Source of the DNA: an uncultured Candidatus Saccharibacteria bacterium
GTDB lineage: Bacteria; Patescibacteriota; WWE3; UBA101185; UBA10185
Length of the DNA stretch: 64,000 bases
Reading direction: 5' to 3'
NCBI GenBank assembly: GCA_964643995.1
Contig: CAZXUJ010000004.1
Location: 8,606 to 72,605, forward strand
Below, piece by piece: positions 1 through 64,000 of this stretch (the stretch's first letter is position 1; every line of letters starts with the position of its first letter). The notes under the pieces were generated by a model, which did not search any database, was not told where the DNA came from, and saw only the letters and a program-made list of their open reading frames with translations. A program made the position numbers and the translations under genes.

Positions 1-789
1 GGTTAATGCGTCATAAGCGGCACGAGTGTCAAGCTCATTTACCAGATTGCTATATTGTTCCAACTGAGCAAAGTGCTTTTTTGAGACCATTTCCGGAGTA
101 ACCCCTACATCAGCCTGCGCCCACATTAGACCCAAGATATCGCTAAAATGGTCAATGTTATCGGCAGTACCTAATGCAGCACCAGCACGAACTATGCCTT
201 CTTCACCACTACGAACTGTTAATAGCAACGCAAGGCGACGAAATTCCTCCCAAGCTGTTGGTGGGAGAGATTGATTGATTTCCTCAAAATGATCCTTGTT
301 ATAAACCAAAACTAAGCCATCGTAATAAGCAGGCAAGGCTTTGATTTCATTACCAACAACACCACTAGCAGTAACAACTGGAAAATATTTGGTTTCGTAG
401 GCGGCTACATCCATTAGGTCAGCGGGCATAGGGGACAATGTAGAACTCAACCTTGATACCCAACTGTTATGAATCAAGGCAATGTCAACTTCAGCGGTAG
501 GATCTTGGAAACGGGCAAAAACACGTTCTTTGTATTCAGGGAGTGTCATAATAGATCTATCCTCATAGGAGATAGTGACATTCGGGTGCTGCTCTTGATA
601 TTTGTTTATAAGACTTTGGATAACTGCTGGATCTTCCCAAAGACCCCACACCTTAAGAGTCACAGGTTCGGTTGAAACATCTTTACCACCAAAATATTTT
701 CCAATAACCGGAAGATCTTGCAAGGTACATGCAGTAAGTACCACAGAAAGTATAGGTAATAGGGCAAGTACTCTGATTTTTTTATTCAT
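1..789 (-). CDS. extracellular solute-binding lipoprotein (ABC transporter substrate-binding protein). Partial: the C-terminus lies beyond the window start
   Basis: Minus-strand ORF starting ATG at 787-789 (MNKKIRVLALLPILSVVLTAC..., lipoprotein signal with lipobox LTAC). It stays open for 263 codons to position 1. Composition and length are typical of family 1 solute-binding proteins. It is not in the ORF track because there is no stop in the window. Confidence 0.5.
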   Translation of the reverse strand, partial: MNKKIRVLALLPILSVVLTACTLQDLPVIGKYFGGKDVSTEPVTLKVWGLWEDPAVIQSLINKYQEQHPNVTISYEDRSIMTLPEYKERVFARFQDPTAEVDIALIHNSWVSRLSSTLSPMPADLMDVAAYETKYFPVVTASGVVGNEIKALPAYYDGLVLVYNKDHFEEINQSLPPTAWEEFRRLALLLTVRSGEEGIVRAGAALGTADNIDHFSDILGLMWAQADVGVTPEMVSKKHFAQLEQYSNLVNELDTRAAYDALT

Positions 790-808
790 ATTCAGGCAGA
801 CCTGTAAA

Positions 809-2053
809 TCAACTGGTGTAATTATATGCGAAATAAAAACCTAGAGTCAACCAAAACAATAAAAACGTTTGGTGCATAGTTAAAAGATAATGATCAAATA
901 AACCCAGAACTACAAATTGCACAAAGCTAATCTGAAAAATAAGTATAGATTTTTTGTAAGACAAAAACACAAAAACATATATAAACACATAAAAGACGAA
1001 TGCAAATAAACCACCTTCAATGAACATTAGTACAAATATATTGTGAACGGGTTGTGGATATTTTATAGCATCAAAATATCTAAAGTGGTCCGCGGATATT
1101 CCTGTGCTAGCGGCCAAACCAGTACCAAACCAAAAATAATCATTGAGGTTATCATTTACCACCTGATATAAACCAATTCTTCTATATATTGAGGGGTTGT
1201 TAGGAACAAGTTTATTAAGATAAGGCAATGTGTTCGCCAACAAAAGAGCCGATACTACAAAAATTAGGTATATCTTTATGTGATGCTTTGAATCTAGGCG
1301 AGGCAACAAAAATGTCAAAAAAGCACCAATGGAAAGTGCCAGAATTGCGGTAAGGCTAGTTGTCAGAATAATAACTAATATGCTCAAAACAATTGTGATT
1401 GTGGTTAAGTTCCTCAAACGTGAAGATAGTGAAGTTTTTGCAGAAAATAACCAAAGAATAACCACACTTAAATAACCAGCAAGGACATTAGGATGGCGAA
1501 AAGTACCATAGGGAGGCACTATAGTTTTACCAAAAAACGATTCTCGAGAAATACCATAGGTTGAAAAATTGTAGGGCTGTTCACCAAAAAAAAGATAATT
1601 ATCAAAAACAGAACCTTGTTGAAAAAATTGTAAAAGCGATAATACCGAAATAAATAAGGTGCTAAATAGAATTAACTTTATGAGGACAGGCCACAAATCA
1701 CTTATACGAAGTGAAAACCCAATGATCAAAGAAGTAAAAACATATAAACAGATACGTAAAAGAAATACTACGGAAATTGAATAATTGATGGAGACGAGCG
1801 TGGATAAAAACAAAGAAAAAACTAAAAACAGTAATAATCTTGGAAACCACACCAATCGAAACTCTGGGCGAAAAGTTCTCCCAGAAAGTAACCATGAAAA
1901 CACCAAAAATAAAACACACAAATCTTGCAAATAAACTGTAGGAATCAAATAATCTACTAACAAGCCATTGATATAGCTTGAAGCTAATACAAAGTGATAG
2001 CCTAAATTGAAAGGCATAACCAACAACAATGAGTATAGAAATAGCAAATACAT
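809..2053 (-). CDS. polytopic membrane protein, possibly O-antigen ligase/Wzy-like
   Basis: 414-aa ORF, about 10-12 hydrophobic helices with a larger loop in the C-terminal third. The family assignment is by topology only. Confidence 0.45.
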   Translation of the reverse strand: MYLLFLYSLLLVMPFNLGYHFVLASSYINGLLVDYLIPTVYLQDLCVLFLVFSWLLSGRTFRPEFRLVWFPRLLLFLVFSLFLSTLVSINYSISVVFLLRICLYVFTSLIIGFSLRISDLWPVLIKLILFSTLFISVLSLLQFFQQGSVFDNYLFFGEQPYNFSTYGISRESFFGKTIVPPYGTFRHPNVLAGYLSVVILWLFSAKTSLSSRLRNLTTITIVLSILVIILTTSLTAILALSIGAFLTFLLPRLDSKHHIKIYLIFVVSALLLANTLPYLNKLVPNNPSIYRRIGLYQVVNDNLNDYFWFGTGLAASTGISADHFRYFDAIKYPQPVHNIFVLMFIEGGLFAFVFYVFIYVFVFLSYKKSILIFQISFVQFVVLGLFDHYLLTMHQTFLLFWLTLGFYFAYNYTS

Positions 2054-2081
2054 AACTTATTTTTTGTGGGCAGGGTACAAA

Positions 2082-2831
2082 CTAGATGCAAAGCTTTTTA
2101 GCTTGATCATGTGCAATATGAATTAAATTGTCCTCTAAAATTGGTAGTTCTTCAACACCTAGACTTTTTTTTAGCAAGTAATCTGCAAAGTGTGGGTTTT
2201 TTGAAAGTATGGGACCATGTAGATAAGTTCCTATAGCGTTTTTGTACATGGCGCCTTCAGTAAAATCCTCACCATTATTCCCAAAACCTCCTAGAACTCT
2301 TCCAAAAGGCTTTGTCCCAGAGTCTAAGTATGTACGACCTCCGTGGTTCTCGAAACCAACCAAGGTATTGCCAAAGGTAGCATCATCTAAATTTAGGGAG
2401 GATTCAATACAGATGTTACCTATACAGCGAGATTTGTGATTACCAAAATGTTCAGTATGAAGACGAAATATACCAAGGCCTCCTAGAATACTTTGGTCAG
2501 CAGCTTTATAATAGTGGCCAAATAACTGATAAGAACCACAAATAAACAAGCCAACACCGCCCTGTTCAACATAGTCCCGAATATACGGGCCTTTGTTTTC
2601 TACAAGATCTTGATAGAGGTTCTGCTGACTTGCGTCCGGTCCACCACCCATGAAAATAAGGTTGATACCAGACATAACACTTGAATCCAACTTAGTGTCT
2701 AGGCCTACATATACTAGCTCAGTAGCATAGCCACGCCTTAATGCACGATATAATAAAATCTCTACATTTCCGTTATCACCATATAAGTTAAGTAAATCCG
2801 AATAAAAGTAACCTATTTTTAGCTTTTTCAT
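2082..2831 (-). CDS. gatD: lipid II isoglutaminyl synthase glutamine amidotransferase subunit GatD (CobB/CobQ-like GATase)
   Basis: 249 aa, class-I GATase-like core (…LFICGSYQLFG…, …HGPILSKN…). Overlaps the upstream Mur-ligase-family gene by 4 nt, which is the canonical murT-gatD pair. Confidence 0.75.
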   Translation of the reverse strand: MKKLKIGYFYSDLLNLYGDNGNVEILLYRALRRGYATELVYVGLDTKLDSSVMSGINLIFMGGGPDASQQNLYQDLVENKGPYIRDYVEQGGVGLFICGSYQLFGHYYKAADQSILGGLGIFRLHTEHFGNHKSRCIGNICIESSLNLDDATFGNTLVGFENHGGRTYLDSGTKPFGRVLGGFGNNGEDFTEGAMYKNAIGTYLHGPILSKNPHFADYLLKKSLGVEELPILEDNLIHIAHDQAKKLCI

Positions 2832-3964
2832 AATATTGACCTGCCTAACAGTAATTTTCGCAACGCAAGCATTGCAGAATAATTGGGAAATGTGACGACT
2901 TGGCGAATGTTATCTAGAGCACTCATCTTAGCAACAATCTCAGAAATGTTAACACTTATGTTTTCTAGAGGGAGCGTAATTCCGACATAGTGCAAACGAA
3001 CTGCCAAATCATAACAACGCGTACCAGAAATAAATATATGCTTGAAAGGTTTAAGACTCTTCGATAAAGCATCGGAGTCTATGTCATAAATCCATGAGAC
3101 ATCCCGACCATCAGGGATATTATCGTTTAATAGTAGGAAAACGGCAGTGTTTATAGGATTAAAATCAGCCAACAACGAAAGGTTATGGTTAAAACTGGAT
3201 GGGTTCTTTGCAAGATAGATATGCTGATTTGCAATACGCTCCCCACGCCCATAGGCAAACTCAAATGTTGCTAGAGTAGGAAGTAAAAAATCCTCAGCAA
3301 AACCAAATAAGCGCAGAGTATACAAAGCTGCATTTAAATTGTTAGCATTAAAATCCCCTTTAAGCTTAGTTTTTAATAAGTAATCCTTGGAGTCATCAAA
3401 ATAGTGCACATTACTGAAATTGCTAAGCATGTCTATGAAATCAGGAGTTCCTGAATATGCAACAATGTTGCCTGGGGTGTCACGCACTATTGAGTATCCC
3501 CATTTTTCAGCAATGATATCGGTTTCACCATAACGATCAAGTTGATCACGGGAAAGGTTTAACAGCACAAGCACATTAGGACACAAATAAGGTAATAGGT
3601 TAGGCAAAGTGAACTCGTCCACTTCAAAAACACCGTAATCTGCGACTAAATGCCCACGCAAAGAAGTCGCTAAAAGTATTGATGAAGTAATGCCACCTAA
3701 TAAATTGGCACCAGTGTTATTAGTTAACACGGAATGTCCGGTTTTTTCCAACATGTGCGCGATAAGTTTAGCTGTAGTTGTTTTACCATTGGTACCCGTG
3801 ATAAAAACTACGCCTTTATTGAATTTGATGTGCGGGTCTTTTAATACATGAGCATTAATTTTTAATGCTAAATAACCAGGTAGCGTATAACCAGCCCCAG
3901 TATTAAATATTTTAATTGTCCAATAAATAAATTTTGCAAACAGTGTTGTAAATAAAAATTTCAT
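2828..3964 (-). CDS. murT: lipid II isoglutaminyl synthase, Mur ligase-family subunit MurT
   Basis: 378 aa, P-loop GTNGKTTT (Mur ligase central domain), with a C-terminal DUF1727-like region. Translationally coupled to gatD. Confidence 0.75.
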   Translation of the reverse strand: MKFLFTTLFAKFIYWTIKIFNTGAGYTLPGYLALKINAHVLKDPHIKFNKGVVFITGTNGKTTTAKLIAHMLEKTGHSVLTNNTGANLLGGITSSILLATSLRGHLVADYGVFEVDEFTLPNLLPYLCPNVLVLLNLSRDQLDRYGETDIIAEKWGYSIVRDTPGNIVAYSGTPDFIDMLSNFSNVHYFDDSKDYLLKTKLKGDFNANNLNAALYTLRLFGFAEDFLLPTLATFEFAYGRGERIANQHIYLAKNPSSFNHNLSLLADFNPINTAVFLLLNDNIPDGRDVSWIYDIDSDALSKSLKPFKHIFISGTRCYDLAVRLHYVGITLPLENISVNISEIVAKMSALDNIRQVVTFPNYSAMLALRKLLLGRSIL

Positions 3965-4388
3965 TATTTAGTTCTTAACATTCAATTAATATATTGTATA
4001 TATAAAAACAGTAGTAATAGTAGTATACATTGTTGATATATAGAATAACTTCTTTACATGCATTTGTTTAGCCTTTATTACGTCATGTGCCTTGTTGAAA
4101 AACTCTTTTAGTTTTTGTACCTGCTTTTTATGATGCTTTAATTACCTTTGTCTTTATCAAATCAGCTTTTTGGACTGTGTATAAATTGGCCTTTTGTGTG
4201 GATAACTTTGTAGATAAGGTACCTAGTTATCCTTTGTGCCTATAGTATTTGGCTTGTTGCCCCCAACTGCCTTTTAAATTTCCACGTATTCTCTACATTT
4301 TGTCCACTTTGTTATTTGTTACGTTTTTGACTGCTTTCCTTCCTTATTTCTCTAATCCGCCAATATTAGTTGTTCTTTTGTGTATAAC
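3965..4388. promoter_or_regulatory. putative oriC: AT-rich region with a DnaA-box cluster
   Basis: 424-bp non-coding, very AT-rich stretch (3965-4070 is nearly pure A/T, a DUE-like segment). Perfect DnaA box TGTGGATAA at 4197-4205. One-mismatch boxes TGTGTATAA at 4176-4184 and 4379-4387. Two-mismatch boxes at 4227-4235 and 4300-4308. Lies immediately 3' of dnaA. Confidence 0.5.
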
Positions 4389-5786
4389 TTAATTGTGGTA
4401 TATAAATTGTTTGATGTTATGAATGTCTTTTTTTGCTTCCATTGTTTTCTCAATATCCTCCTCGACCTTTCTCACACCATGCATTATTGTTGTATGGTCT
4501 CGCCCTCCAAGTAGTTCTCCAATGCTCATGTATGGTGTTTGGGTCATCTCATACATTAGGTACATAGCTACTTGCCTAGGTATTACAAGATCCTTAGTGC
4601 GGCGTTTTCCTTTGATATCGGTCATACGTACTGAATAGTATGAGCATACCGCTTTGAGTATTTGATTTACGTTTACAGGTTTGTTCCTATCTGATTTCAC
4701 GATGTTTGAAAGCGCTTGTTGGGCAACACTTACGGATATTTCCTCTCCCAAAGCGTTAGCCATGGTAACTACTTGCATATACGAGCCTTCTAACTCGCGA
4801 ATGTTTGTAGGAACATTTTCAGCTATAAAATCTATTACATCATTTGGAAAGTTGTGTCCGCTTCTGTCTCTTTTTGCTCTTAGGATTGCTGCACGTAGTT
4901 CATAATCTGGTTTTTGAATGTCTGCCATGATCCCACTTCTGAACCTCGACGTTATGCGCTCCTCGATGTTTTTAAACTCTTCCGCTGGACGATCCGAGGC
5001 CAATACTATCTGTTTTTGTTTCATATGTAGGTCATTAAATGTATGGAAGAACTCCTCTTGAGTTTGCTCTTTACCAGATATGAACTGAATATCATCGATT
5101 ATAAGCACGTCTGCACTTCTGTATTTTTTTCTAAATTCTGCATTGTATTTACCCTTACCGCTTTTTTTTTGGATGAATTCAATTAATTCATTTGCAAAAC
5201 GTTCTCCTGTACAGTAAATTACGCTCGCACTGGGCTTAAGGTCCAGAACTCTGTTACCGATCGCTTGTATAAGGTGTGTTTTACCGAGTCCAACTCCTGC
5301 GTAAAGAAAAAATGGATTGTACATAGTACCAGGACTATTAGCTATTGAGTCTGCTATAGCATAGGCTAATCGGTTTGTATTACCCATAATATAGTTTTCA
5401 AAAGTGTAATTGGGGTTTAGCCCTGCTTGTATTCTGGAATTGGCATCAGCACCATTTTTCGTAGAATCTTTGCTTAATGGTTTAAATAAGGGCTCTTTAA
5501 ATTCCTGCGGTTCTTCAGTTTCTATGGAATTGCTAACCTTAAATACTAGTTCATAGGTTCCCTTACCAATCTGATTCACTTTTTCTTGGATCATTGACCT
5601 GCAGAACCCTTCCAGTTGTTTTTTTGCGTGTTCATTCACACAGGCGATCTCTAGTATATTATCTTCAAATGATAGAGCTTCGGTTTTTTTTACCCATGTG
5701 TTGTATATAGTCTCTGAAAGGGTAACCTCAAGAGATCCTTTAACCGCTTTCCAAAGTTCTTTTGCATGTATACTTGTAGGTGTCAT
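4389..5786 (-). CDS. dnaA: chromosomal replication initiator DnaA
   Basis: 465 aa. AAA+ Walker A GVGLGKTHL, Walker B LIIDDIQF, and a C-terminal DnaA-box-binding domain (…VAMYLMYEMTQTPYMSIGELLGGRDHTTIMHGVRKV…). Confidence 0.95.
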   Translation of the reverse strand: MTPTSIHAKELWKAVKGSLEVTLSETIYNTWVKKTEALSFEDNILEIACVNEHAKKQLEGFCRSMIQEKVNQIGKGTYELVFKVSNSIETEEPQEFKEPLFKPLSKDSTKNGADANSRIQAGLNPNYTFENYIMGNTNRLAYAIADSIANSPGTMYNPFFLYAGVGLGKTHLIQAIGNRVLDLKPSASVIYCTGERFANELIEFIQKKSGKGKYNAEFRKKYRSADVLIIDDIQFISGKEQTQEEFFHTFNDLHMKQKQIVLASDRPAEEFKNIEERITSRFRSGIMADIQKPDYELRAAILRAKRDRSGHNFPNDVIDFIAENVPTNIRELEGSYMQVVTMANALGEEISVSVAQQALSNIVKSDRNKPVNVNQILKAVCSYYSVRMTDIKGKRRTKDLVIPRQVAMYLMYEMTQTPYMSIGELLGGRDHTTIMHGVRKVEEDIEKTMEAKKDIHNIKQFIYHN

Positions 5787-5806
5787 TGTGTATAAGTTTA
5801 CAAAAG

Positions 5807-5815
5807 TTATCCACA
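5807..5815 (+). promoter_or_regulatory. perfect DnaA box (TTATCCACA) in the dnaA/rpmH divergent promoter region
   Basis: Exact 9-mer consensus 21 nt upstream of the dnaA start, in the 130-bp dnaA-rpmH intergenic region. A plausible autoregulatory site. Confidence 0.45.
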
Positions 5816-5916
5816 GTAATAAAGCAACTTTAATTGCACCAATTGCTTGGTTTGCATTATTTGACTATTTGACCGCGATGTATTAACATTCCTCTTGTAT
5901 TTCTACGTGATTTTAT

Positions 5917-6072
5917 ATGACTAAAAGAACCTATCAACCAAAAAAACGTAAAAGAGTAAAGAAGCATGGCTTCTTGAAGAGAATGTCCACAGTTGGAGGG
6001 AGACGTGTTCTTAAGAGTCGTCGGGCAAAAGGTCGTGTATTACTAGCTAGACCTTTAAAGAAAAAAAGCTAG
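5917..6072 (+). CDS. rpmH: 50S ribosomal protein L34
   Basis: 51-aa [54 protein letters not shown]. Translated by hand; below the ORF-track size cutoff. Confidence 0.9.
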
Positions 6073-6091
6073 CTTTTTAGAACACTTAACT

Positions 6092-6451
6092 ATGGTCCCC
6101 AAAGAAAACCGTTTGACCAGCAGGTATGAATTTAATAAGGTCAAATTTCTCTCTGATAAGTTGAATTCAAGATTTAATGGTAAATTTTTTAATCTAATAT
6201 TTGCTAGACCCCTAAATTATGTAGGGTCAAGTAAATTTGGTATTGTCGTTTCAAAAAAAAGTGTTGCGTCTGCCGTACTGAGAAATACCTTAAAACGAAA
6301 GTATAGAGAACTGCTGAGAGGTAAACTTTCTGATTTGAACGAGGGTGTTTGGGTGGTAATCTACCCCAAATCGCGTAGTATAGAAGCAAGTTATGAAGAG
6401 CTTAGTTCTAGCCTTACTCAAGTTTTACAGGCTAACAATATCTCCAAATAG
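6092..6451 (+). CDS. rnpA: ribonuclease P protein component
   Basis: 119 aa, basic, with an RnpA-like core (…FGIVVSKKSVASAVLRNTLKRKYRE…). Canonical position after rpmH. Confidence 0.8.
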   Translation: MVPKENRLTSRYEFNKVKFLSDKLNSRFNGKFFNLIFARPLNYVGSSKFGIVVSKKSVASAVLRNTLKRKYRELLRGKLSDLNEGVWVVIYPKSRSIEASYEELSSSLTQVLQANNISK

Positions 6452-6608
6452 ATTGGGCTTAAAGGTATGTAGGTTCGAACCTAGTTGTTCGAAATACACT
6501 TATGAAGCGGTGTCCAAATATGGTATTTTAAAGGGTGGCTTGTTAGGCTTTTGGAGAATCTGTCGTTGTAATCCATTTAGTAAGGGAGGTTACGATCCGG
6601 TAAAATGA
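6393..6608 (+). CDS. yidD: membrane protein insertion efficiency factor YidD
   Basis: 71 aa with the conserved YidD core (…YRLTISP…CRFEPSCSKY…KGGLLGFWRICRCNPFSKGGYDP). It overlaps the rnpA 3' end by 59 nt in another frame, so the true start may be further downstream. Confidence 0.7.
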   Translation: MKSLVLALLKFYRLTISPNRLGLKVCRFEPSCSKYTYEAVSKYGILKGGLLGFWRICRCNPFSKGGYDPVK

Positions 6609-7360
6609 GCTTTATTTGGCATACATTATTGGTAAATCCAATTCTTAATATCTTGGTAGTACTTTATGATTTAACTGGTAGCTTAGGTACCGGTATCATT
6701 TTAGTAACTTTACTTGTTCGTACGTTATTGCTTCCGGTGATTATTCCCTCTATGCGTCAAATGAAAAAGCAAAAGGCCTTACAACCTGAACTCGAAAAGC
6801 TCAAGAAAAAGTATAAGGATGATAAGAAGAAAATGGCAGAGGCGCAGATGGAGTTGTTTAAGAAACATGGCCTAAACCCTGTGTCTGGTTGTTTAACCCA
6901 AATACCTATGCTTATCGTGCTTATTGCTGTTTATAATGTCATTAAAACAATTTCTAAAGCCCCTGATTTTGCTACTATTAACTCCCTCCTTTATTTTGAT
7001 TCAATCAAATTGGTTGAACCCGTTCACACTAATTTTTTGTACATGGACTTGTCTCATCCTGATCCTTACTACATCCTTGGTGTTTTATCAGGTATTCTTC
7101 AGTACTTTACTTCTAAACTTTCTTTTGGTTTTACAAAAAAAGCAGAAAAAGTTGCTCATAAAACATCTGACAAAACTGATGACATAGCGTATAATGTCCA
7201 AGAGCAAATGCTTTATATAATGCCTATAATGACAGTAGTTATAGGCTTAACACTCCCCGCAGGTGTCGTTCTTTATATAGTGACAACTACACTATTTTCG
7301 TTAGTGCAAACTTATTTTACTTTGGGTAAGACCGAGTTTCTTCCCAAGAAGGAAGAGTAA
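6605..7360 (+). CDS. yidC: membrane protein insertase YidC (short Gram-positive/CPR type)
   Basis: 251 aa, 5 TM segments, a K-rich cytoplasmic loop, and the conserved GCLTQIPMLI-type TM2. Follows yidD with a 4-nt overlap. Confidence 0.8.
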   Translation: MSFIWHTLLVNPILNILVVLYDLTGSLGTGIILVTLLVRTLLLPVIIPSMRQMKKQKALQPELEKLKKKYKDDKKKMAEAQMELFKKHGLNPVSGCLTQIPMLIVLIAVYNVIKTISKAPDFATINSLLYFDSIKLVEPVHTNFLYMDLSHPDPYYILGVLSGILQYFTSKLSFGFTKKAEKVAHKTSDKTDDIAYNVQEQMLYIMPIMTVVIGLTLPAGVVLYIVTTTLFSLVQTYFTLGKTEFLPKKEE

Positions 7361-7362
7361 TC

Positions 7363-7827
7363 ATGAAGGAAATGACAACTTTTATTGAGCAATACATAAA
7401 TAAAGTAGCTAGATCATTGGGTATCAAGCCAATTATTGATGTTACTGCAACTAAGGCTAACGATGATGAAGTTCTTAATGTAGCTATTACAGGTGATAAT
7501 CTTAGCTTTCTAATCGGGTATCGGGGCACTTCGCTTGATGGTTTACAGCACTTACTTTCTCTTGCTGTTTTTAAAGAATTTGATAAATGGCCTATCTTAG
7601 TAGTGGACGTAAACGACTATCGTTCTAAAAAGAAAGAGGGTCTTGAGGAATTAGCTAAAAGTTTTATAGATCGTGTGCGCTTTTTTAAAACGGAAGTGGA
7701 AATGTCTCCTATGTCTTCGTACGATCGCAAACAAATTCATGAATTCGTTGCTGGTTATGATGACGTAACTTCTTTTAGTGTTGGAGAGGGCGCAGATAGA
7801 CGTGTGGTTATTAAACCTGCTCTATGA
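7363..7827 (+). CDS. jag: Jag/KhpB-like RNA-binding protein (KH plus R3H)
   Basis: 154 aa. C-terminal R3H signature (…SPMSSYDRKQIHEFVAGYDDVTSFSVGEGADRRVVIKP). Canonical position after yidC. Confidence 0.7.
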   Translation: MKEMTTFIEQYINKVARSLGIKPIIDVTATKANDDEVLNVAITGDNLSFLIGYRGTSLDGLQHLLSLAVFKEFDKWPILVVDVNDYRSKKKEGLEELAKSFIDRVRFFKTEVEMSPMSSYDRKQIHEFVAGYDDVTSFSVGEGADRRVVIKPAL

Positions 7828-8939
7828 AATTTACCTGCCGTAAAGACAACTTATTAAAAAGCCTCTCTATAGTATCTAAAGCTATTCCTATTAAGCATTC
7901 GTTTCCTATTTTGACGAATGTTCTAATAACTGCTAAAGATGGTCGTCTAAGTTTATCAGGCACTAATCTGGACACTGCTATAGTTACCTACGTAGGAGCT
8001 GATATTGAAGAGGAAGGTTCCTTTACAGTACCTGCTAGAGAATTGGCCGAATTTCTTTCCCACCTTGTTTCTTCTGAAACTCTTACCATTTCTTTAACGA
8101 AAGATACTTTGCATATTTCGTCTGGTACTACTAAATCTAAGTTTAATGGAATTACTGCACAGGATTACCCTGAACTTCCCTTATTGGACGAAAGTTTGGC
8201 TTGTATTGAGTTGTCTCCAAAAGAGTTTAGTTCTGCCGTTTCTCAGGTAGGCTTTTCGGTGGCTCTTGATGATTCTAGACCAGTGTTCTCGGGCATTCTC
8301 ATCAAGTATGACGACAATAAACTTTACTTTGTGGCGTCTGATGGCTTCAGATTAACTGAAAAAGTTTTAGCTGTTGTATCAGATGTTGCAGACTTCACAG
8401 TGATATTACCTGCCAGAACTCTCTTGGAAGTTGCTAGGATATTCGGTTCCTGTGATGAAAAGGTTAAAATCTTCTTGAGTCAGAATAAAAATCTTTGTCT
8501 ATTACAATGTGAGGATATCTTGGTTTCATCTAGAGTGATTGATGGAGCTTATCCTGATTATCGCAGAATAATTCCTAAGGACACTAAAATAAATGCTACT
8601 TTTGAATCAGCTAAACTACACGAGGCCGTTAAACTTACGAATGTATTTACTAAGAATTCAAGTAATTCACTTAGATTGTTGTTTGATCCTAGTGGTGTTT
8701 TGAAAGTTTATTCCACTTCAGAGGAAGTGGGCGAAAATAATACTGAAATTAATGCAGAAATCGAAGGCGACTCTTTAGAGATAATGTTTAATTCAAAATA
8801 CATGTTAGATTTTCTTTCTAACAATAAATTTCAAACCTTACACTTTGGTGCCAATGATCATGGATCTCCCTGTATCATTCGTTCTGTAGACGACGACACT
8901 TTTCTCCACGTTATGGCTCCTATGCAATCTAATGAGTAA
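7824..8939 (+). CDS. dnaN: DNA polymerase III beta sliding clamp
   Basis: 371 aa, three-domain clamp architecture, N-terminal MKFTCRKDNLLKSLSIVSKAI…FPILTNVLI typical of DnaN. 4-nt overlap with jag. Confidence 0.9.
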   Translation: MKFTCRKDNLLKSLSIVSKAIPIKHSFPILTNVLITAKDGRLSLSGTNLDTAIVTYVGADIEEEGSFTVPARELAEFLSHLVSSETLTISLTKDTLHISSGTTKSKFNGITAQDYPELPLLDESLACIELSPKEFSSAVSQVGFSVALDDSRPVFSGILIKYDDNKLYFVASDGFRLTEKVLAVVSDVADFTVILPARTLLEVARIFGSCDEKVKIFLSQNKNLCLLQCEDILVSSRVIDGAYPDYRRIIPKDTKINATFESAKLHEAVKLTNVFTKNSSNSLRLLFDPSGVLKVYSTSEEVGENNTEINAEIEGDSLEIMFNSKYMLDFLSNNKFQTLHFGANDHGSPCIIRSVDDDTFLHVMAPMQSNE

Positions 8940-8946
8940 ATTATTG

Positions 8947-11178
8947 TTATCTCAGATCGAGGTTTAGGTTAAGATTATCTTTCAAATCATTCCCATTTTT
9001 AAAATCAGGCTGTGCTGTTTCCTGTACATTCTTTAAGATCTGCTCACTTAGTTTGGCTGGGTCTATTTCTTCTGGGATTACAGGCTCATTTACAGGGCGG
9101 GGAGTTGCATCGGTTTGTGTTGTTTGTTGTGTCACTGGTGTTTGAGGCGGTTCTGCTCTAATTGGCTCATTCTCTTTTGCTATTGTAGGGTTTACGAAAG
9201 GACTTGCGGTCGGTGCTGTAGCCTCCGGTTGCTTTTTTGGCATTTCAAAACGCTCTGCAGGTCTGTAGATCGTTCCTGCTGGTGGTGTTGGAGGTTGTTG
9301 ACCTGCGGCTTTGCGCGCATCTTCCTCTCGCATTTTTAGCAATTCCTCAGGGTTTGTTGTAATTAGACGATGTTCTTTATCCGAAGCTTTAATCTTGATA
9401 GATACGTGGTTGGCTCCTGCAAAGAACAATCCTTCACCTTTGTCTGCAGAGAGTAACAATCGTTTTTCACCTTCAGAAAGATAAAATGTTTCAGCTACTT
9501 TATCTATTGCCGCAGGATGTTGCTTAAGTAGTATTTGTATAGACGAGTTTGTAACAATAGCCTTACCAAAATCTGATCCTAAAAAGTCATCTACGTCTTG
9601 GGATATGGTTGTTAGTCCAAGATAATACTTTCTACATCTTTTAGCTACTCCATAAATGAATCTGGCACTATCATCATTTTGTAATAATGACCAGGCTTCT
9701 TCTACAATCAGCACACGTCGCTTTAAGTCCTTCTTTATTCGTGTCCATATGAAATCAAGAATTATATAGTAGGCAATTGGCCTTAGCACATCCTCAAGTG
9801 TTTGGGTAGAAAATACTATCATTTTGTTGTTTATATCTACGGTAGATTGTTGATCGAAAATACCCGCTAGAGAACCACGAATATATTTCTCTAATCTTTC
9901 AGCCATACCTCTCGCTTCTGGTTCTTCTGCTCCACGCAAAACCTTGTATAAATCTTCCATAACTGGTGGTTCTTGTTTCAGTTGGGTATCTGGATCTGTT
10001 GTTATACCTTTTATTCTGTACGTTTCAATAAGTGCCCTGTCTAGGATGGCCTCCTCAGTGGGGCTAAGTTCTCCCAGCATTAACTTAAAAAGTGTATGTA
10101 GCGATAGTAATTTTTGTCCTAACTCATTTTCACCTTCTGTAACAATCCCTGATAGGTCAAATGGATTCACTTTGTCTGGAGATGTAGCTGAAAAGCTTAT
10201 ATAGTTACCTCCTACGGCATCGCATAGCATTTTATATTCTTTTTCAGGGTCAATAATAAACACATCTGCCCCAAAAACCATCAGCCTCAACGCCTCTAAC
10301 TTAACAAGATATGATTTACCTGATCCAGACTTAGCGAATACTACGCTGTTTGCGTTTTCAAGAGAGAATCGATCAAAAATAACCAACGAACCATTGTGCC
10401 TGTTTATTCCATACATAATTCCTTCATCAGAGGTTAAATCGGACGATGTAAATGGAAAAGTTGTTGCCAAACTTGTCGTATCCATATTACGTGTAATAAG
10501 TAGTTTGTCAGTACCTGCAGGTATTGTGGCTTGAAAGGCCTCTTCCATTTGGAGAGTTGCACTTTTTGACAATAACAGTAGTGATCCTAAGGTTGATTCC
10601 AGTTTTTTGGTTGTATCTTCTAGTTCATCTATTGTGTCGGCTGGAATTGTTATGTAAAAGGAAAATTGAAAAAATTTCTCCACACCTTTTACCAGTTGTT
10701 CTTGTAGGGCCTTAGCATCTCCAAGCGCAATCTCAACAGTAGGGTCATTGATTTTGCCTTTTTCCCTATTTGACATCATGGTGGCTTCCATTTCAGTTAT
10801 TTTTCTTCGTAAGTCGTCTAGTACCCCTTTTGATTCCACAGGGTAGTAAAACATAGCGATATCTAGGGAGTGCTCAAAATTTATTACCGGTGCTAACCAG
10901 TTTGCACCTACAAAACGGGGGTATCCAGAAACGAACAGAGTTCTATAATGTTTGTTTCCTATTTTGACAACATTAAAATCAACCTCAATGGCAGGAGGAG
11001 CTATTATATCGCGTACGTTAATCATGCCTTCTGCTAAAACCTCTGCTGGTTTCTTTTGTGTTTTAGCATCTTTTGCAGCTAAAGTTGCTTGTGTTTTAGC
11101 ATCTAAGGCACTAGCTTCTGCAGCGGTCTTAGGTACAGTGCTTTTCTTTTTAAATAGCGTTAGTGCAGGTAATTTCAT
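8947..11178 (-). CDS. virB4: VirB4/TraC/CagE-family type IV secretion ATPase with disordered N- and C-terminal tails
   Basis: 743 aa. Walker A FAKSGSGKSY followed by FIIDPEKEY. Walker B VLIVEEAWSLL, a DEAW-type motif diagnostic of VirB4-family ATPases. N-terminal A/K/T-rich and C-terminal P/Q/T-rich low-complexity extensions. Confidence 0.7.
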   Translation of the reverse strand: MKLPALTLFKKKSTVPKTAAEASALDAKTQATLAAKDAKTQKKPAEVLAEGMINVRDIIAPPAIEVDFNVVKIGNKHYRTLFVSGYPRFVGANWLAPVINFEHSLDIAMFYYPVESKGVLDDLRRKITEMEATMMSNREKGKINDPTVEIALGDAKALQEQLVKGVEKFFQFSFYITIPADTIDELEDTTKKLESTLGSLLLLSKSATLQMEEAFQATIPAGTDKLLITRNMDTTSLATTFPFTSSDLTSDEGIMYGINRHNGSLVIFDRFSLENANSVVFAKSGSGKSYLVKLEALRLMVFGADVFIIDPEKEYKMLCDAVGGNYISFSATSPDKVNPFDLSGIVTEGENELGQKLLSLHTLFKLMLGELSPTEEAILDRALIETYRIKGITTDPDTQLKQEPPVMEDLYKVLRGAEEPEARGMAERLEKYIRGSLAGIFDQQSTVDINNKMIVFSTQTLEDVLRPIAYYIILDFIWTRIKKDLKRRVLIVEEAWSLLQNDDSARFIYGVAKRCRKYYLGLTTISQDVDDFLGSDFGKAIVTNSSIQILLKQHPAAIDKVAETFYLSEGEKRLLLSADKGEGLFFAGANHVSIKIKASDKEHRLITTNPEELLKMREEDARKAAGQQPPTPPAGTIYRPAERFEMPKKQPEATAPTASPFVNPTIAKENEPIRAEPPQTPVTQQTTQTDATPRPVNEPVIPEEIDPAKLSEQILKNVQETAQPDFKNGNDLKDNLNLNLDLR

Positions 11179-11180
11179 AA

Positions 11181-11876
11181 TTATTCTATAATCGCAGGAT
11201 TTACAATTGCTGTCTTATAATCCTCTACACTTGTTCTAATTCTTTGACCATGCATGGAGCTTGGATTGTAAATGTCAAAGTATAATTCTACCAGTTCTTG
11301 TGTCGTAAGCTGTCGTGTTTTTACTCCTAGTCTGTTAAATTCCGCTGAGAGATGGTCGATTTTTGGCTGTATATCTCGTATGGAATCTTTTATAGCTTGA
11401 TCAACATTAACATTCACTCGTTTATTATGCGCTCCTAATAGCACCATGAACCATCCAAATGGGTTGGAGCTTTTGTTTACTTGATTAGTTCCTCCAGAAG
11501 ACACCACCACATAAAACTTCTTGTCTAATACGTCATTCCTTTCTATAACATCCTGAACGAATTCTCTATATGAAGTTGCTTGTTCTCGAAACAATGGGTC
11601 CGTAATTTTTCTTTCTAAGCGGTGAATTTTTTCAAGATATTTAGTAATATCTAACTTTTTTGATCTGATAACAATTTGAACAGGAAAGGTTATAGAATTG
11701 AGTAGCATTGCAAATGCCGAAATCATAGCATCTTGCTCAATCTCTGACAGTAAATCGAAATTAACAGCTGTTGTCTGCATCAATGCACTTACGGCTCCAC
11801 TTTTAAGCACCACTAAATTTTGTTTGATATCTAGAATATCTAAGTGTTCTTGGGTTGTTGCTTCAATAAATGACAT
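11181..11876 (-). CDS. hypothetical T4SS-associated protein, possibly a separately encoded VirB4 N-terminal-domain-like module
   Basis: 231-aa soluble ORF, translationally coupled: it stops 2 nt before the virB4-like start and starts 2 nt after the upstream membrane protein stop. No recognisable catalytic motif. Confidence 0.4.
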   Translation of the reverse strand: MSFIEATTQEHLDILDIKQNLVVLKSGAVSALMQTTAVNFDLLSEIEQDAMISAFAMLLNSITFPVQIVIRSKKLDITKYLEKIHRLERKITDPLFREQATSYREFVQDVIERNDVLDKKFYVVVSSGGTNQVNKSSNPFGWFMVLLGAHNKRVNVNVDQAIKDSIRDIQPKIDHLSAEFNRLGVKTRQLTTQELVELYFDIYNPSSMHGQRIRTSVEDYKTAIVNPAIIE

Positions 11877-11878
11877 GA

Positions 11879-13318
11879 TTACGCTCTTCCAACTATATCT
11901 ACAGGTGCCAGTACAGTTCCCGTAGCTTCAAAATTAATTATATCAAAGGTAAGATTAGTCTTGTTAGCTTTATCTGTCAGTATTGTATAAGATCCGTTGG
12001 ATAATGCTGTCGATATAACAAATTGTCCCAATTGATTTGTTTTTAGTCCTCTTACAGGTTCTTCCTTATCGTTTTTAATTATTACCACTACGCCATCTAG
12101 GGGGTTGCCTGCATAATCCTTAACAACACCAGAAATTATATTTGGCTTATTACTCAAGGGGTTAATGTTTGCAGTTTGTGCTGGTACAGAAGGTTCAGGT
12201 GGAGGGGGTTCTATCTTTGTTGTTTGGTTTGTTTTAGGTTCTGGTTCTGTAGCAAGCACTGGGGTTTCTACGGTTTGTTTTGTTTCTTGTGCCTTAGGTT
12301 GCATAGCAGGTGGTGTTTCTATCTTATCCGAATACTGTTCATCCGTTTTTATTTGATTGAGTAGTTTCCTTAATTGTTCTGCTTTATCCTCTATATCTCC
12401 TTGAATTTTTTCTTCATCTGCAGTCTTTAGTATTCTTTCGCCTCGTATAGGCAGAATTATTTCTCCTTGTTGTGGCAGTAAGTTCGTGAATTTTCTTCCT
12501 GAATGTCTGTCTGGTGTGATAGCTCTGGTCTTATACGATTGTTTATCTTCTTTTCTGCTCGGCATCAGTGCTGTCATTAGTTTCTTACGTTGTGGTTCTT
12601 TTTTTGGTTCCAGCGGTTTCGGTTGTTGAGGTGTTTCCTGTGCCTTAGGGGTTATCTCCATAGGTTTTTGCTCTTCTTTGTTTTTGTTTTCCTCAGGGTT
12701 TGTTGGTGTTGGAACTATTGGAGGTGGTGCTATCACGGGAGGTGCCGCTACAGGTATTTCTTGCACTTCCACTAATGGTTCCTCTACTAAAGTAGTAGTG
12801 GTTGTTGTTGTGCTAGTGCTTTGGAAAACACTTCTTAGTTTTTCTACGTATTCGTACTCGGATATGTCTAGCGGATCCGCAGGAGCCTCGAGTTCCTGAT
12901 GTTCCAAAAAATCCTCTAATTTTCTACGGCTGGAGGTTGGTGTTAGTGTAATAAGTTCCTGCTTTACAACTGCTAAATTTTCCATAGAGAGTGCTGCAGG
13001 AATCTCGGCCTCCTTTTTCCAGATTCTTTGAGTTGGTGCGTACATTGATTTAAAAAAGTTTATAAACCACTCATCAAGTCCGCGTTCTTGTAACGGAATA
13101 AATGCAAAGCCTATTCCCATTAACACAATTAGAATAACTAATGGCCACTTAAGTAAATTATTAATTCCTACAAATGTTCCATAGGCCATAGCACCAAACA
13201 CCATCAAATATATGAATTGTCGCATTGTTAAATCACCTATGATCTTGAACTCAACGTCCATTATGTTTTGTGGAACAGCATGTTGTCGATTTGTAGTTTG
13301 TACGTCATTTATAGGCAT
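11879..13318 (-). CDS. T4SS membrane protein: VirB3/TcpE-like TM hairpin, Pro/Thr/Lys-rich linker, and a CarboxypepD_reg-like beta-sandwich C-terminus
   Basis: 479 aa. Two N-terminal TM helices (…FIYLMVFGAMAYGTFV…WPLVILIVLMGIGFAFIPL) typical of VirB3/TcpE-like proteins. Long low-complexity linker (poly-T, PPPEP). C-terminal …VVKDYAGNPLDGVVVIIKND…GSYTILTD resembles a carboxypeptidase-regulatory-like fold. Confidence 0.4.
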   Translation of the reverse strand: MPINDVQTTNRQHAVPQNIMDVEFKIIGDLTMRQFIYLMVFGAMAYGTFVGINNLLKWPLVILIVLMGIGFAFIPLQERGLDEWFINFFKSMYAPTQRIWKKEAEIPAALSMENLAVVKQELITLTPTSSRRKLEDFLEHQELEAPADPLDISEYEYVEKLRSVFQSTSTTTTTTTLVEEPLVEVQEIPVAAPPVIAPPPIVPTPTNPEENKNKEEQKPMEITPKAQETPQQPKPLEPKKEPQRKKLMTALMPSRKEDKQSYKTRAITPDRHSGRKFTNLLPQQGEIILPIRGERILKTADEEKIQGDIEDKAEQLRKLLNQIKTDEQYSDKIETPPAMQPKAQETKQTVETPVLATEPEPKTNQTTKIEPPPPEPSVPAQTANINPLSNKPNIISGVVKDYAGNPLDGVVVIIKNDKEEPVRGLKTNQLGQFVISTALSNGSYTILTDKANKTNLTFDIINFEATGTVLAPVDIVGRA

Positions 13319-13363
13319 ACGATCTCCCTAATTATGCACTATCGAGATTAGTTTTAATAGGAA

Positions 13364-14782
13364 TTATTTTCTAACGTCTTTTTTACCAAGTAACGCTGTT
13401 TCTAGCTGCTTAGGTAACTTCCATGCTTGGCGGTACCCATAAGCAAATGTGAATGGAACTACAAAAGGCATCAACATTATTGCAAAGCCTAGGTCTGCAG
13501 CGGCAGGTATGTCATTACTTGTAAATTCGAACCCTACACTACATGCATTTGATATAGCATCCCCTATAACCAGAGCTACAACCAAATTCGTAAATGCAAT
13601 TAAAGCTCTCATACCTAACATTGCCAATACTAACACACCTATCTCTTTAAACCAGTCGGTAGTTTTGGTTTCATTACCTGGAATTGCACCTATTGCAAAA
13701 GTAAATGGTGCCCCAATTGTCTTTACGATAATCTTCAAATAGATCATTAATACTTTTATTTGTATTGCAATATATGTTACTAACGCCGCTATGAAACCTA
13801 ATGAACTAAGTATCATAATAGATAATCCAGGGCCACCAGTTGCCGCTAGAATTATGAATGTACCTACAATTGCTAATATTCCAAACCCTGTGACTTCTGC
13901 CGCGGAAGTGCCTGCTAATGAATGTACTATCTCTATAGCACTTCCTCTTAGGGCGTAACCAATACTTGCGAATGTAGCTCCAATAGCGTAACTAAAGGTA
14001 ATTAAGAATAGTGCGATTACAATTCTTGGAATAGCATACTGTACTGTTACCATAGCTTGTGCACTTACTTTCTTGCGAGTCATTATCATGACGCCAGTGA
14101 CTATCATTATTAAGGCAATAAAGCCGTAGGAGGCATCCCTAACTATTTTCCACAGTTCAAAAGTAATGTTTAAAAGTGGTATACTACTATAGTCGGCTGC
14201 TGTAGAAGGATTTATCTGAGCATAGGCGGTTCCTACCAAAGGTACATCTTCAACTTGACGCTTAACATAGTACGCTAAATTTAGTGGCAATGGCTCACGA
14301 TTAAATTTTGTTAATTGCCCTCCAATATAAGCAAGGCTTCCTCCTGCCTGTATGCTGCTTCCTGGAGCTTGTACAACGCCACAGTTAGGATCGTCTCTAC
14401 AGTCCACATCATCAACATAAGAGTTTAGTAGCCCGGCGCAATATGCAGCATCTTCGTCGCGCATTTGACAAGCTGCTGGTAATTCACATGAAAATAATGT
14501 AGAGGATTCTTGAATGTAGTCCACACATCTAAAGACATTTGCAGGAGAGCCTCCGGTTGCTATCAAGAAAGGTAAATCTACAGCTAATGTTGTGCCTGCA
14601 TTTACCATTGTTCTTCTAATACTGATATCCTCTAATGCATCTCTAATTCTTTCAAACAGTCCTCTGTCTGGTTGGCAAAGCTCTTCAAGTGATATCGCAT
14701 GGGACTTAGGAGCATATACCGCAACGGACATAGTTAAAACTAAAATTGTTATTAAAGACTTTATGCTAAGTTTAGACATCAT
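13364..14782 (-). CDS. VirB6/TrbL-like polytopic T4SS channel protein with an N-terminal Cys-containing ectodomain
   Basis: 472 aa. Signal peptide (…VAVYAPKSHA), about a 200-aa ectodomain with 8 Cys, then 6-7 TM helices. This architecture matches VirB6-like proteins of Gram-positive T4SSs. Confidence 0.45.
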   Translation of the reverse strand: MMSKLSIKSLITILVLTMSVAVYAPKSHAISLEELCQPDRGLFERIRDALEDISIRRTMVNAGTTLAVDLPFLIATGGSPANVFRCVDYIQESSTLFSCELPAACQMRDEDAAYCAGLLNSYVDDVDCRDDPNCGVVQAPGSSIQAGGSLAYIGGQLTKFNREPLPLNLAYYVKRQVEDVPLVGTAYAQINPSTAADYSSIPLLNITFELWKIVRDASYGFIALIMIVTGVMIMTRKKVSAQAMVTVQYAIPRIVIALFLITFSYAIGATFASIGYALRGSAIEIVHSLAGTSAAEVTGFGILAIVGTFIILAATGGPGLSIMILSSLGFIAALVTYIAIQIKVLMIYLKIIVKTIGAPFTFAIGAIPGNETKTTDWFKEIGVLVLAMLGMRALIAFTNLVVALVIGDAISNACSVGFEFTSNDIPAAADLGFAIMLMPFVVPFTFAYGYRQAWKLPKQLETALLGKKDVRK

Positions 14783-14897
14783 AAATACGTTTCAAGTAAA
14801 ATTCTAGAATATAAATTACAACCTTACAATACTGACTTTTTTCGAATAGCCCAAGAGAGTTGGTGATTCTATTCAATTTTTATTATAGAATATAATT

Positions 14898-17800
14898 ATG
14901 GCGGATTCAAACCCCAATCCATTTTATTTCGGATATTACCCTGGAGAGCGCCCTGTTTACAGGGGCGGTGGTGGTAAACCAACTGGTCCTCTTTTTGATA
15001 TGCCTGCAGGAATGGATCTGTTGGGTGGTATAAATCAACTAGAGTATCAACTGGAGCGTGCTTTAGATACCGTTAACTTGCCTGGTTGGCTAAAGGAGAG
15101 ATATGTAAAAGATCTTACTGGTAGTTTAACCATTGGTGTTACTCCTGAAAAAAGAATAGACATGGAGGAGTTTGAGCGTCGTGGTACTGAGGCCTTAGAG
15201 GATATGCCTGGTGTGGCGGTTAAGATTTCTATCAATCCTGCGGATTGGGCAAAAGACCCTGGTGGAATGGCAAAAAAGACTGTGCAGGGTTGGGTAAGTG
15301 GTGTCTTTGATTTTGATGACTTTGATAGACGTTCTCGTTATAAGCTCTGGGCGACCATGCTCAGCGATGATAAACCTGATAACACACCATCAAATGGATC
15401 TTTCATAGATGATACGGTCAGAAGCTGGGAAACAAAATCACGCAAGGCTGCTGTGGCTGAAATGGAAAAAGCAGCCTTACGTTATGCAAATGGCCGTGGA
15501 ATGACCCCTGGGGTCGGTGACGATATAAGAGCAATCCGCAAAGATGTTCAACTAATAGGACGTGGTAAAAATCCCGATGATTATACCTCTACTATTCTCA
15601 GTCTGGATGATCCGATGTACTCGGGTGTTAAACAAGCCGTATTGGACTTTGAGCTGCATTCCACTAGCGTTAGGAAAAGGGAAGAATCTTATGATAATTT
15701 CGTGAAGAAGTCTCTTTATGCCATGGACGAGGACATAAAGAGTCAAGTTTTTCTTGCTAATGCAATGCAGACGCTCGACTTTAGCGATAGGCGTAATTGG
15801 GATGAGGATTTTGCTGCCAATGTTGATGCGCTAATGAAAAAACAAGTCCATGGTATGGATTGGGATGGTGCCAATGGTAGCTATTACTGGGAATCCGCAA
15901 ATTATGAGGAAAGTATTCGAAATCTTTATAGACGTAATGGTATTACTGATGCTGCAACACTAGATAGATATGTAGATCATGTTCAAGGATTACACTCCCA
16001 GGCAGAGTTATCACGTTATTTTGATAACTTACAGGCACAGATTGGGCAGGCTAGTAGAAATCTTGACGAGCTTTTAGTCTCAGAAAATCCCTTAAAAGCT
16101 ATAGATGCACAGGTTAATATGTTAGGGTTTCAAAAAACCTTAGGTCACGTAGATCAGAACGATATCAACTCATATATGACCACTTTGGATAGGTCTTTGC
16201 GCGCAGCTTATAGTGGTGATGGTGTCGCAAGAACTCAAACTGAACTGGATGCTTTAGTAAACAAGCGTATTTCTGAAATAAAGTCTTCTTTAGAAAATGT
16301 TAAAAGTTACTCTCCGGATCAGATAGAACACCTTATTAGTAAATTGCCGCTTGATCAACAGAAAAAAGTGCGTTCGGATATGCAACGCCATTTGGAATCT
16401 AGACGCGGATTAATAGGTACTAGACGAGAATTGGACAATATCTTGGGTGGTTTTGATGTAACCCAAATAAAAAATCTAAGTGTAGCTGAACGAAAAAAGT
16501 TGAAGAGGCAATTGAAGGAGCAACTTGATGGTGTAACTAAAGTTGGTCTAATAGGTGAAACTATTACAGGTGGTGATGTTCCATTGTGGGGGTACAGTGC
16601 TCAGAGAAAATATCTCCGCAACATTAATAATAGTTGGTTCAAGTATGACGAACATGAAAAGGCACTCGGTGGGATAACATCTAAAGGTAATGTACTTTTT
16701 TCGTTAATACCAAGATTAGAGGAAGAGCGTGCCCAACAAGAATGGGATGAGTTTTTTAATGCAATAGAAAAGGACGGCTTACTAAAGGGAATGTTAAACA
16801 CCTATGGTTGGAGTAGGTTGAAGGCTAAGTACAAATATCTTACTCCGAGTTATTACGTAGAAAAGGCACTCAGGAGTGTAAATAATTTTGGTTTGAAGAT
16901 TGAAGAAGCCCATAAAATCACTCGAAACATTAATGGTGTAAATGTAGATATGGATTATCTGTTCAAGATTGGAGGTGCCGGTGTTGGATTCCTTGGAGAT
17001 AGTACCGGAAAGACAACCAGGATTTTTGCCAATAGTTTTAAGGTTGAGTTTGATCTTCCAAGTGGTGTAAAAAAAGCCACTTTAATTGGTGGAGATCACT
17101 TTAATTTTCTAACCAACCATAAGTTCAAATCACAACTTAAAGAGTTGCGTGCTAGAAATCTTTTTAATCCAGATTCCTTTAAAGATCTGTTGATGTCAGG
17201 TTCTGAAGCAGAATTTTTACAAAAGCTACGTGCCGTGGGCTTTAAGATCCATGGGGATGCTGCAGCTGATCTGTTCAAGGAGTTTACTGCTTATAAACGT
17301 TGGTTGGATAAGCAGGCCGCCAAGTTAGGTGGCAACGCTAATGATCCAGCTTTTGCGTTTTCGATCTTCATGGGAGTTCATAACTATGACTTGATGCAAG
17401 ATCATTGGGGAGTATCAAGTGTTGTGGGCATAACAAAGAGATATGCCGGGCCGTTGCAGAAAGTCTACAAATATCTGAATGCCTTTCAAACAAGGTTATT
17501 CGAAACAACCTTAGGGCGTGTGCTCAATGTCGCCGTAAATTATAAAACACTTTTAGCACAAAAAATTGCACGTGGCTCATTAAGAATGTTTATTGAGCGT
17601 GCTATAACTAAATTACTTTCTTGGTTTGGACAGGCTGCTGCTTCAGAAACCGTAGTTGGCTCTTATCTTGTAAAAGCTATTGAGCCTGCTATTAGATATG
17701 TTGTAAAGAAAGTACTGGATGTTGGAGAGGCCGTTTTTAAAGCAGCATTAAAGTGGGACTTTTCAGGGATATTTGAGGAATTTGGTGCCGCCGTTAATGC

Positions 17801-18554
17801 CGCGTTCAAAATGATTTTAGGTGCTCTTGCGATACCAATTATAGTTATGGTTGGGGCAACGATTGTTATCACACATGTGCTTGGTGGTTTTGCTCCCGTC
17901 AATCCTGCTGTTATGGGTGGTGGTGAGTACACTTATGGGGGTCCTCCAGGTGGCGGTGTAAATGCAGCACCTCCTTGCCCAGAGGCAACCATAACACCAA
18001 GTAGTTGTATTTTTCGTGATGGTGGTGTCGTAAGCACAGGATCTTATACATCGAGTAATGAGACGGGACACGGATCAAATACCTACTGGAACAGTCTTGT
18101 AAACTGGGGTTATGTAAATGATCCTTGTGACTTTAATATACCAACCTCTGCCTCGGGTACGCCAGCAAGGGGTAGTTTGGTAGCAAGTAATGTTTGCAAT
18201 GGTTTGGATCCTGCAAGGAGTTACTATGGTTATGCTTCTGATAATGTTTCTAACAGTTGTTGGACTGTATATTTGCCAAATATTGCGGACAGTTGGTCTG
18301 TGGGTAATGTAGGGTCTGCTAACTTTGGTGGTTTAGCGGTAGCTACTGGTTATAATTCAGCCGGTGATGAAATATACAAAATGACTTTGTTACATATAGC
18401 TGTTGGTTCTGCTGTAACAGGCACCCTCGAACCTGGAGCCAAAGTAGCCGAAACAGCAGAATGGGGAGAAAACACTCATGTACATGTAGAGCTGGCAGAG
18501 TGGACTGGGAACGCATGGCAGGGGATACCCCCAGAAAGTGTTATTTGTAATTAG
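14898..18554 (+). CDS. large T4SS-associated protein with a degenerate C-terminal LytM/M23-like peptidoglycan hydrolase domain
   Basis: 1218 aa. N-terminal Gly-rich segment, a long alpha-helical charged region, and a TM helix near aa 970 (ILGALAIPIIVMVGATIVI). The Cys-rich C-terminal domain ends in …YKMTLLHIAVGS…GENTHVHVEL, resembling the M23 HxH motif. This is analogous to the large cell-wall hydrolases (PrgK/TcpG/CwlT) of Gram-positive conjugation systems. Confidence 0.45.
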   Translation: MADSNPNPFYFGYYPGERPVYRGGGGKPTGPLFDMPAGMDLLGGINQLEYQLERALDTVNLPGWLKERYVKDLTGSLTIGVTPEKRIDMEEFERRGTEALEDMPGVAVKISINPADWAKDPGGMAKKTVQGWVSGVFDFDDFDRRSRYKLWATMLSDDKPDNTPSNGSFIDDTVRSWETKSRKAAVAEMEKAALRYANGRGMTPGVGDDIRAIRKDVQLIGRGKNPDDYTSTILSLDDPMYSGVKQAVLDFELHSTSVRKREESYDNFVKKSLYAMDEDIKSQVFLANAMQTLDFSDRRNWDEDFAANVDALMKKQVHGMDWDGANGSYYWESANYEESIRNLYRRNGITDAATLDRYVDHVQGLHSQAELSRYFDNLQAQIGQASRNLDELLVSENPLKAIDAQVNMLGFQKTLGHVDQNDINSYMTTLDRSLRAAYSGDGVARTQTELDALVNKRISEIKSSLENVKSYSPDQIEHLISKLPLDQQKKVRSDMQRHLESRRGLIGTRRELDNILGGFDVTQIKNLSVAERKKLKRQLKEQLDGVTKVGLIGETITGGDVPLWGYSAQRKYLRNINNSWFKYDEHEKALGGITSKGNVLFSLIPRLEEERAQQEWDEFFNAIEKDGLLKGMLNTYGWSRLKAKYKYLTPSYYVEKALRSVNNFGLKIEEAHKITRNINGVNVDMDYLFKIGGAGVGFLGDSTGKTTRIFANSFKVEFDLPSGVKKATLIGGDHFNFLTNHKFKSQLKELRARNLFNPDSFKDLLMSGSEAEFLQKLRAVGFKIHGDAAADLFKEFTAYKRWLDKQAAKLGGNANDPAFAFSIFMGVHNYDLMQDHWGVSSVVGITKRYAGPLQKVYKYLNAFQTRLFETTLGRVLNVAVNYKTLLAQKIARGSLRMFIERAITKLLSWFGQAAASETVVGSYLVKAIEPAIRYVVKKVLDVGEAVFKAALKWDFSGIFEEFGAAVNAAFKMILGALAIPIIVMVGATIVITHVLGGFAPVNPAVMGGGEYTYGGPPGGGVNAAPPCPEATITPSSCIFRDGGVVSTGSYTSSNETGHGSNTYWNSLVNWGYVNDPCDFNIPTSASGTPARGSLVASNVCNGLDPARSYYGYASDNVSNSCWTVYLPNIADSWSVGNVGSANFGGLAVATGYNSAGDEIYKMTLLHIAVGSAVTGTLEPGAKVAETAEWGENTHVHVELAEWTGNAWQGIPPESVICN

Positions 18555-18569
18555 TTTGAAAGTGCAAAG

Positions 18570-19079
18570 TTGATGTCTTCATTTATAAACAAGCTAAAAG
18601 CAAACAAAGGACTGTTGTTGATAATATTTGGGTTGTTAATAATAGTACTGATTTTTATATTCGACCTAGCTCGTCTTAATGAAAAGTCTACTACACAAAC
18701 TCCCAAGATTGTAACTCAGGAAGATGCTCTAAAACCGGGAGATATTGTTCAATTGATAAAAATGACCCCTGCTGAAGGATTAAAGCATCAAACATTGGAT
18801 CCTTTCCAGGTGATTACTTTTGAATTTAGTGATCCGGTAGATTTGTCTACCATAGAAATCTCTGTATTGCCGGCTATTGATCATAACGTACGCGTTTTGG
18901 AAAATGATAAGTCTAAGGTTGTGGTATTACCAAAAGCCTCAGGTTGGCTCCCATACACAGAATATCAGATAAGAATAACAAATCTTAGATCAACTGACGG
19001 TAAGGGGTTATCTGCAACAGCGAGCTATAAATACAAAAATACTCCTCCGGAAATAAAGTTTAACGAATTACCCTACTAA
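18570..19079 (+). CDS. membrane-anchored protein with an Ig-like ectodomain (hypothetical)
   Basis: 169 aa, one N-terminal TM (LLLIIFGLLIIVLIFIF), then a beta-rich domain. Confidence 0.4.
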   Translation: MMSSFINKLKANKGLLLIIFGLLIIVLIFIFDLARLNEKSTTQTPKIVTQEDALKPGDIVQLIKMTPAEGLKHQTLDPFQVITFEFSDPVDLSTIEISVLPAIDHNVRVLENDKSKVVVLPKASGWLPYTEYQIRITNLRSTDGKGLSATASYKYKNTPPEIKFNELPY

Positions 19080-19083
19080 AGTA

Positions 19084-19554
19084 TTAGTTACACCCTGAAA
19101 TACCACTAAGTATTGGAGGTCCGCTTACCGTGGAGTTCGTTAAAAATTCGCAAAATCTTTCCTGCATAAGTCCAAAAACTCCGCCTCCAACCAGTTCTAT
19201 ATTGAAGCCAAATGCACCAGCTATTATCGAAAACATTGTGTAAAGCCCAGTCACTGCAACCAGTCCCCACACAGCATATGTTAAAGTGTTTTTTGCTCCC
19301 AGTGCTCCCTTAGGATCACCCAATGAAGTTGAATATTTGTAGGAAGCGAAACCTACAATCGCAACAAATACTGCCCCCGCGGATAAAATTAGCATGTTTA
19401 TAACACCGATAAACGGACATACTATTTGTACGATTGAAGGATCATCATAGTTTACGTTGTTACAATTTTGTGCAAAAGAAATCCTTGGAAAAGTAAAGGT
19501 TGTTAGAACAAATACTCCCAGTACTAATAAAGTTTTAAAACGTTGGAATACCAT
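19084..19554 (-). CDS. VirB2/TrbC-like pilin paralog with extra N- and C-terminal Cys-containing extensions
   Basis: 156 aa. Signal peptide, then a two-helix hairpin with the family loop motif KYSTSLGDPKGALGAKNTL (compare ITSRGDAKAAEQARGAL, MESLGDPKAVDSAKNAL in the neighbours). Confidence 0.5.
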   Translation of the reverse strand: MVFQRFKTLLVLGVFVLTTFTFPRISFAQNCNNVNYDDPSIVQIVCPFIGVINMLILSAGAVFVAIVGFASYKYSTSLGDPKGALGAKNTLTYAVWGLVAVTGLYTMFSIIAGAFGFNIELVGGGVFGLMQERFCEFLTNSTVSGPPILSGISGCN

Positions 19555-19864
19555 TCTGTAAGTCCGTGTTTGACACGCCTATTGAATTAAATACCACTGC
19601 CTTTATGGTTAATGCTCCTCCGCAAAGAAGAAATGCCAGTATACTATACTTGAGTGCATTTTTTGCACTGTCTACTGCTTTTGGATCACCAAGGCTTTCC
19701 ATAAATTTTATTCCCGAAATAATAATAACTATTAATGATATTGCTATACCTGATCCTATTATATAGTTAAGCACTACAGACATAATTGCACCTAAACTCT
19801 CATACTGAGTTCCCGTAATATTAGATTCTTCTGCAATTAAATTAGTTAAAATACCCACAATCAC
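19535..19864 (-). CDS. VirB2/TrbC-like pilin paralog
   Basis: 109 aa, two hydrophobic helices flanking FMESLGDPKAVDSAKNALKYS. C-terminus …NGIPTF similar to …NNVTPF of the next paralog. Confidence 0.5.
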   Translation of the reverse strand: MIVGILTNLIAEESNITGTQYESLGAIMSVVLNYIIGSGIAISLIVIIISGIKFMESLGDPKAVDSAKNALKYSILAFLLCGGALTIKAVVFNSIGVSNTDLQNGIPTF

Positions 19865-19885
19865 CTACCTTTATCACTGAAGCCT

Positions 19886-19909
19886 CACCCCTCGGGGTGA
19901 GGCATAAAA
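19886..19909. terminator. perfect GC-rich hairpin (GCCTCACCCC-TCGG-GGTGAGGC) between pilin paralogs
   Basis: 10-bp inverted repeat seen directly. On the minus (coding) strand it is preceded, rather than followed, by a U-run. It may therefore act as an attenuator or mRNA-stability element rather than a full intrinsic terminator. Confidence 0.4.
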
Positions 19910-19927
19910 TAAGTTCAAATTCAGAGT

Positions 19928-20269
19928 CTAGAACGGAGTTACGTTGTTTAAGCCTGCTGTATTTGTACCACCTGTTAATACGTTTGCTACAACATATCTG
20001 ATTGTTACTGCTGCTATAACAACTATGAAACCGATAACTGCGTTTGTTAATGCACCTCTAGCTTGTTCAGCTGCTTTGGCATCACCTCTAGAAGTTATGT
20101 ACTGTATACCTCCTAAAATCAAGAATACAACTGTCAAAGCTATACCAATACCCAACACGATATTTGTTATTATCGTAAAGATCTGTGCTAAAGTAACTTT
20201 TGTACCAAGAGCTAAAGGATTCACAACAGTGCTTGTCGAAACTGCTTGTGCTAATACTTCTCTTAACAT
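19928..20269 (-). CDS. VirB2/TrbC-like pilin (candidate major pilin)
   Basis: 113 aa. Long leader, two hydrophobic helices separated by QYITSRGDAKAAEQARGALTNA. Strong SD GGAGGTG 7 nt upstream. Its own AT-rich upstream region (20270-20381) and a downstream hairpin. Confidence 0.55.
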   Translation of the reverse strand: MLREVLAQAVSTSTVVNPLALGTKVTLAQIFTIITNIVLGIGIALTVVFLILGGIQYITSRGDAKAAEQARGALTNAVIGFIVVIAAVTIRYVVANVLTGGTNTAGLNNVTPF

Positions 20270-20381
20270 TTTCCTACACCTCCTTCTATAGATTACTAAA
20301 AAAATTTACATACTGATGCTTATAAATAAGCTATATATATTATAGCAAATTTATTACTTTGATATTGAACTAATCATTCTC

Positions 20382-21254
20382 CTACTGTCCTAGGAAGTTT
20401 TTCAGAATAATTCTCAAAATGGATAGTGCTAAAAGTAAGAATAATAGTCCGGATATAGCTGCTGTAAGTTCTTCTATTCCTCTCTTTACTTTCATTGGAT
20501 CGCCTTGACTGGTCATTATGGTGTAACTGGCAATTGCAACTGTAGGTATACCTAGCAATCCTATAGCTATGGGTAACATAAGGCGGTACATGTTTTGTAA
20601 GAAGCTCTCATAGTCCACGATTGATCCATCATATTCATTCGGAGTTATAGGTTCGTCAAAGATAGCAAAGGGATCGCCACAGTAACTGTTACCATCGGTG
20701 TATTGTGTGCAGTTAACGCCACCGCAACATCCTCCTGGTACCGGTGTCCCCCCTGAAACGCAGACATTCCCGTATGGTATACAGCCCTGGCCACCACAAA
20801 TACCTCCTCCGTTTTGTTGCACAGTACAGGACCCCCCTGCACACTGATAGTCATACGTACATGGAGACCCATCTGGTAACACATTTCCACAGGAGCCTAG
20901 TGGTGGTGTTATACATTGCCAGTTCCCGCCAACATCCTGACCACACTGTTGTCCTTGGCTACAACCCCCTTCCTCATCACATTCATTGAAAGTTCCGGAA
21001 TCTCCACATGTTATGGTACATGCCGCACTTGGTTGACATGTTCCAGGTTGTGGTGGTGCTGGAGGTGTTTCCGCCGGATTAACACAGACATATCCCGCCG
21101 CACAATCGACATCAGACCATGGTCCTCCACATGAGCCATCACCATCATCACATGAACTGCCTGTAGTTCCATCTCCTGCGTAAGTTTTATTGGAACTTAA
21201 GGTAGCCACGAGCAAGAACAATATTGAAATTTTCATTATGTCTTTAATGATCAC
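20382..21254 (-). CDS. secreted Cys/Gly-rich protein with a C-terminal VirB2-like pilin domain
   Basis: 290 aa. Signal peptide (probable start at MKISILF…, about 21236). About 180 aa with 36 Cys. C-terminal …YESFLQNMYRLMLPIAIGLLGIPTVAIASYTIMTSQGDPMKVKRGIEELTAAISGLLFLLLALSILRIILKNFLGQ is homologous to the small pilins. Confidence 0.5.
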   Translation of the reverse strand: MIIKDIMKISILFLLVATLSSNKTYAGDGTTGSSCDDGDGSCGGPWSDVDCAAGYVCVNPAETPPAPPQPGTCQPSAACTITCGDSGTFNECDEEGGCSQGQQCGQDVGGNWQCITPPLGSCGNVLPDGSPCTYDYQCAGGSCTVQQNGGGICGGQGCIPYGNVCVSGGTPVPGGCCGGVNCTQYTDGNSYCGDPFAIFDEPITPNEYDGSIVDYESFLQNMYRLMLPIAIGLLGIPTVAIASYTIMTSQGDPMKVKRGIEELTAAISGLLFLLLALSILRIILKNFLGQ

Positions 21255-21259
21255 TTTAT

Positions 21260-22825
21260 CTAATTTCCAAGAAAGTTATTTAATACTATTCTAAGTATTG
21301 TCAAAGCTAATAGCAAATATAATATTCCTGCTCCAGTGGCAGTTAAGTCTTCTGTGCCTTCTTTTAATTGGTCTGGGTTGCCTCGACTTGTCATAATTCT
21401 ATAGCCAGCAAGCGTGACTAGAGGTATTCCAGCTATCCCTATGGCTAGAGGAAGCAACAGTTTATATAAGTTTGACAGCATGCTTTCAAAGTCCACTATG
21501 GCTCCTACATAGGTGGGTGGTATGGCCTCCTCATCTTCATATGTAGTTTCGTCTGAAATTCCTCCGCTACCTGCTGTACAGTCGCAAGTGCCTCCATTAT
21601 CAGGTTCGTTAGGATTTATTGGTATACAGGTACCTCCAAAAGTACATATATCTTGACATATTTGGTCTCCTGCAACACCCACATCGCAAATAGGTTCGGC
21701 ACTAATGCATATCTGTGTGTTTGCCCATGCGTTAAACGCGCATGTTTGGCTGCTATCACAGCATGGTGTGTTTATTTGATTACACTCCTCTCCGACAGTA
21801 GCACAATTTGGTCCTGGGCCACTTCCACATACCGTATGATCAGCACATATTGGGTTTGATCCGGCCTGACAGTATTGTGTGCTTGGGCATCCGCCTATAC
21901 CACAGTCTGTGGCTTCGGGTGTACCAGTTACGGGACTAGTACAAGGTGTGCCTGTGGGGATACATTGTGCTCTATTATTGCAGGTAGGCTCTCCCCCATT
22001 ACTTTCGCATCGTTGCCCTGCGGTACACCCGCCGTCGCCACAGGTGTCGGGATCTACTGTTGTTGTATACCAGTATACTGGAGGTCCGCATGATGCCGTA
22101 CATTCTTCACGCGTATTGCATATGCCACCACCACCTAAAGTTTCACATCTTTGTGAGTCGCCACAAACGCCTTGTCCACATTGTGTAGAATCCACGGGTG
22201 ACTGGTACCAGTATGCCGGTGAACATGCTTGTTGAGCGTAGCATGCGCTTCTTGAAACACATTGGGGTGTGCCACTTCCGTTAGACTCACACCTTTGACC
22301 GGCTGCACAAGTATCCTCGCCGCATGTATCCGGTTCTACTGCCGTTTGATACCAATAAACATTAGGTCCGCATGGATTTGGTGGGGGAGGGGCGGGAGTT
22401 TGGCAGTTGGCTGCGGCTGATACAGTCTCAGTAGTGCAGTTGCCACTAGTATTACAGTACTCCCAAGTGTAGGTTATGTTTGCAACAATATCGGCTGAGT
22501 GTGTGTTCACTGTGGTTGAAAAATTCCAACCCGGTGGGCATGGTGACCCCCAGTCGCAAGTGCATCCGAAATTGGTACATGTAGCATTTCCTCCCCATCC
22601 GTCTGATTCAGAGTAGATAACACTTCCATTTCTTGTAACAACCTCTTCTACGTCTATATCGCTGTAGTAGCCCTCCTCTGGTACTAGAACGTAGTCAACA
22701 TCTATGCCACTTGCCCCTAAAGTACACTCCGTAATCTGTACGCTAACACTGCCTGCGGCATGTGCGCTTCCTAAACCATGAAACCAGAAAGTTATAAAAA
22801 ATAGAAAAATAAATAAATATTTCAT
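21260..22825 (-). CDS. secreted modular Cys-rich repeat protein with a C-terminal VirB2-like pilin domain
   Basis: 521 aa. Signal peptide, about a 120-aa N-terminal domain shared with the 436-aa paralog (…CDWGSPCP…), three ~45-aa repeats YWYxxxVxPDTCGxxxCxxGQRCESNG…C, more Cys-rich modules, then the pilin-like C-terminus (…IMTSRGNPDQLKEGTEDLTATGAGILYLLLALTILRIVLNNFLGN). Confidence 0.5.
   Translation of the reverse strand: MKYLFIFLFFITFWFHGLGSAHAAGSVSVQITECTLGASGIDVDYVLVPEEGYYSDIDVEEVVTRNGSVIYSESDGWGGNATCTNFGCTCDWGSPCPPGWNFSTTVNTHSADIVANITYTWEYCNTSGNCTTETVSAAANCQTPAPPPPNPCGPNVYWYQTAVEPDTCGEDTCAAGQRCESNGSGTPQCVSRSACYAQQACSPAYWYQSPVDSTQCGQGVCGDSQRCETLGGGGICNTREECTASCGPPVYWYTTTVDPDTCGDGGCTAGQRCESNGGEPTCNNRAQCIPTGTPCTSPVTGTPEATDCGIGGCPSTQYCQAGSNPICADHTVCGSGPGPNCATVGEECNQINTPCCDSSQTCAFNAWANTQICISAEPICDVGVAGDQICQDICTFGGTCIPINPNEPDNGGTCDCTAGSGGISDETTYEDEEAIPPTYVGAIVDFESMLSNLYKLLLPLAIGIAGIPLVTLAGYRIMTSRGNPDQLKEGTEDLTATGAGILYLLLALTILRIVLNNFLGN
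21970..22378 (-). repeat. three tandem ~135-bp coding repeats (Cys-rich module) inside the 521-aa gene
   Basis: Protein-level triple repeat PxYWYxxxVxPDTCG…GQRCESNG…C at about aa 150-285. Coordinates approximate. Confidence 0.45.
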
Positions 22826-24132
22826 AAACCTCCTAGAAAATTACGTAGGATTATTCTAAGTATAGAAAGTGCTAACAATATGTACAAAATACCTTTAACT
22901 GCTTCAGTCATATCTTCTTTACCTTCTTTTACTGCTTTAGGGTCACCTTGGCTTGTAAGAATCCTGTAGGCACCTAGTATTACTATCGGTATTCCGCCTA
23001 AACCAATTGTAAGTGGTAGCATCAACCTGTATACGTTTTGTAAAAAGCTTTCATAGTCAATAATTGGCCCCGTGTATGTTGGAGGTTCAGCAGATTCGTC
23101 CGCAATGTTTATCAAGGATCCTGGAGGAAGTGTTGCATCTGTGTTACACACGCATGTACCTCCTGCATCGGGGTTGTTTATGTCTAGTATTTCACAGCGT
23201 CCTCCTAGTGAACAGGTGCTGTTGCACTGGGAGTGTTGCCCTGGTTCGCACATGTTTCCTGAAGTGCACACCTTTGTTCCAGCATAGGGAATAAAGCTAC
23301 ATGATTGTGAAGTATCACAACAAGGTCTTGTGTTTACGTTGCAAACCTGACCAATTACAGCGCACTGGCCACCATTACATACGCTGGAAGGTACGCATGT
23401 TGGCGTCCAATTTGGTGGCCCTATTACACAGTAATCCCCGCTGCCACATCCCCCAATTCCGCAATCATCAGCTGTAGGTTGTTGTGTATATGAAACAGGA
23501 TTTGAGCATTGTCCTGGATTTCCCGCGCATACAGCAGCTGATATGCATCTTGGTTCCCAATCCGGGGCACCAATCACACAGTATGAATCAGAGGCACATT
23601 CTCCACCGCAATCGTCTATAGTAGGTGTCTGGCTATAGGGGATTGGATCTCCGCATTCATCAGGGTTAATAGGTGTTGTGCAAACCGCACTCCCCGTATA
23701 TTGCTCTGTAATAGTCGTTCCGTTTACATCGGTAAAGTCCCATGTCATTTGTACAATAGCGGTAATAGTCGCATCTTCCTCGGTTGCAGTCTCTGTAAAA
23801 TCCTGTGTGATAGGGCAAGGGGATCCCCAATCGCAAATACACCCTTGACTATCGCATATTACTGTTCCTCCCCATGCGTCTGGATAGCTGTATATTTGTG
23901 CGCCATTTTGTAGTATGGTTTCTTGGACTTGTATATCAGCATAATTGCCTGGTATTGTAACCATTTCGTAACTGATACCTAAGTTGTCTAGTCCCGTTTC
24001 ACAAGTTGTAATGTCCACATTAACACCTCCGGCAGCAAAACTGGCTCGGGGTAGAGCAACAAATAAAGAAACAAAAAATATTGATAATAGATAAAGTTTT
24101 GTGAAATTTCTCACTTTAGTAAAGTATATCAA
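22822..24132 (-). CDS. secreted modular Cys-rich repeat protein with a C-terminal VirB2-like pilin domain
   Basis: 436 aa. Signal peptide, a paralogous N-terminal domain (…CDWGSPCP…), two ~42-aa repeats (…DDCGxxxCxSGDYCVIGxPxWxPxC…), and the pilin-like C-terminus (…ILTSQGDPKAVKEGKEDMTEAVKGILYILLALSILRIILRNFLGGL). Confidence 0.5.
   Translation of the reverse strand: MIYFTKVRNFTKLYLLSIFFVSLFVALPRASFAAGGVNVDITTCETGLDNLGISYEMVTIPGNYADIQVQETILQNGAQIYSYPDAWGGTVICDSQGCICDWGSPCPITQDFTETATEEDATITAIVQMTWDFTDVNGTTITEQYTGSAVCTTPINPDECGDPIPYSQTPTIDDCGGECASDSYCVIGAPDWEPRCISAAVCAGNPGQCSNPVSYTQQPTADDCGIGGCGSGDYCVIGPPNWTPTCVPSSVCNGGQCAVIGQVCNVNTRPCCDTSQSCSFIPYAGTKVCTSGNMCEPGQHSQCNSTCSLGGRCEILDINNPDAGGTCVCNTDATLPPGSLINIADESAEPPTYTGPIIDYESFLQNVYRLMLPLTIGLGGIPIVILGAYRILTSQGDPKAVKEGKEDMTEAVKGILYILLALSILRIILRNFLGGL
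23382..23646 (-). repeat. two tandem ~130-bp coding repeats inside the 436-aa gene
   Basis: Protein-level duplicate PxxYxQxPTxDDCGxxxCxSxxYCVIGxPxWxPxCxxxxVC at about aa 163-250. Coordinates approximate. Confidence 0.4.
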
Positions 24133-24150
24133 GAACGAAACCAGACTGCG

Positions 24151-25974
24151 ATGATATGTTATTATTCACTTATGCTCAAGGTTACTAAGATAGTGCCGTT
24201 ATTTTTCGTTTTATTTTTTTCGCTAATCTTGATGGCAATAGTACCTCTGACTACAGTGTTTGCGGATGACCCTTGTAAAAACATATCTGACCTTGACGAT
24301 AAAGCAGAGTGCTACGAAAAAGAGATAGAAGAACGTGAAGAAAAGTACGAGTCTACTAGCAAAAAACTTGAGGATGTGCGCAACCAAAAAAACTCTGTTA
24401 CTTCAAAGATAAGCAATTTATTAGGTCAACTAAGTGTCACCCAGGAAGAACTGACCGGAATCCAGAATGAGATCAACGACATGAACAAAACCCTTGAGGA
24501 GATAAAATCTAACCTTCAGGACAAAAACGTTCAATTAGACAAAAAGGTTGATCTTAGAAACAGAATAGTTAGAAACTATACTAAACGTGGTGTTCTAAAT
24601 GAACTTGAAACCTACTTTGCCCAACGCAAAGAAGCTGGACTTAATGGTTTTCAATATTCCACGGTTTCCTATATTTTTCAAAAGACCCTTAACGAGGAAT
24701 CTATACGTCTGATAAACATACTAAACACCGAAATATCCAATTTTGAAAAAGATAAAAAAGAAGCTGAAGATCTCAAAAAGGAACTGGAAACAGCTCAGGC
24801 TAGTTTGATTTCTGCAAAAAACCAATTGGAAAATCAGAAGAATCAGGAAGAGGGAACTTTGGATGTTTTGTCTGACAAAGAAGGTGACTACGAAGGTGAA
24901 TTAAAGAGTTTATCTGCTCGAATAGCTGAACTATCCTCCAAACAACAAGAAGTGCTATCTGCAAAAAATGGCGGCGATAATGGTTCTGTTGGTGACTACG
25001 AGTCGCCTAGTTGGAAAACACCTGATCCACCTTTCAAACCAGCATTCGCTGCTTTTAGCTATGGCGCATACACTCACTATCGAGGAATGAGCCAGTATGG
25101 TGCAAAAGGTCGTGCAGAAGACGGACAAAGTTATGAGGATATTATTAAGTTTTATTACAAAAAAGATGTCGAAGAGAAAGATGACTTTCCTGACGAAGTT
25201 AATGTCGATGGTTACGGTGAGTTGGATTTTCAGTATTATCTTTACGGCTTGGCCGAAATGCCAAGTGATTGGCCTGAAGAAGCTCTTAAAGCTCAGGCTA
25301 TTGCCGGCAGAACGTATGCCTATAGGTACGTAAAACAAGGCAAATCTATTTGCACATCTCAAAGTTGTCAGGTTTTTCTTAAGAGTAAAGCCGACAACCC
25401 CCCAAGTCGTTGGAAAGAAGCTGTTGATGACACTGAGGGCATGATTATTGAAGGAGATACTCATGCTATGTATTCATCAACCACAGGTGGCTATATTGAT
25501 GATGGCGTAGGTTGGGATGGTAAGTGGCCCAGCGACTCATATGAAAACAAAGCAGACTCACCTTGGTTTTATTGGGCGTGGTATTCCAAGAGTTACACTT
25601 TTAATTCTGATACTTGCGGTCATGCACATCCTTGGCTATCAGAAAAAGAGATGGCGGACATCCTAAACGCTTATGTGGTGTTGAATGATCACTCCGATAG
25701 TAAAGTTTCCCCATTAACCACCAATTGTTGGGGAGGTGACCCATACTCCATGGATGAACTACGCGAAAAAGCTGACGATATTTCAACAGGTTACTCAAAG
25801 GTCACGAATATAGATGTTAATGTAGGTAATAACGGCCAAACGACTCAAGTAACCCTTTCAACTGATAAAGGTACCATCACTGTGGATGGGCAAACTTTTA
25901 AAAAAGCATTTAATTTACGTGCTCCTGCATACGTTTCAATAAGAAGCAGACTCTACGATTTTCAAGTCAAATAA
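24151..25974 (+). CDS. membrane-anchored coiled-coil protein with a SpoIID/LytB-domain peptidoglycan-remodelling C-terminus
   Basis: 607 aa. N-terminal TM, about 250 aa of heptad-rich charged coiled coil, then the SpoIID/LytB signature (…AQAIAGRTYAYRY…SQSCQVF…). Confidence 0.65.
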   Translation: MICYYSLMLKVTKIVPLFFVLFFSLILMAIVPLTTVFADDPCKNISDLDDKAECYEKEIEEREEKYESTSKKLEDVRNQKNSVTSKISNLLGQLSVTQEELTGIQNEINDMNKTLEEIKSNLQDKNVQLDKKVDLRNRIVRNYTKRGVLNELETYFAQRKEAGLNGFQYSTVSYIFQKTLNEESIRLINILNTEISNFEKDKKEAEDLKKELETAQASLISAKNQLENQKNQEEGTLDVLSDKEGDYEGELKSLSARIAELSSKQQEVLSAKNGGDNGSVGDYESPSWKTPDPPFKPAFAAFSYGAYTHYRGMSQYGAKGRAEDGQSYEDIIKFYYKKDVEEKDDFPDEVNVDGYGELDFQYYLYGLAEMPSDWPEEALKAQAIAGRTYAYRYVKQGKSICTSQSCQVFLKSKADNPPSRWKEAVDDTEGMIIEGDTHAMYSSTTGGYIDDGVGWDGKWPSDSYENKADSPWFYWAWYSKSYTFNSDTCGHAHPWLSEKEMADILNAYVVLNDHSDSKVSPLTTNCWGGDPYSMDELREKADDISTGYSKVTNIDVNVGNNGQTTQVTLSTDKGTITVDGQTFKKAFNLRAPAYVSIRSRLYDFQVK

Positions 25975-27672
25975 GCTGGGAGCTTTATCAGATGCAATTC
26001 CAGTCTCAACCTTCGTAGTATATTTCTCCAAAAACCCCTTTAAAACATGATTATTTTCTTTTGGACACCCAACGTACCATTCGTGATCTAGGGCACCTTC
26101 AAAGACAGTAATATATCTAATCCCTTGGCTAAGCAACTCGTTTTTCATTTCATCATTGTTCTTTCCACTTGTTCCAAAGTAATAGTTAGAATTGATGACA
26201 TGCGTATCGTTGTCTTTCATAAACAAGAAAAAGATTTGATGGCCTTTTTCACTTGCATTTAATATTTTGCCGTTTTGGGCTACCTTCTCAAGTATTTTGT
26301 TGTATTCGTAAGTGTCTTTGAGAAACGTTTTCTTGATATTTTCTTCGGCAAAAGACTCAATAGGCGTAAAGGCTATTTTTGTTGCGTAACCAACTGTTGT
26401 CACGTTATGTACCAGACTTGCTACTACAAGAATATAAACCACTTTTTTAAATTTCTCGTTGGTTATCTGTTCGACTAGTGTAAAAAAAGCTAAAGCGAAA
26501 AGAGGGAATAAGTAAAACAAATACCAATATGGTGCAGCTACAAAAACGTAAAACGGTATTAGTGTTCCCAGTCCTACCCAATATAATTTTCCGAACTTGC
26601 GCCCGAAGATAGCAAAAACAAAAATCCCAGCATATAAAAATATTCCGAGGCTTTGCAAGGGTATTTCAGCGAATCCATAATTGTTATAGCTGGTTATGAA
26701 AAACAGTGGTTGCAGTAAAACAAGTTGTGTACGTGAGCCATATATAAACGAGCCATAATCGCGCGCAAGCTTGTCATTTATACATTGCTCTAGTTTCTGC
26801 TCGTTACGTTGTAGATAGGTCACATTGTTGGGTTTTCCAAGAGTTCTATCAAAATGGGGGACTGTAATCCCCAAACTTAAAACCCAAAAAAGTATAGGGA
26901 TTAAAAAAGCAGCTCCTCCAAGTAGAAATAAAGGTAGATTTTTTCTAAAGCTAGTTTTCGCTAGATATATAAATGCTAATAAACCTAGCATTATCACTGT
27001 CGGTATCACCGAACTTTTAATCAAAACACACAAACCTAGAGTCAACGCAAAAAAAGGGAACAATTTTGCTTTTGAGTTTTCCGTGATCTCTAAAAACAGT
27101 ATTAATGCGCCAGTAACTAGAGCATACAAAATCATATCCATCTTAAATTCCAAGAACGCTAAGGCTAAAAAGGGTTGTGACAAAATAACGAGTAACCAGC
27201 TAGCTTTTTGTACTCTCGTATCCTTGGACAAGTGTTGTAACAATTTGAAAGTTAAAACTGCAGATATAATAGCCCAGAGCCCCATTGTTAAATTCACTAC
27301 TCTTAAACTGCTCAATCGCAAAATTATGCCTAACAAAAATTCAGCTAAATACGGTTTTTCAGGAAAATTTACTTGACCATGATCTGCAACAAGCAACACC
27401 ATTCGCCAATGGTTGTTCAACCCATCATAAGAATAAAGCCGAGTGTTAAAGTAAGAAAAAACTAAAAAGCTAACTAGTGATAACGCCAAAAATGGCTTAG
27501 CATATTTTCTCCACGTAATAGTCGCCAGTTTTGGTTTGAACCACATTACCAAGAGACCAGCACTTAGGCACAAAAGTACAATTAACAGACCAACCGGTCG
27601 AAAAAAGTAATATACCGTGATAGTGCTTACAAGAAAAATAAAAAGTAATAGATCTTTGGTTTTAGTTGTCAT
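25936..27672 (-). CDS. polytopic membrane protein, putative GT-C-fold glycosyltransferase (ArnT/PMT-like)
   Basis: 578 aa, about 11 TM helices followed by about a 190-aa soluble C-terminal domain. The family is inferred from architecture only. Confidence 0.35.
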   Translation of the reverse strand: MTTKTKDLLLFIFLVSTITVYYFFRPVGLLIVLLCLSAGLLVMWFKPKLATITWRKYAKPFLALSLVSFLVFSYFNTRLYSYDGLNNHWRMVLLVADHGQVNFPEKPYLAEFLLGIILRLSSLRVVNLTMGLWAIISAVLTFKLLQHLSKDTRVQKASWLLVILSQPFLALAFLEFKMDMILYALVTGALILFLEITENSKAKLFPFFALTLGLCVLIKSSVIPTVIMLGLLAFIYLAKTSFRKNLPLFLLGGAAFLIPILFWVLSLGITVPHFDRTLGKPNNVTYLQRNEQKLEQCINDKLARDYGSFIYGSRTQLVLLQPLFFITSYNNYGFAEIPLQSLGIFLYAGIFVFAIFGRKFGKLYWVGLGTLIPFYVFVAAPYWYLFYLFPLFALAFFTLVEQITNEKFKKVVYILVVASLVHNVTTVGYATKIAFTPIESFAEENIKKTFLKDTYEYNKILEKVAQNGKILNASEKGHQIFFLFMKDNDTHVINSNYYFGTSGKNNDEMKNELLSQGIRYITVFEGALDHEWYVGCPKENNHVLKGFLEKYTTKVETGIASDKAPSLFDLKIVESASY

Positions 27673-27678
27673 ATACAG

Positions 27679-28380
27679 TTAATATAACTGGGCGTATTTC
27701 ACTAATTTTTGGTAAAGCCCAACCCTATGGTCGGCCCCTACTGGGAATACAGCACAAGTAAACTTTTTTAGATGTTTTATAATCTGTGCAGCCATATAAT
27801 TTTCTCGTTTTTCGAACCACTCTTCATAATTCTTCCAATAAATAGCAAGATTTTTGTCTGCTGAATACTTTTCCAATATTGGAATGCACGTACCGATAGC
27901 TGTCGTGTGTTTTATTGTGATTAGTTTGTCCATGTCATTACTGTTAATTTCTCTTATGGTGCCCTTGTTTGCCATTTCCCGTTGTCGCTCAACTGTTGCA
28001 AAGTACAATTTCAACTTATCTCGCTCATCCTTCGTAGGTTTGGATGAAGTCAATATATTATGTAAAAATGAGAAGGCTTTTCCATACCCATCACTAGAGA
28101 TTTTCTTTGCGAATATCTTGCTTCTATTAGGTAAGTCTACGGGTATAACAGTACAAGTATGTTCTTGATGGTACCAATTAATTGCAGATCCCTCCTGCCC
28201 TTCAAGTTCCTCCCCAAAGGGTATACTCTTTTGCATTGTATTTTTGTGCATTTCTGGAGGTAACTCTTCAAAGATTACTTCAGGTCGAATTTGCTCTATC
28301 GCTTTGTAAAGGTCCAGCGCAGTATATCGCTGTGTGCTTTGATGAATTGTTCCTATAATTATCAGTTTTGTCATTTTCAC
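27679..28380 (-). CDS. TraB/PrgY/GumN/TIKI-family protein
   Basis: 233 aa. N-terminal IIGTIHQS (GTxH motif) and C-terminal VFPVGADHRVGL (GAxH motif), characteristic of the TraB/TIKI superfamily. Confidence 0.45.
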   Translation of the reverse strand: MKMTKLIIIGTIHQSTQRYTALDLYKAIEQIRPEVIFEELPPEMHKNTMQKSIPFGEELEGQEGSAINWYHQEHTCTVIPVDLPNRSKIFAKKISSDGYGKAFSFLHNILTSSKPTKDERDKLKLYFATVERQREMANKGTIREINSNDMDKLITIKHTTAIGTCIPILEKYSADKNLAIYWKNYEEWFEKRENYMAAQIIKHLKKFTCAVFPVGADHRVGLYQKLVKYAQLY

Positions 28381-28500
28381 GATTTCCTATATGCCTTTTA
28401 AAAGTTTTCCAATGGCGGAGGGCATGGGGCGATATTGGAAAATATCTATCCATGTATCCAATGAGTATTTTATCAAAAGAAAATATATTTAGAAAAAACT

Positions 28501-28545
28501 AAACCCCCTCTTGGTCAACTTGCTTTTTGTTAACCATTTGGGGGT
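28501..28545 (-). terminator. stem-loop (AAACCCCC…GGGGGTTT) plus U-run downstream of the small membrane gene
   Basis: 8-bp GC-rich inverted repeat with a long loop, followed on the minus strand by AGTTTTTTC. Confidence 0.3.
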
Positions 28546-28563
28546 TTTGGGCAGGGGGTTGTT

Positions 28564-28746
28564 TTAATCCTCTTTATCCTTGCCTTTGCTTTTCAGATAG
28601 AGGCTGAACAGATTCAGGAGGAAAGCAACAAACCAAAGCCCTGCGATTACCAGATTAAACACATTCTTTTCTGGGTTCATCATGTACAAACCAAAGTTCA
28701 TGATGACCAGAATGACATTCAAGATGACCAGAATGACTTTCAACAT
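28564..28746 (-). CDS. small two-TM membrane protein (hypothetical, holin-like size)
   Basis: 60 aa, two hydrophobic helices, K/D/E-rich C-terminus, followed by a terminator-like hairpin. Confidence 0.35.
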   Translation of the reverse strand: MLKVILVILNVILVIMNFGLYMMNPEKNVFNLVIAGLWFVAFLLNLFSLYLKSKGKDKED

Positions 28747-28981
28747 TTTCTCAGCTCCTTATTTAGATTGGCGCTTGGATTTAAGCGCAAGGATTACAGT
28801 TTTCTATACCCTATAGTATATTACAGGATAATAGATTTGTCAATGTAGATTAGTCTTTTCTACTTATAGGATAGGCACAGAGTATCATATTCTTCATATT
28901 TTGGCACTTCTTAAGACAACTATCCCACCACATTAAAAGAAAACAACCACGCCCAAAGGGTGTGGTAAAATTCCAAGTTTT

Positions 28982-29959
28982 GTGGTGGGGAGTTGGCGGA
29001 AATGCGCTGTTGCTTGTACAATGCTGATTAGGAAACTGCCCTACTCTAAACATATGTACCAAGAAAAGGCTAGTTTCTTAGATAAGTTAATAAACACTCT
29101 TTTATCCCCTTTTGACAGATTTATTTTCAAATCAAAGCATAATATTGGTGATGATAGTTACATGCAGATTTTGAATGGTGGAAAAGATATAACTAAACTT
29201 AGTGAAAAGTGGCTTAAATACTACTATTTACATATCCACTCAAAGCTATATGAAATTATGTGTGGCGTTTATGATGGTTATGATAACCAGCCAGATTATG
29301 TATTTGTCTCAGTAGATACTGAACTAGATGACTTATACCAAGAATTGTGGAATACATGGAGAGTAATTGATAGATACCCCTTTATTGACGCATTAAAACT
29401 TGGTCAATATAACTATTTCAAATCTCTAAATTATGACACTTCATATAGGGTTAAAATGTGGCGAGGAGTTAAAAAGGGATTTGTTGGAGATATTGAAAGT
29501 ATTGGAAAGGAATTATCACTAGAACCCCTACCAAATGACTTGAAACTAGCCTTTACAAAGATTGATAAACTGCTTTTAGAACATATAACCAAAAAGAATT
29601 TAGTACTTTTTGGCAACATCATAAAACACAAAAAAGTTACCCTAAACAAAGACCAAAATACAATAACAATTGAGGGTAGGAAGCCAATAAATATAACATC
29701 AAATGAGTTAAGGCTACTTAGGCTTATGCTAGAAAGTATTGATAGCACAGTTACATATAAACAAATAGCCGAAACCCTTAATATAACCGCATATTTTGGT
29801 AAAGTTGATAAAGCCTTAAAAGATAATATTCAACAAATCAAAAGGGATATTTTTGAGACACTGGTTTCCAATAATGTAGACAAAGCAACTGCAAATGAGA
29901 TAAGAGACTACTTAGAACCAGTAAGAAATACAGGCTATATAGTGCGCAGTAACAACTAA
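28982..29959 (+). CDS. element-encoded protein with a C-terminal OmpR/PhoB-like winged-helix DNA-binding domain
   Basis: 325 aa. C-terminal …TIEGRKPINITSNELRLLRLMLESIDSTVTYKQIAETL… resembles trans_reg_C. The N-terminal domain is unknown. The true start may be at a downstream Met (for example MYQEK…, about 29054). Confidence 0.4.
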   Translation: MVGSWRKCAVACTMLIRKLPYSKHMYQEKASFLDKLINTLLSPFDRFIFKSKHNIGDDSYMQILNGGKDITKLSEKWLKYYYLHIHSKLYEIMCGVYDGYDNQPDYVFVSVDTELDDLYQELWNTWRVIDRYPFIDALKLGQYNYFKSLNYDTSYRVKMWRGVKKGFVGDIESIGKELSLEPLPNDLKLAFTKIDKLLLEHITKKNLVLFGNIIKHKKVTLNKDQNTITIEGRKPINITSNELRLLRLMLESIDSTVTYKQIAETLNITAYFGKVDKALKDNIQQIKRDIFETLVSNNVDKATANEIRDYLEPVRNTGYIVRSNN

Positions 29960-30214
29960 ACACAAATTTCCCCATAAAATTCCCCATCATTTTCACATGT
30001 AAATAACTTGCTAAAAACCCTATTGTCAGCCCATGCAGGAAGCAAGTGGGCAGAAACTCAAGCCAAAAAAAGAACAACTAAACAAAATCAAAGAAGTCTT
30101 TAATCAAGATTACAACTTAAATCTTTCTGATAAAGAAGTTTTGGATTGCTATATCTCATTTTTCTACTTAGGCAGGGCAATTTTTAACTTCAACTTACAG
30201 AAAGGCAGTGCTAT

Positions 30215-31144
30215 ATGAAAAATGTGGTTAATCCCCATGGTCGCCAAAACGGCGGTAGCCGTGGCGACCATATTAAACTAGATAATACCGTTTTTTATGA
30301 CCGCAAAAAATTAAGGGGTGAAAAAGTGCTTCATAATGGCAAAACTTATGAAGTAAGTAGACTCAAAGTAATAAAATCCAAAGACACAATAGAAGTGTAT
30401 GACTATGAAAAGCCCGTTATCCTAAACCAGCCACATTTTAAGACCAAATTAGACAAGCCCTTGGATGAACTACCCCCTGAACTTAGGGCAAAGATTGAAA
30501 AGGAAAAGCAAAGCAGAAAAGCTGAATACAAAAAGCGAAGTGCAATAAACGCTATCAATAACATAAGGCGACTTGTTGATTGTAACTTTAACAGCAAAAG
30601 CAAATTTGTAACCCTAACTTTTGCAGATACAAACAAAATTGATATCAGGGATATTAAACAAACTCATGGGGTTTTTAAGCGATTTATTCAACGCCTTAAA
30701 ACATATTTTCCTAAACTTAAATATGTCGCGATTCCAGAGTTTCAAGACAAAAAGCAAAGGGGTGCAATTCATTACCACATGATTAGTAATCTTTTATATA
30801 CTCCAAATGAGACATTAGCCAAAATCTGGCGATATGGTTTTGTAAACATTAAATCCATTGAACATGTATCAAATATTGGTGCATATTTAGCAAAGTATCT
30901 CGCTAAAGATATTGATGATAATCGCTTTGGTAGTGCTAAAAAAGTATTAAGAAGTAAGTATCTTGAACACCCACAAGTGGAATACAGTAAAAACGCTTTA
31001 AAGATAATTAACAAATATAACTTAAGAAATCGCCAGCCAATTTATGTTAAAAAGTACAAAAGTGAAATGCATGGTGGTAATATATCCATAAGTTTGTTTG
31101 ATTTAAAAAACCCTATCCTGCCCACTAAGGATAGTAATGACTGA
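30215..31144 (+). CDS. rep: rolling-circle replication initiator (HUH endonuclease, pC194/Rep_1-like)
   Basis: 309 aa. Motif I FVTLTF, motif II AIHYHMIS (HUH), and motif III GAYLAKYLAKDIDD with the catalytic Tyr, matching the pC194-family pattern. Confidence 0.7.
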   Translation: MKNVVNPHGRQNGGSRGDHIKLDNTVFYDRKKLRGEKVLHNGKTYEVSRLKVIKSKDTIEVYDYEKPVILNQPHFKTKLDKPLDELPPELRAKIEKEKQSRKAEYKKRSAINAINNIRRLVDCNFNSKSKFVTLTFADTNKIDIRDIKQTHGVFKRFIQRLKTYFPKLKYVAIPEFQDKKQRGAIHYHMISNLLYTPNETLAKIWRYGFVNIKSIEHVSNIGAYLAKYLAKDIDDNRFGSAKKVLRSKYLEHPQVEYSKNALKIINKYNLRNRQPIYVKKYKSEMHGGNISISLFDLKNPILPTKDSND

Positions 31145-32666
31145 AAATAATCAACTTAAATATTTTATTTATACTAGAAAATCCTCTGATGAAGGCAATA
31201 AGCAAGTTCAATCTTTAGAGACTCAAGAAAGGCTTTGTTTTGAACTGGCTAAAAATAATAACTTAACTGTTGTTGATATTCTTAAAGAGTCAAAATCTGC
31301 TATGGATGATGGTAATAGACCAACTTTTGATTTGTTAATTTCAAGAATTAAATCAGGCGAAGCGGATGCATTAATTGTTGTTGATATTGATAGACTAGCA
31401 AGAAATCTTGTTGAAGCAGGATTTTTATACAAGTTAATGGAAACAGGGTTTATCAAAGAAATTAGAACTCTTAGCAAGAATTTTAATGCTGTATCAGACT
31501 TGTTTTACATGGGATTTGAGTTTTTGAGGGCAACACAATATTCAAGGGATTTATCAGTTAAAGTTAAGCGTGGTGTTCAAACTAAACTCTTAAATGGGGA
31601 ATATCCAAGTTATGCCCCTATTGGTTATGTAAATATTGATAGAAAGATTTATCCCGACCCTATCAGAAGTGTGTATATCAAAAAGGCTTATGAACTATAC
31701 GCCACAAATACTTATTCAGAAAAAGCACTTGCTAATATTCTTTTTGAAGATGGCTTTAGAACGCGTGTAGGAAATATAAAAGTTGTTAAGGCAGTAATTC
31801 ATAGAATATTAACTGACCCTGTATATCGTGGAGATATTAAACGCAGTGGAGTGATTTATGAGGGTATACATGAGGGAATTGTTAGCCGAGAACTGTTTGA
31901 ACGAGTACAAGCTGTTTTAAAGGGCAAGAATAGGGCTAAAAAGCGTACACATGACTTTTTGTATAGGGGTTATCTAACATGTGCTGTCTGTGGTTGTAAT
32001 ATTACTGCTACTCAAAAGGGAGATAAATACAAATATTATTACTGTACCAATGGCAAAGGACTGTGTAGTGAACACAAAGACTACTTAGATGAAACTGATA
32101 TACAAGACTTAGTAGCATCGTCTTTTACTGGCATTATCAAAGATAAAAAACTAGCTGATTTATCTTTAGAAACTTATGGCAAAGAACTGTTAGAACAAGG
32201 AGGAAACCAAATAACCATAAAACAAAACTTAGAAAGCCAACTTAAAAACATTGAAAACAAGCTTTCTAACTTACTAGACGCATTTATTGATAATTCCATT
32301 GATAAAACTACATATAACAACAAACAAAACACATTAAAGTCAGAAAAATTGCTTATCCAAGAACAACTCGCCAAGCTTCCAAAAGAAACCCCACAAACAA
32401 CTTTGGAAAAACTGAAAACCCTTAAAGAATACTGTTATGACTTGCCAAACATGTTTATTGAGGGTGAAGAACCAGTTAAATCTGATTTATTGAAATCTGT
32501 ACTTTGGAAAATATCTATTCAAAACAAACAAATAGCGTCAGTACAATATAATTTGCCCTATCAAAGACTGGCAGAAGCCTCTAAAAGTGGTGATTTTGAC
32601 AACTGGCGGAGAGGGAGGGATTCGAACCCTCGTGCGAGTTACCCCGCGCATAGTTTTCGAGACTAG
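31137..32666 (+). CDS. large serine recombinase (integrase)
   Basis: 509 aa. N-terminal resolvase catalytic domain (YTRKSSDEG… with the Ser nucleophile, …DIDRLARN…), a recombinase domain, a zinc-ribbon (CAVCGC…CTNGKGLC), and a coiled-coil C-terminus. The ORF reads 63 nt into the tRNA gene. Confidence 0.8.
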   Translation: MTENNQLKYFIYTRKSSDEGNKQVQSLETQERLCFELAKNNNLTVVDILKESKSAMDDGNRPTFDLLISRIKSGEADALIVVDIDRLARNLVEAGFLYKLMETGFIKEIRTLSKNFNAVSDLFYMGFEFLRATQYSRDLSVKVKRGVQTKLLNGEYPSYAPIGYVNIDRKIYPDPIRSVYIKKAYELYATNTYSEKALANILFEDGFRTRVGNIKVVKAVIHRILTDPVYRGDIKRSGVIYEGIHEGIVSRELFERVQAVLKGKNRAKKRTHDFLYRGYLTCAVCGCNITATQKGDKYKYYYCTNGKGLCSEHKDYLDETDIQDLVASSFTGIIKDKKLADLSLETYGKELLEQGGNQITIKQNLESQLKNIENKLSNLLDAFIDNSIDKTTYNNKQNTLKSEKLLIQEQLAKLPKETPQTTLEKLKTLKEYCYDLPNMFIEGEEPVKSDLLKSVLWKISIQNKQIASVQYNLPYQRLAEASKSGDFDNWRRGRDSNPRASYPAHSFRD

Positions 32667-32693
32667 CCAATTAGACCACTCTTGCACCTCTCC
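32604..32693 (-). tRNA. tRNA-Ser (anticodon CGA), type II with a long variable arm, CCA encoded
   Basis: Hand-folded: acceptor GGAGAGG/CCTCTCC, discriminator G plus CCA. D-stem CAA/TTG with a GG in the loop. Anticodon loop CTCGAAA. Variable arm TGCGCG…CTCGCA. T-arm GAGGG-TTCGAAT-CCCTC. Confidence 0.7.
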
Positions 32694-32725
32694 AGTTGGC
32701 AAACAGATTAAATCACCAAAAGTAC

Positions 32726-34429
32726 TTAATGGGAAGCTTTGATCGGGTGTAATTGTCCCAACGACAACCTATTCCTAAGGTACCTAATGTGTTTTGCACG
32801 TTCTAGAGAGAATTTTTCTGTGTCTTCGCCGTATTCTTTTGCAAATTCTGAGACTAGCTTTCCCCCAATGAGTTGTGGTAGGAGCACATATGACGCTCCA
32901 GCATCATACAGTGCCAGTGCATCATGTATTCTAAATGAAACTACAACAACAATAGAATCTTTGTTTATGCTTCTTACTTTGGTTAAAATTCCTAGGTTAG
33001 TTTCGTGGTCAGGGATTGTCGAATAAATCATTTTTGCTTCCCCAATGTTTATGTCATCCAAAAAGTTTACGTCTTCTGCATTCCCATAAACAACCTCTAA
33101 GCCCTGTCCTTTAAGCTTTGAAATTAAGCGAGGATCAAAATCTACAATTAAAAATTTTTCCTTCAGTTCTCGATAGTGTTCCAGGAAATCAAATGAACTT
33201 CTACTGCAACCAAACAGTATAACCTCATATGATCCAAGAAAAGCAAGTTCTTGTACAGCATTTTTTCTTTCCAAAAAGCTGATAAATCTTTCCATTTTTG
33301 ACCAAAGCGCATCTGCGCCCATTATTAGGTATGTTGACCCGGCTATGGTAATCAATCCCACAATCGTAATCATTGACACCACCGCACTATCTATGTGTCC
33401 CATTTCAAGACCTACTAAAATAAGAATTAACGAAAACTCGCTTATCTGTGCAACAGTCAGTCCCGACATGAATCCGGTTTTACTGTTGTACCCCAACGCC
33501 CCCATCAGAATAAAAACTATAAATGGGTTTCCAAACAGTACAAAGATAGAGAATATACCTGCGTGAGTCAGAATTGAGCTAAAATTGTCAAAAGTCATTT
33601 CAGAGCCGAGCAAAACAAAGAACATTATTATAAAAAACTCACGTAATGGTTTGAGCTTTGATTCTACATCTTTACCGTATGGGGAGACTGATAACGTTAC
33701 ACCTGCAACTAAAGCACCTATCTCAATAGAAAACCCAACATAGTGAAACAACCACGCCAAACCAAGCCCCCAGCCGATCGTGAATAAGAAAAGAAATTCT
33801 TGCGAACTTGCAAAAAAATCCTCAAGTTTCGGTAGTATATACTTACTTATTGCCCCAAAGATAAGCACCAATACAATTCCTTTTGCCAGCGTAACTAATA
33901 GAGTCAGGGCCAAAGTGTCGCTTTCTGCTAGAGAAGTTACCACAATCAAAATACCCATTGCGATCAAATCTTGCACTACCAAAAACCCTATTGAGATTCG
34001 GCCATAAAGTTTGTGTATATCTCGTTTCTCAGTCAAAAGTGTCAAAATAATGATGGTGCTACTGAAAGTTAGTGCTACTGCAATATACAAAGAACTGACA
34101 ACAGAATAATCCATGAAACGTGCAATAATGAAACCAAACAAGCTAGTGAAGAGTACCTGACCAATACCGGTTAGCAATGAGATTTTTCCGACTTCGCGTA
34201 TAACTACTGGACTCAATCCAATTCCAACTATGTATAAGAGAATAGCAATTCCAATTTTGGCGAAAGCCTCTATAGCCTCGTGCGCATGTGTAATATTAAA
34301 AAATTGTGGGCCTACCAAAAGTCCTGTGATAATATGCCCGAGTATTAAAGGTTGCTTGAGAAGACGCATTACACTTGCTGCAAGTGTCGCGATTACGATT
34401 ATTAAACTAATTTCAACAAATATTTCCAT
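32726..34429 (-). CDS. monovalent cation:proton antiporter-2 (CPA2/Kef-type) with a C-terminal RCK/TrkA-N domain
   Basis: 567 aa. About 12 TM helices, then a Rossmann-type RCK domain (…ILFGCSRSSFDFLEH…VVYGNAEDVNFL…). Confidence 0.7.
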   Translation of the reverse strand: MEIFVEISLIIVIATLAASVMRLLKQPLILGHIITGLLVGPQFFNITHAHEAIEAFAKIGIAILLYIVGIGLSPVVIREVGKISLLTGIGQVLFTSLFGFIIARFMDYSVVSSLYIAVALTFSSTIIILTLLTEKRDIHKLYGRISIGFLVVQDLIAMGILIVVTSLAESDTLALTLLVTLAKGIVLVLIFGAISKYILPKLEDFFASSQEFLFLFTIGWGLGLAWLFHYVGFSIEIGALVAGVTLSVSPYGKDVESKLKPLREFFIIMFFVLLGSEMTFDNFSSILTHAGIFSIFVLFGNPFIVFILMGALGYNSKTGFMSGLTVAQISEFSLILILVGLEMGHIDSAVVSMITIVGLITIAGSTYLIMGADALWSKMERFISFLERKNAVQELAFLGSYEVILFGCSRSSFDFLEHYRELKEKFLIVDFDPRLISKLKGQGLEVVYGNAEDVNFLDDINIGEAKMIYSTIPDHETNLGILTKVRSINKDSIVVVVSFRIHDALALYDAGASYVLLPQLIGGKLVSEFAKEYGEDTEKFSLERAKHIRYLRNRLSLGQLHPIKASH

Positions 34430-34543
34430 TGGGCAGACAGCAATCTATATATAAGTCTAGCAGTTTAAATTGATTTTGTTTATACAAAGGTATATTTTAT
34501 AGGGGATTGAACATCTGAGCATGCACAAAAAGGAGAGTGCACA

Positions 34544-34858
34544 ATGTATGCTTCCCATATCTTTTGGTTTTTTGTTGCAGTTGGTGGTATTGCTCTTTCG
34601 GTAAATAAACTGAAGTCACCTGTCGAGGTAAAGGTCATAATAGGCTGTATTGTAGCCTTATTTGGTCTGACAGCGGCGGATACCATCCTAAGTCATTTCA
34701 CCGTGGGGCACTTTATGTCACTCAATGGAATTGCCATTGCAGTAGGCGTTCTATGGATTTTTCGTAAGATTGGTCTGGCTTTTGCCGGGTGGTATATAGT
34801 TGCGCGTATTGCAGTTTTTTTAGTACTACTGGCATTGACTTGGGGTTTTGTATTTTGA
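34544..34858 (+). CDS. small 3-TM membrane protein (hypothetical)
   Basis: 104-aa hydrophobic ORF. Weak support. Confidence 0.3.
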   Translation: MYASHIFWFFVAVGGIALSVNKLKSPVEVKVIIGCIVALFGLTAADTILSHFTVGHFMSLNGIAIAVGVLWIFRKIGLAFAGWYIVARIAVFLVLLALTWGFVF

Positions 34859-34955
34859 AATCTTTTTGTTGGTGCCAAAAAAAGTTTGAGGGCGAAACAT
34901 TAAATCTAAATAAAAGATAGAATGTTTCACCCTCACTAGGTGTCAGGAAAATTCG

Positions 34956-35594
34956 TTATGCGTATTGTTCAGTCAGACGACCGTTACCTGCATTGCGCAT
35001 AAATAATCCCCAGACGATGTTTAACAGAACCAGCACTATTGCGGCGGCCATGGCGGAGGTTGGAATCAGTTCAGGCAACCCAAAGGGTGGTTGCAGGCTG
35101 ATCTGGCTCTGGGCATTGGGATTAAACCCATGTTCGCCAAAAAGCGCTTTGATAGCCGCTATGCCCGTTACTAGGACCAGTTTTCCCCCTGGGTCGTTGA
35201 CCCAGAAACATGGGGGTAAATGGCTTTTCCAGCGGGCGGGGCCAGTATACCCAATGCTAAAAAACGTCTGATCCGCTGGTGACAGTGAGAATACCGGGCA
35301 AACTTTGTATGATACAGCCATGCTCGTGGCTTGCCATGCCAGTTCGTGGTTACCCATGGTGTCATAACGGAATTGAATTTGTTCTGCTACCACTACACCG
35401 GTAGTGGTCCAGACTGAGATACTGCCCCACGGCTTCTCAAACAGCAGAGTGCCTGGGGGGAGGGCCGTATAGACCCGGTTGGTTTCGCCCTTAAAAGCGA
35501 TTTTGTACCAGGAGAAACCGGTTGTCGCCACCAACAGTATTACGTACAGGATCAAATTCAATTTGATCCAAAAGCCGATACCTCTCTTAAACAT
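34956..35594 (-). CDS. membrane protein (hypothetical) in a GC-rich islet
   Basis: 212 aa, N- and C-terminal TM helices with an extracytoplasmic domain between them. Local GC is clearly higher than the flanks. Confidence 0.4.
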   Translation of the reverse strand: MFKRGIGFWIKLNLILYVILLVATTGFSWYKIAFKGETNRVYTALPPGTLLFEKPWGSISVWTTTGVVVAEQIQFRYDTMGNHELAWQATSMAVSYKVCPVFSLSPADQTFFSIGYTGPARWKSHLPPCFWVNDPGGKLVLVTGIAAIKALFGEHGFNPNAQSQISLQPPFGLPELIPTSAMAAAIVLVLLNIVWGLFMRNAGNGRLTEQYA

Positions 35595-35813
35595 TGTATT
35601 ACCTCCGAAAATATTGTTGTTCCACGAAATCCGTGTAACCCTATAGTGTACAGCCTGTTTGCCAAATTAGCAACCACATAGGTCCTCAAAAAGCTGTCAT
35701 GAAAGGTTCCTTGCCTTGTATTTGTTTATTGATATCTTGAGGTAAATGGGTAGGTTGTGTAGTGTTATCACTTGAATGAAATTTGATTTAAATCTCAACC
35801 ACAACCCGTTGTT

Positions 35814-35993
35814 TTAGCTTTTTGCCTGTGTTTGGTTAACATGATTAGGGCAGTCCCCAAGGGTAACTTGCCACATTTTGCATGATCCGCACACAGGTGT
35901 TTTGCATTTACTACATCTGTTCAGAAGCTCTCCTCTGAATGTTCGACTACAATGGCCACACATGTGGCCGGAGCTGGTACTCTTTTTCGCCAT
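35814..35993 (-). CDS. small basic zinc-ribbon protein (paralog 1)
   Basis: ORF 35814-36068; the likely start is MAKKSTSSGHMCGHC… at 35993. Cys pattern CGHC-x11-CSKC-x4-CGSC-x9-CPN. Confidence 0.4.
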   Translation of the reverse strand: MAKKSTSSGHMCGHCSRTFRGELLNRCSKCKTPVCGSCKMWQVTLGDCPNHVNQTQAKS

Positions 35994-36154
35994 TGCTGGC
36001 CTCCTTTTATAAACTCTAACGGATAAGATAATCTCGGGTGATTCTATATTAAATAGTAGTTTTTGCAAAATTTTGAAAAGGTGTTGCGTGATCTATACAG
36101 ATCTAAATGAGAAAAAATAATTTGTTCTCAACCGCAACTAAACTTGTCTAAAAA

Positions 36155-36322
36155 TTATCCGTTGGGGCAAATTCCCAGAAGACTGGCCGCTTTGCACACT
36201 CCGCACACCACTTGGCCACACTTACGACAAGAATTACTTCCTCTAACGCCTTTGCCGCAGTGGCCGCATGTTTCAGAGCTTTCTTGTGACCTGCGTCGCC
36301 GCATCCATCTGGGTTGATTCAT
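36155..36322 (-). CDS. small basic zinc-ribbon protein (paralog 2)
   Basis: 55-aa ORF translated by hand: MNQPRWMRRRRSQESSETCGHCGKGVRGSNSCRKCGQVVCGVCKAASLLGICPNG. Same CGHC…CxKC…VCGxC…CPN pattern as the neighbour. Below the ORF-track cutoff. Confidence 0.4.
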   Translation of the reverse strand: MNQPRWMRRRRSQESSETCGHCGKGVRGSNSCRKCGQVVCGVCKAASLLGICPNG

Positions 36323-36413
36323 GTACAACATTGTTGACCTCCAAAAAAGTGATTTGTGAGTAAAACAACACTATTCTAGTACTTTTTATTGATTTTGCAA
36401 GTTTACAAGTTGT

Positions 36414-37364
36414 TTAGGGTTTTTCAACCTCACTCTTACCCAACATCCCCGCCAAAGCTCCGGTACCTTTTACCACGTTTGCTGAGTTTTTCGCAGACCA
36501 GTCCATGGCTACTTCAAGAGTTTTCCCATAGTTCAGTGCTGATACAAATGTTGTGGCGTAGGTGTCTCCAGCACCGGTTTTGTTTACGATTTTGTCCACA
36601 GTTAGGGCCGGTTTTACTACAACTTTGGAACCATCGTATGCGCTTGCGCCTTTAGCACCATCTGTGATTACAGTTAGTTTGGCGCCAAGTTTATGTAAGC
36701 CTTCATGTAGCAAGCGCCCTTCAACATCATCTTTTATTTCCAAGATTTTCTTAGCTTCTTCTTTGTTTACAAATAAAACATCTACTATTTGCAAGAACTC
36801 TTTAACTTTGTTTAGATTTGTAAGTTGTATCGAGCCAGGGTTATATGCGACACCTATATCATCAGAGGCTTTTATGTATTTAACTAGATTATTTTGAAAT
36901 TCTTCGTATCCATGGGCTAAAGAAGTGTAGTAAATCCATTTAGGCTTTTCTGCTCCTTTGAGGTGTTCAAAATCCAGATGGTATTTTCGAGGTTCGTGAT
37001 AAGAAAAGATCGTTCTTTCTCCAGCATGCAAAATTATTGTATGCACGTTTGTATTTGTGTTTTTTGCTTGTCTACATAGTTTTGTATCAATTCCTTCGGT
37101 TTTGAATGTTTTTATAAATTTATCTCCATAGTCATCGTCTCCTAGTTCTGTGTAAATTCCTACTTTTAGTCCAAGACGTGCAGCTCCTACTCCAACATGA
37201 CAAGAGTTTCCAGCGAGATTTGCATAGAATTTATCAACCACAATTTTGCTTCCATGTAGAAAGCATATTCTTTGTTCTTGGGTGCTTGGGTCGTTTAAAA
37301 CCGCAGAATCTTCAATATCCATGTATTGATCTACTGAGCAGTCACCGATTACTAATAAATCCAT
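36414..37364 (-). CDS. PfkB-family carbohydrate/nucleoside kinase (ribokinase-like)
   Basis: 316 aa. N-terminal GG motif region, C-terminal …TGAGDTYATTFV… (PfkB signature 2). Confidence 0.75.
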   Translation of the reverse strand: MDLLVIGDCSVDQYMDIEDSAVLNDPSTQEQRICFLHGSKIVVDKFYANLAGNSCHVGVGAARLGLKVGIYTELGDDDYGDKFIKTFKTEGIDTKLCRQAKNTNTNVHTIILHAGERTIFSYHEPRKYHLDFEHLKGAEKPKWIYYTSLAHGYEEFQNNLVKYIKASDDIGVAYNPGSIQLTNLNKVKEFLQIVDVLFVNKEEAKKILEIKDDVEGRLLHEGLHKLGAKLTVITDGAKGASAYDGSKVVVKPALTVDKIVNKTGAGDTYATTFVSALNYGKTLEVAMDWSAKNSANVVKGTGALAGMLGKSEVEKP

Positions 37365-37366
37365 AT

Positions 37367-37642
37367 TTAAAAAGGTTGTATGTAAGTACTTTCGAGCAAA
37401 GGATCCAGAAACATAGCCACTATAACTATTTTAGACATTGTATAGGTTACTGTTCCTACCAACATAGACAGCATGACTTTGGTCGACGGTTGTACGTGTT
37501 TAAAAACGCGATGCATGGCAAAGTAGGTGCCTGCAACGATAAATGTGATTGTGAAAAATTCTATTATTGTCACGAGCGGGGAGTTTACAAGAACTTGTAT
37601 GAGTTTTGCGTCAAATATTTCCATGAAACAATTATTGCACAA
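37367..37642 (-). CDS. small membrane protein (hypothetical)
   Basis: 91-aa hydrophobic ORF overlapping the tktC 3' end by 11 nt. Weak. Confidence 0.25.
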   Translation of the reverse strand: MCNNCFMEIFDAKLIQVLVNSPLVTIIEFFTITFIVAGTYFAMHRVFKHVQPSTKVMLSMLVGTVTYTMSKIVIVAMFLDPLLESTYIQPF

Positions 37643-38606
37643 TTTTTTCTAAAATATTATGTTGTGCTATACCGTACTTATCCTTAAGCTGATTGTATTC
37701 TCCTGATTTGGTAAACACGTCGTCAACACCAAGTATAGTTAATGGCGTTGGGAGTTGTTGTGATAGTAGCTCTGCCACCGCGCTACCTAAGCCCCCGATT
37801 TTATGATGTTCTTCAACTGTTAAGACTTTTTTGGTTTTTCTAACTGACTCGAGAATTGTTTTGGTGTCTAAGGGCTTGATAGTCGAACAATTAATAACTT
37901 CACAACTTATTTTATGTTTTTCAAATGCTTGGTTAGCGGCACCAAGTGCATCATATACGCTTGGTCCTGTGGCAATAATTGTTAAATCAGTACCCTCAGC
38001 TAGGATTTGCGCCTTTCCTATTTCAAAAGGTGTTTCATTAGTTGTGAAAATTGGAAGATCTACTTTGGAATATCTTAGATAAACTGGTCCATCGTGAGCA
38101 GCCGCGGCAAATACTGCTTTTTTCGTCTCTAGTGCGTCTGCTGGAGATAAAATCAATAAATTAGGTAGTGAGCGCATCATTGCTAAGTCTTCGAGAGCAT
38201 GATGTGTTGCGCCATCAGGTCCATTACTTAAACCTAAATGAGATGAACATATTTTGACGTTTGAATGTGAGTAGCATATCGAAACTTTTATTTGATCCCA
38301 ATTACGTCCTGGGCTAAAAACGCCAAAAGAAGTCATAAATGGTATTTTTCCGCTCAATCCTAGCCCCGCGGCAATTCCTGCCATGTTCTGTTCGGCGACG
38401 CCTACTTGGAAAAATCTTTTTGGGAATTTCTTGGCAAATTTAATGGCTTTTGTTGATTCTGACAGGTCGGCACTTAAAACAACTACATCTTCGTTTTGTC
38501 CGCCTAATTCGGCCAAGGCTTCTCCAAAGGCGTCTCTACCTGTACCAGTATCAATAGTTGGCATAAAAAGTTTATGGGCAAGCTTCAGGTTTTTATTTAG
38601 GTTCAT
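37632..38606 (-). CDS. transketolase, C-terminal (pyrimidine-binding) subunit
   Basis: 324 aa. …TRDAFGEAL…, …FQVGVAEQNM…, …HLGLSNGPDGATHHALEDLAMMR…. Confidence 0.85.
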   Translation of the reverse strand: MNLNKNLKLAHKLFMPTIDTGTGRDAFGEALAELGGQNEDVVVLSADLSESTKAIKFAKKFPKRFFQVGVAEQNMAGIAAGLGLSGKIPFMTSFGVFSPGRNWDQIKVSICYSHSNVKICSSHLGLSNGPDGATHHALEDLAMMRSLPNLLILSPADALETKKAVFAAAAHDGPVYLRYSKVDLPIFTTNETPFEIGKAQILAEGTDLTIIATGPSVYDALGAANQAFEKHKISCEVINCSTIKPLDTKTILESVRKTKKVLTVEEHHKIGGLGSAVAELLSQQLPTPLTILGVDDVFTKSGEYNQLKDKYGIAQHNILEKIVQ

Positions 38607-38608
38607 CT

Positions 38609-39196
38609 TTACTCAGTAACGCTTGGTGTCGCTTCTTCAGTTTCGCATTCTACGTTATTTTTAACTCTTTCAAAATCCAGAACTTTATCGGTCTTTGATA
38701 TAACCGCTAAGTCTACTGCCACATTGGCGACTGTATCATACTCATCTAAGCATTCGTCGTCAGGCTCGGTTTCCTCTACCAAAATCTTAAAATTACCAGA
38801 TTCTTCATCTTCGGTAACTTTTTTTATCTTTATTTCGTACCCATATGTCGCATTTGTCTCAGTGGAAACACCAATCAGATACTCCTTGTCAAAGTTTACA
38901 TTTTCTTTGAGGGTTAATTTTCTAGCAGGATCTACCTTATTTAAAAACTCACTAAGTTGGGTTTCGTTAGTGATGATAACTCTTTGCTTTTCCATCACCC
39001 CTACGTCACTTACTATGGTAGGGAAGCCTTCCAAACGTGTGAGTTCGGTGGCATCTCTTCTAAATTTAGGAAGTTTAATTTCGCCTCTCAACAAAAAGTA
39101 TCCTGCCCCTATAAGCACAGCTACCAAAGCCAAAATTGGAAGTATAGTTGCATATAAAATTTTCCCATCTTCTTTGTTAGTTTTATTCATAGTCAT
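38609..39196 (-). CDS. single-TM membrane-anchored protein (hypothetical) interposed between the transketolase subunit genes
   Basis: The ORF extends to 39331, but the likely start is MTMNKTNKEDGKILYATILPILALVAVLIGAGYFLL at 39196. Acidic C-terminal domain with CxxxxxxxxC. Confidence 0.4.
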   Translation of the reverse strand: MTMNKTNKEDGKILYATILPILALVAVLIGAGYFLLRGEIKLPKFRRDATELTRLEGFPTIVSDVGVMEKQRVIITNETQLSEFLNKVDPARKLTLKENVNFDKEYLIGVSTETNATYGYEIKIKKVTEDEESGNFKILVEETEPDDECLDEYDTVANVAVDLAVISKTDKVLDFERVKNNVECETEEATPSVTE

Positions 39197-40070
39197 GCCA
39201 TTTAATTCTGCCTTCCAGTGTCCTAAGTTGTTTAAGAGCCTCTGCCGCCTGCTCTTTGTTAGGAGACCTTCCGTGCCATTCAAATTTATACTGCATAAAG
39301 GGCACATCTTTGCCAGGAATCGTGTGTGCAATTATTGCTGTTGGCCTTTCGAAAATGGTTTTGGCCATATTGCATGCATTAATAATCTCTTCTATGTTGT
39401 GTCCATCAACCTCCAGAACATACCACTGAAAAGCTTCGAGCTTTTCGCGTAAAGGTTCCAAAGGCATAATATCCTCGGTATAACCGTCAATTTGAATATT
39501 ATTTCTGTCAATAATCCAGGTTAAATTATTTAACCTTCTATTACCTGCGAACATTGCTGCTTCCCAGGTTTGTCCTTCATTTAACTCGCCATCACTTCCC
39601 AAACAATAAACTCTATTTTGTAAATCGTCTAACTTTGATGCAAGTGCAATGCCTATTGCTTGTGACAAACCTTGCCCCAAAGGTCCGCCGCTATTTTCTA
39701 TACCGGGGAGCCTTTTAGCATGGGGATGTCCCTGCAAGCGGGAGTCCAGTTTTCTCAGAGACCTAAGCTCTTTTTCTGGAAAAAATCCCTTCATTGCCAA
39801 AGTTGCATACCAAATTGGACAAATATGCCCATTAGACAAAACTACCCTGTCTCTATCAGGGTATTCAGGTCTGCTTGGGTCAATATTTAAAATGTGAAAG
39901 TATAATGCTGCGAAAACGTCGGCCATGCCAAGTGATCCAGCACTGTGCCCAGACTTTGCCTCGAGTAACATGTCAATCACGTTTTCCCTTAGTTTTGTAG
40001 CAATAATCTGTAAATTAGCTACCTCATCGTTCTTACAATAAGAAATAGTCTCTTTATTCTGGGGCATCAT
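39183..40070 (-). CDS. transketolase, N-terminal (TPP-binding) subunit
   Basis: 295 aa. …SGHSAGSLGMADVFAALY…, …GSDGELNEGQTWEA…. Confidence 0.85.
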   Translation of the reverse strand: MMPQNKETISYCKNDEVANLQIIATKLRENVIDMLLEAKSGHSAGSLGMADVFAALYFHILNIDPSRPEYPDRDRVVLSNGHICPIWYATLAMKGFFPEKELRSLRKLDSRLQGHPHAKRLPGIENSGGPLGQGLSQAIGIALASKLDDLQNRVYCLGSDGELNEGQTWEAAMFAGNRRLNNLTWIIDRNNIQIDGYTEDIMPLEPLREKLEAFQWYVLEVDGHNIEEIINACNMAKTIFERPTAIIAHTIPGKDVPFMQYKFEWHGRSPNKEQAAEALKQLRTLEGRIKWHDYE

Positions 40071-40354
40071 CGTTCAGTATATGACGTTTCACACAGCATC
40101 GCAACTTTCGGAGTTTGTTCGGGTACAATCTGTGATCTAACTGTTAACACATTTTACTATTGATGTTAGGTCCCATAGTGTGCTATGTTAGAGGTGTTTT
40201 ACTTACCCAATTCAGAAGTACCTACATAACTGGAGGCAAGCAATGAGTGATAGCACCAGGCGACAACGGCATCGAGCAAAATCTCGTATGCATGATTTGG
40301 TTAAGGCAATAAACTATACACTGTGGTATCTAGGGCTACGCCCATACCCTGTGT

Positions 40355-40573
40355 ATGAAGAGGACGAAAATGCCTGATGTAACTTGGATTATGTATGTTC
40401 CGTGTGGGCTTTTGATTTTGTTAGGTTTTCCTGTGCTCTTTTTCACTTCGAAAACGAAGCGAAAGCGGCAAGGACGCAACCATGCAGTGAAAGAACACCA
40501 GCGTGGTGGACCTGTAGATGGCACCCACCGTGGTCAAGGTTCTCCTGATCGTGGTGGTCCTGGTTCCCGCTAG
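40355..40573 (+). CDS. small ORF (hypothetical) in a GC-rich patch
   Basis: 72 aa, one TM, then a Gly/Arg-rich tail. Very weak support. Confidence 0.2.
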   Translation: MKRTKMPDVTWIMYVPCGLLILLGFPVLFFTSKTKRKRQGRNHAVKEHQRGGPVDGTHRGQGSPDRGGPGSR

Positions 40574-40687
40574 AAATTTTTTTGAGACAGACTCGCTTGG
40601 GTGTGTAACACCTAGTTTTAATTTAAATGACCATTTTTAAGTTAAAGCAATTTGTTGCACACCCAAACATCATCGGCTTAGGTGTTG

Positions 40688-41896
40688 CTAAACTATAGTT
40701 TCTATTTTTTCCAAAGATTTTATGTAGTCCAGAACTTCTTGTGGAGTGGTGCAAATACGCAAAATATGTTCTTCACCGTTTTTGAGGTACATATAGTTTT
40801 TCATATAGTCTACAAAGTGTTTCCAAAAATCCCCATATAAAACCACAGGCTTATTGTTAGGTTCGTGAATCCATGAACTAACCCAACTCATACCAAGTTC
40901 ACTCAATGTTCCAATGCTTCCATTAAAAACTATATGCATATCTACAGCTTGTAACATGACTTTTGTTCTATCGAAGTAGTCTAAAGTTTTCACCTCTTCA
41001 TCAAAGGTATTTTCAAGGTCTACACCTTCATAATGTCTCTTAGGCTTATTTGGGTGGTAAGTTATTGCAAGAGATTTCCCTCCTCCCGCATGCGCTCCCT
41101 TTGTTGAAGCTCTCATTACACCCGGGCCGCCTCCGTTAACTACTTGATATCCGTTTTCGGCTAAAAGTTTGGCAACATCGAAAGCATCTTTGTATGCTTG
41201 ATCGGTATCTTTCCACGCGGCGCCACCTAGAAACGCTATCTTTTTGATCTTTTGCATTTTGTTAAGGGATAAGTGCACTGCTTGTATAAGGTCTCGGTAG
41301 GCTTGCTTTGGGTCTGGTGTGCCAAATATTGCTGATCCTACAACCATATCGTCTACCCCTGCATCTAAAATACTGTCTAGCGTTTGAATCGTTACACCAC
41401 CATCGACTTTACACATCATGCTAGGAAAGGCAACCTTAAACTTTTTAATTTTGGGAAGTACCTCGCTAATAAATCTTTGTCCCTGTTTACCGGGATTTAT
41501 TGTCATGAATTGTACATAATCTATACGATGTGCATGCGGCCAAAGTGCATCAATATCAGTTTCAGGGTTAATGGCAATTCCAACCTGATAACTATTTCTC
41601 CTGCAATTTTCAATAAAAGCATCAATTTCATCTTTTCTTTCGATATGGGCAATAACTGCAGTGACATTTTTGATTTTGTCTTCAACAAACCTGGCCGGAT
41701 GCTCGACCATGAGGTGTAGCTCTACGTGAGCTCTAGTCTCTACATTATTTAACTGCTTTACGTCTAGAAAGGTTTTTCCTTCTACAAAATGTCCATCCGT
41801 AATATCTATCTGAACATTTTCTGCAACATCATCTATCACATCCAGCTTTTTTCGTACTTCTTCAAAATCTTTTTCGAGAATTCCGGGGAAAATCAT
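40688..41896 (-). CDS. rpe: fusion protein: ribulose-phosphate 3-epimerase (N-terminal) plus LOG-family nucleotide 5'-monophosphate nucleosidase domain (C-terminal)
   Basis: 402 aa. Rpe motifs …DITDGHFV… and …KVDGGVTIQT…. Then LOG/TIGR00730 motifs …VVNGGGPGVMRA… and …VFNGSIGTLSEL…. Confidence 0.7.
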   Translation of the reverse strand: MIFPGILEKDFEEVRKKLDVIDDVAENVQIDITDGHFVEGKTFLDVKQLNNVETRAHVELHLMVEHPARFVEDKIKNVTAVIAHIERKDEIDAFIENCRRNSYQVGIAINPETDIDALWPHAHRIDYVQFMTINPGKQGQRFISEVLPKIKKFKVAFPSMMCKVDGGVTIQTLDSILDAGVDDMVVGSAIFGTPDPKQAYRDLIQAVHLSLNKMQKIKKIAFLGGAAWKDTDQAYKDAFDVAKLLAENGYQVVNGGGPGVMRASTKGAHAGGGKSLAITYHPNKPKRHYEGVDLENTFDEEVKTLDYFDRTKVMLQAVDMHIVFNGSIGTLSELGMSWVSSWIHEPNNKPVVLYGDFWKHFVDYMKNYMYLKNGEEHILRICTTPQEVLDYIKSLEKIETIV

Positions 41897-42333
41897 TGGT
41901 CAATTTCATCAATTTTTTTAAGTCGTCTAACGTGTCTTTCATCGCCACTAAAGTCTGTTGACAACCAGCCATGGACAACGTTTAGGGCTTCTTCTCTTGT
42001 CAAAAAGTCTGCAGGAATAGCAAGTACATTTGCTGCGTCGTCGTTTCGGCTCGACTGTGCATGTTCTTTCGACCATGATAGTGCGCAACGTATGCCTTTA
42101 AACTTATTTGCGAGCACACTTACTCCGACGCCGTTTCTACAAATCAATATTGCCATGTTTTCAGGATTTTTCTGAACTTCCTGCATTGTTGGAACAACAT
42201 AATCAGGGTAATCATCATCGGGAATTAACTCTGTAGGTCCCATATCTTTGACCTCGATACCTTTTCGTTCTAAATAGGTAATGATGTCACCTTTGTACTT
42301 GAAACCACCGTGATCTGAGGCAATGTAGAGCAT
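41893..42333 (-). CDS. rpiB: ribose-5-phosphate isomerase B
   Basis: The ORF extends to 42351, but the likely start is MLYIASDHGGF… at 42333. …ICRNGVGVSVLANK… is typical of RpiB/LacAB. 4-nt overlap with the rpe-LOG start. Confidence 0.7.
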   Translation of the reverse strand: MLYIASDHGGFKYKGDIITYLERKGIEVKDMGPTELIPDDDYPDYVVPTMQEVQKNPENMAILICRNGVGVSVLANKFKGIRCALSWSKEHAQSSRNDDAANVLAIPADFLTREEALNVVHGWLSTDFSGDERHVRRLKKIDEIDQ

Positions 42334-42943
42334 ATGCAATAAGTATACCAATTATCAAGGCTAAGGAAAGTGTCTGTGTTACATTCAGCCCATTTATAGT
42401 CCAATGTTCTTGTCGTGTATTTTCAAGAAGTATTCTAACTAGGGCATATCCACCGACATATACTGCAAATATAACCCCGTTAGGGTTGAACCATTTCTTT
42501 ATGTAACCTATCTGTATTACAGCGAACAGCATCAGATTTAACCACATCTCATAATAAGCAAATGGAAGCAGCTCATTGTTAAAAATATTACCTATACGGC
42601 CGATTGCTTGCCCAAGTGGTAGATACAGCACTGCTAAGTCCAACCATATAAAAATGTTTTGCTTTTTTACCTTAAGAAAAATACTCACAGCCAATGTTGC
42701 ACAAATCAATCCTCCAAGTATCCCAAGGCCTCCTTGCCACACATAAAAAACTTCCAAAAGATGCAGTTGATAATAGTCCCAGTAATCAATCACATGATAG
42801 GTGCGTGCACCGAAAACACCAAAACATATAACAATCAGCAATCCATCCCAAAAGACTTCAGAAGATAACTTTTTGTGTTTAAGTTGTTTTTCTGTGAGAA
42901 GTGCCCCGACTAGGATACCTAGGGAGATCATTATTCCGTACAT
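42287..42943 (-). CDS. lgt: prolipoprotein diacylglyceryl transferase
   Basis: 218 aa. Lgt signatures …GARTYHVI…, …GGLGILGGLI…, …GQAIGRIGNIFNNEL…. Confidence 0.7.
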   Translation of the reverse strand: MYGIMISLGILVGALLTEKQLKHKKLSSEVFWDGLLIVICFGVFGARTYHVIDYWDYYQLHLLEVFYVWQGGLGILGGLICATLAVSIFLKVKKQNIFIWLDLAVLYLPLGQAIGRIGNIFNNELLPFAYYEMWLNLMLFAVIQIGYIKKWFNPNGVIFAVYVGGYALVRILLENTRQEHWTINGLNVTQTLSLALIIGILIAYALHCLRSRWFQVQR

Positions 42944-43492
42944 CTAGATTAGACTGAGGCCGAAAAGCAAAACTACGACAAGTCCACAAGCATACAAATA
43001 AAAAGTATTTTTGTCGGGCTTCTTTTTAAATGCCCAAAACCAATTGTCTGTTCGATTTTCAAAATGTTCTTCAGCCATACGATACATTGAGTTTACAAAC
43101 GCTGAAATTGTTACTGCTTTGATAAGCATACTAGTTGGAGTACCTGCTACAACAATTACGAGACCTGCTAGAGCAATTTGAAAAAGTGCGCTATTTAGTA
43201 CGGCGTCTTTAATCTCACCTTTGTGATAGTAAATATAGTTCCATGCTCCAATGTAATCTTTGTGTTTTGTATATCCACGAACTTGTGTTGAGAAATCTCT
43301 CTCTGGTTCAAAAAAATAGGCATATATGAAATAGTCCAAATCAAGTATGAAAGTTCCAATGATAGTGCCAAGGGCGATCAAAAATATTTGGAAAACACTT
43401 CTTTCTACAGTTAAAGCAAGAATCACCACGAAAAGTGTAAGAGCTAGCAGAATGGGTAACTTATAGGCATCAAAAATCTTTTTACCTGTCAT
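42944..43492 (-). CDS. polytopic membrane protein (hypothetical)
   Basis: 182 aa, 4-5 TM helices. Confidence 0.4.
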   Translation of the reverse strand: MTGKKIFDAYKLPILLALTLFVVILALTVERSVFQIFLIALGTIIGTFILDLDYFIYAYFFEPERDFSTQVRGYTKHKDYIGAWNYIYYHKGEIKDAVLNSALFQIALAGLVIVVAGTPTSMLIKAVTISAFVNSMYRMAEEHFENRTDNWFWAFKKKPDKNTFYLYACGLVVVLLFGLSLI

Positions 43493-43535
43493 ATATTAAT
43501 TAAATTCTAGATGATATAAGTCTTGGGGTAAAGGC

Positions 43536-43811
43536 TTAATTATTGTTCTTAAGTTGTTCTTTTTTGAGCTCACTCAACTTCCACATAAAAAGTCGTCCCT
43601 TTGTTGTTGCTTTATCTTGTCCCATCACAAATTCCCTTGCCCTCTCAAGTAATACACGGCTCTCAGTTTTGGCTAGTTTGATATAAAGTGCTCGATGCTT
43701 AATGTCCCCAAATTCTTCGGCTAATCTGTTGCCATAGGCTTGGAATTCATTTTTATTACGGAAATCAGCTGATTTGTTTTTGTTTTTGATGATCTCTTCG
43801 ATTTTTCTCAT
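43536..43811 (-). CDS. small charged protein (hypothetical)
   Basis: 91 aa, K/E-rich, no motif recognised. Confidence 0.3.
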   Translation of the reverse strand: MRKIEEIIKNKNKSADFRNKNEFQAYGNRLAEEFGDIKHRALYIKLAKTESRVLLERAREFVMGQDKATTKGRLFMWKLSELKKEQLKNNN

Positions 43812-44916
43812 TAGGATACTTGTAATTTAAGATGTACAAAATTGCAAGGGACAGAAGTGGTGCAGTGAAGAGAGGTGACTTGAAGTAGAACAAAGTTAGT
43901 AACACAAACCCTCCCATAATAGCCAAGTTGTACTTTTTTTCTTCTATTAGCAATAGGGCAGGGATTATCAAGAGAATTTGGTCATGAATATGTACATGAA
44001 ATCCAAAAAGTAAGCTTGCAAGTATTGCTATGGTATAAAGTTCCTCTCTAAGAAGTGCATCTTTTTTCATATAAAGAGCTACTAGAAATGAGGTATAGAA
44101 AATCAGTGCGATTAGTACGGATGTCACTTCTGTTATGTTTAGTGCATTCTGCAAATAGGCTTGGCTAGATATATAAATTTCAGTATTTATAAGTTCCTTA
44201 GAGGTTTCTACAGTTTGTATCATCTTTATGAACCCTAGCAACCCTCCATATGGTAGGGTTGCGCTCAGAATACCCAAGATAGTTAGTGGTAGTAACCCTT
44301 GAACAAATTGCTTTTTTTCCTTTATAGATAAAAGCACAAACGGTATACCTACGATAAACTGCAATTTGAACAAACACAATGAATACCATAATCCTGCTTG
44401 GAAGGGCTTGTTCTTTTCAAGTGAAATGTACGCCAGGCACATCCCTAGAAGTACAAAAATTGCAGTTTGGCCTTGCGCCAAAGAAAAAGCTGCTGGAGAA
44501 AAAGCTAGAGCTAAAAGTCCCAAATAGGGACGTCTTAATTGTTTACCTACGATAGTTATAATTATGAACCCTATACCTATATAAATGAGATAGGCTTGTT
44601 GCACAGTAAAAAAACTCAGTGGTATGAAAATTGAGAGTGTCCCCGGTAATGCCATAAATGGGAGCTCGTGACTGAATTTAGAGATATCGTTATAGTATTG
44701 CTTTTGCAATTCAAGATTATACAACTCTCTCCATCGATCATCTCTTACTAATGTTCCCGCGGTATAATAACTTAAGAAATCTCTTCTATTTAAAATGGTT
44801 GGGTTTGCCCAAGCATGTATAAGTTTATATGAATTAACAATTACCATGCTCAACAGGAAAGTTGCTAGGATAGCCTGTTTTACTGTCCTAGTTGTGTCAC
44901 GATTTGCTTTGATCAT
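43765..44916 (-). CDS. polytopic membrane protein, paralog A of a DUF2029/GT87-like family (putative glycosyltransferase)
   Basis: 383 aa, about 10 TM helices. Shares the motif …ELPFMALPGT…/…FFLPFRALPPL… with the next gene. Confidence 0.4.
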   Translation of the reverse strand: MIKANRDTTRTVKQAILATFLLSMVIVNSYKLIHAWANPTILNRRDFLSYYTAGTLVRDDRWRELYNLELQKQYYNDISKFSHELPFMALPGTLSIFIPLSFFTVQQAYLIYIGIGFIIITIVGKQLRRPYLGLLALAFSPAAFSLAQGQTAIFVLLGMCLAYISLEKNKPFQAGLWYSLCLFKLQFIVGIPFVLLSIKEKKQFVQGLLPLTILGILSATLPYGGLLGFIKMIQTVETSKELINTEIYISSQAYLQNALNITEVTSVLIALIFYTSFLVALYMKKDALLREELYTIAILASLLFGFHVHIHDQILLIIPALLLIEEKKYNLAIMGGFVLLTLFYFKSPLFTAPLLSLAILYILNYKYPNEKNRRDHQKQKQIS

Positions 44917-46126
44917 TTTGAATTAGTTGTGGAAATGTGAGAAAAATAATTCCAACAATGATATACAACGAAGTGCTAAGCATATGTATTTTTATATAGG
45001 TTGCGGTTAATAGTAACAGTAAACATGCATATGTCAGAATGTTGCTATTGGTATAGCCCTTTTGACTGCTTGTTGCTAACAGCGCTATGGAAACGTAGAT
45101 TATGAGCAAATCCTGACCAAACACGTGTAAGGAGAATAATATCCCAAATAGTACTGCCATACTAAATAAGTATTCCAGAGAATATTTTTTGGTTTGTTTA
45201 TACAGGATACCTCCTGTCAAAGCATACAGAATCATGGACACAAAAATTATGGGACTAGTTGTGGTATTAAGTCCTGCTAAATTTGTTAAATAACTTTGAA
45301 TTGAGGCTAGCCTTGTTGGGGGGCTAAAATATTCTGTATTCTCAGTATAGACTATAAATTCTGGGTATTTTACAAGGACGTCTGGGCCGACCAAGACTAG
45401 ACTGAAAATGAAGAAGCCTATCATAGATATTAAGAGTCCAACTAGATATCTTCTATCTAATTTAGTTATGATCCATATAAATGGTGTTATCACGATGTAA
45501 TGTGTTTTTAGAAGATAAAGTCCGCTGACTAGCCCCGCATAAAAAAGTCGTTCTCCCTTTATTAACCTATATACCACTACTGTTACTAACATCAGCAGAA
45601 TGGTAGGTTGCCCCTGCCCTAAAGCTATGAATGTTGCCTCATATGCTAGTAAACCAACAAAAGTCACAATCTTTTGCTTTGTAGTATGGGTCTTGTAAGT
45701 GAGTAGGTAGCTTGCTATAAGAAGTGTGCCGAAATTAATTAACCAAAATGTCCAAAATGCATTGCTATAGGAGAGGTAGGATAACGGAAGCATCAAAAAT
45801 GCTAATGGAGGTAACGCTCTGAACGGTAGAAAGAATTCAGTTATCAATCCAACATATTTGTTCTCGGTATATTCGTGATATTTATTAATATCTATCCCGG
45901 TTATGTCCCGATAATAGTCAGCCTGTACCTGCAAATCGTATAAATTCTGCTTATTTTCCCGTAAGAGCTTAGCCCCCATATAATAGTTTGGAAAATCAAC
46001 CCTTTTTATGAGCTCTTCAGATAATAGGTAGGGAGTAAAATAAACAATATTTCTTATAGCTACGGCTACTAGAAAAATGACGATCAACGTGTGCAATGTT
46101 TGTCTTTGTTTTGGCTTTAAGCTCAC
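44897..46126 (-). CDS. polytopic membrane protein, paralog B of the same family
   Basis: 409 aa, same topology and motifs as paralog A. Confidence 0.4.
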   Translation of the reverse strand: MSLKPKQRQTLHTLIVIFLVAVAIRNIVYFTPYLLSEELIKRVDFPNYYMGAKLLRENKQNLYDLQVQADYYRDITGIDINKYHEYTENKYVGLITEFFLPFRALPPLAFLMLPLSYLSYSNAFWTFWLINFGTLLIASYLLTYKTHTTKQKIVTFVGLLAYEATFIALGQGQPTILLMLVTVVVYRLIKGERLFYAGLVSGLYLLKTHYIVITPFIWIITKLDRRYLVGLLISMIGFFIFSLVLVGPDVLVKYPEFIVYTENTEYFSPPTRLASIQSYLTNLAGLNTTTSPIIFVSMILYALTGGILYKQTKKYSLEYLFSMAVLFGILFSLHVFGQDLLIIYVSIALLATSSQKGYTNSNILTYACLLLLLTATYIKIHMLSTSLYIIVGIIFLTFPQLIQNDQSKS

Positions 46127-46479
46127 TTGTTGAGTTGGTCTCTTACGAGTTTACCGAGATATGGAATTTCCCACTCCTCATTATTGTAGGCTTTCCACAT
46201 AAGTATTAGCCACAAGATAAAGGATCCGATTGAGACTATTGGAGTCAGTAAAACCCCGATTAGAATAGCCGTGCTCATAACTGCAATATTCCACGCGAGA
46301 AAAACTGCTACACCGAAGAAGATTGACTGCAGTGCGTGAAAGCGCACGAATTTATTTTCTTTTTCGAGCATGAATACTACTATTCCTGTAATAGGTGAAA
46401 TGAGATATGCAAGTGCAGCTTCTACGTTAGGATCTAGATTATAAGGTTTGGTGCTTGTATTAGTTTTATTTTCTTTCAT
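46123..46479 (-). CDS. small membrane protein, DUF4870-like
   Basis: 118 aa, with …RFHALQSIFFG… and two further TM helices. Confidence 0.35.
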   Translation of the reverse strand: MKENKTNTSTKPYNLDPNVEAALAYLISPITGIVVFMLEKENKFVRFHALQSIFFGVAVFLAWNIAVMSTAILIGVLLTPIVSIGSFILWLILMWKAYNNEEWEIPYLGKLVRDQLNK

Positions 46480-47178
46480 ACTTCTATACTACTCTTTCGT
46501 GGTAGGTTTTGGTAGTGTAAGAGCAGTATAAGGACAACGACGTAGCAGGCAGTGGTAAAAACTGTAGTTTCAACAAAGGTTAATGCCGTGAGTGCCCCCC
46601 ACAGAAGCTTTGGAACATTAATTTTAGTTAACAATACCAATGCAACAAACAAAATTATCTTGTCGTACCGATAAGCATGTGCGGTAAAAACTACCCCTGC
46701 TACTAGTGCTGTGCTAAATAAGTACTCCAACGTTGACGTTTTAGATAATATGCCCAGTTTTAAAATGAGCAGAAGGTATCCCAAACCTGATGCAATCAAT
46801 ACAGGAGTACTAAAAATCGGCATTTGTAAAACCTCTGCTAGATAGGCCTGTACGGTTATCATATGCGGTAACAAGCAGTAATCCTATATATACTCCAGCA
46901 GCAATTAAATAGGCATCATATAAACCCACCCTAGTGAGAGGGGCAAAAAGTATTGCAAGTACAGGCAATCCCCTAAATGGCAGATAATATGGTCTTGCAG
47001 CTGCTGGCACCTCAATTTCTTGTATGGTATAGTACGCGGCGGTTCTTATACCTCCAATGCTTTGATAGGACTGATATTGAGTAGCTGAGTCGTATAGGAG
47101 CCGAGGGGTTGTTTTTACCAGATTTCCTGCAGAGTAATATCCCGGAAAATCTCCTTGACGAATACTTTGCTCTCGCAA
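46476..47178 (-). pseudogene. frameshifted or truncated third paralog of the DUF2029/GT87-like membrane protein family
   Basis: Two overlapping ORFs in different frames (46810-47178 and 46476-46874). The upstream piece, …FPGYYSAGNLVK…YYLPFRGLPVLAILFAPLT…, matches the N-terminal region of paralog B. The start is TTG and the total length is shorter than the intact paralogs. Confidence 0.35.
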
Positions 47179-47275
47179 GATATGTGGTCAATAAAAGAAG
47201 ATGTTTTTGCCTGTAAACACAAGTAATATGGCGTAACCAGTCGTGAGTATTATTCTCCTTATGTTGGGTTGTTTG

Positions 47276-49072
47276 CTATTGGTAATTTCCACGTTTTTGC
47301 ATGTTTAAAAGGTCTATTATTTCTTGAGGGGTTGTGGTGTCACTTGCACGTTTATCATCCCGAAATTTCAATAGTCGTGGAAATCTCAATGCATACCCCA
47401 AGGAATGTGTTTGTGAAACTGACACCTCGTCTGCCCCTAACTCTACGACTATCTCAGGCGCAGTCCAGACATCAGGTTTATAAAGTTTGTTAACAACATA
47501 ATTTTTCGGTTGTTCCTTTACAGCGACTTTGTCGGCTTTCTGCTTTAAAGTGATCCAATCCTCATCCTTGAGGCCCGTACCAACCTTGGTTATGGTTTTG
47601 TACACACCTTCATCCGGATCGAATATTCCTACTAAAAATCCACCAATTCCAAATTTTGATCTCACGCCTCGCCCAAAATAGTAACCCAAAACAACTACGT
47701 CTACGCTATCGTCAAGCAACTTCGTATCCGCAACTTTTATCTTTACCCAATTAAAAGACCTTGCTCCTGCTTGGTATTCAACCTCAGGCTTTTTCAAAAT
47801 TAACCCTTCAAGCCCTTTTTCTCGTGCTTCCGCAAAATATGACTTTAATCCCTCAACCGTTCTAATTTCTGGATAGTCATCTACCAAAATAACATCGCCC
47901 TCTTTAACTATCTTTTTGAGAAGCTCTTTACGTTTAATCAAAGGCTCTGTAGTCAACGATTTTCCATTGAGGTAAAGCAAATCAAAAACAAAATACTTCA
48001 ACGGAATCTTTTCGGCTATTTCTTTGACATTGTGCTTACGTTTTCTTTGCATAATCTGTTGAAACGGTAAAAATTCCATAGTTTCAGGATCATATCCAAC
48101 CGCCTCACCATCGATAATCACACTTGTTGCATCGATTTGACCTAATGCAGCCTCAACAATGTCAGGATACTGATATGTCACTTCCTCAAGATTTCGAGTA
48201 AAAGTCTTCACAAAGGTTCTCTCAGGAGTTTCTTCTGCAAATAGATTTTTTTGTTCGAGTTCTGTCGTCTCCAGCTTTTTAGACTTATCCATGTGAAGTT
48301 GAACACGTGTACCATCAAACTTGTACTCAGCCCAAACACACTCCATTTTTTCGATAATCTCTTCAAAAGTTGGTATCCTTTGACACTTTTGCGGCAGAAT
48401 GGGCACGCCGACTTCAATACCAATTTTATCTACTCCGGTATCACCAAGCTCTTTAATCTTTTTAGCAATCAAGCCGATATCAGGGTGCAAATTGTAAATT
48501 TCTTCGAGTTTAGCTTTAAAATCCTTTTTCGCTTCTTTTTCGGTCTTGCCTACGTACTGCACCAAAGCATCCAAAACAGTCAACTCAGTGAAGCCAAGTC
48601 GCATAGTACCCAAAATAATTCTCACTACATATTTTGCGGACAGCGCGTCAACGCTTTGCAAAAGCTCGGAAGTTTTGGCAATTTTCAAATCTTGTGAACC
48701 GGCTCCGTCGGAATCTGCTATTTCCCAGAGCTTTTTGTAGGTATCGGGGATGTTTAGACCCTTATGGCTGTTTTCACCAACTATACTCTCTACGACTCCG
48801 CCTAGATCTCCTTTTTCAGAATAAAGCCTCATAAGTTCCTCGGGGCTTTTGTGAAACGCTTGTTCTAAAGCTCGTAAAATCATCTTGTCGGCAATATTAA
48901 ACTTTTTGTTCTTATATTGAGCTTGCAGCTCACCAAGAGCCAAATACACAGCCAAGTCAGTTTCTTCCTTGTCCAGCTCGTTTAATAGAGAGGTCAAAAT
49001 ATCAGTGATTTCTAGCCTCTTTGAGGTCTCTGCAAGCTTTTGAAGGTATATAGCGAAATTACGGAATTGCAT
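47276..49072 (-). CDS. ATP-dependent DNA ligase (Lig I/archaeal-type)
   Basis: 598 aa. N-terminal DNA-binding domain, the adenylation motif I EYKFDGTRVQ (KxDG), and the OB-fold C-terminus. Confidence 0.85.
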   Translation of the reverse strand: MQFRNFAIYLQKLAETSKRLEITDILTSLLNELDKEETDLAVYLALGELQAQYKNKKFNIADKMILRALEQAFHKSPEELMRLYSEKGDLGGVVESIVGENSHKGLNIPDTYKKLWEIADSDGAGSQDLKIAKTSELLQSVDALSAKYVVRIILGTMRLGFTELTVLDALVQYVGKTEKEAKKDFKAKLEEIYNLHPDIGLIAKKIKELGDTGVDKIGIEVGVPILPQKCQRIPTFEEIIEKMECVWAEYKFDGTRVQLHMDKSKKLETTELEQKNLFAEETPERTFVKTFTRNLEEVTYQYPDIVEAALGQIDATSVIIDGEAVGYDPETMEFLPFQQIMQRKRKHNVKEIAEKIPLKYFVFDLLYLNGKSLTTEPLIKRKELLKKIVKEGDVILVDDYPEIRTVEGLKSYFAEAREKGLEGLILKKPEVEYQAGARSFNWVKIKVADTKLLDDSVDVVVLGYYFGRGVRSKFGIGGFLVGIFDPDEGVYKTITKVGTGLKDEDWITLKQKADKVAVKEQPKNYVVNKLYKPDVWTAPEIVVELGADEVSVSQTHSLGYALRFPRLLKFRDDKRASDTTTPQEIIDLLNMQKRGNYQ

Positions 49073-49239
49073 ACCTAAAGTATACCTTATAGTGAGTTTT
49101 TGGCCTTATACCAACACTTTTGTAGGTAGGCTATACCCTGTAGTAGCAACGATACCTAGCGTTTGAGCGCTGAAACTTTGACACACTGCGGTATAATTAA
49201 CTTATTGTCGGAAGGCAAACCAATATATAAGGAGAGCAC

Positions 49240-49431
49240 ATGAACCCGATTACATGGTTGTTCGGTACAGAAGATGATGATGCAGTTGTTCCGTTTGAGG
49301 TGTCCGAGGAAGTTCCTGCGTGGTTAAAGGAAGAAGATATTCATGATGCAGGGACTCACCAAGAGACTTCTGAGGACAATAGCTGGGTGAGACTCGGTTT
49401 AGCCAAGCTGCACAAGCGCCGTCAAGGTTAG
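49240..49431 (+). CDS. small acidic protein (hypothetical)
   Basis: 63 aa, strong SD AAGGAGAG 5 nt upstream of the ATG. Confidence 0.35.
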   Translation: MNPITWLFGTEDDDAVVPFEVSEEVPAWLKEEDIHDAGTHQETSEDNSWVRLGLAKLHKRRQG

Positions 49432-49607
49432 TTCTATCGGATGGAGAGTTACAGCTTAATAAATGAAATTCTTTTTATTATTCTGTCCTTGTCTATATGA
49501 CACTCCATCCAAATTTTTTCTTTTTACCTTACCCTCAAGTTATCCACAATTCTTTATTTATTCTATTAGCAACTAAAAATGTTCACCCGTAAACTATAGG
49601 GCTTTAC

Positions 49608-50606
49608 CTATATTTCACTTATTACGTCAAACCCTTTATAGCTTCCCACAATCGCTAGTCCGAATACTTTTTTGGCGACGCCTTCATCTTTTAGTTTTTT
49701 GGCAACTTCATTCATTGATGCTCCAGATCCAACTGCATCATCAAGTAGTAGAACGTTTTTAAACTTTACTGATGCGTCTTTGATGTGAATAGATGAACGT
49801 GCATTTTGTATTCTTTCCTCAAGTTTGCTGAGTGTTTTTTGTGCTACTGGAAAATCACCTTTGTATGCTTTAACCAAAGTTATTTTAGGTATTTTGATAG
49901 TTAGATTTTTTTCGAGTTCTTTCAGAAATTGAATCTTTCTCGGTATTGTAGGTGGGATTATGCCTAACGCATTAATCTTATGTTTTTTAATGATTTCGTG
50001 TACCTTATCGTTTACTTCTGTTGAAATACCTTTTATTAATTTTGGTTGTTGTCCTTGTTTGGAGTATAGAACAAGTTGCCCCAGTCGTGTTTTCCCAAAT
50101 TTTGGCAGACTATAAAAATCCATAAAATAAACTTCATCTATTGCCAGATTTTCATCGAATGTACTGTTTAACTTTTGCGTTGCATTTATCAGCCCAATTG
50201 AATTTCTATGCCTCCCTACATCCTTCATTATCTTCACGTATTCATTCATTAAGGTGTGTATACGAGGGGACATTTTTATATTAGCTACCCATTTTTGAAA
50301 ACCCTCAAAGCCATATAGTAACTCTCCAGAAGGGGACACCCACAAGTAGTTATCATCGATAAAGCTACTTGCTTTTGATTGAGGTGCATCTTGTACAGTA
50401 ATGGCGGTATCACTTTCATTAATTTCATAAAAAACCAGCGGTGCTTTGCCTAGTTTTGTCACGGCCTCTTCTTCTTGAAGATTTTTGAGGTGTCTATGTA
50501 TGATTTGCCTGCTTAGCCCAAACTCTCTACTTAGCTCTTCTATACGAGCTTTTTTGTGCTTTGCAAGGTAATCTATCAGTTTGGATTTGGTATTTCGAAA
50601 CCCCAT
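49608..50606 (-). CDS. winged-HTH domain plus phosphoribosyltransferase (ComF-like PRTase) domain protein
   Basis: 332 aa. N-terminal HTH (…ARIEELSREFGLSRQIIHRHLKNL…). C-terminal PRTase motif VLLLDDAVGSGASM. Confidence 0.5.
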   Translation of the reverse strand: MGFRNTKSKLIDYLAKHKKARIEELSREFGLSRQIIHRHLKNLQEEEAVTKLGKAPLVFYEINESDTAITVQDAPQSKASSFIDDNYLWVSPSGELLYGFEGFQKWVANIKMSPRIHTLMNEYVKIMKDVGRHRNSIGLINATQKLNSTFDENLAIDEVYFMDFYSLPKFGKTRLGQLVLYSKQGQQPKLIKGISTEVNDKVHEIIKKHKINALGIIPPTIPRKIQFLKELEKNLTIKIPKITLVKAYKGDFPVAQKTLSKLEERIQNARSSIHIKDASVKFKNVLLLDDAVGSGASMNEVAKKLKDEGVAKKVFGLAIVGSYKGFDVISEI

Positions 50607-50655
50607 ATGTTTACAGTTTACAGTCTACTGTAAACTCTGTGATTTGTAAACATTT

Positions 50656-51627
50656 TCAAGTTAGTTCGTAATGTGAGCTTTTGGTTTTACCTTTTTTAAC
50701 TACAATGTTTTTATCCATCAATCCCTTAAGTTCTCTCAAAACTGTATCTTCGGAAATGCTTGGAAATAGTTTAGGGAAGTCGGTGTTTTGAAGCATGCCA
50801 AAGTCCTGTAGGTATTCAATAATTTTTTCTTGTCTTTGAGATAATCTTGCTTCGTCCCCTGCGGCACGTGCAATCTTAATGTCGCGGGCTAGCATCTTAA
50901 CGTTTTCGGCTATGCTAGTAATTTCCCTACTAAAACCTTCTGTGAAGTAGTCTATCCATCTGGTGAAGTCGTCATTTTTGTTGGCGTCGTAGAGTGTATC
51001 AAGGTAAGTTCTACGTGTTTGCATGAAGTATTCTTCCATGGCGTAAAAGCCTTTGATGTTGTAATTGAAAGTTTTTAGACATAGATTGGCCAATAGATCA
51101 GAGAGTATGCTGTTACCCACCTCAAATGGGGCAATGTACTCAATGCGCGCTTTAAAGATGGCTATTGATACCAGTGGATGAGTTTCTTTGGCGTCCAGGC
51201 TGTTGTACCAATCTATAACTGCGCTAAGCTCTGCCAATATTTCTGGGGCAGGGAGTTTACGTTCCATATGAGCACTACGATAGGTTAAATTTTTGTTAAA
51301 GCAAAGATAAATGGCTTTTATGTCAGCTTCGTTTATTTCCATATGCCTTGAAAGTGTTGTGGCTACATCTAAAGCTTTTTGATAGTTTTTCATTTCAACT
51401 GTAGGTGAAGTTGGCAAGCCTGAAACAAATCTTTTCACAATATCAAAATTAATGTTTAGGCCTTCTCGCATAAGTGAAAAGTAAATTGTTCTTGTTGTGG
51501 CATCTTTTTCTAGTTGTGTAGTCCAGTTGGGTAGTAAAGTAGTAGTCTCAATTATTGCCCGCGCGTATTCGCTGCTCGCTATGTTTTTTAGAGTATTTCC
51601 AGTGATTGCGTATTCTGGGAGGAACAT
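50656..51627 (-). CDS. Fic/DOC-family-like protein with a degenerate active-site motif and a C-terminal winged helix
   Basis: 323 aa. The position of the Fic motif reads APFEVGNSI instead of HPFx[DE]GNGR, so the catalytic His is absent. C-terminal wHTH-like segment. Confidence 0.45.
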   Translation of the reverse strand: MFLPEYAITGNTLKNIASSEYARAIIETTTLLPNWTTQLEKDATTRTIYFSLMREGLNINFDIVKRFVSGLPTSPTVEMKNYQKALDVATTLSRHMEINEADIKAIYLCFNKNLTYRSAHMERKLPAPEILAELSAVIDWYNSLDAKETHPLVSIAIFKARIEYIAPFEVGNSILSDLLANLCLKTFNYNIKGFYAMEEYFMQTRRTYLDTLYDANKNDDFTRWIDYFTEGFSREITSIAENVKMLARDIKIARAAGDEARLSQRQEKIIEYLQDFGMLQNTDFPKLFPSISEDTVLRELKGLMDKNIVVKKGKTKSSHYELT

Positions 51628-51668
51628 TTGATTTATTCTCGCATATTTCCCGCAGAAACTCTATACTT

Positions 51669-53678
51669 ATGAGGAAAGGTTATAATACAAACATGTGGCT
51701 AGAGTTACTCCAGGTGACTTTGTTTTATCTAAACATATTTTCCATCGGTCTGTTTGGTACTGTGTTTATTCGCAAGTTTTTTGGATATTCCGTAGAAACT
51801 TCTTACGTTTTTGGAAGGCTCGCAGGGCTACTTATTTTGGCTTATATAACTTGGTTTCTTGGCACAGTTGGTGTTGTTTCGTTTTCGAGTCGTTTTATTT
51901 GGGTTATATATCTTATTCTTATTTTCACGGCTTTGTGTTTTTCTCGGGATCTTTCATTACGTGAAAGCTTAGGGAAGTTATTAAAATTAGAGCTGGTATA
52001 TTTTTTACCTTTTGCTTTTATAACCATCTACTTGTTTGTGTTTCCAGACATTATAAATGCTGAAAAATACATGAATTTTGGTATTTTTAATTCATTGTTG
52101 AATTTCGATGTGTTGCCTCCCAAAGATATGTGGTTAGCGCCCTATAGCTTGAACTATTACTACTTTGGACATTTAGTTTATGCGATACCTGCTAAAATGT
52201 TCTCATACCAGCCTGAAGTAGTATTCAATATTGTTTTATCCACTATTTTTGGTCTAGTGTTTCTTCAAGTTTATTACTTCGTTTACGAACTCACCGCAAA
52301 AGCTAAGTACGCATTTCTTGGAAGTTTTCTTGTATGTTTCGCAGGCAATCTTTTTCCGGTGTTGTACTTTTTATTAAACCCAGCAGGAGATGTGAGTGTT
52401 ATCCAGCGCTCGGTGCGTTTTATTCCAGATGCTATTAACGACTTCCCAAGTTATAGTTTTTTTCTGGGGGGGCTCCATTCCCACGTTTTTGACCTCCCTA
52501 TAGTGATACTGTTTCTGTACCTACTTTACAAGCTATATGTTAGTGGAACCAAGCTAAAGTTACATTTGTTTGTTTTGTCCTTTTTGTTAGGTGCTATGTA
52601 TGTGACTAACAGTTGGGATTTTCTTGTTTATGCTTTTTTTCTTGGTTTTGTCTTGGCGGCATTTATGAAATTGCGTGTTTTGTTGCTGACTTACACCATA
52701 ATTATTTTTGGGTCTTTTTTGTTTTTTGTGCCTTATCATTTGACTGTCGTGTCCTCTGCCATATATGGAATTGGCTATGTTGGAACGCCTTCTGGTACGA
52801 TACGTCTAGTAGCGATGTTTGGTGTTTTTTTCCTCTTGGGAATACCTTGGATGCTTCAAAGGTTACCTATAGTGTTCAGAAGGGGATTTCGCACTTTAGA
52901 TAAGACCGATAGTTACATTTTCTTGATGATTCTAGCGAGTTTACTGATTGTTTTTAGTACAGAAATTTTATACATAAAAGACTTGCTTGCTGTGGAGAAT
53001 TTTTCGCAACGCAGATCAAACACTGTATATAAGTTTTGGTATGAGGCTTGGATTATGTTTAGTATTGCTATACCTTACGTGCTGTATAAAGTTTTGTCAT
53101 TTCGGAATAGCTTTTATAAACCTACTCTGCTTGTTGTACTGGGAGTTTTGTCTTTAACGGTCATTTATCCTACTTATAATTTTGTAGCAACTTACTACAA
53201 TCGTGTGCATACGGTAGAAAATCCTATCATAACGCTCGACGGCACCAAATACTTACTTATGGATTTCCCTGATATTTATAATGGAATAGCTTACCTAAAA
53301 ACCCTGGACCGCGATGTTGTTTTGCTAGAGCCTCCGGGAGAGCAATATGGTGAAAATCATTCCATTTTTTCATCTTATACTGGCGTCCCATCCGTTTTGG
53401 GTTGGTACAATCATGAGCGTGTTTGGAGAGGTGCGCCCCCAGAAATTTATGATCGTCTGTATGATATAAAAGCTATTTATACTGCAACTGAAACCGACAA
53501 AATTGCTGAGTTGTTACAAAAATACAAAGTAAATTACGTAATAATAAATGACCATGCACGCGAGCTTTATGGTGATGGTGCAGGTGATGGGGTACGCGTG
53601 TTTTCAACAACAGTCTATAAAAACGACTCTATTGAATTTTTGAAAATCTCAACCCTTCCTGACCACTCCCAACAGTAG
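51669..53678 (+). CDS. large polytopic membrane protein with a C-terminal soluble domain (putative GT-C-like glycosyltransferase or oligosaccharyltransferase-like)
   Basis: The ORF runs from 51606. The start is moved to MRKGYN… to avoid overlapping the divergent Fic-like start. About 16 TM helices plus about a 160-aa C-terminal domain. Confidence 0.35.
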   Translation: MRKGYNTNMWLELLQVTLFYLNIFSIGLFGTVFIRKFFGYSVETSYVFGRLAGLLILAYITWFLGTVGVVSFSSRFIWVIYLILIFTALCFSRDLSLRESLGKLLKLELVYFLPFAFITIYLFVFPDIINAEKYMNFGIFNSLLNFDVLPPKDMWLAPYSLNYYYFGHLVYAIPAKMFSYQPEVVFNIVLSTIFGLVFLQVYYFVYELTAKAKYAFLGSFLVCFAGNLFPVLYFLLNPAGDVSVIQRSVRFIPDAINDFPSYSFFLGGLHSHVFDLPIVILFLYLLYKLYVSGTKLKLHLFVLSFLLGAMYVTNSWDFLVYAFFLGFVLAAFMKLRVLLLTYTIIIFGSFLFFVPYHLTVVSSAIYGIGYVGTPSGTIRLVAMFGVFFLLGIPWMLQRLPIVFRRGFRTLDKTDSYIFLMILASLLIVFSTEILYIKDLLAVENFSQRRSNTVYKFWYEAWIMFSIAIPYVLYKVLSFRNSFYKPTLLVVLGVLSLTVIYPTYNFVATYYNRVHTVENPIITLDGTKYLLMDFPDIYNGIAYLKTLDRDVVLLEPPGEQYGENHSIFSSYTGVPSVLGWYNHERVWRGAPPEIYDRLYDIKAIYTATETDKIAELLQKYKVNYVIINDHARELYGDGAGDGVRVFSTTVYKNDSIEFLKISTLPDHSQQ

Positions 53679-54678
53679 TGATAATGGTTTGTTGTAGGGG
53701 AATGATGTTTTCAATTGCAGTTCTATGTTCTTTATCAAGTTCTGAGTAAATATCGTCTAGCAATAAAACAGGCCTCATACCTACCATTTTTTCAATGTAA
53801 TCGAGTTCACAAAGTTTTAAAATTAACACCAGTACTCTTTGTTGTCCTCTTGAGCCAAATCCAGCTAAATCATGCGTATTGAATACAAACTCTATATCAT
53901 CACGGTGTGGCCCCATTAAGGTCGACTTTGCTGCTATTTCGCGAGGTTGATATTCTATAAGCTTTTCGGGTGTAACTTCTTTTTTTATATATTTTGCGTG
54001 GTAATCATTTTTCTGTTCGGTTAGTTTAGCCGCATATTTGTGTATGTTGTCATTAAGAAAATCCAGAAAATCCTGGCGCCGCAGTTGGATCTTGGTTCCA
54101 TGCATCAAAATCTGTTCGTCCCAAAAATCTAACTGTTTCAAGCCTACATGTTCCTCTCGGATTTTTTCCAATAATCTGTTTCGTTGACGTAGCGCTTTAG
54201 TATAGGCCGTGTGGGCCTTTTTATATTCGCGATCAATTTGAAAAAATACTGTGTCCAAGTATTTTCTTCTTAGGCTAGGGGAACCTATTACGAGTTCGAT
54301 GCTTTCTGGTGTAAATAGCACGGTGTTTAACTGCCCAGCAAAAATGCTAAGACTTTTGGTTGTTTTGTCTATTTTTGCTAATTTTTTTGACATGTTTTCG
54401 AAATTTGGGTTTCTTTGGATTGCCAACTGTAGGTTTATGGTGTCCTCGTCTCTGATAATATTTGCTACTACGTTAGCTGTATCGTTTTCGTGATTGATCA
54501 TTTCTTTGTCATATTGTGCCTTCATTGATTTAGTTGTAGATAGTAGGTGAATTGCTTCTAAAATATTGCTTTTTCCACACCCGTTCGGCCCTTCTATTAG
54601 AAATGAGTCGCCATTGAATTCAATTAGTAGTTTTTTGTGGTTCCTAAAGTTTTTAAGCTCGAGTTTTGTGATTTTCAT
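53629..54678 (-). CDS. recF: DNA replication and repair protein RecF
   Basis: Likely start MKITKLELKNFRNH… (the ORF extends to 54723). Walker A GPNGCGKSN and an SMC-like signature region. The start overlaps the fpg stop by 4 nt. Confidence 0.8.
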   Translation of the reverse strand: MKITKLELKNFRNHKKLLIEFNGDSFLIEGPNGCGKSNILEAIHLLSTTKSMKAQYDKEMINHENDTANVVANIIRDEDTINLQLAIQRNPNFENMSKKLAKIDKTTKSLSIFAGQLNTVLFTPESIELVIGSPSLRRKYLDTVFFQIDREYKKAHTAYTKALRQRNRLLEKIREEHVGLKQLDFWDEQILMHGTKIQLRRQDFLDFLNDNIHKYAAKLTEQKNDYHAKYIKKEVTPEKLIEYQPREIAAKSTLMGPHRDDIEFVFNTHDLAGFGSRGQQRVLVLILKLCELDYIEKMVGMRPVLLLDDIYSELDKEHRTAIENIIPLQQTIITTVGSGQEGLRFSKIQ

Positions 54679-55529
54679 ATATCGTTTGCGAATAAGGTAG
54701 GGATATCGCTTTTGAATTGGCACCTGCTACAAAAATATGTTCCTCTTCCATTCAATTGTTTGAATTCAATCTTGCTAGAACATCTGGTGCAAATTTCTTT
54801 TCGATATACCCTAAAGTAGTTTTGTTGTTGGCCTTTTTTACCAAATAGATCAACGTAGTCACTCATACTTATGCCACGATTTTGTATTCCTTCTTGAAGG
54901 ACATCCTTGCTGGCGTCTAGCAATCTAGCCGCCATAGTGAGGCTGATCTGTTTTGTCTGAGTTTCAGGATGTATCTGAGCTATCCAAAGTGCATCTGTTG
55001 CATAGACATTTCCCAGGCCGGATATCAGATTTTGATCCAAAAGTGCATTTTTTATTGTTGTTCTCTTGGATTGAACAATCTGATGAAATTCCTGTGGCCT
55101 TAGTTTTGTATCCAGAGGTTCTGGTCCGTATTTTTCTTTTATCAGTCCTAACTCTTTGCTATTTAATAGTTTTACCTTACCAAACATTCTCATATCACAG
55201 AATCTTAATTCAAAGCTTTTACGGTTCTTTTCTAGATCGAAAACCACTCTTTCCCATTTATCACTTGCTTGCTCAGGTTTTCGAAGTAATAACCGTCCAG
55301 TCATCGCAAGATGCATAACAATCCAATTGCCAGAAGATAGTTGAACCACAATATTCTTTGCAACTCTTTGTACATCCTCAACAACATAGTTTTTTGCTGC
55401 CTTTTCTAAGGTTTCATTATCGGGAAGAGCGCTATATCCATCTCTGATGTGAACGTTTTTTATTTTAGCCCCAAGAGCGTATCTCTTAAGGTCTGTGGTT
55501 ATTGTGTGTACTTCGGGTAGTTCCGGCAT
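54675..55529 (-). CDS. fpg: formamidopyrimidine-DNA glycosylase (Fpg/MutM)
   Basis: 284 aa. N-terminal MPELPEV with the catalytic Pro2. H2TH region. C-terminal zinc finger CTRCSSKIEF…YFCSRCQ. Confidence 0.8.
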   Translation of the reverse strand: MPELPEVHTITTDLKRYALGAKIKNVHIRDGYSALPDNETLEKAAKNYVVEDVQRVAKNIVVQLSSGNWIVMHLAMTGRLLLRKPEQASDKWERVVFDLEKNRKSFELRFCDMRMFGKVKLLNSKELGLIKEKYGPEPLDTKLRPQEFHQIVQSKRTTIKNALLDQNLISGLGNVYATDALWIAQIHPETQTKQISLTMAARLLDASKDVLQEGIQNRGISMSDYVDLFGKKGQQQNYFRVYRKEICTRCSSKIEFKQLNGRGTYFCSRCQFKSDIPTLFANDI

Positions 55530-56637
55530 TAAAAGCCTCCCATTCTTTATCTACTACTTGTCTGAGTTCTTGTTTAAATCTTTCCTTATCAAATTTTTTG
55601 ATCGAGTTCTTTATTTTAGTGGAGTCAAATTGTTTTGTTGTAATCATGTCATCAAACTTCTTAAATTTTTCCAGAAAGCTGGCAACATCAAACTCTTCAA
55701 AAAATGTTCCGCTAACGGCATCAATGATAGTTTCTAAATGACCGCCCGATTTATGAGCAAAGACAGGTTTACCATGTGCCATTGCTTCGATAGGTACGAT
55801 GCCTAAATCTTCATCTTGAACAGAGTTGATTACCCCAAGGCAATTTTCCAGCAGTACGCTTTTTCGTTTTTCAGAAACTTGTCCTTCAAATTTGATGTTA
55901 TTGTTTGCCAGTAGTTTTAATTTATCCTCTTCGCCACCGGTCCCAGCAATAACTAGTGTTTTGCCCAGCTCGTTGAAGGCATTTACCAAAAAGTCGAAGT
56001 TTTTGTATGCCGACAATCTTCCAAGTGCAACGTAATAGTCCTTATATGTAACTTTTTCATTTTTATCTTTTTCGTAGGTGGTTTCTACTGGGGGATAGAT
56101 CACTTGTGCCTCACGTCTGTAAAACTTTCGAATACGTTTTTGTGTTTCTTGTGAGTTTGTTAGCAGTACGTTTGGTCTTTGTGCAGCATAGAAATCCCAA
56201 ATTCTGAGACCAAAATCTATCACCTTAACGAAAGGCTTGAAATACCAAATATTACGTTTCTGACTTTCTACGGAGTATCCATAAAGAAATCTTGGAGGTG
56301 TGTGAATATAACTTATATGCAGTTGGTCTGGCGTTGTTAGTACACCTTTTGGCCAAGCTGTTCCGTCTGAAATTATAATGTCATATTCCCGTAAATCGAA
56401 GCTCTCAAAAACTAGTGGCATTAGAAAGGTTAAAAATTTTTGAAATTTGCTAAGAAGTTTATTTTTAGGCGCAATTATCTTTTGTTTGTTAAGAAAATCT
56501 GAAAGCCTATCTGGACTATATATCCCAGTGTAAATAGGCGCGTCAGGGAAGACTTCGAGTATTGCTTCTAGAGTTTTTTCCGCGCCACCATACTGTACCA
56601 AATATTCATGTACCAAAGCTATTTTTGGTTTTTTCAT
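55486..56637 (-). CDS. glycosyltransferase family 4 (GT-B fold)
   Basis: 383 aa. …IALVHEYLVQYGGAEK… N-terminal domain. C-terminal …GIVPIEAMAHGKPV… (EX7E-like region). Confidence 0.7.
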   Translation of the reverse strand: MKKPKIALVHEYLVQYGGAEKTLEAILEVFPDAPIYTGIYSPDRLSDFLNKQKIIAPKNKLLSKFQKFLTFLMPLVFESFDLREYDIIISDGTAWPKGVLTTPDQLHISYIHTPPRFLYGYSVESQKRNIWYFKPFVKVIDFGLRIWDFYAAQRPNVLLTNSQETQKRIRKFYRREAQVIYPPVETTYEKDKNEKVTYKDYYVALGRLSAYKNFDFLVNAFNELGKTLVIAGTGGEEDKLKLLANNNIKFEGQVSEKRKSVLLENCLGVINSVQDEDLGIVPIEAMAHGKPVFAHKSGGHLETIIDAVSGTFFEEFDVASFLEKFKKFDDMITTKQFDSTKIKNSIKKFDKERFKQELRQVVDKEWEAFNAGTTRSTHNNHRP

Positions 56638-56702
56638 GAGTGTATTATACAGTCCATCAGTCTTTTCTTGTATGAAACATAATTTTGTGAGTTAATATAC
56701 CC

Positions 56703-57251
56703 ATGCGCCCAAATGAGAATGGCTTCTCTGCCGTATTAACACTTTTAGTAATCTTTTCTGTTATTGCTGTACCGACCTATTTTATTTATTACACCAATAC
56801 CGTACAAAACCCTCGCAATCTTGAAACCAATGTCAGAGGTGTCTCTACTTCACGTCAGCTTTCTACAAAGCCGGGGTTTGGGGTTTCTGTTACCTCAGGG
56901 GCAGCAACCTGGAATTTGGTGGAATATTTGTGCAACGACTTGGATGAATGTCTTTCTTCGTTAAATTCCGGTCGTCGGTTAGGCACAGTTAGCGGTGGGG
57001 AAACTGATCTACATGAGGTTGTCGTTGAATACTCTGCCGACTGGGCTGAATATGACTACATTAAATATTTTGTTCGTTCCGGCTGGTATACATCGAGTGG
57101 TGCCTTTAAGGTTACCTCTCTTGGGGACGTCCCAGGTTCCGAAAAGCATATTATAGAAGATAATGGTGAGGTTTTCGAAGTAGTTGTTTCTCCAATCGTA
57201 AACGTAACTAATTCATTTTATTCTTCAGCTACATTTTCTGACGTAAACTGA
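56703..57251 (+). CDS. membrane-anchored/secreted protein (hypothetical)
   Basis: 182 aa, N-terminal TM helix, then a beta-rich domain. Confidence 0.4.
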   Translation: MRPNENGFSAVLTLLVIFSVIAVPTYFIYYTNTVQNPRNLETNVRGVSTSRQLSTKPGFGVSVTSGAATWNLVEYLCNDLDECLSSLNSGRRLGTVSGGETDLHEVVVEYSADWAEYDYIKYFVRSGWYTSSGAFKVTSLGDVPGSEKHIIEDNGEVFEVVVSPIVNVTNSFYSSATFSDVN

Positions 57252-59886
57252 TTTTATATAGTTCTATCCCAAATAGGGGTAGCAGTGCCATTGTGACCGA
57301 AAGCACTAAAAAGTCACCCGTTAATGGTTGTGTATTGAGTAATGTGTTTCCTGCCTTTGTAAACACTGCTAACAGTTGTAAGGCAATTGAGCCAATAATT
57401 ACCCAGTATAGAAAAAAGTTCGGTCGCAGTTCGTTTGAAAAGACCGAATGTCTCTCAGATCTATTGTTTAATGAACGAATCATTTCGGACAATGCAAGGG
57501 TAGTAAATGCAGCGGTTTGTGCAATTGCCACAGAGACTTGAAGTCCTAAAAGAAACATCGCAAGAGTGCCCGTGGTTATTAAAACAGACTGGATTATAAT
57601 CATTGTCCAACGGTCCTTCGTAAGAAGATGTCCTCGCGGACGAGGTTTTCTTTTCATGATATCCTTTTCGCCTGGTTCCATACTTAGTGCTAGGGCAGGA
57701 GCTCCATCGGTAACAAGATTAATCCATAAAATCTGAATGGGTAGTAATGGTGTTGCAGGTGTTAATACCATAGCTACAGCTACGATCATAATTTCGGCAA
57801 TGTTGCATGAAATCAGATAGGTTATGAATTTCACCAGATTATCGTAGATTATTCTTCCTTGTTCTACTGCTTTTACTATGGTTGCATAATTGTCGTCTTG
57901 TAATATCATATCTGAGACTGCTTTTGAAACATCTGTGCCTGTGATACCCATTGAAATGCCAATGTCCGCAGTTTTGATAGCTGGGGCGTCGTTAACACCG
58001 TCCCCTGTTACTGCTACTGTTAGCTTTTGTTTCTGTAATGCTCTTACTATGTTTAATTTTTGTTGTGGCGATACTCTCGCAAATACCGTTTTGTGCTTTA
58101 AAATCTGTACTAGTTTATCGCCGGTGGCATCACCAAGTTCCATACCATCCATAGCTTCATCATCAGATGTTATTAGGCCAAGTTCTCTTGCGATGCTTGT
58201 TGCGGTTAGTCTGTGGTCTCCTGTTAGCATAATAGTATCTATCCCTGCTCTTCTCGCCAGATTCATTGCATCTTTGACCTCTGGTCGTAAGGGGTCTTTC
58301 TGTGAGATCATTCCGAGATAAACATGTTCGGTCGTAAGGATTTCATCTAGTATGTTGGCGCTCTTAGCCTCGTCAAAGGTTTTCTTCGACATTTCGCGAT
58401 AACTAAATGCCAGATTGCGTAGTCCTTTTTTTGCATAAATCTCATTGATTTCTTCAATAGATTCACTAAAGTCAGTAACCATTGTGGATACCATTTCTGC
58501 GGCACCCTTAGCAAATACCATGACTCCATCTTCATTTTGAGGGTTCTTTGTCACTACTATCATTCTTTTCGTCTCAGAAGAAAAGGGTACTTCATAAAGT
58601 CTCTTATATTGTGTTGTAAGTTCAACGATGTTCATCTCAGCGAAATGCACAAGTTCAACAAGGGCTGTCTCTGTAGGATCACCTAATGTCTCGAGCTCTT
58701 TATTCTTGATACTAAACTCGGAATTATTGCACAGTAATGCGTTAAGCAACAATTTATGTAATCTTTCGTCCTCCCTTGGTGTTATGGCGCGCTGTTTCTG
58801 TGTTAAGAATGTTTTGGTATTACTTTTTGAAGTTATAACTTCGTATGCGTCTGACGGGGTTAAAACATTGGTTGCGGTCATTTTGTTTTGTGTTAATGTG
58901 CCAGTTTTATCTGTACATACAAAATTTGTTGAACCAAGTGTTTCAACTGCTTGTAACTTTCTTACAATTGCTTTATGTTTTGCCATTCGTGAAACACCTA
59001 TAGCTAAGGTTATAGTTACAACCGCAGGCAATCCTTCTGGAATGGCGGCTACAGCTAGACTTATAGTTGTTAAAATTGTTTCTTCGAGTGCTAGCCCTTT
59101 AACAAAGCGCCCAATTACAAAAATTGCAACTATTACAAGTATTGCTGCTCCGCTTAATCTTTTTCCAACTATGTTAAGCTCTTTTCCTAATGGGGTTTCT
59201 TCATTTGAATTATCCGACAGCATGGCGGATATCTTTCCGATTTCAGTGTTTTTTCCTGTAGCTACAACTAGTGCTTTGCCCCGACCGAAAACCACACTTG
59301 TGTCTTTGTAAACCATGTTGGTCTGATCACCAATGGCCAAGCCCTCTTGTGCCAGTCTCTCAACTTTCTTAACTATTGGACTAGATTCACCAGTAAGTAT
59401 GGCTTCTGATACTTGCATTGCTACAACCTCTATCAAACGTGCATCCGCAGGAATTTTATCGCCACTTTCCAGTGTGATAATATCCCCAGGCACGAGCTCA
59501 GTTACCTCGATTTGCCTTACTTCTCCGTCACGCAATACATGCGCATATTGTGTCGAAAGCCCCTTAAGTGCTTCAATAGCACGCTCAGCACGGACCTCCT
59601 GTATATAACCCAAAACACCATTGACTACTACAATACCTAAAATGACACTAGCATCTAGAACTTCCCCTAGAGCAAATGATACTGTGGCTGCAATTATTAG
59701 TATTAAAACTAAAATGTCAGTAAATTGTTTAAAAATTTTATGAAATGTAGATTCTCGCTTAGGTTCTGGAAGTTTGTTTTTACCGTATTTCTTGTATCTG
59801 TTTTGAACTTCCTCGGTTTTTAAACCACTATCTAAAGAGGTGGAAAACTCATCTGCTATCTCTTGTACATTTTTTAGATAATACAC
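57229..59886 (-). CDS. P-type ATPase, calcium-transporting (P2A/SERCA-PMCA-like)
   Basis: 885 aa. Phosphorylation motif CTDKTGTLTQN, a TGES-like actuator region, MLTGDH and GDGVNDAPA motifs, and 10 TM helices. Confidence 0.85.
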   Translation of the reverse strand: MYYLKNVQEIADEFSTSLDSGLKTEEVQNRYKKYGKNKLPEPKRESTFHKIFKQFTDILVLILIIAATVSFALGEVLDASVILGIVVVNGVLGYIQEVRAERAIEALKGLSTQYAHVLRDGEVRQIEVTELVPGDIITLESGDKIPADARLIEVVAMQVSEAILTGESSPIVKKVERLAQEGLAIGDQTNMVYKDTSVVFGRGKALVVATGKNTEIGKISAMLSDNSNEETPLGKELNIVGKRLSGAAILVIVAIFVIGRFVKGLALEETILTTISLAVAAIPEGLPAVVTITLAIGVSRMAKHKAIVRKLQAVETLGSTNFVCTDKTGTLTQNKMTATNVLTPSDAYEVITSKSNTKTFLTQKQRAITPREDERLHKLLLNALLCNNSEFSIKNKELETLGDPTETALVELVHFAEMNIVELTTQYKRLYEVPFSSETKRMIVVTKNPQNEDGVMVFAKGAAEMVSTMVTDFSESIEEINEIYAKKGLRNLAFSYREMSKKTFDEAKSANILDEILTTEHVYLGMISQKDPLRPEVKDAMNLARRAGIDTIMLTGDHRLTATSIARELGLITSDDEAMDGMELGDATGDKLVQILKHKTVFARVSPQQKLNIVRALQKQKLTVAVTGDGVNDAPAIKTADIGISMGITGTDVSKAVSDMILQDDNYATIVKAVEQGRIIYDNLVKFITYLISCNIAEIMIVAVAMVLTPATPLLPIQILWINLVTDGAPALALSMEPGEKDIMKRKPRPRGHLLTKDRWTMIIIQSVLITTGTLAMFLLGLQVSVAIAQTAAFTTLALSEMIRSLNNRSERHSVFSNELRPNFFLYWVIIGSIALQLLAVFTKAGNTLLNTQPLTGDFLVLSVTMALLPLFGIELYKISLRQKM

Positions 59887-59893
59887 GCTTGAA

Positions 59894-60385
59894 TTATACC
59901 AGTGCAGTCGTTGTTTGTTCTAATATGTTAGTGTTCCAAAACTCCAAAAGTTTTATGTTGAGATACTCGCACCTCTGTTTTCTTTGTAAATAAAACAAGT
60001 CAGCAATTGGATTTGTGATTACATGTGTAGGTTTCAGTTTCATTAGCAGTTTAGTTTGAAATTCTTCCAGTTCTACATCCGAAGCAAAGTTTCCAGGATG
60101 GTTTATTGGGAACAGTACGTCAATGGTGCTGATATTTTCTAGTACTTCCAGACGGTTTTTCAGAGGGTTAAACAACCATTCAGCATGTTTCCTATAAGCG
60201 CGGGACATTTCGTCACTATCTAAACCTACGGCTAAAAAATCTACATTAGCTTTTGCAAACTTGAAGAGACGGGTATGTCCAATGTGCAAGACATCAAAAT
60301 TACCTGTGATAAGTCCTACACTTCTGCCGTCTTTTCGATGTCTAGCAATTTTTCTAGACGCAAAGTTAATGGAACTAACTCTCAT
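59894..60385 (-). CDS. cytidylyl-/adenylyltransferase-like nucleotidyltransferase (HIGH-motif family)
   Basis: The ORF extends to 60421, but the probable start is MRVSSINF…. …GLITGNFDVLHIGHTRLF… is a HxGH class nucleotidyltransferase signature. Confidence 0.55.
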   Translation of the reverse strand: MRVSSINFASRKIARHRKDGRSVGLITGNFDVLHIGHTRLFKFAKANVDFLAVGLDSDEMSRAYRKHAEWLFNPLKNRLEVLENISTIDVLFPINHPGNFASDVELEEFQTKLLMKLKPTHVITNPIADLFYLQRKQRCEYLNIKLLEFWNTNILEQTTTALV

Positions 60386-60415
60386 AAGTGCATTGTATTT
60401 GATACAATCTAGAGC

Positions 60416-60901
60416 ATGCAAGTAATTGATCGAGATTCTAAACTTTGGACTTATTTATCTGAGGACATTCGTGGTCTGTTGATTGATGGTGAGGATCTTA
60501 TAGACCATGCTATGAAACACGGGGGCGAGGCAGCTTCTGATTTTTCTTATTTAGTGTTTCCTTTTGCCAAATCTTATGAGGGGTTTCTTAAGAAACTTTT
60601 TTTGGACCTAGATCTGATACAAGAGGACGAGTATTACGGTGACGACATAAGAATTGGCCGAATTCTAAACCCCCACTTTATGAAAGAGAACAAAAATATT
60701 TTTGGAAGACTTTCAGAATCCAAACATGCAGGACATGATACTGCGAATTTGATGTGGGACGTTTGGAAAAAAGGTCGTAATCAGGTTTTTCATTACTTCC
60801 CTCATAATTTTCGAAGACTATCCTATGGTGAGTCAATAGAGCTCATCCAGCAGTTTGTTCAGGCAATGCACGCAGCTGTAGCAAGTTGCCCCATTTGTTA
60901 A
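60416..60901 (+). CDS. hypothetical protein
   Basis: 161 aa, soluble, contains an Rx4H segment (GRNQVFH) that could be HEPN-like. No confident assignment. Confidence 0.35.
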   Translation: MQVIDRDSKLWTYLSEDIRGLLIDGEDLIDHAMKHGGEAASDFSYLVFPFAKSYEGFLKKLFLDLDLIQEDEYYGDDIRIGRILNPHFMKENKNIFGRLSESKHAGHDTANLMWDVWKKGRNQVFHYFPHNFRRLSYGESIELIQQFVQAMHAAVASCPIC

Positions 60902-61168
60902 CATTTCATTAATTTTGTTTTTTTTCAGCTAAAGTGCTAGATTATCTCTGCAACGAACGACAAGTATGCAGGTGATACACTAATACTTGTTGTAGCACCG
61001 TCAGGAATTTTTTCGGTGGCGTTGCCGTTTTGGAACCCATTGAACTTTCCAATGACAGGGGTGCCGGTATCACATATTTGTTTGCTTGTTTTCGCAGGGG
61101 TCATTTACCGTCGCTTCGCGGAATAAAAAATAAATTTAACCGAATCTCAGCACCTCACTTATAGCCTT

Positions 61169-62236
61169 ATGAACAAAACTAATTTTCAAAACAAAAAAAT
61201 AGCCTTGGGTATGAGTGGTGGTGTGGATTCCTCTGTTGCCGCATATTTGCTTAAGGAACAAGGTTATGAGGTCATGGGTGTTTTTATGCAATGTTGGGAT
61301 TTTAGGGCTGATGGTTGTCGTGCAGATGAAGATCGTGCGGATGCGGTCAAAATTGCCTCTCAGCTCGAAATACCATTTGTATCGCTAGATTTTGTTAAGG
61401 AGTACAAAAGCAAGGTTATTGAGCATTTCTATTCTGAGTATCGTCTGGGTAGGACTCCAAATCCAGATGTTTGGTGTAACAAAGAGATAAAATTCGGGAT
61501 GTTTCTTGAGTGGGCTTTAGTCAATAACTTTGATTATGTTGCTACCGGCCACTATGCACGGGTCGAAAAAATTGCTTACGAATTTAAATTGCTAAAGGGA
61601 TTAGATGAATCTAAGGACCAGTCATACTTTTTATACCTTTTGGACCAAGAAAAACTTTCACGTACACTCTTTCCTTTGGGAGGTTTGCGAAAGACTGAGA
61701 TTAGGAAAATCGCAAAAGAACAAAACTTCGACAACGCTTCAAAGCCTGATAGTGTAGGCATTTGTTTTATTGGTGAGGTCGACATTAAGGAATTCTTAAA
61801 AAAAGAAATTTCCCCGAAAATCGGTAATGTAGTTAATAGTTTGGGAGAAGTGCTGGGCGAGCATGATGGGGTTTGGTACTATACCGTTGGTCAAAGGCAT
61901 GGCTTTAGGGTTAAAAAGTATGTTGGGCTACCTTTATATGTTATTGGGAAAAATGTTGAGAAAAATGAGCTTATAGTCGGTTTTGTTGGTGAGGTCAATA
62001 AAAATGTGTTTGAGGTTGAAAATCCTCATTGGGTAGGTAGCATGCCGACGTTACCTCTAACGTGTGATGTTCGCATCAGACATTTAGGGGAGTTGTTTAG
62101 CTGTGTGGTCTCAAAAGTTGGTAAATCAGGGGATTTAGTCGTAACTATGGATGATGAGGTGTTTGGGGTAGCTCCTGGGCAAAGTGCGGTTTTCTATGTT
62201 GGAGATGTGCTTGTAGGCGGGGGAGTTATTAAATAG
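61169..62236 (+). CDS. mnmA: tRNA-specific 2-thiouridylase MnmA
   Basis: 355 aa. PP-loop IALGMSGGVDSSVAA. Catalytic Cys region …DSVGICFIGE…. Confidence 0.85.
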   Translation: MNKTNFQNKKIALGMSGGVDSSVAAYLLKEQGYEVMGVFMQCWDFRADGCRADEDRADAVKIASQLEIPFVSLDFVKEYKSKVIEHFYSEYRLGRTPNPDVWCNKEIKFGMFLEWALVNNFDYVATGHYARVEKIAYEFKLLKGLDESKDQSYFLYLLDQEKLSRTLFPLGGLRKTEIRKIAKEQNFDNASKPDSVGICFIGEVDIKEFLKKEISPKIGNVVNSLGEVLGEHDGVWYYTVGQRHGFRVKKYVGLPLYVIGKNVEKNELIVGFVGEVNKNVFEVENPHWVGSMPTLPLTCDVRIRHLGELFSCVVSKVGKSGDLVVTMDDEVFGVAPGQSAVFYVGDVLVGGGVIK

Positions 62237-62344
62237 GGTTTCATAAGGTTCAAGCTCCTATGGCTACAATATACGCCTAAACAGGCTTCATGTAAAACTG
62301 CCTGAATTAACCTGTAGGAGTATAGTAAGAGGCCTATTACTTCA

Positions 62345-62686
62345 TTGAGTTTGGTGTTTAAACGGAGGTTTCCCATGAAGTTTTGGACTACGAAGACGAA
62401 ACATTGGCAGACAACCCTTACGGTGGTTGAAGATCATGAAGCAGAGGTGATTGATTACCACGAGACCTTCCAGTATTGGTTGCCAAAGGTCATTGTGGTA
62501 GCAGTCTCCGGTTTGGGAATATATTTAACCCATTCCGTGTATTTTCTGCTAATTCCGTTGGGTGTTGGTTTGGCGATTGCTATAGATTGGGCGATTGGTC
62601 GTTGGGGCAAGTGGATTCGTATAGGAAAGTGGCTCCTTATACTTTTCTATACAATACCCCAATACCCCCGCAATAAGGGCATCTAA
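62345..62686 (+). CDS. small membrane protein (hypothetical)
   Basis: 113 aa, 2-3 TM helices. Confidence 0.3.
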   Translation: MSLVFKRRFPMKFWTTKTKHWQTTLTVVEDHEAEVIDYHETFQYWLPKVIVVAVSGLGIYLTHSVYFLLIPLGVGLAIAIDWAIGRWGKWIRIGKWLLILFYTIPQYPRNKGI

Positions 62687-62687
62687 C

Positions 62688-64000
62688 TTATAAATCCGAG
62701 ATTTGGAGCTCACTTTCTACCACCATTACTGTATCCACATATTTTCCATTACTAACCTTTAATAGTGCCGATTCCTTAGTTGTTTCCCACATCCCATTTT
62801 CGTTAACAGCCTTATAATCAATCCCAAAAACACCTTCTCGGGTTATCTCAATTGGCTCTTTGTATTCAATCCAGTCGATATCATTGCCAATTTTGTAGTA
62901 GATGGTTCCCGTGCCAGTAAAGCTTATTGTTGGAGCAGTGGTGTACCATCCCTGATTGTCTTTTTCTCCCTCAATAAGTATTGTTGTGGATGGGAGTACG
63001 CTATCTTCTATCTCTCCAAATAGTGCAAATCTTGAAAACATACTCGTTGCTGCTGTTATTTTTTTGTTTTCCAAATCTAGCAATAAAGTCTCCAGTGGTT
63101 CCCATTGCTGTGTTTCCTCGTTGAAGTGATAAATCTTTAAAGAAGGTAAGATTACTCCTTCCATCTCTATAGCGCTGAAATCTATGGAAAGTACAACAGG
63201 TTCATACGTTTGCTTAATTGGTTTGCCTAAGAAGTTTATCAGTTTGATAAGGAATGAACTATTTTCTATATATTTTAGTGCTGGTCCAGCTAAAAAAGTT
63301 TCATCGATTTTTGGTCTGGCATAATTATATATTTCTACCACTGCATCAACCACTAGAGCACCTTCTGGGAAAAAGAGACTTTTATTTTGATTTTCAACTG
63401 TGCCAGAGTTGCCAGATTTGATTACTTGTTGTGCTTTTGGGACTCCTACATCCCATAAATATTTGCTTGTAGTTCCGGTATGGGTACCCAACGTGTCCTG
63501 CCAATCATAATTTGTCCAAGGGTCTTCCAAGTTGCTGTTCTGCCATCCGAATGGATCTACTAGGCCGGATGGAAAACTGTTTATATGCCCATTATTGTTT
63601 AGATCTTTCGTAATGTTTATGTGCAGGTGAGGCCCGGTGGTATTTCCAGTCATCCCAACCTTGCCAATGACATCTCCTGTGCCTACCAGTACAGGCACTT
63701 GCTCTGTATTAACCAAACCCGCACCCTGCAAATGCATGAAAGTGGATTCATACCCGTTTAGATGGTCAATTTTTATTGAGTGTCCACATTTATCACAGTA
63801 GTGGTAGGTTGCGTACCCAGAAGCTGGCGCTATTACAGGTGTCCCATATTCTAGTTCAAAATCTATACCGTTGTGTGAGCTGTAATACTGGGTTGGTTCA
63901 CCAGATTCAATCCCCATAAAGTTCATGGTGGTCTTGCTAAATTCAGTAGGTTCAGAAAAATATCTATATCCAAGTAATGGATACCTGTGATCGAAGTAGG
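62688..64000 (-). CDS. M23/LytM-family peptidase with a C-terminal beta-rich domain. Partial: the N-terminus lies beyond the window end
   Basis: M23 motifs …HNGIDF…GTPVIAP… and …GMTGNTTGPHLHINI…. The reading frame stays open from 63926 to the window end (…YFDHRYPLLGYRYFSEPTEFSKTT-MNFMG…), so the listed Met is probably internal. Confidence 0.65.
   Translation of the reverse strand, partial: YFDHRYPLLGYRYFSEPTEFSKTTMNFMGIESGEPTQYYSSHNGIDFELEYGTPVIAPASGYATYHYCDKCGHSIKIDHLNGYESTFMHLQGAGLVNTEQVPVLVGTGDVIGKVGMTGNTTGPHLHINITKDLNNNGHINSFPSGLVDPFGWQNSNLEDPWTNYDWQDTLGTHTGTTSKYLWDVGVPKAQQVIKSGNSGTVENQNKSLFFPEGALVVDAVVEIYNYARPKIDETFLAGPALKYIENSSFLIKLINFLGKPIKQTYEPVVLSIDFSAIEMEGVILPSLKIYHFNEETQQWEPLETLLLDLENKKITAATSMFSRFALFGEIEDSVLPSTTILIEGEKDNQGWYTTAPTISFTGTGTIYYKIGNDIDWIEYKEPIEITREGVFGIDYKAVNENGMWETTKESALLKVSNGKYVDTVMVVESELQISDL

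Follow-up and report, generated by a model that had tools for sequence, protein, structure and literature searches.

An Rpe-LOG fusion in a pentose phosphate operon of WWE3 bacteria as a candidate entry point for nucleotide-derived ribose-5-phosphate

Why are a ribulose-phosphate 3-epimerase (Rpe) and a LOG-family domain joined in one protein, and might this protein supply ribose-5-phosphate (R5P) from nucleotides to the pentose phosphate operon around it? An earlier note on this DNA had described a single Rpe-LOG ORF of 402 aa. Direct reading of the window (the whole stretch of DNA analysed, 64,000 nucleotides) confirmed one unbroken frame at 40688..41896 on the minus strand, free of ambiguous bases and closed by a stop codon at 40688-40690, and all four quoted motifs (DGHFV, KVDGGV, GGGPGVM, and NGSIGTLSE) are found in its product. 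The protein matches three Pfam families, each above the gathering cutoff. In Foldseek searches with its AlphaFold model (pLDDT 91.4), the N-terminal half resembles RPE structures and the C-terminal half LOG structures, and both domains are upheld by profiles as well as by fold. Most relatives have two genes that are separated by only 7-120 nt, so a single indel could yield an apparent fusion, and a sequencing or assembly frameshift uniting two genes had been named as an alternative. This explanation is refuted for practical purposes. The identical 402-aa protein occurs in several independent assemblies (NCBI, Logan, ENA), the full-length two-domain architecture recurs in at least 120 protein clusters at 43-100% identity, and 18 species-representative genomes carry the fusion. 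A continuous linker, which varies in length and sequence across the alignment, joins the two halves in relatives of 77%, 75%, and 64% identity and in over 100 additional clusters; comparison with split-gene junctions places M214 of the fusion at the start codon of separate LOG genes. A triple RpiB-Rpe-LOG form also exists (P0082). A literature search found no earlier description of the Rpe-LOG arrangement.

The fusion is only one state of a more widely conserved arrangement. The rpe gene lies directly upstream of LOG in 78 of 80 species-representative loci, a set retrieved by searching with the entire fusion and hence biased toward loci with both halves, and LOG lies directly downstream of rpe in eight of nine contexts from an unbiased sample of relatives picked solely for the resemblance of their LOG, with identities as low as 32%. 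Among 78 WWE3 and Microgenomates species genomes with both halves, the genes are fused in 18 and adjacent but separate in 60, and the two states are interleaved on the LOG tree. The conserved unit is the rpe→LOG gene pair within the operon, which hundreds of related genomes retain, not the fusion, and fusion and fission are recurrent. Thus, the physical coupling that the earlier note had read from the fusion is optional. Neighbours of the pair include rpiB, tkt, pfkB, fba, DeoC, PGK, and GAPDH.

In the window, the operon has the order rpiB–rpe–LOG–tktN–(unknown)–tktC–pfkB, with all genes on the minus strand (Table 1); the flanking rpiB, split transketolase, and PfkB kinase are present as originally listed. 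Translation of rpiB likely begins at the ATG at about 42333, and in the DNA its TGA stop and the start codon of the fusion gene share bases (ATGA), which suggests translational coupling. This pentose phosphate context is real and strongly conserved across related loci: rpiB adjoins rpe in 74 of 80, and tktN, tktC, and pfkB were found in 72, 66, and 59 of them, respectively, with a class II aldolase next in 23. A non-conserved gap of 617 bp separates the fusion from tktN. The ORF between the transketolase halves likely starts near 39196 (MTMNK...) and has an N-terminal hydrophobic segment; counterparts occur in 55 of the 80 loci, among them proteins of 173-201 aa at the same place in L001, L003, and L008. 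The kinase retains the GAGD catalytic motif of the PfkB family. However, its best NCBIfam match, ribokinase TIGR02152, scores 99.7 bits, far below the cutoff of 299.65, and in an alignment to ribokinase 4x8f the ribose-contact motif GGKGANQ is replaced by AGNSCHV. On these residues the kinase is no clear ribokinase, and the proposed ribose salvage is unproven.

Table 1. Features of the rpe-LOG operon (positions are those of the window).
Feature	Position	Strand	Basis
PfkB-family sugar/sugar-phosphate kinase	36414..37364	-	PF00294 E 5e-35
tktC, C-terminal half (pyrimidine-binding + C-terminal domain) of split transketolase	37632..38606	-	PF02779 E 4e-42; PF02780 8e-33
ORF between the two tkt halves	38609..39331	-	ORF list; Pfam and NCBIfam profile searches: no Pfam family, only a weak PrcB match
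tktN, N-terminal (thiamine-diphosphate-binding) half of split transketolase	39183..40070	-	PF00456 E 2e-57; NF004559 positions 11-281 of 627
LOG/SLOG domain, aa 219-402	40691..41242	-	PF18306, PF03641, type-II LOG alignment, Foldseek
Linker, aa 196-218	41243..41311	-	Predicted helix aa 196-211 + short variable segment
Rpe domain, aa 1-195, (beta/alpha)8 barrel	41312..41896	-	PF00834, 3ovp alignment, Foldseek
rpiB (ribose-5-phosphate isomerase B)	41893..42351	-	PF02502 E 4e-42; TIGR00689 152.5 bits > cutoff 88.3

The Rpe half matches PF00834 (Ribul_P_3_epim) over aa 2-191 (E 2.9e-41; 141.5 bits, cutoff 21.1) and superimposes on RPE structures with TM scores of 0.84-0.86 (rmsd 2.3 Å, about 32% identity). 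It shares with canonical RPE (human 3ovp; S. pyogenes 2fli) the TIM-barrel fold, the catalytic/ligand Asp pair (D31 and D165 in the alignment to 3ovp), one His ligand (H61), the Met cushion residues, and the phosphate-binding Gly/Ser loops. In contrast to the canonical enzyme, the first metal-ligand His is Gln (Q29; Gln in 68 of 74 loci), the second is Asp in 11 of the 74-78 loci counted, the Ser in the N-terminal PSIL motif varies, and the equivalog TIGR01163 is missed (128.9 bits, cutoff 212.6). Given the altered metal site, epimerase activity, too, is a prediction. Within its operon, which it shares with rpiB and tkt, this Rpe evolves faster than any other enzyme.

The best Pfam match of the LOG half is the uncharacterised family PF18306 (SLOG cluster4; aa 220-339, E 6.2e-16), followed by PF03641 (LOG/'lysine decarboxylase'; aa 261-391, E 4.8e-11). 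A DprA-type fold, the other alternative named in the earlier note, is contradicted by the lack of any PF02481 match of this half in the Pfam search and by its closest PDB relatives, the type-II LOGs TtLOGII/TT1465 (1wek, E 3e-13) and CgLOGII/Cg1261 (5wq3, 5e-11). In Foldseek, the half also matched the AMP-bound LOG 5zbl (TM 0.82), type-II LOGs, and YgdH. TtLOGII and CgLOGII hydrolyse AMP to adenine and R5P in vitro (PMC5379747). The fold, the GGGPGxM motif (GGGPGVM, aa 255-261), the catalytic Arg and Glu (R310 and E333, aligned with Arg155 and Glu178 of CgLOGII), and the phosphate-binding Thr (T330, aligned with Thr175) are common to these enzymes and the fusion; E290 is a candidate ribose-binding residue. 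R310, E333, T330, G326, G329, GGG255-257, and M261 are invariant in all 80 loci. However, the signature N325-G-S-I-G-T-L-S-E333 conforms to [KNR]G[SG]xGTxSE instead of the usual PGGxGTxxE (PGGFGTLDE in type-II LOGs); the Pro and the second Gly are absent, and the acidic residue that touches adenine, D177 in CgLOGII and Glu in type I, is consequently gone, with Ser in 79 of 80 loci. The phosphate-contact Ser of type-I LOGs is Gly or Phe, and W338, H/Y321, and H/Y344 are invariant. The half also scores below the NCBIfam cutoffs of TIGR00730 (59.6 versus 96.35) and TIGR00725, and the position of the free N-terminal hexamerisation helix of type-II LOGs is held by the Rpe C-terminal/linker helix. 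Judged by its sequence, the LOG half is a divergent LOG subfamily which, unlike type-II LOGs, is encoded after rpe in a pentose phosphate operon, in some cases as one fused gene. Its remodelled signature and altered adenine and phosphate contacts mean that its substrate may differ from standard nucleoside 5'-monophosphates (NMPs); both its nucleosidase activity on NMPs and its choice of base are accordingly putative. No gene of the operon is better conserved than LOG (median identity 65%, versus 64% for TktN, 51% for RpiB, and 39% for Rpe), which exceeds Rpe in all 74 loci compared. Close relatives of the domain also occur fused to unrelated effectors, namely a methyltransferase, a GT2 glycosyltransferase, and a trypsin-PDZ protease.

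Another relative, PpnN/YgdH, is the (p)ppGpp-stimulated NMP nucleosidase of E. coli and related bacteria. It has the same LOG fold and Arg/Glu mechanism, and its structure 9us2 ranks among the top matches of the LOG half by both fold and sequence. The physiological role of PpnN is to free R5P and bases from several NMPs, which ties nucleotide pools to R5P-consuming metabolism (PMC10311079). In contrast, the fusion lacks the PAG1 and PAG2 regulatory domains and alarmone control, has Ser-Glu in place of the Glu-Glu pair (E263, E264), and is linked to rpe and tkt, as PpnN is not. Its NCBIfam PpnN match is negligible (15.7 bits, cutoff 450).

A reading that we hold with middling confidence is that the fusion is a bifunctional enzyme whose LOG half, a candidate nucleotide 5'-monophosphate phosphoribohydrolase, gives R5P to the non-oxidative pentose phosphate operon. 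This domain would cleave the N-glycosidic bond of NMPs, obtained by scavenging (e.g., from RNA turnover or lysed biomass), to free base and R5P. RpiB, encoded just upstream with suggested translational coupling, would turn part of the R5P into ribulose-5-phosphate (Ru5P), which the N-terminal Rpe domain would convert to xylulose-5-phosphate (Xu5P). The split transketolase would receive R5P straight from LOG and Xu5P via RpiB and Rpe, and carbon would flow onward to GAP/F6P and fermentation. The fusion may be an evolutionarily labile means to secure 1:1 stoichiometry of both proteins, possibly in one oligomer. However, the LOG step (NMP to R5P) and the Rpe step (Ru5P to Xu5P and back) are not consecutive because RpiB lies in between, so direct channelling between the fused domains is not an obvious rationale. 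The interpretation first offered for this locus is partly supported, in that the domains, the context, and the host physiology hold. A comparable whole-chain architecture is the 3-hexulose-6-phosphate synthase/6-phospho-3-hexuloisomerase fusion 9lj9, in which a barrel of the same ribulose-phosphate-binding superfamily is joined to an alpha/beta sugar-phosphate domain, but the match is weak (Foldseek TM 0.41-0.46, rmsd 13 Å), the second domain is a SIS isomerase instead of a LOG, and its two activities are consecutive steps. This synthase/hexuloisomerase pair of the RuMP pathway also exists fused and unfused.

The retained catalytic dyad in a remodelled pocket, from which the adenine-contact Asp/Glu, the motif Pro, and the phosphate-contact Ser have been lost and in which W338, H/Y321, and H/Y344 are fixed, would also suit catalysis on something other than ordinary NMPs. 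The substrate could be a different phosphoribosyl N-glycoside, be it dNMP, NMN, or a nucleotide that is modified or derived from ADP-ribose, or else a non-nucleotide sugar phosphate. The latter would fill an activity missing from a pentose phosphate pathway that is reported to lack transaldolase and PFK in these lineages (PMC7143001). LOG is also the operon's best-conserved gene and is placed between rpe and tkt, and a DeoC-family aldolase in one cluster (L090) hints at deoxyribose-5-phosphate. Yet all characterised LOG-family enzymes are N-glycosidases of NMPs, the retained Arg, Glu, and Thr are the residues that serve the ribose-OH, water activation, and the 5'-phosphate in NMP hydrolysis, and aldol or ketol chemistry is without precedent on this fold, K312 not being conserved in Microgenomates; we thus regard a different substrate as rather unlikely.

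Loss of the base-specific acidic contact could also mean that the domain is a non-catalytic sensor that binds nucleotide or R5P and tunes Rpe or the pathway. SLOG domains are ligand sensors in other systems, as proposed for the SLOG superfamily, the top Pfam match is to such an uncharacterised cluster, and the effector fusions of close relatives would agree with this role. A pure sensor would, however, be unusual in keeping Arg and Glu invariant in 80 of 80 loci despite more than 60% sequence divergence; in most genomes LOG is a separate protein, free of Rpe, and its conservation exceeds that of every enzyme under its supposed control, all of which makes regulation a distinctly improbable function. 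A classical cytokinin-activating LOG (N6-prenyl-AMP to cytokinin base), with incidental rpe adjacency or fusion, would explain family membership by fold and profile and the weak NCBIfam match to cytokinin riboside 5'-monophosphate phosphoribohydrolase (39.7 bits, cutoff 300). It is highly improbable given the missing acidic adenine contact, the sugar-phosphate operon in CPR bacteria of groundwater, sediment, and digesters, the lack of cytokinin-synthesis genes near related loci, and the strict rpe linkage over very divergent lineages in the LOG-only sample.

Release of R5P from NMPs, the reading preferred here, fits the host. The nucleotide-scavenging, biosynthetically reduced organism that had been postulated is a member of WWE3, a CPR lineage auxotrophic for nucleotides; in WWE3 as in Microgenomates, nucleotide biosynthesis is missing and nucleases are numerous (PMC3812714). 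Hexokinase, PFK, and transaldolase are missing from both as well, and where the carbon of their pentose phosphate pathway comes from has been described as unclear (PMC7143001; PMC7304191); R5P is the exact entry metabolite of the rpiB-rpe-LOG-tkt operon. Nucleotide ribose likewise reaches central carbon metabolism in reduced CPR bacteria through the archaeal/CPR AMP pathway (DeoA, E2b2, form III RuBisCO; PMC6389311; PMC3812714). That pathway is not homologous and makes R15P by phosphorolysis and 3-PGA by carboxylation, in place of hydrolysis to R5P and transketolase rearrangement, and WWE3 is absent from the lineages named as its carriers in PMC6389311. Destruction of nucleotides by a nucleotide auxotroph needs a rationale, for example an excess RNA-derived supply with re-salvage of the bases. 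If the reading is true, the rpe-LOG pair hints at how CPR bacteria with tiny genomes feed their sugar metabolism from nucleotides.

The proposed fusion of ribulose-phosphate 3-epimerase (Rpe) to a LOG-family domain is a single 402-aa reading frame, and both of its domains score above the Pfam gathering cutoffs. PF00834 covers aa 2-191 (E = 2.9e-41), followed by PF18306 at aa 220-339 (6.2e-16) and PF03641 at aa 261-391 (4.8e-11). Both halves are also recognized by NCBIfam, yet below its stricter cutoffs. The neighbors named in the earlier note, which are rpiB, a split transketolase (tktN and tktC), and a PfkB kinase, were matched by Pfam and NCBIfam as well, and in the DNA the TGA stop of rpiB overlaps the start codon of the fusion gene (ATGA).

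Positions of the features discussed in the text, counted from the start of the window
Feature	Position	Strand	Profile match or remark
dnaA	4389-5786	-	
Type IV secretion-like block	8947-13318	-	
TraG/VirB4-type P-loop ATPase	8947-11178	-	
PrgI-family protein	11879-13318	-	
ORFs upstream of the replication initiator	20382-24132		GC up to 0.42-0.46
Replication initiator	30215-31144	+	REP_ORF2-G2P
Large serine recombinase	31137-32666	+	
tRNA-Ser(cga)	32604-32693	-	
PfkB kinase	36414-37364	-	PF00294, 121.8 bits
tktC, C-terminal half of split transketolase	37632-38606	-	Transket_pyr + Transketolase_C
ORF between the tkt halves	38609-39331	-	no Pfam family
tktN, N-terminal half of split transketolase	39183-40070	-	Transketolase_N
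Gap between fusion and tktN, 617 bp	40071-40687		
Antisense 72-aa ORF in the gap	40355-40573	+	hydrophobic segment, Arg/Gly-rich tail
Rpe-LOG fusion, 402 aa	40688-41896	-	PF00834 + PF18306 + PF03641
rpiB	41893-42351	-	RpiB profile
332-aa protein	49608-50606	-	weak ArsR-type HTH + phosphoribosyltransferase domain

The same architecture (PF00834 plus PF18306/PF03641) was found in at least 120 clusters with 43-100% identity and 98-100% query coverage in a search of approximately 5.8 billion proteins, and exactly this 402-aa sequence was recovered from several assemblies made independently (NCBI, Logan, ENA). These full-length clusters and independent copies rule out a frameshift or assembly artefact. 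Assignment of the C-terminal half to DprA or another SLOG family was also rejected, because PF02481 is unmatched and the nearest relatives in both sequence and fold are LOGs. Based on source names and a scan of species-representative genomes, the fusion family belongs to the candidate division WWE3 (Katanobacteria), and members at about 35% identity were found in the Microgenomates lineages Collier-, Shapiro-, and Curtissbacteria. Public databases label the protein 'ribulose-phosphate 3-epimerase', 'LOG family protein', 'TIGR00725 family', or 'hypothetical', and each current annotation thus overlooks one half of it. An AlphaFold2 model built from an alignment of 106 sequences has a mean pLDDT of 91.4, and its pTM (0.64) is in line with two clearly resolved domains placed with uncertainty relative to each other.

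In the Rpe half (aa 1-195), PF00834 is matched at profile positions 2-198 of 198 with 141.5 bits (gathering cutoff 21.1), but the NCBIfam cutoffs are missed (NF004076, 141.6 vs 165 bits; equivalog TIGR01163, 128.9 vs 212.6 bits). This half is thus a member of the Rpe family but not an equivalog. Its predicted (beta/alpha)8 barrel (pLDDT approximately 95 over aa 1-200) was aligned by Foldseek with 3ovp, 3ovq, 1h1y, and 2fli at TM(target) 0.84-0.86 and rmsd 2.3-2.5 Å (E = 2e-14). The metal site of RPE consists of His-Asp-His-Asp (human H35, D37, H70, and D175), and both Asp residues act as acid/base catalysts. According to the alignment, D31, H61, and D165 of the window protein correspond to human D37, H70, and D175; the first ligand, H35, is replaced by Gln (Q29), which leaves the canonical residue at three of four ligand positions. 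Both catalytic aspartates are retained in the related loci (D31 in 74/74, D165 in 78/78). Position 29 is Gln in 68 of 74 loci, His in five, and Glu in one, and position 61 is His in 62 loci, Asp in 11, and Gln in two (codons of Q29 and H61 at window positions 41810-41812 and 41714-41716; related loci L010-L089). Gln at position 29 could still ligate a metal, and the unusual Gln/Asp site could alter metal preference or oxidant sensitivity. The Rpe half, which shares its operon with rpiB and transketolase, is predicted to interconvert the sugar phosphates Ru5P and Xu5P. This draws attention to a line of Rpe enzymes in which a metal-ligand position is unusually taken by Gln or Asp.

The LOG half (aa 219-402) passes the Pfam thresholds (PF03641, 43.4 vs 27 bits; PF18306, SLOG cluster4, 58.8 vs 26.3 bits) but misses the cutoffs of TIGR00730 (59.6 vs 96.35 bits) and TIGR00725 (46.1 vs 106.9 bits), which marks it as a divergent LOG subfamily. 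In Foldseek it resembles the type-I CgLOG with AMP (5zbl; TM 0.82, rmsd 2.7 Å) and also 9us2 (YgdH), 5zi9, 5wq3, and 1wek (TM 0.71-0.78, probability 1.00). Among solved structures, the type-II LOGs TT1465 (E = 3e-13) and Cg1261 (5e-11) are its nearest relatives; both were shown to hydrolyze AMP to adenine and ribose-5-P (PMC5379747). The catalytic residues of Cg1261 (CgLOGII) are Arg155 and Glu178, with Thr175 as the phosphate-binding residue and Asp177 in contact with adenine (PMC5379747). The counterparts of the first three (R310, E333, and T330 of the fusion) are each present in 80/80 related loci. The acidic adenine contact ahead of the catalytic Glu, which is Asp in type II and Glu in type I (PMC5379747, PMC4979012), is not kept and is replaced by S332, with Ser in 79/80 loci. 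Similarly, the Ser that contacts phosphate in type-I LOGs (PMC4979012) is Gly or Phe in the rpe-linked family. The motif PGGxGTxxE, described as highly conserved in all LOG subgroups (PMC5379747), is absent in its strict form: the window protein reads NGSIGTLSE and the family [KNR]G[SG]xGTxSE. Among the 80 loci the core G..GT..E is invariant, position 1 is K, N, R, or I but never P, position 3 is S in 58, G in 19, and A in three, and position 8 is S in 79. A signature of a non-Pro residue, GT-x-S-E, and then Trp is common to approximately the 50 closest 50%-identity clusters and separates the rpe-linked LOGs from canonical type-II LOGs (FPGGFGTLDE) and TIGR00725-like proteins. A new LOG subfamily is thus defined by the diagnostic signature [KNR]G[SG]xGTxSE...W. 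The invariant catalytic residues together with the altered base contacts suggest, at the level of sequence, that the catalytic apparatus is preserved and that the part of the pocket recognizing the base has been remodeled.

The linker (aa 196-218) contains a predicted helix (aa 196-211) that precedes the first LOG strand. In type-II LOG hexamers, an extra N-terminal alpha1 helix builds a six-helix bundle. Type-II structures align with the model over 205-213 columns including this helix, but with an rmsd of 10-13 Å. Close relatives of the rpe-linked LOG are fused to a SAM methyltransferase, a GT2 glycosyltransferase, and a trypsin-PDZ protease (protein records P0159, P0271, and P0151). Such unrelated partners indicate reuse of the LOG scaffold in other contexts, and some of these fusions may be gene-call chimeras.

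Fused and split forms of the pair were compared in the 80 best species-representative loci from WWE3 and Microgenomates. This set was picked with the full fusion as query and is therefore biased toward loci with both halves; in it, rpe lies directly upstream of the LOG gene in 78/80 loci. Only 18 of the 78 pairs form a single ORF. The halves are in different frames in 44 and in the same frame with intervening stops in 16. The latter have ordinary TAA, TAG, or TGA stops followed by a new Met and are plain separate genes, which argues against readthrough or recoding. Locus L008 shows the split state in the same neighborhood: rpe (208 aa) ends at TAA, and the LOG gene (232 aa, 63% identical) begins with its own ATG 7 nt after that stop in another frame. 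In a neighbor-joining tree of the LOG half, fused and split states are interleaved. The fused loci L020 and L021 fall within a tight clade of split loci, and the window fusion is sister to the split L032. The tree is rough and lacks support values, but these contrasts between close relatives are independent of its deep branches. This pattern implies that the stop between the halves was lost or gained repeatedly, and with 60 of 78 loci split, the fusion cannot be regarded as an ancestral, conserved state. The earlier proposal that it physically couples nucleotide breakdown to the pentose phosphate pathway (PPP) therefore stands only in part: the fusion is real, but the halves are separate genes in most loci and the LOG and Rpe steps are not consecutive.

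A search with the LOG half alone yielded apparently stand-alone relatives. In nine relatives selected by LOG similarity only (63% down to 32% identity), an unbiased complement to the 80-locus set, rpe was immediately upstream in eight, and the sole exception is a 1.4-kb contig. Gene orders among these relatives are rpe-LOG-tktN-tktC-DeoC-x-PfkB (L090), FBA-rpiB-rpe-LOG-PfkB (L092), rpiB-rpe-LOG-PfkB (L094), and rpiB-PGK-GAPDH-rpe-LOG (L096). The clustering with a DeoC-family (deoxyribose-phosphate-type) aldolase (L090, 3194-3961) or with PGK and GAPDH (L096, 1425-3436) ties rpe-LOG to the breakdown of nucleoside sugars and to lower glycolysis. Within the operon LOG shows the strongest conservation, with a median identity to the window protein of 65%, followed by TktN (64%), TktC (52%), RpiB (51%), PfkB (43%), and Rpe (39%), the fastest-evolving enzyme; LOG conservation exceeds that of Rpe in 74/74 loci. 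At least three records outside the window (P0082, P0135, and P0139) even contain a triple fusion RpiB-Rpe-LOG of 554 aa. The same 90%-identity cluster also holds separate RpiB (147 aa) and Rpe-LOG (401 aa), and the triple fusion is thus a labile variant rather than a stable architecture. As a whole, rpe-LOG illustrates how genes of pathway partners have fused and split repeatedly in nature.

Fusion proteins at 47-50% identity share the recurring gene order lgt-rpiB-rpe/LOG-tktN-(173-200-aa unknown)-tktC-pfkB. The gap between the fusion and tktN has no ncRNA or tRNA match (Rfam at gathering thresholds, ARAGORN), and neither the gap nor its antisense ORF has a blastn or tblastn counterpart among the 80 related loci; it is thus not part of the feature. 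At this junction, several relatives carry an insertion that varies between 0.4 and 2.7 kb, and others carry none. In 55/80 loci the gene of a conserved protein (about 170-200 aa) separates the tkt halves (counterparts in L001, 11182-11733; L003, 10035-10556; L008, 7598-8203). The ORF in the window has an N-terminal hydrophobic segment and a weak PrcB-like match. Its fixed place inside tkt suggests a functional link, and to our knowledge a connection of this protein to transketolase is nowhere described.

Annotation of the PfkB gene as ribokinase was not supported, because its TIGR02152 score (99.7 bits) is below the equivalog cutoff (299.65) and the ribose-binding motif GGKGANQ reads AGNSCHV in the alignment with ribokinase 4x8f. 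PfkB counterparts occur in L008 (10207-11097), L092 (395-1243), and the P0061 locus. In 23/80 loci the gene after PfkB encodes a class II fructose-bisphosphate aldolase. Considering this pairing and the reported lack of transaldolase and PFK, both enzymes could form a sedoheptulose-7-P kinase/aldolase bypass of the missing transaldolase. PfkB would alternatively be a candidate S7P/F6P kinase in a transaldolase-free route.

Elsewhere in the window, dnaA is followed by a type IV secretion-like block with a TraG/VirB4-type ATPase and a PrgI-family protein. The replication-initiator gene precedes a large serine recombinase gene, which overlaps a tRNA-Ser(cga) on the opposite strand, and this region (30215-32693) resembles a mobile element or prophage that has integrated at the tRNA gene. 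The ORFs upstream of the initiator have an elevated GC content and no Pfam matches. A few kb from the operon, the 332-aa protein combines its weak N-terminal HTH with a C-terminal phosphoribosyltransferase domain and may act as a regulator responding to PRPP or nucleobases, or else in salvage.

The known reaction of LOG-family enzymes is NMP + H2O -> base + ribose-5-P (PMC5379747, PMC4979012), and the other enzymes of the operon all interconvert sugar phosphates starting from ribose-5-P (R5P). The hosts lack nucleotide biosynthesis and encode many nucleases (PMC3812714), and they have no hexokinase, PFK, or transaldolase (PMC7143001). The reading best supported by this R5P-based operon, the LOG reaction, and the metabolic gaps of the hosts is that LOG is the entry enzyme, and we would give it about an even chance. 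From the conserved catalytic residues and the operon's R5P input we infer that the LOG half would convert NMPs to the base plus ribose-5-phosphate, and that R5P released from scavenged nucleoside monophosphates would feed the operon. RpiB and Rpe would turn part of the R5P into Xu5P, which transketolase would combine with the remaining R5P. Because the LOG and Rpe steps are separated, tunneling between the fused active sites is not an obvious benefit; instead, the fusion would secure equimolar output of the enzymes supplying both transketolase substrates, and co-assembly is possible. Both RPEs and type-II LOGs assemble from dimers into oligomers. That fused and split forms interconvert so freely suggests that Rpe and LOG already cooperate when separate.

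The main reservation on LOG as entry enzyme is the remodeled base pocket, in which Ser replaces the base-contact acid, Pro is missing, and a Trp and a His are invariant. With such a pocket the LOG half might act on another phosphoribosyl substrate or have a novel activity, an option that we consider unlikely. The rpe-linked LOGs of WWE3 and Microgenomates might even, rather than being ordinary NMP nucleosidases, constitute a new class of enzymes built on the LOG scaffold that uses another phosphoribosyl or deoxyribosyl substrate or fills in a reaction missing from the CPR version of the PPP, which lacks transaldolase and PFK, in an obligate complex with Rpe. Such a complex, if true, would explain both the free fusing and splitting of the genes and the top conservation of LOG; this proposal appears rather doubtful to us. 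The altered pocket would also accommodate a sensor, but a catalytic dyad that never varies and the very high conservation of LOG make that role quite improbable, and a classical cytokinin-activating enzyme is very unlikely.

If LOG is the entry enzyme, its nearest precedent in concept is PpnN of E. coli, also a LOG-family nucleosidase making R5P, and at the pathway level the route through AMP phosphorylase and RuBisCO in other CPR lineages (PMC6389311). CPR reconstructions contain a 'lower' non-oxidative pentose phosphate gene cluster but do not say how it is fed, since sugar importers, like hexokinase, PFK, transaldolase, and nucleotide biosynthesis, are largely absent (PMC3812714, PMC7143001, PMC7304191). 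This cluster was already described for WWE3 (PMC3812714) and Microgenomates (PMC7143001). A LOG gene is mentioned in neither study, and PfkB is depicted as ribokinase; the carbon input to the pentose phosphate/glycolysis core was described as unclear (PMC7304191). No earlier account of the Rpe-LOG fusion or linkage was found in open-access papers. New here is a LOG subfamily, defined by its context and a diagnostic motif, that is recurrently fused to a divergent Rpe. Hundreds of species encode this strongly conserved LOG-type hydrolase between rpe and tkt, and plausibly it supplies the missing input of the well-known 'incomplete' CPR pathway. It is a candidate answer to how this pathway is fed: simple hydrolysis would bring NMPs into central carbon metabolism in the form of ribose-5-phosphate, which would retain the phosphate ester at zero ATP cost and require no RuBisCO-based AMP pathway.
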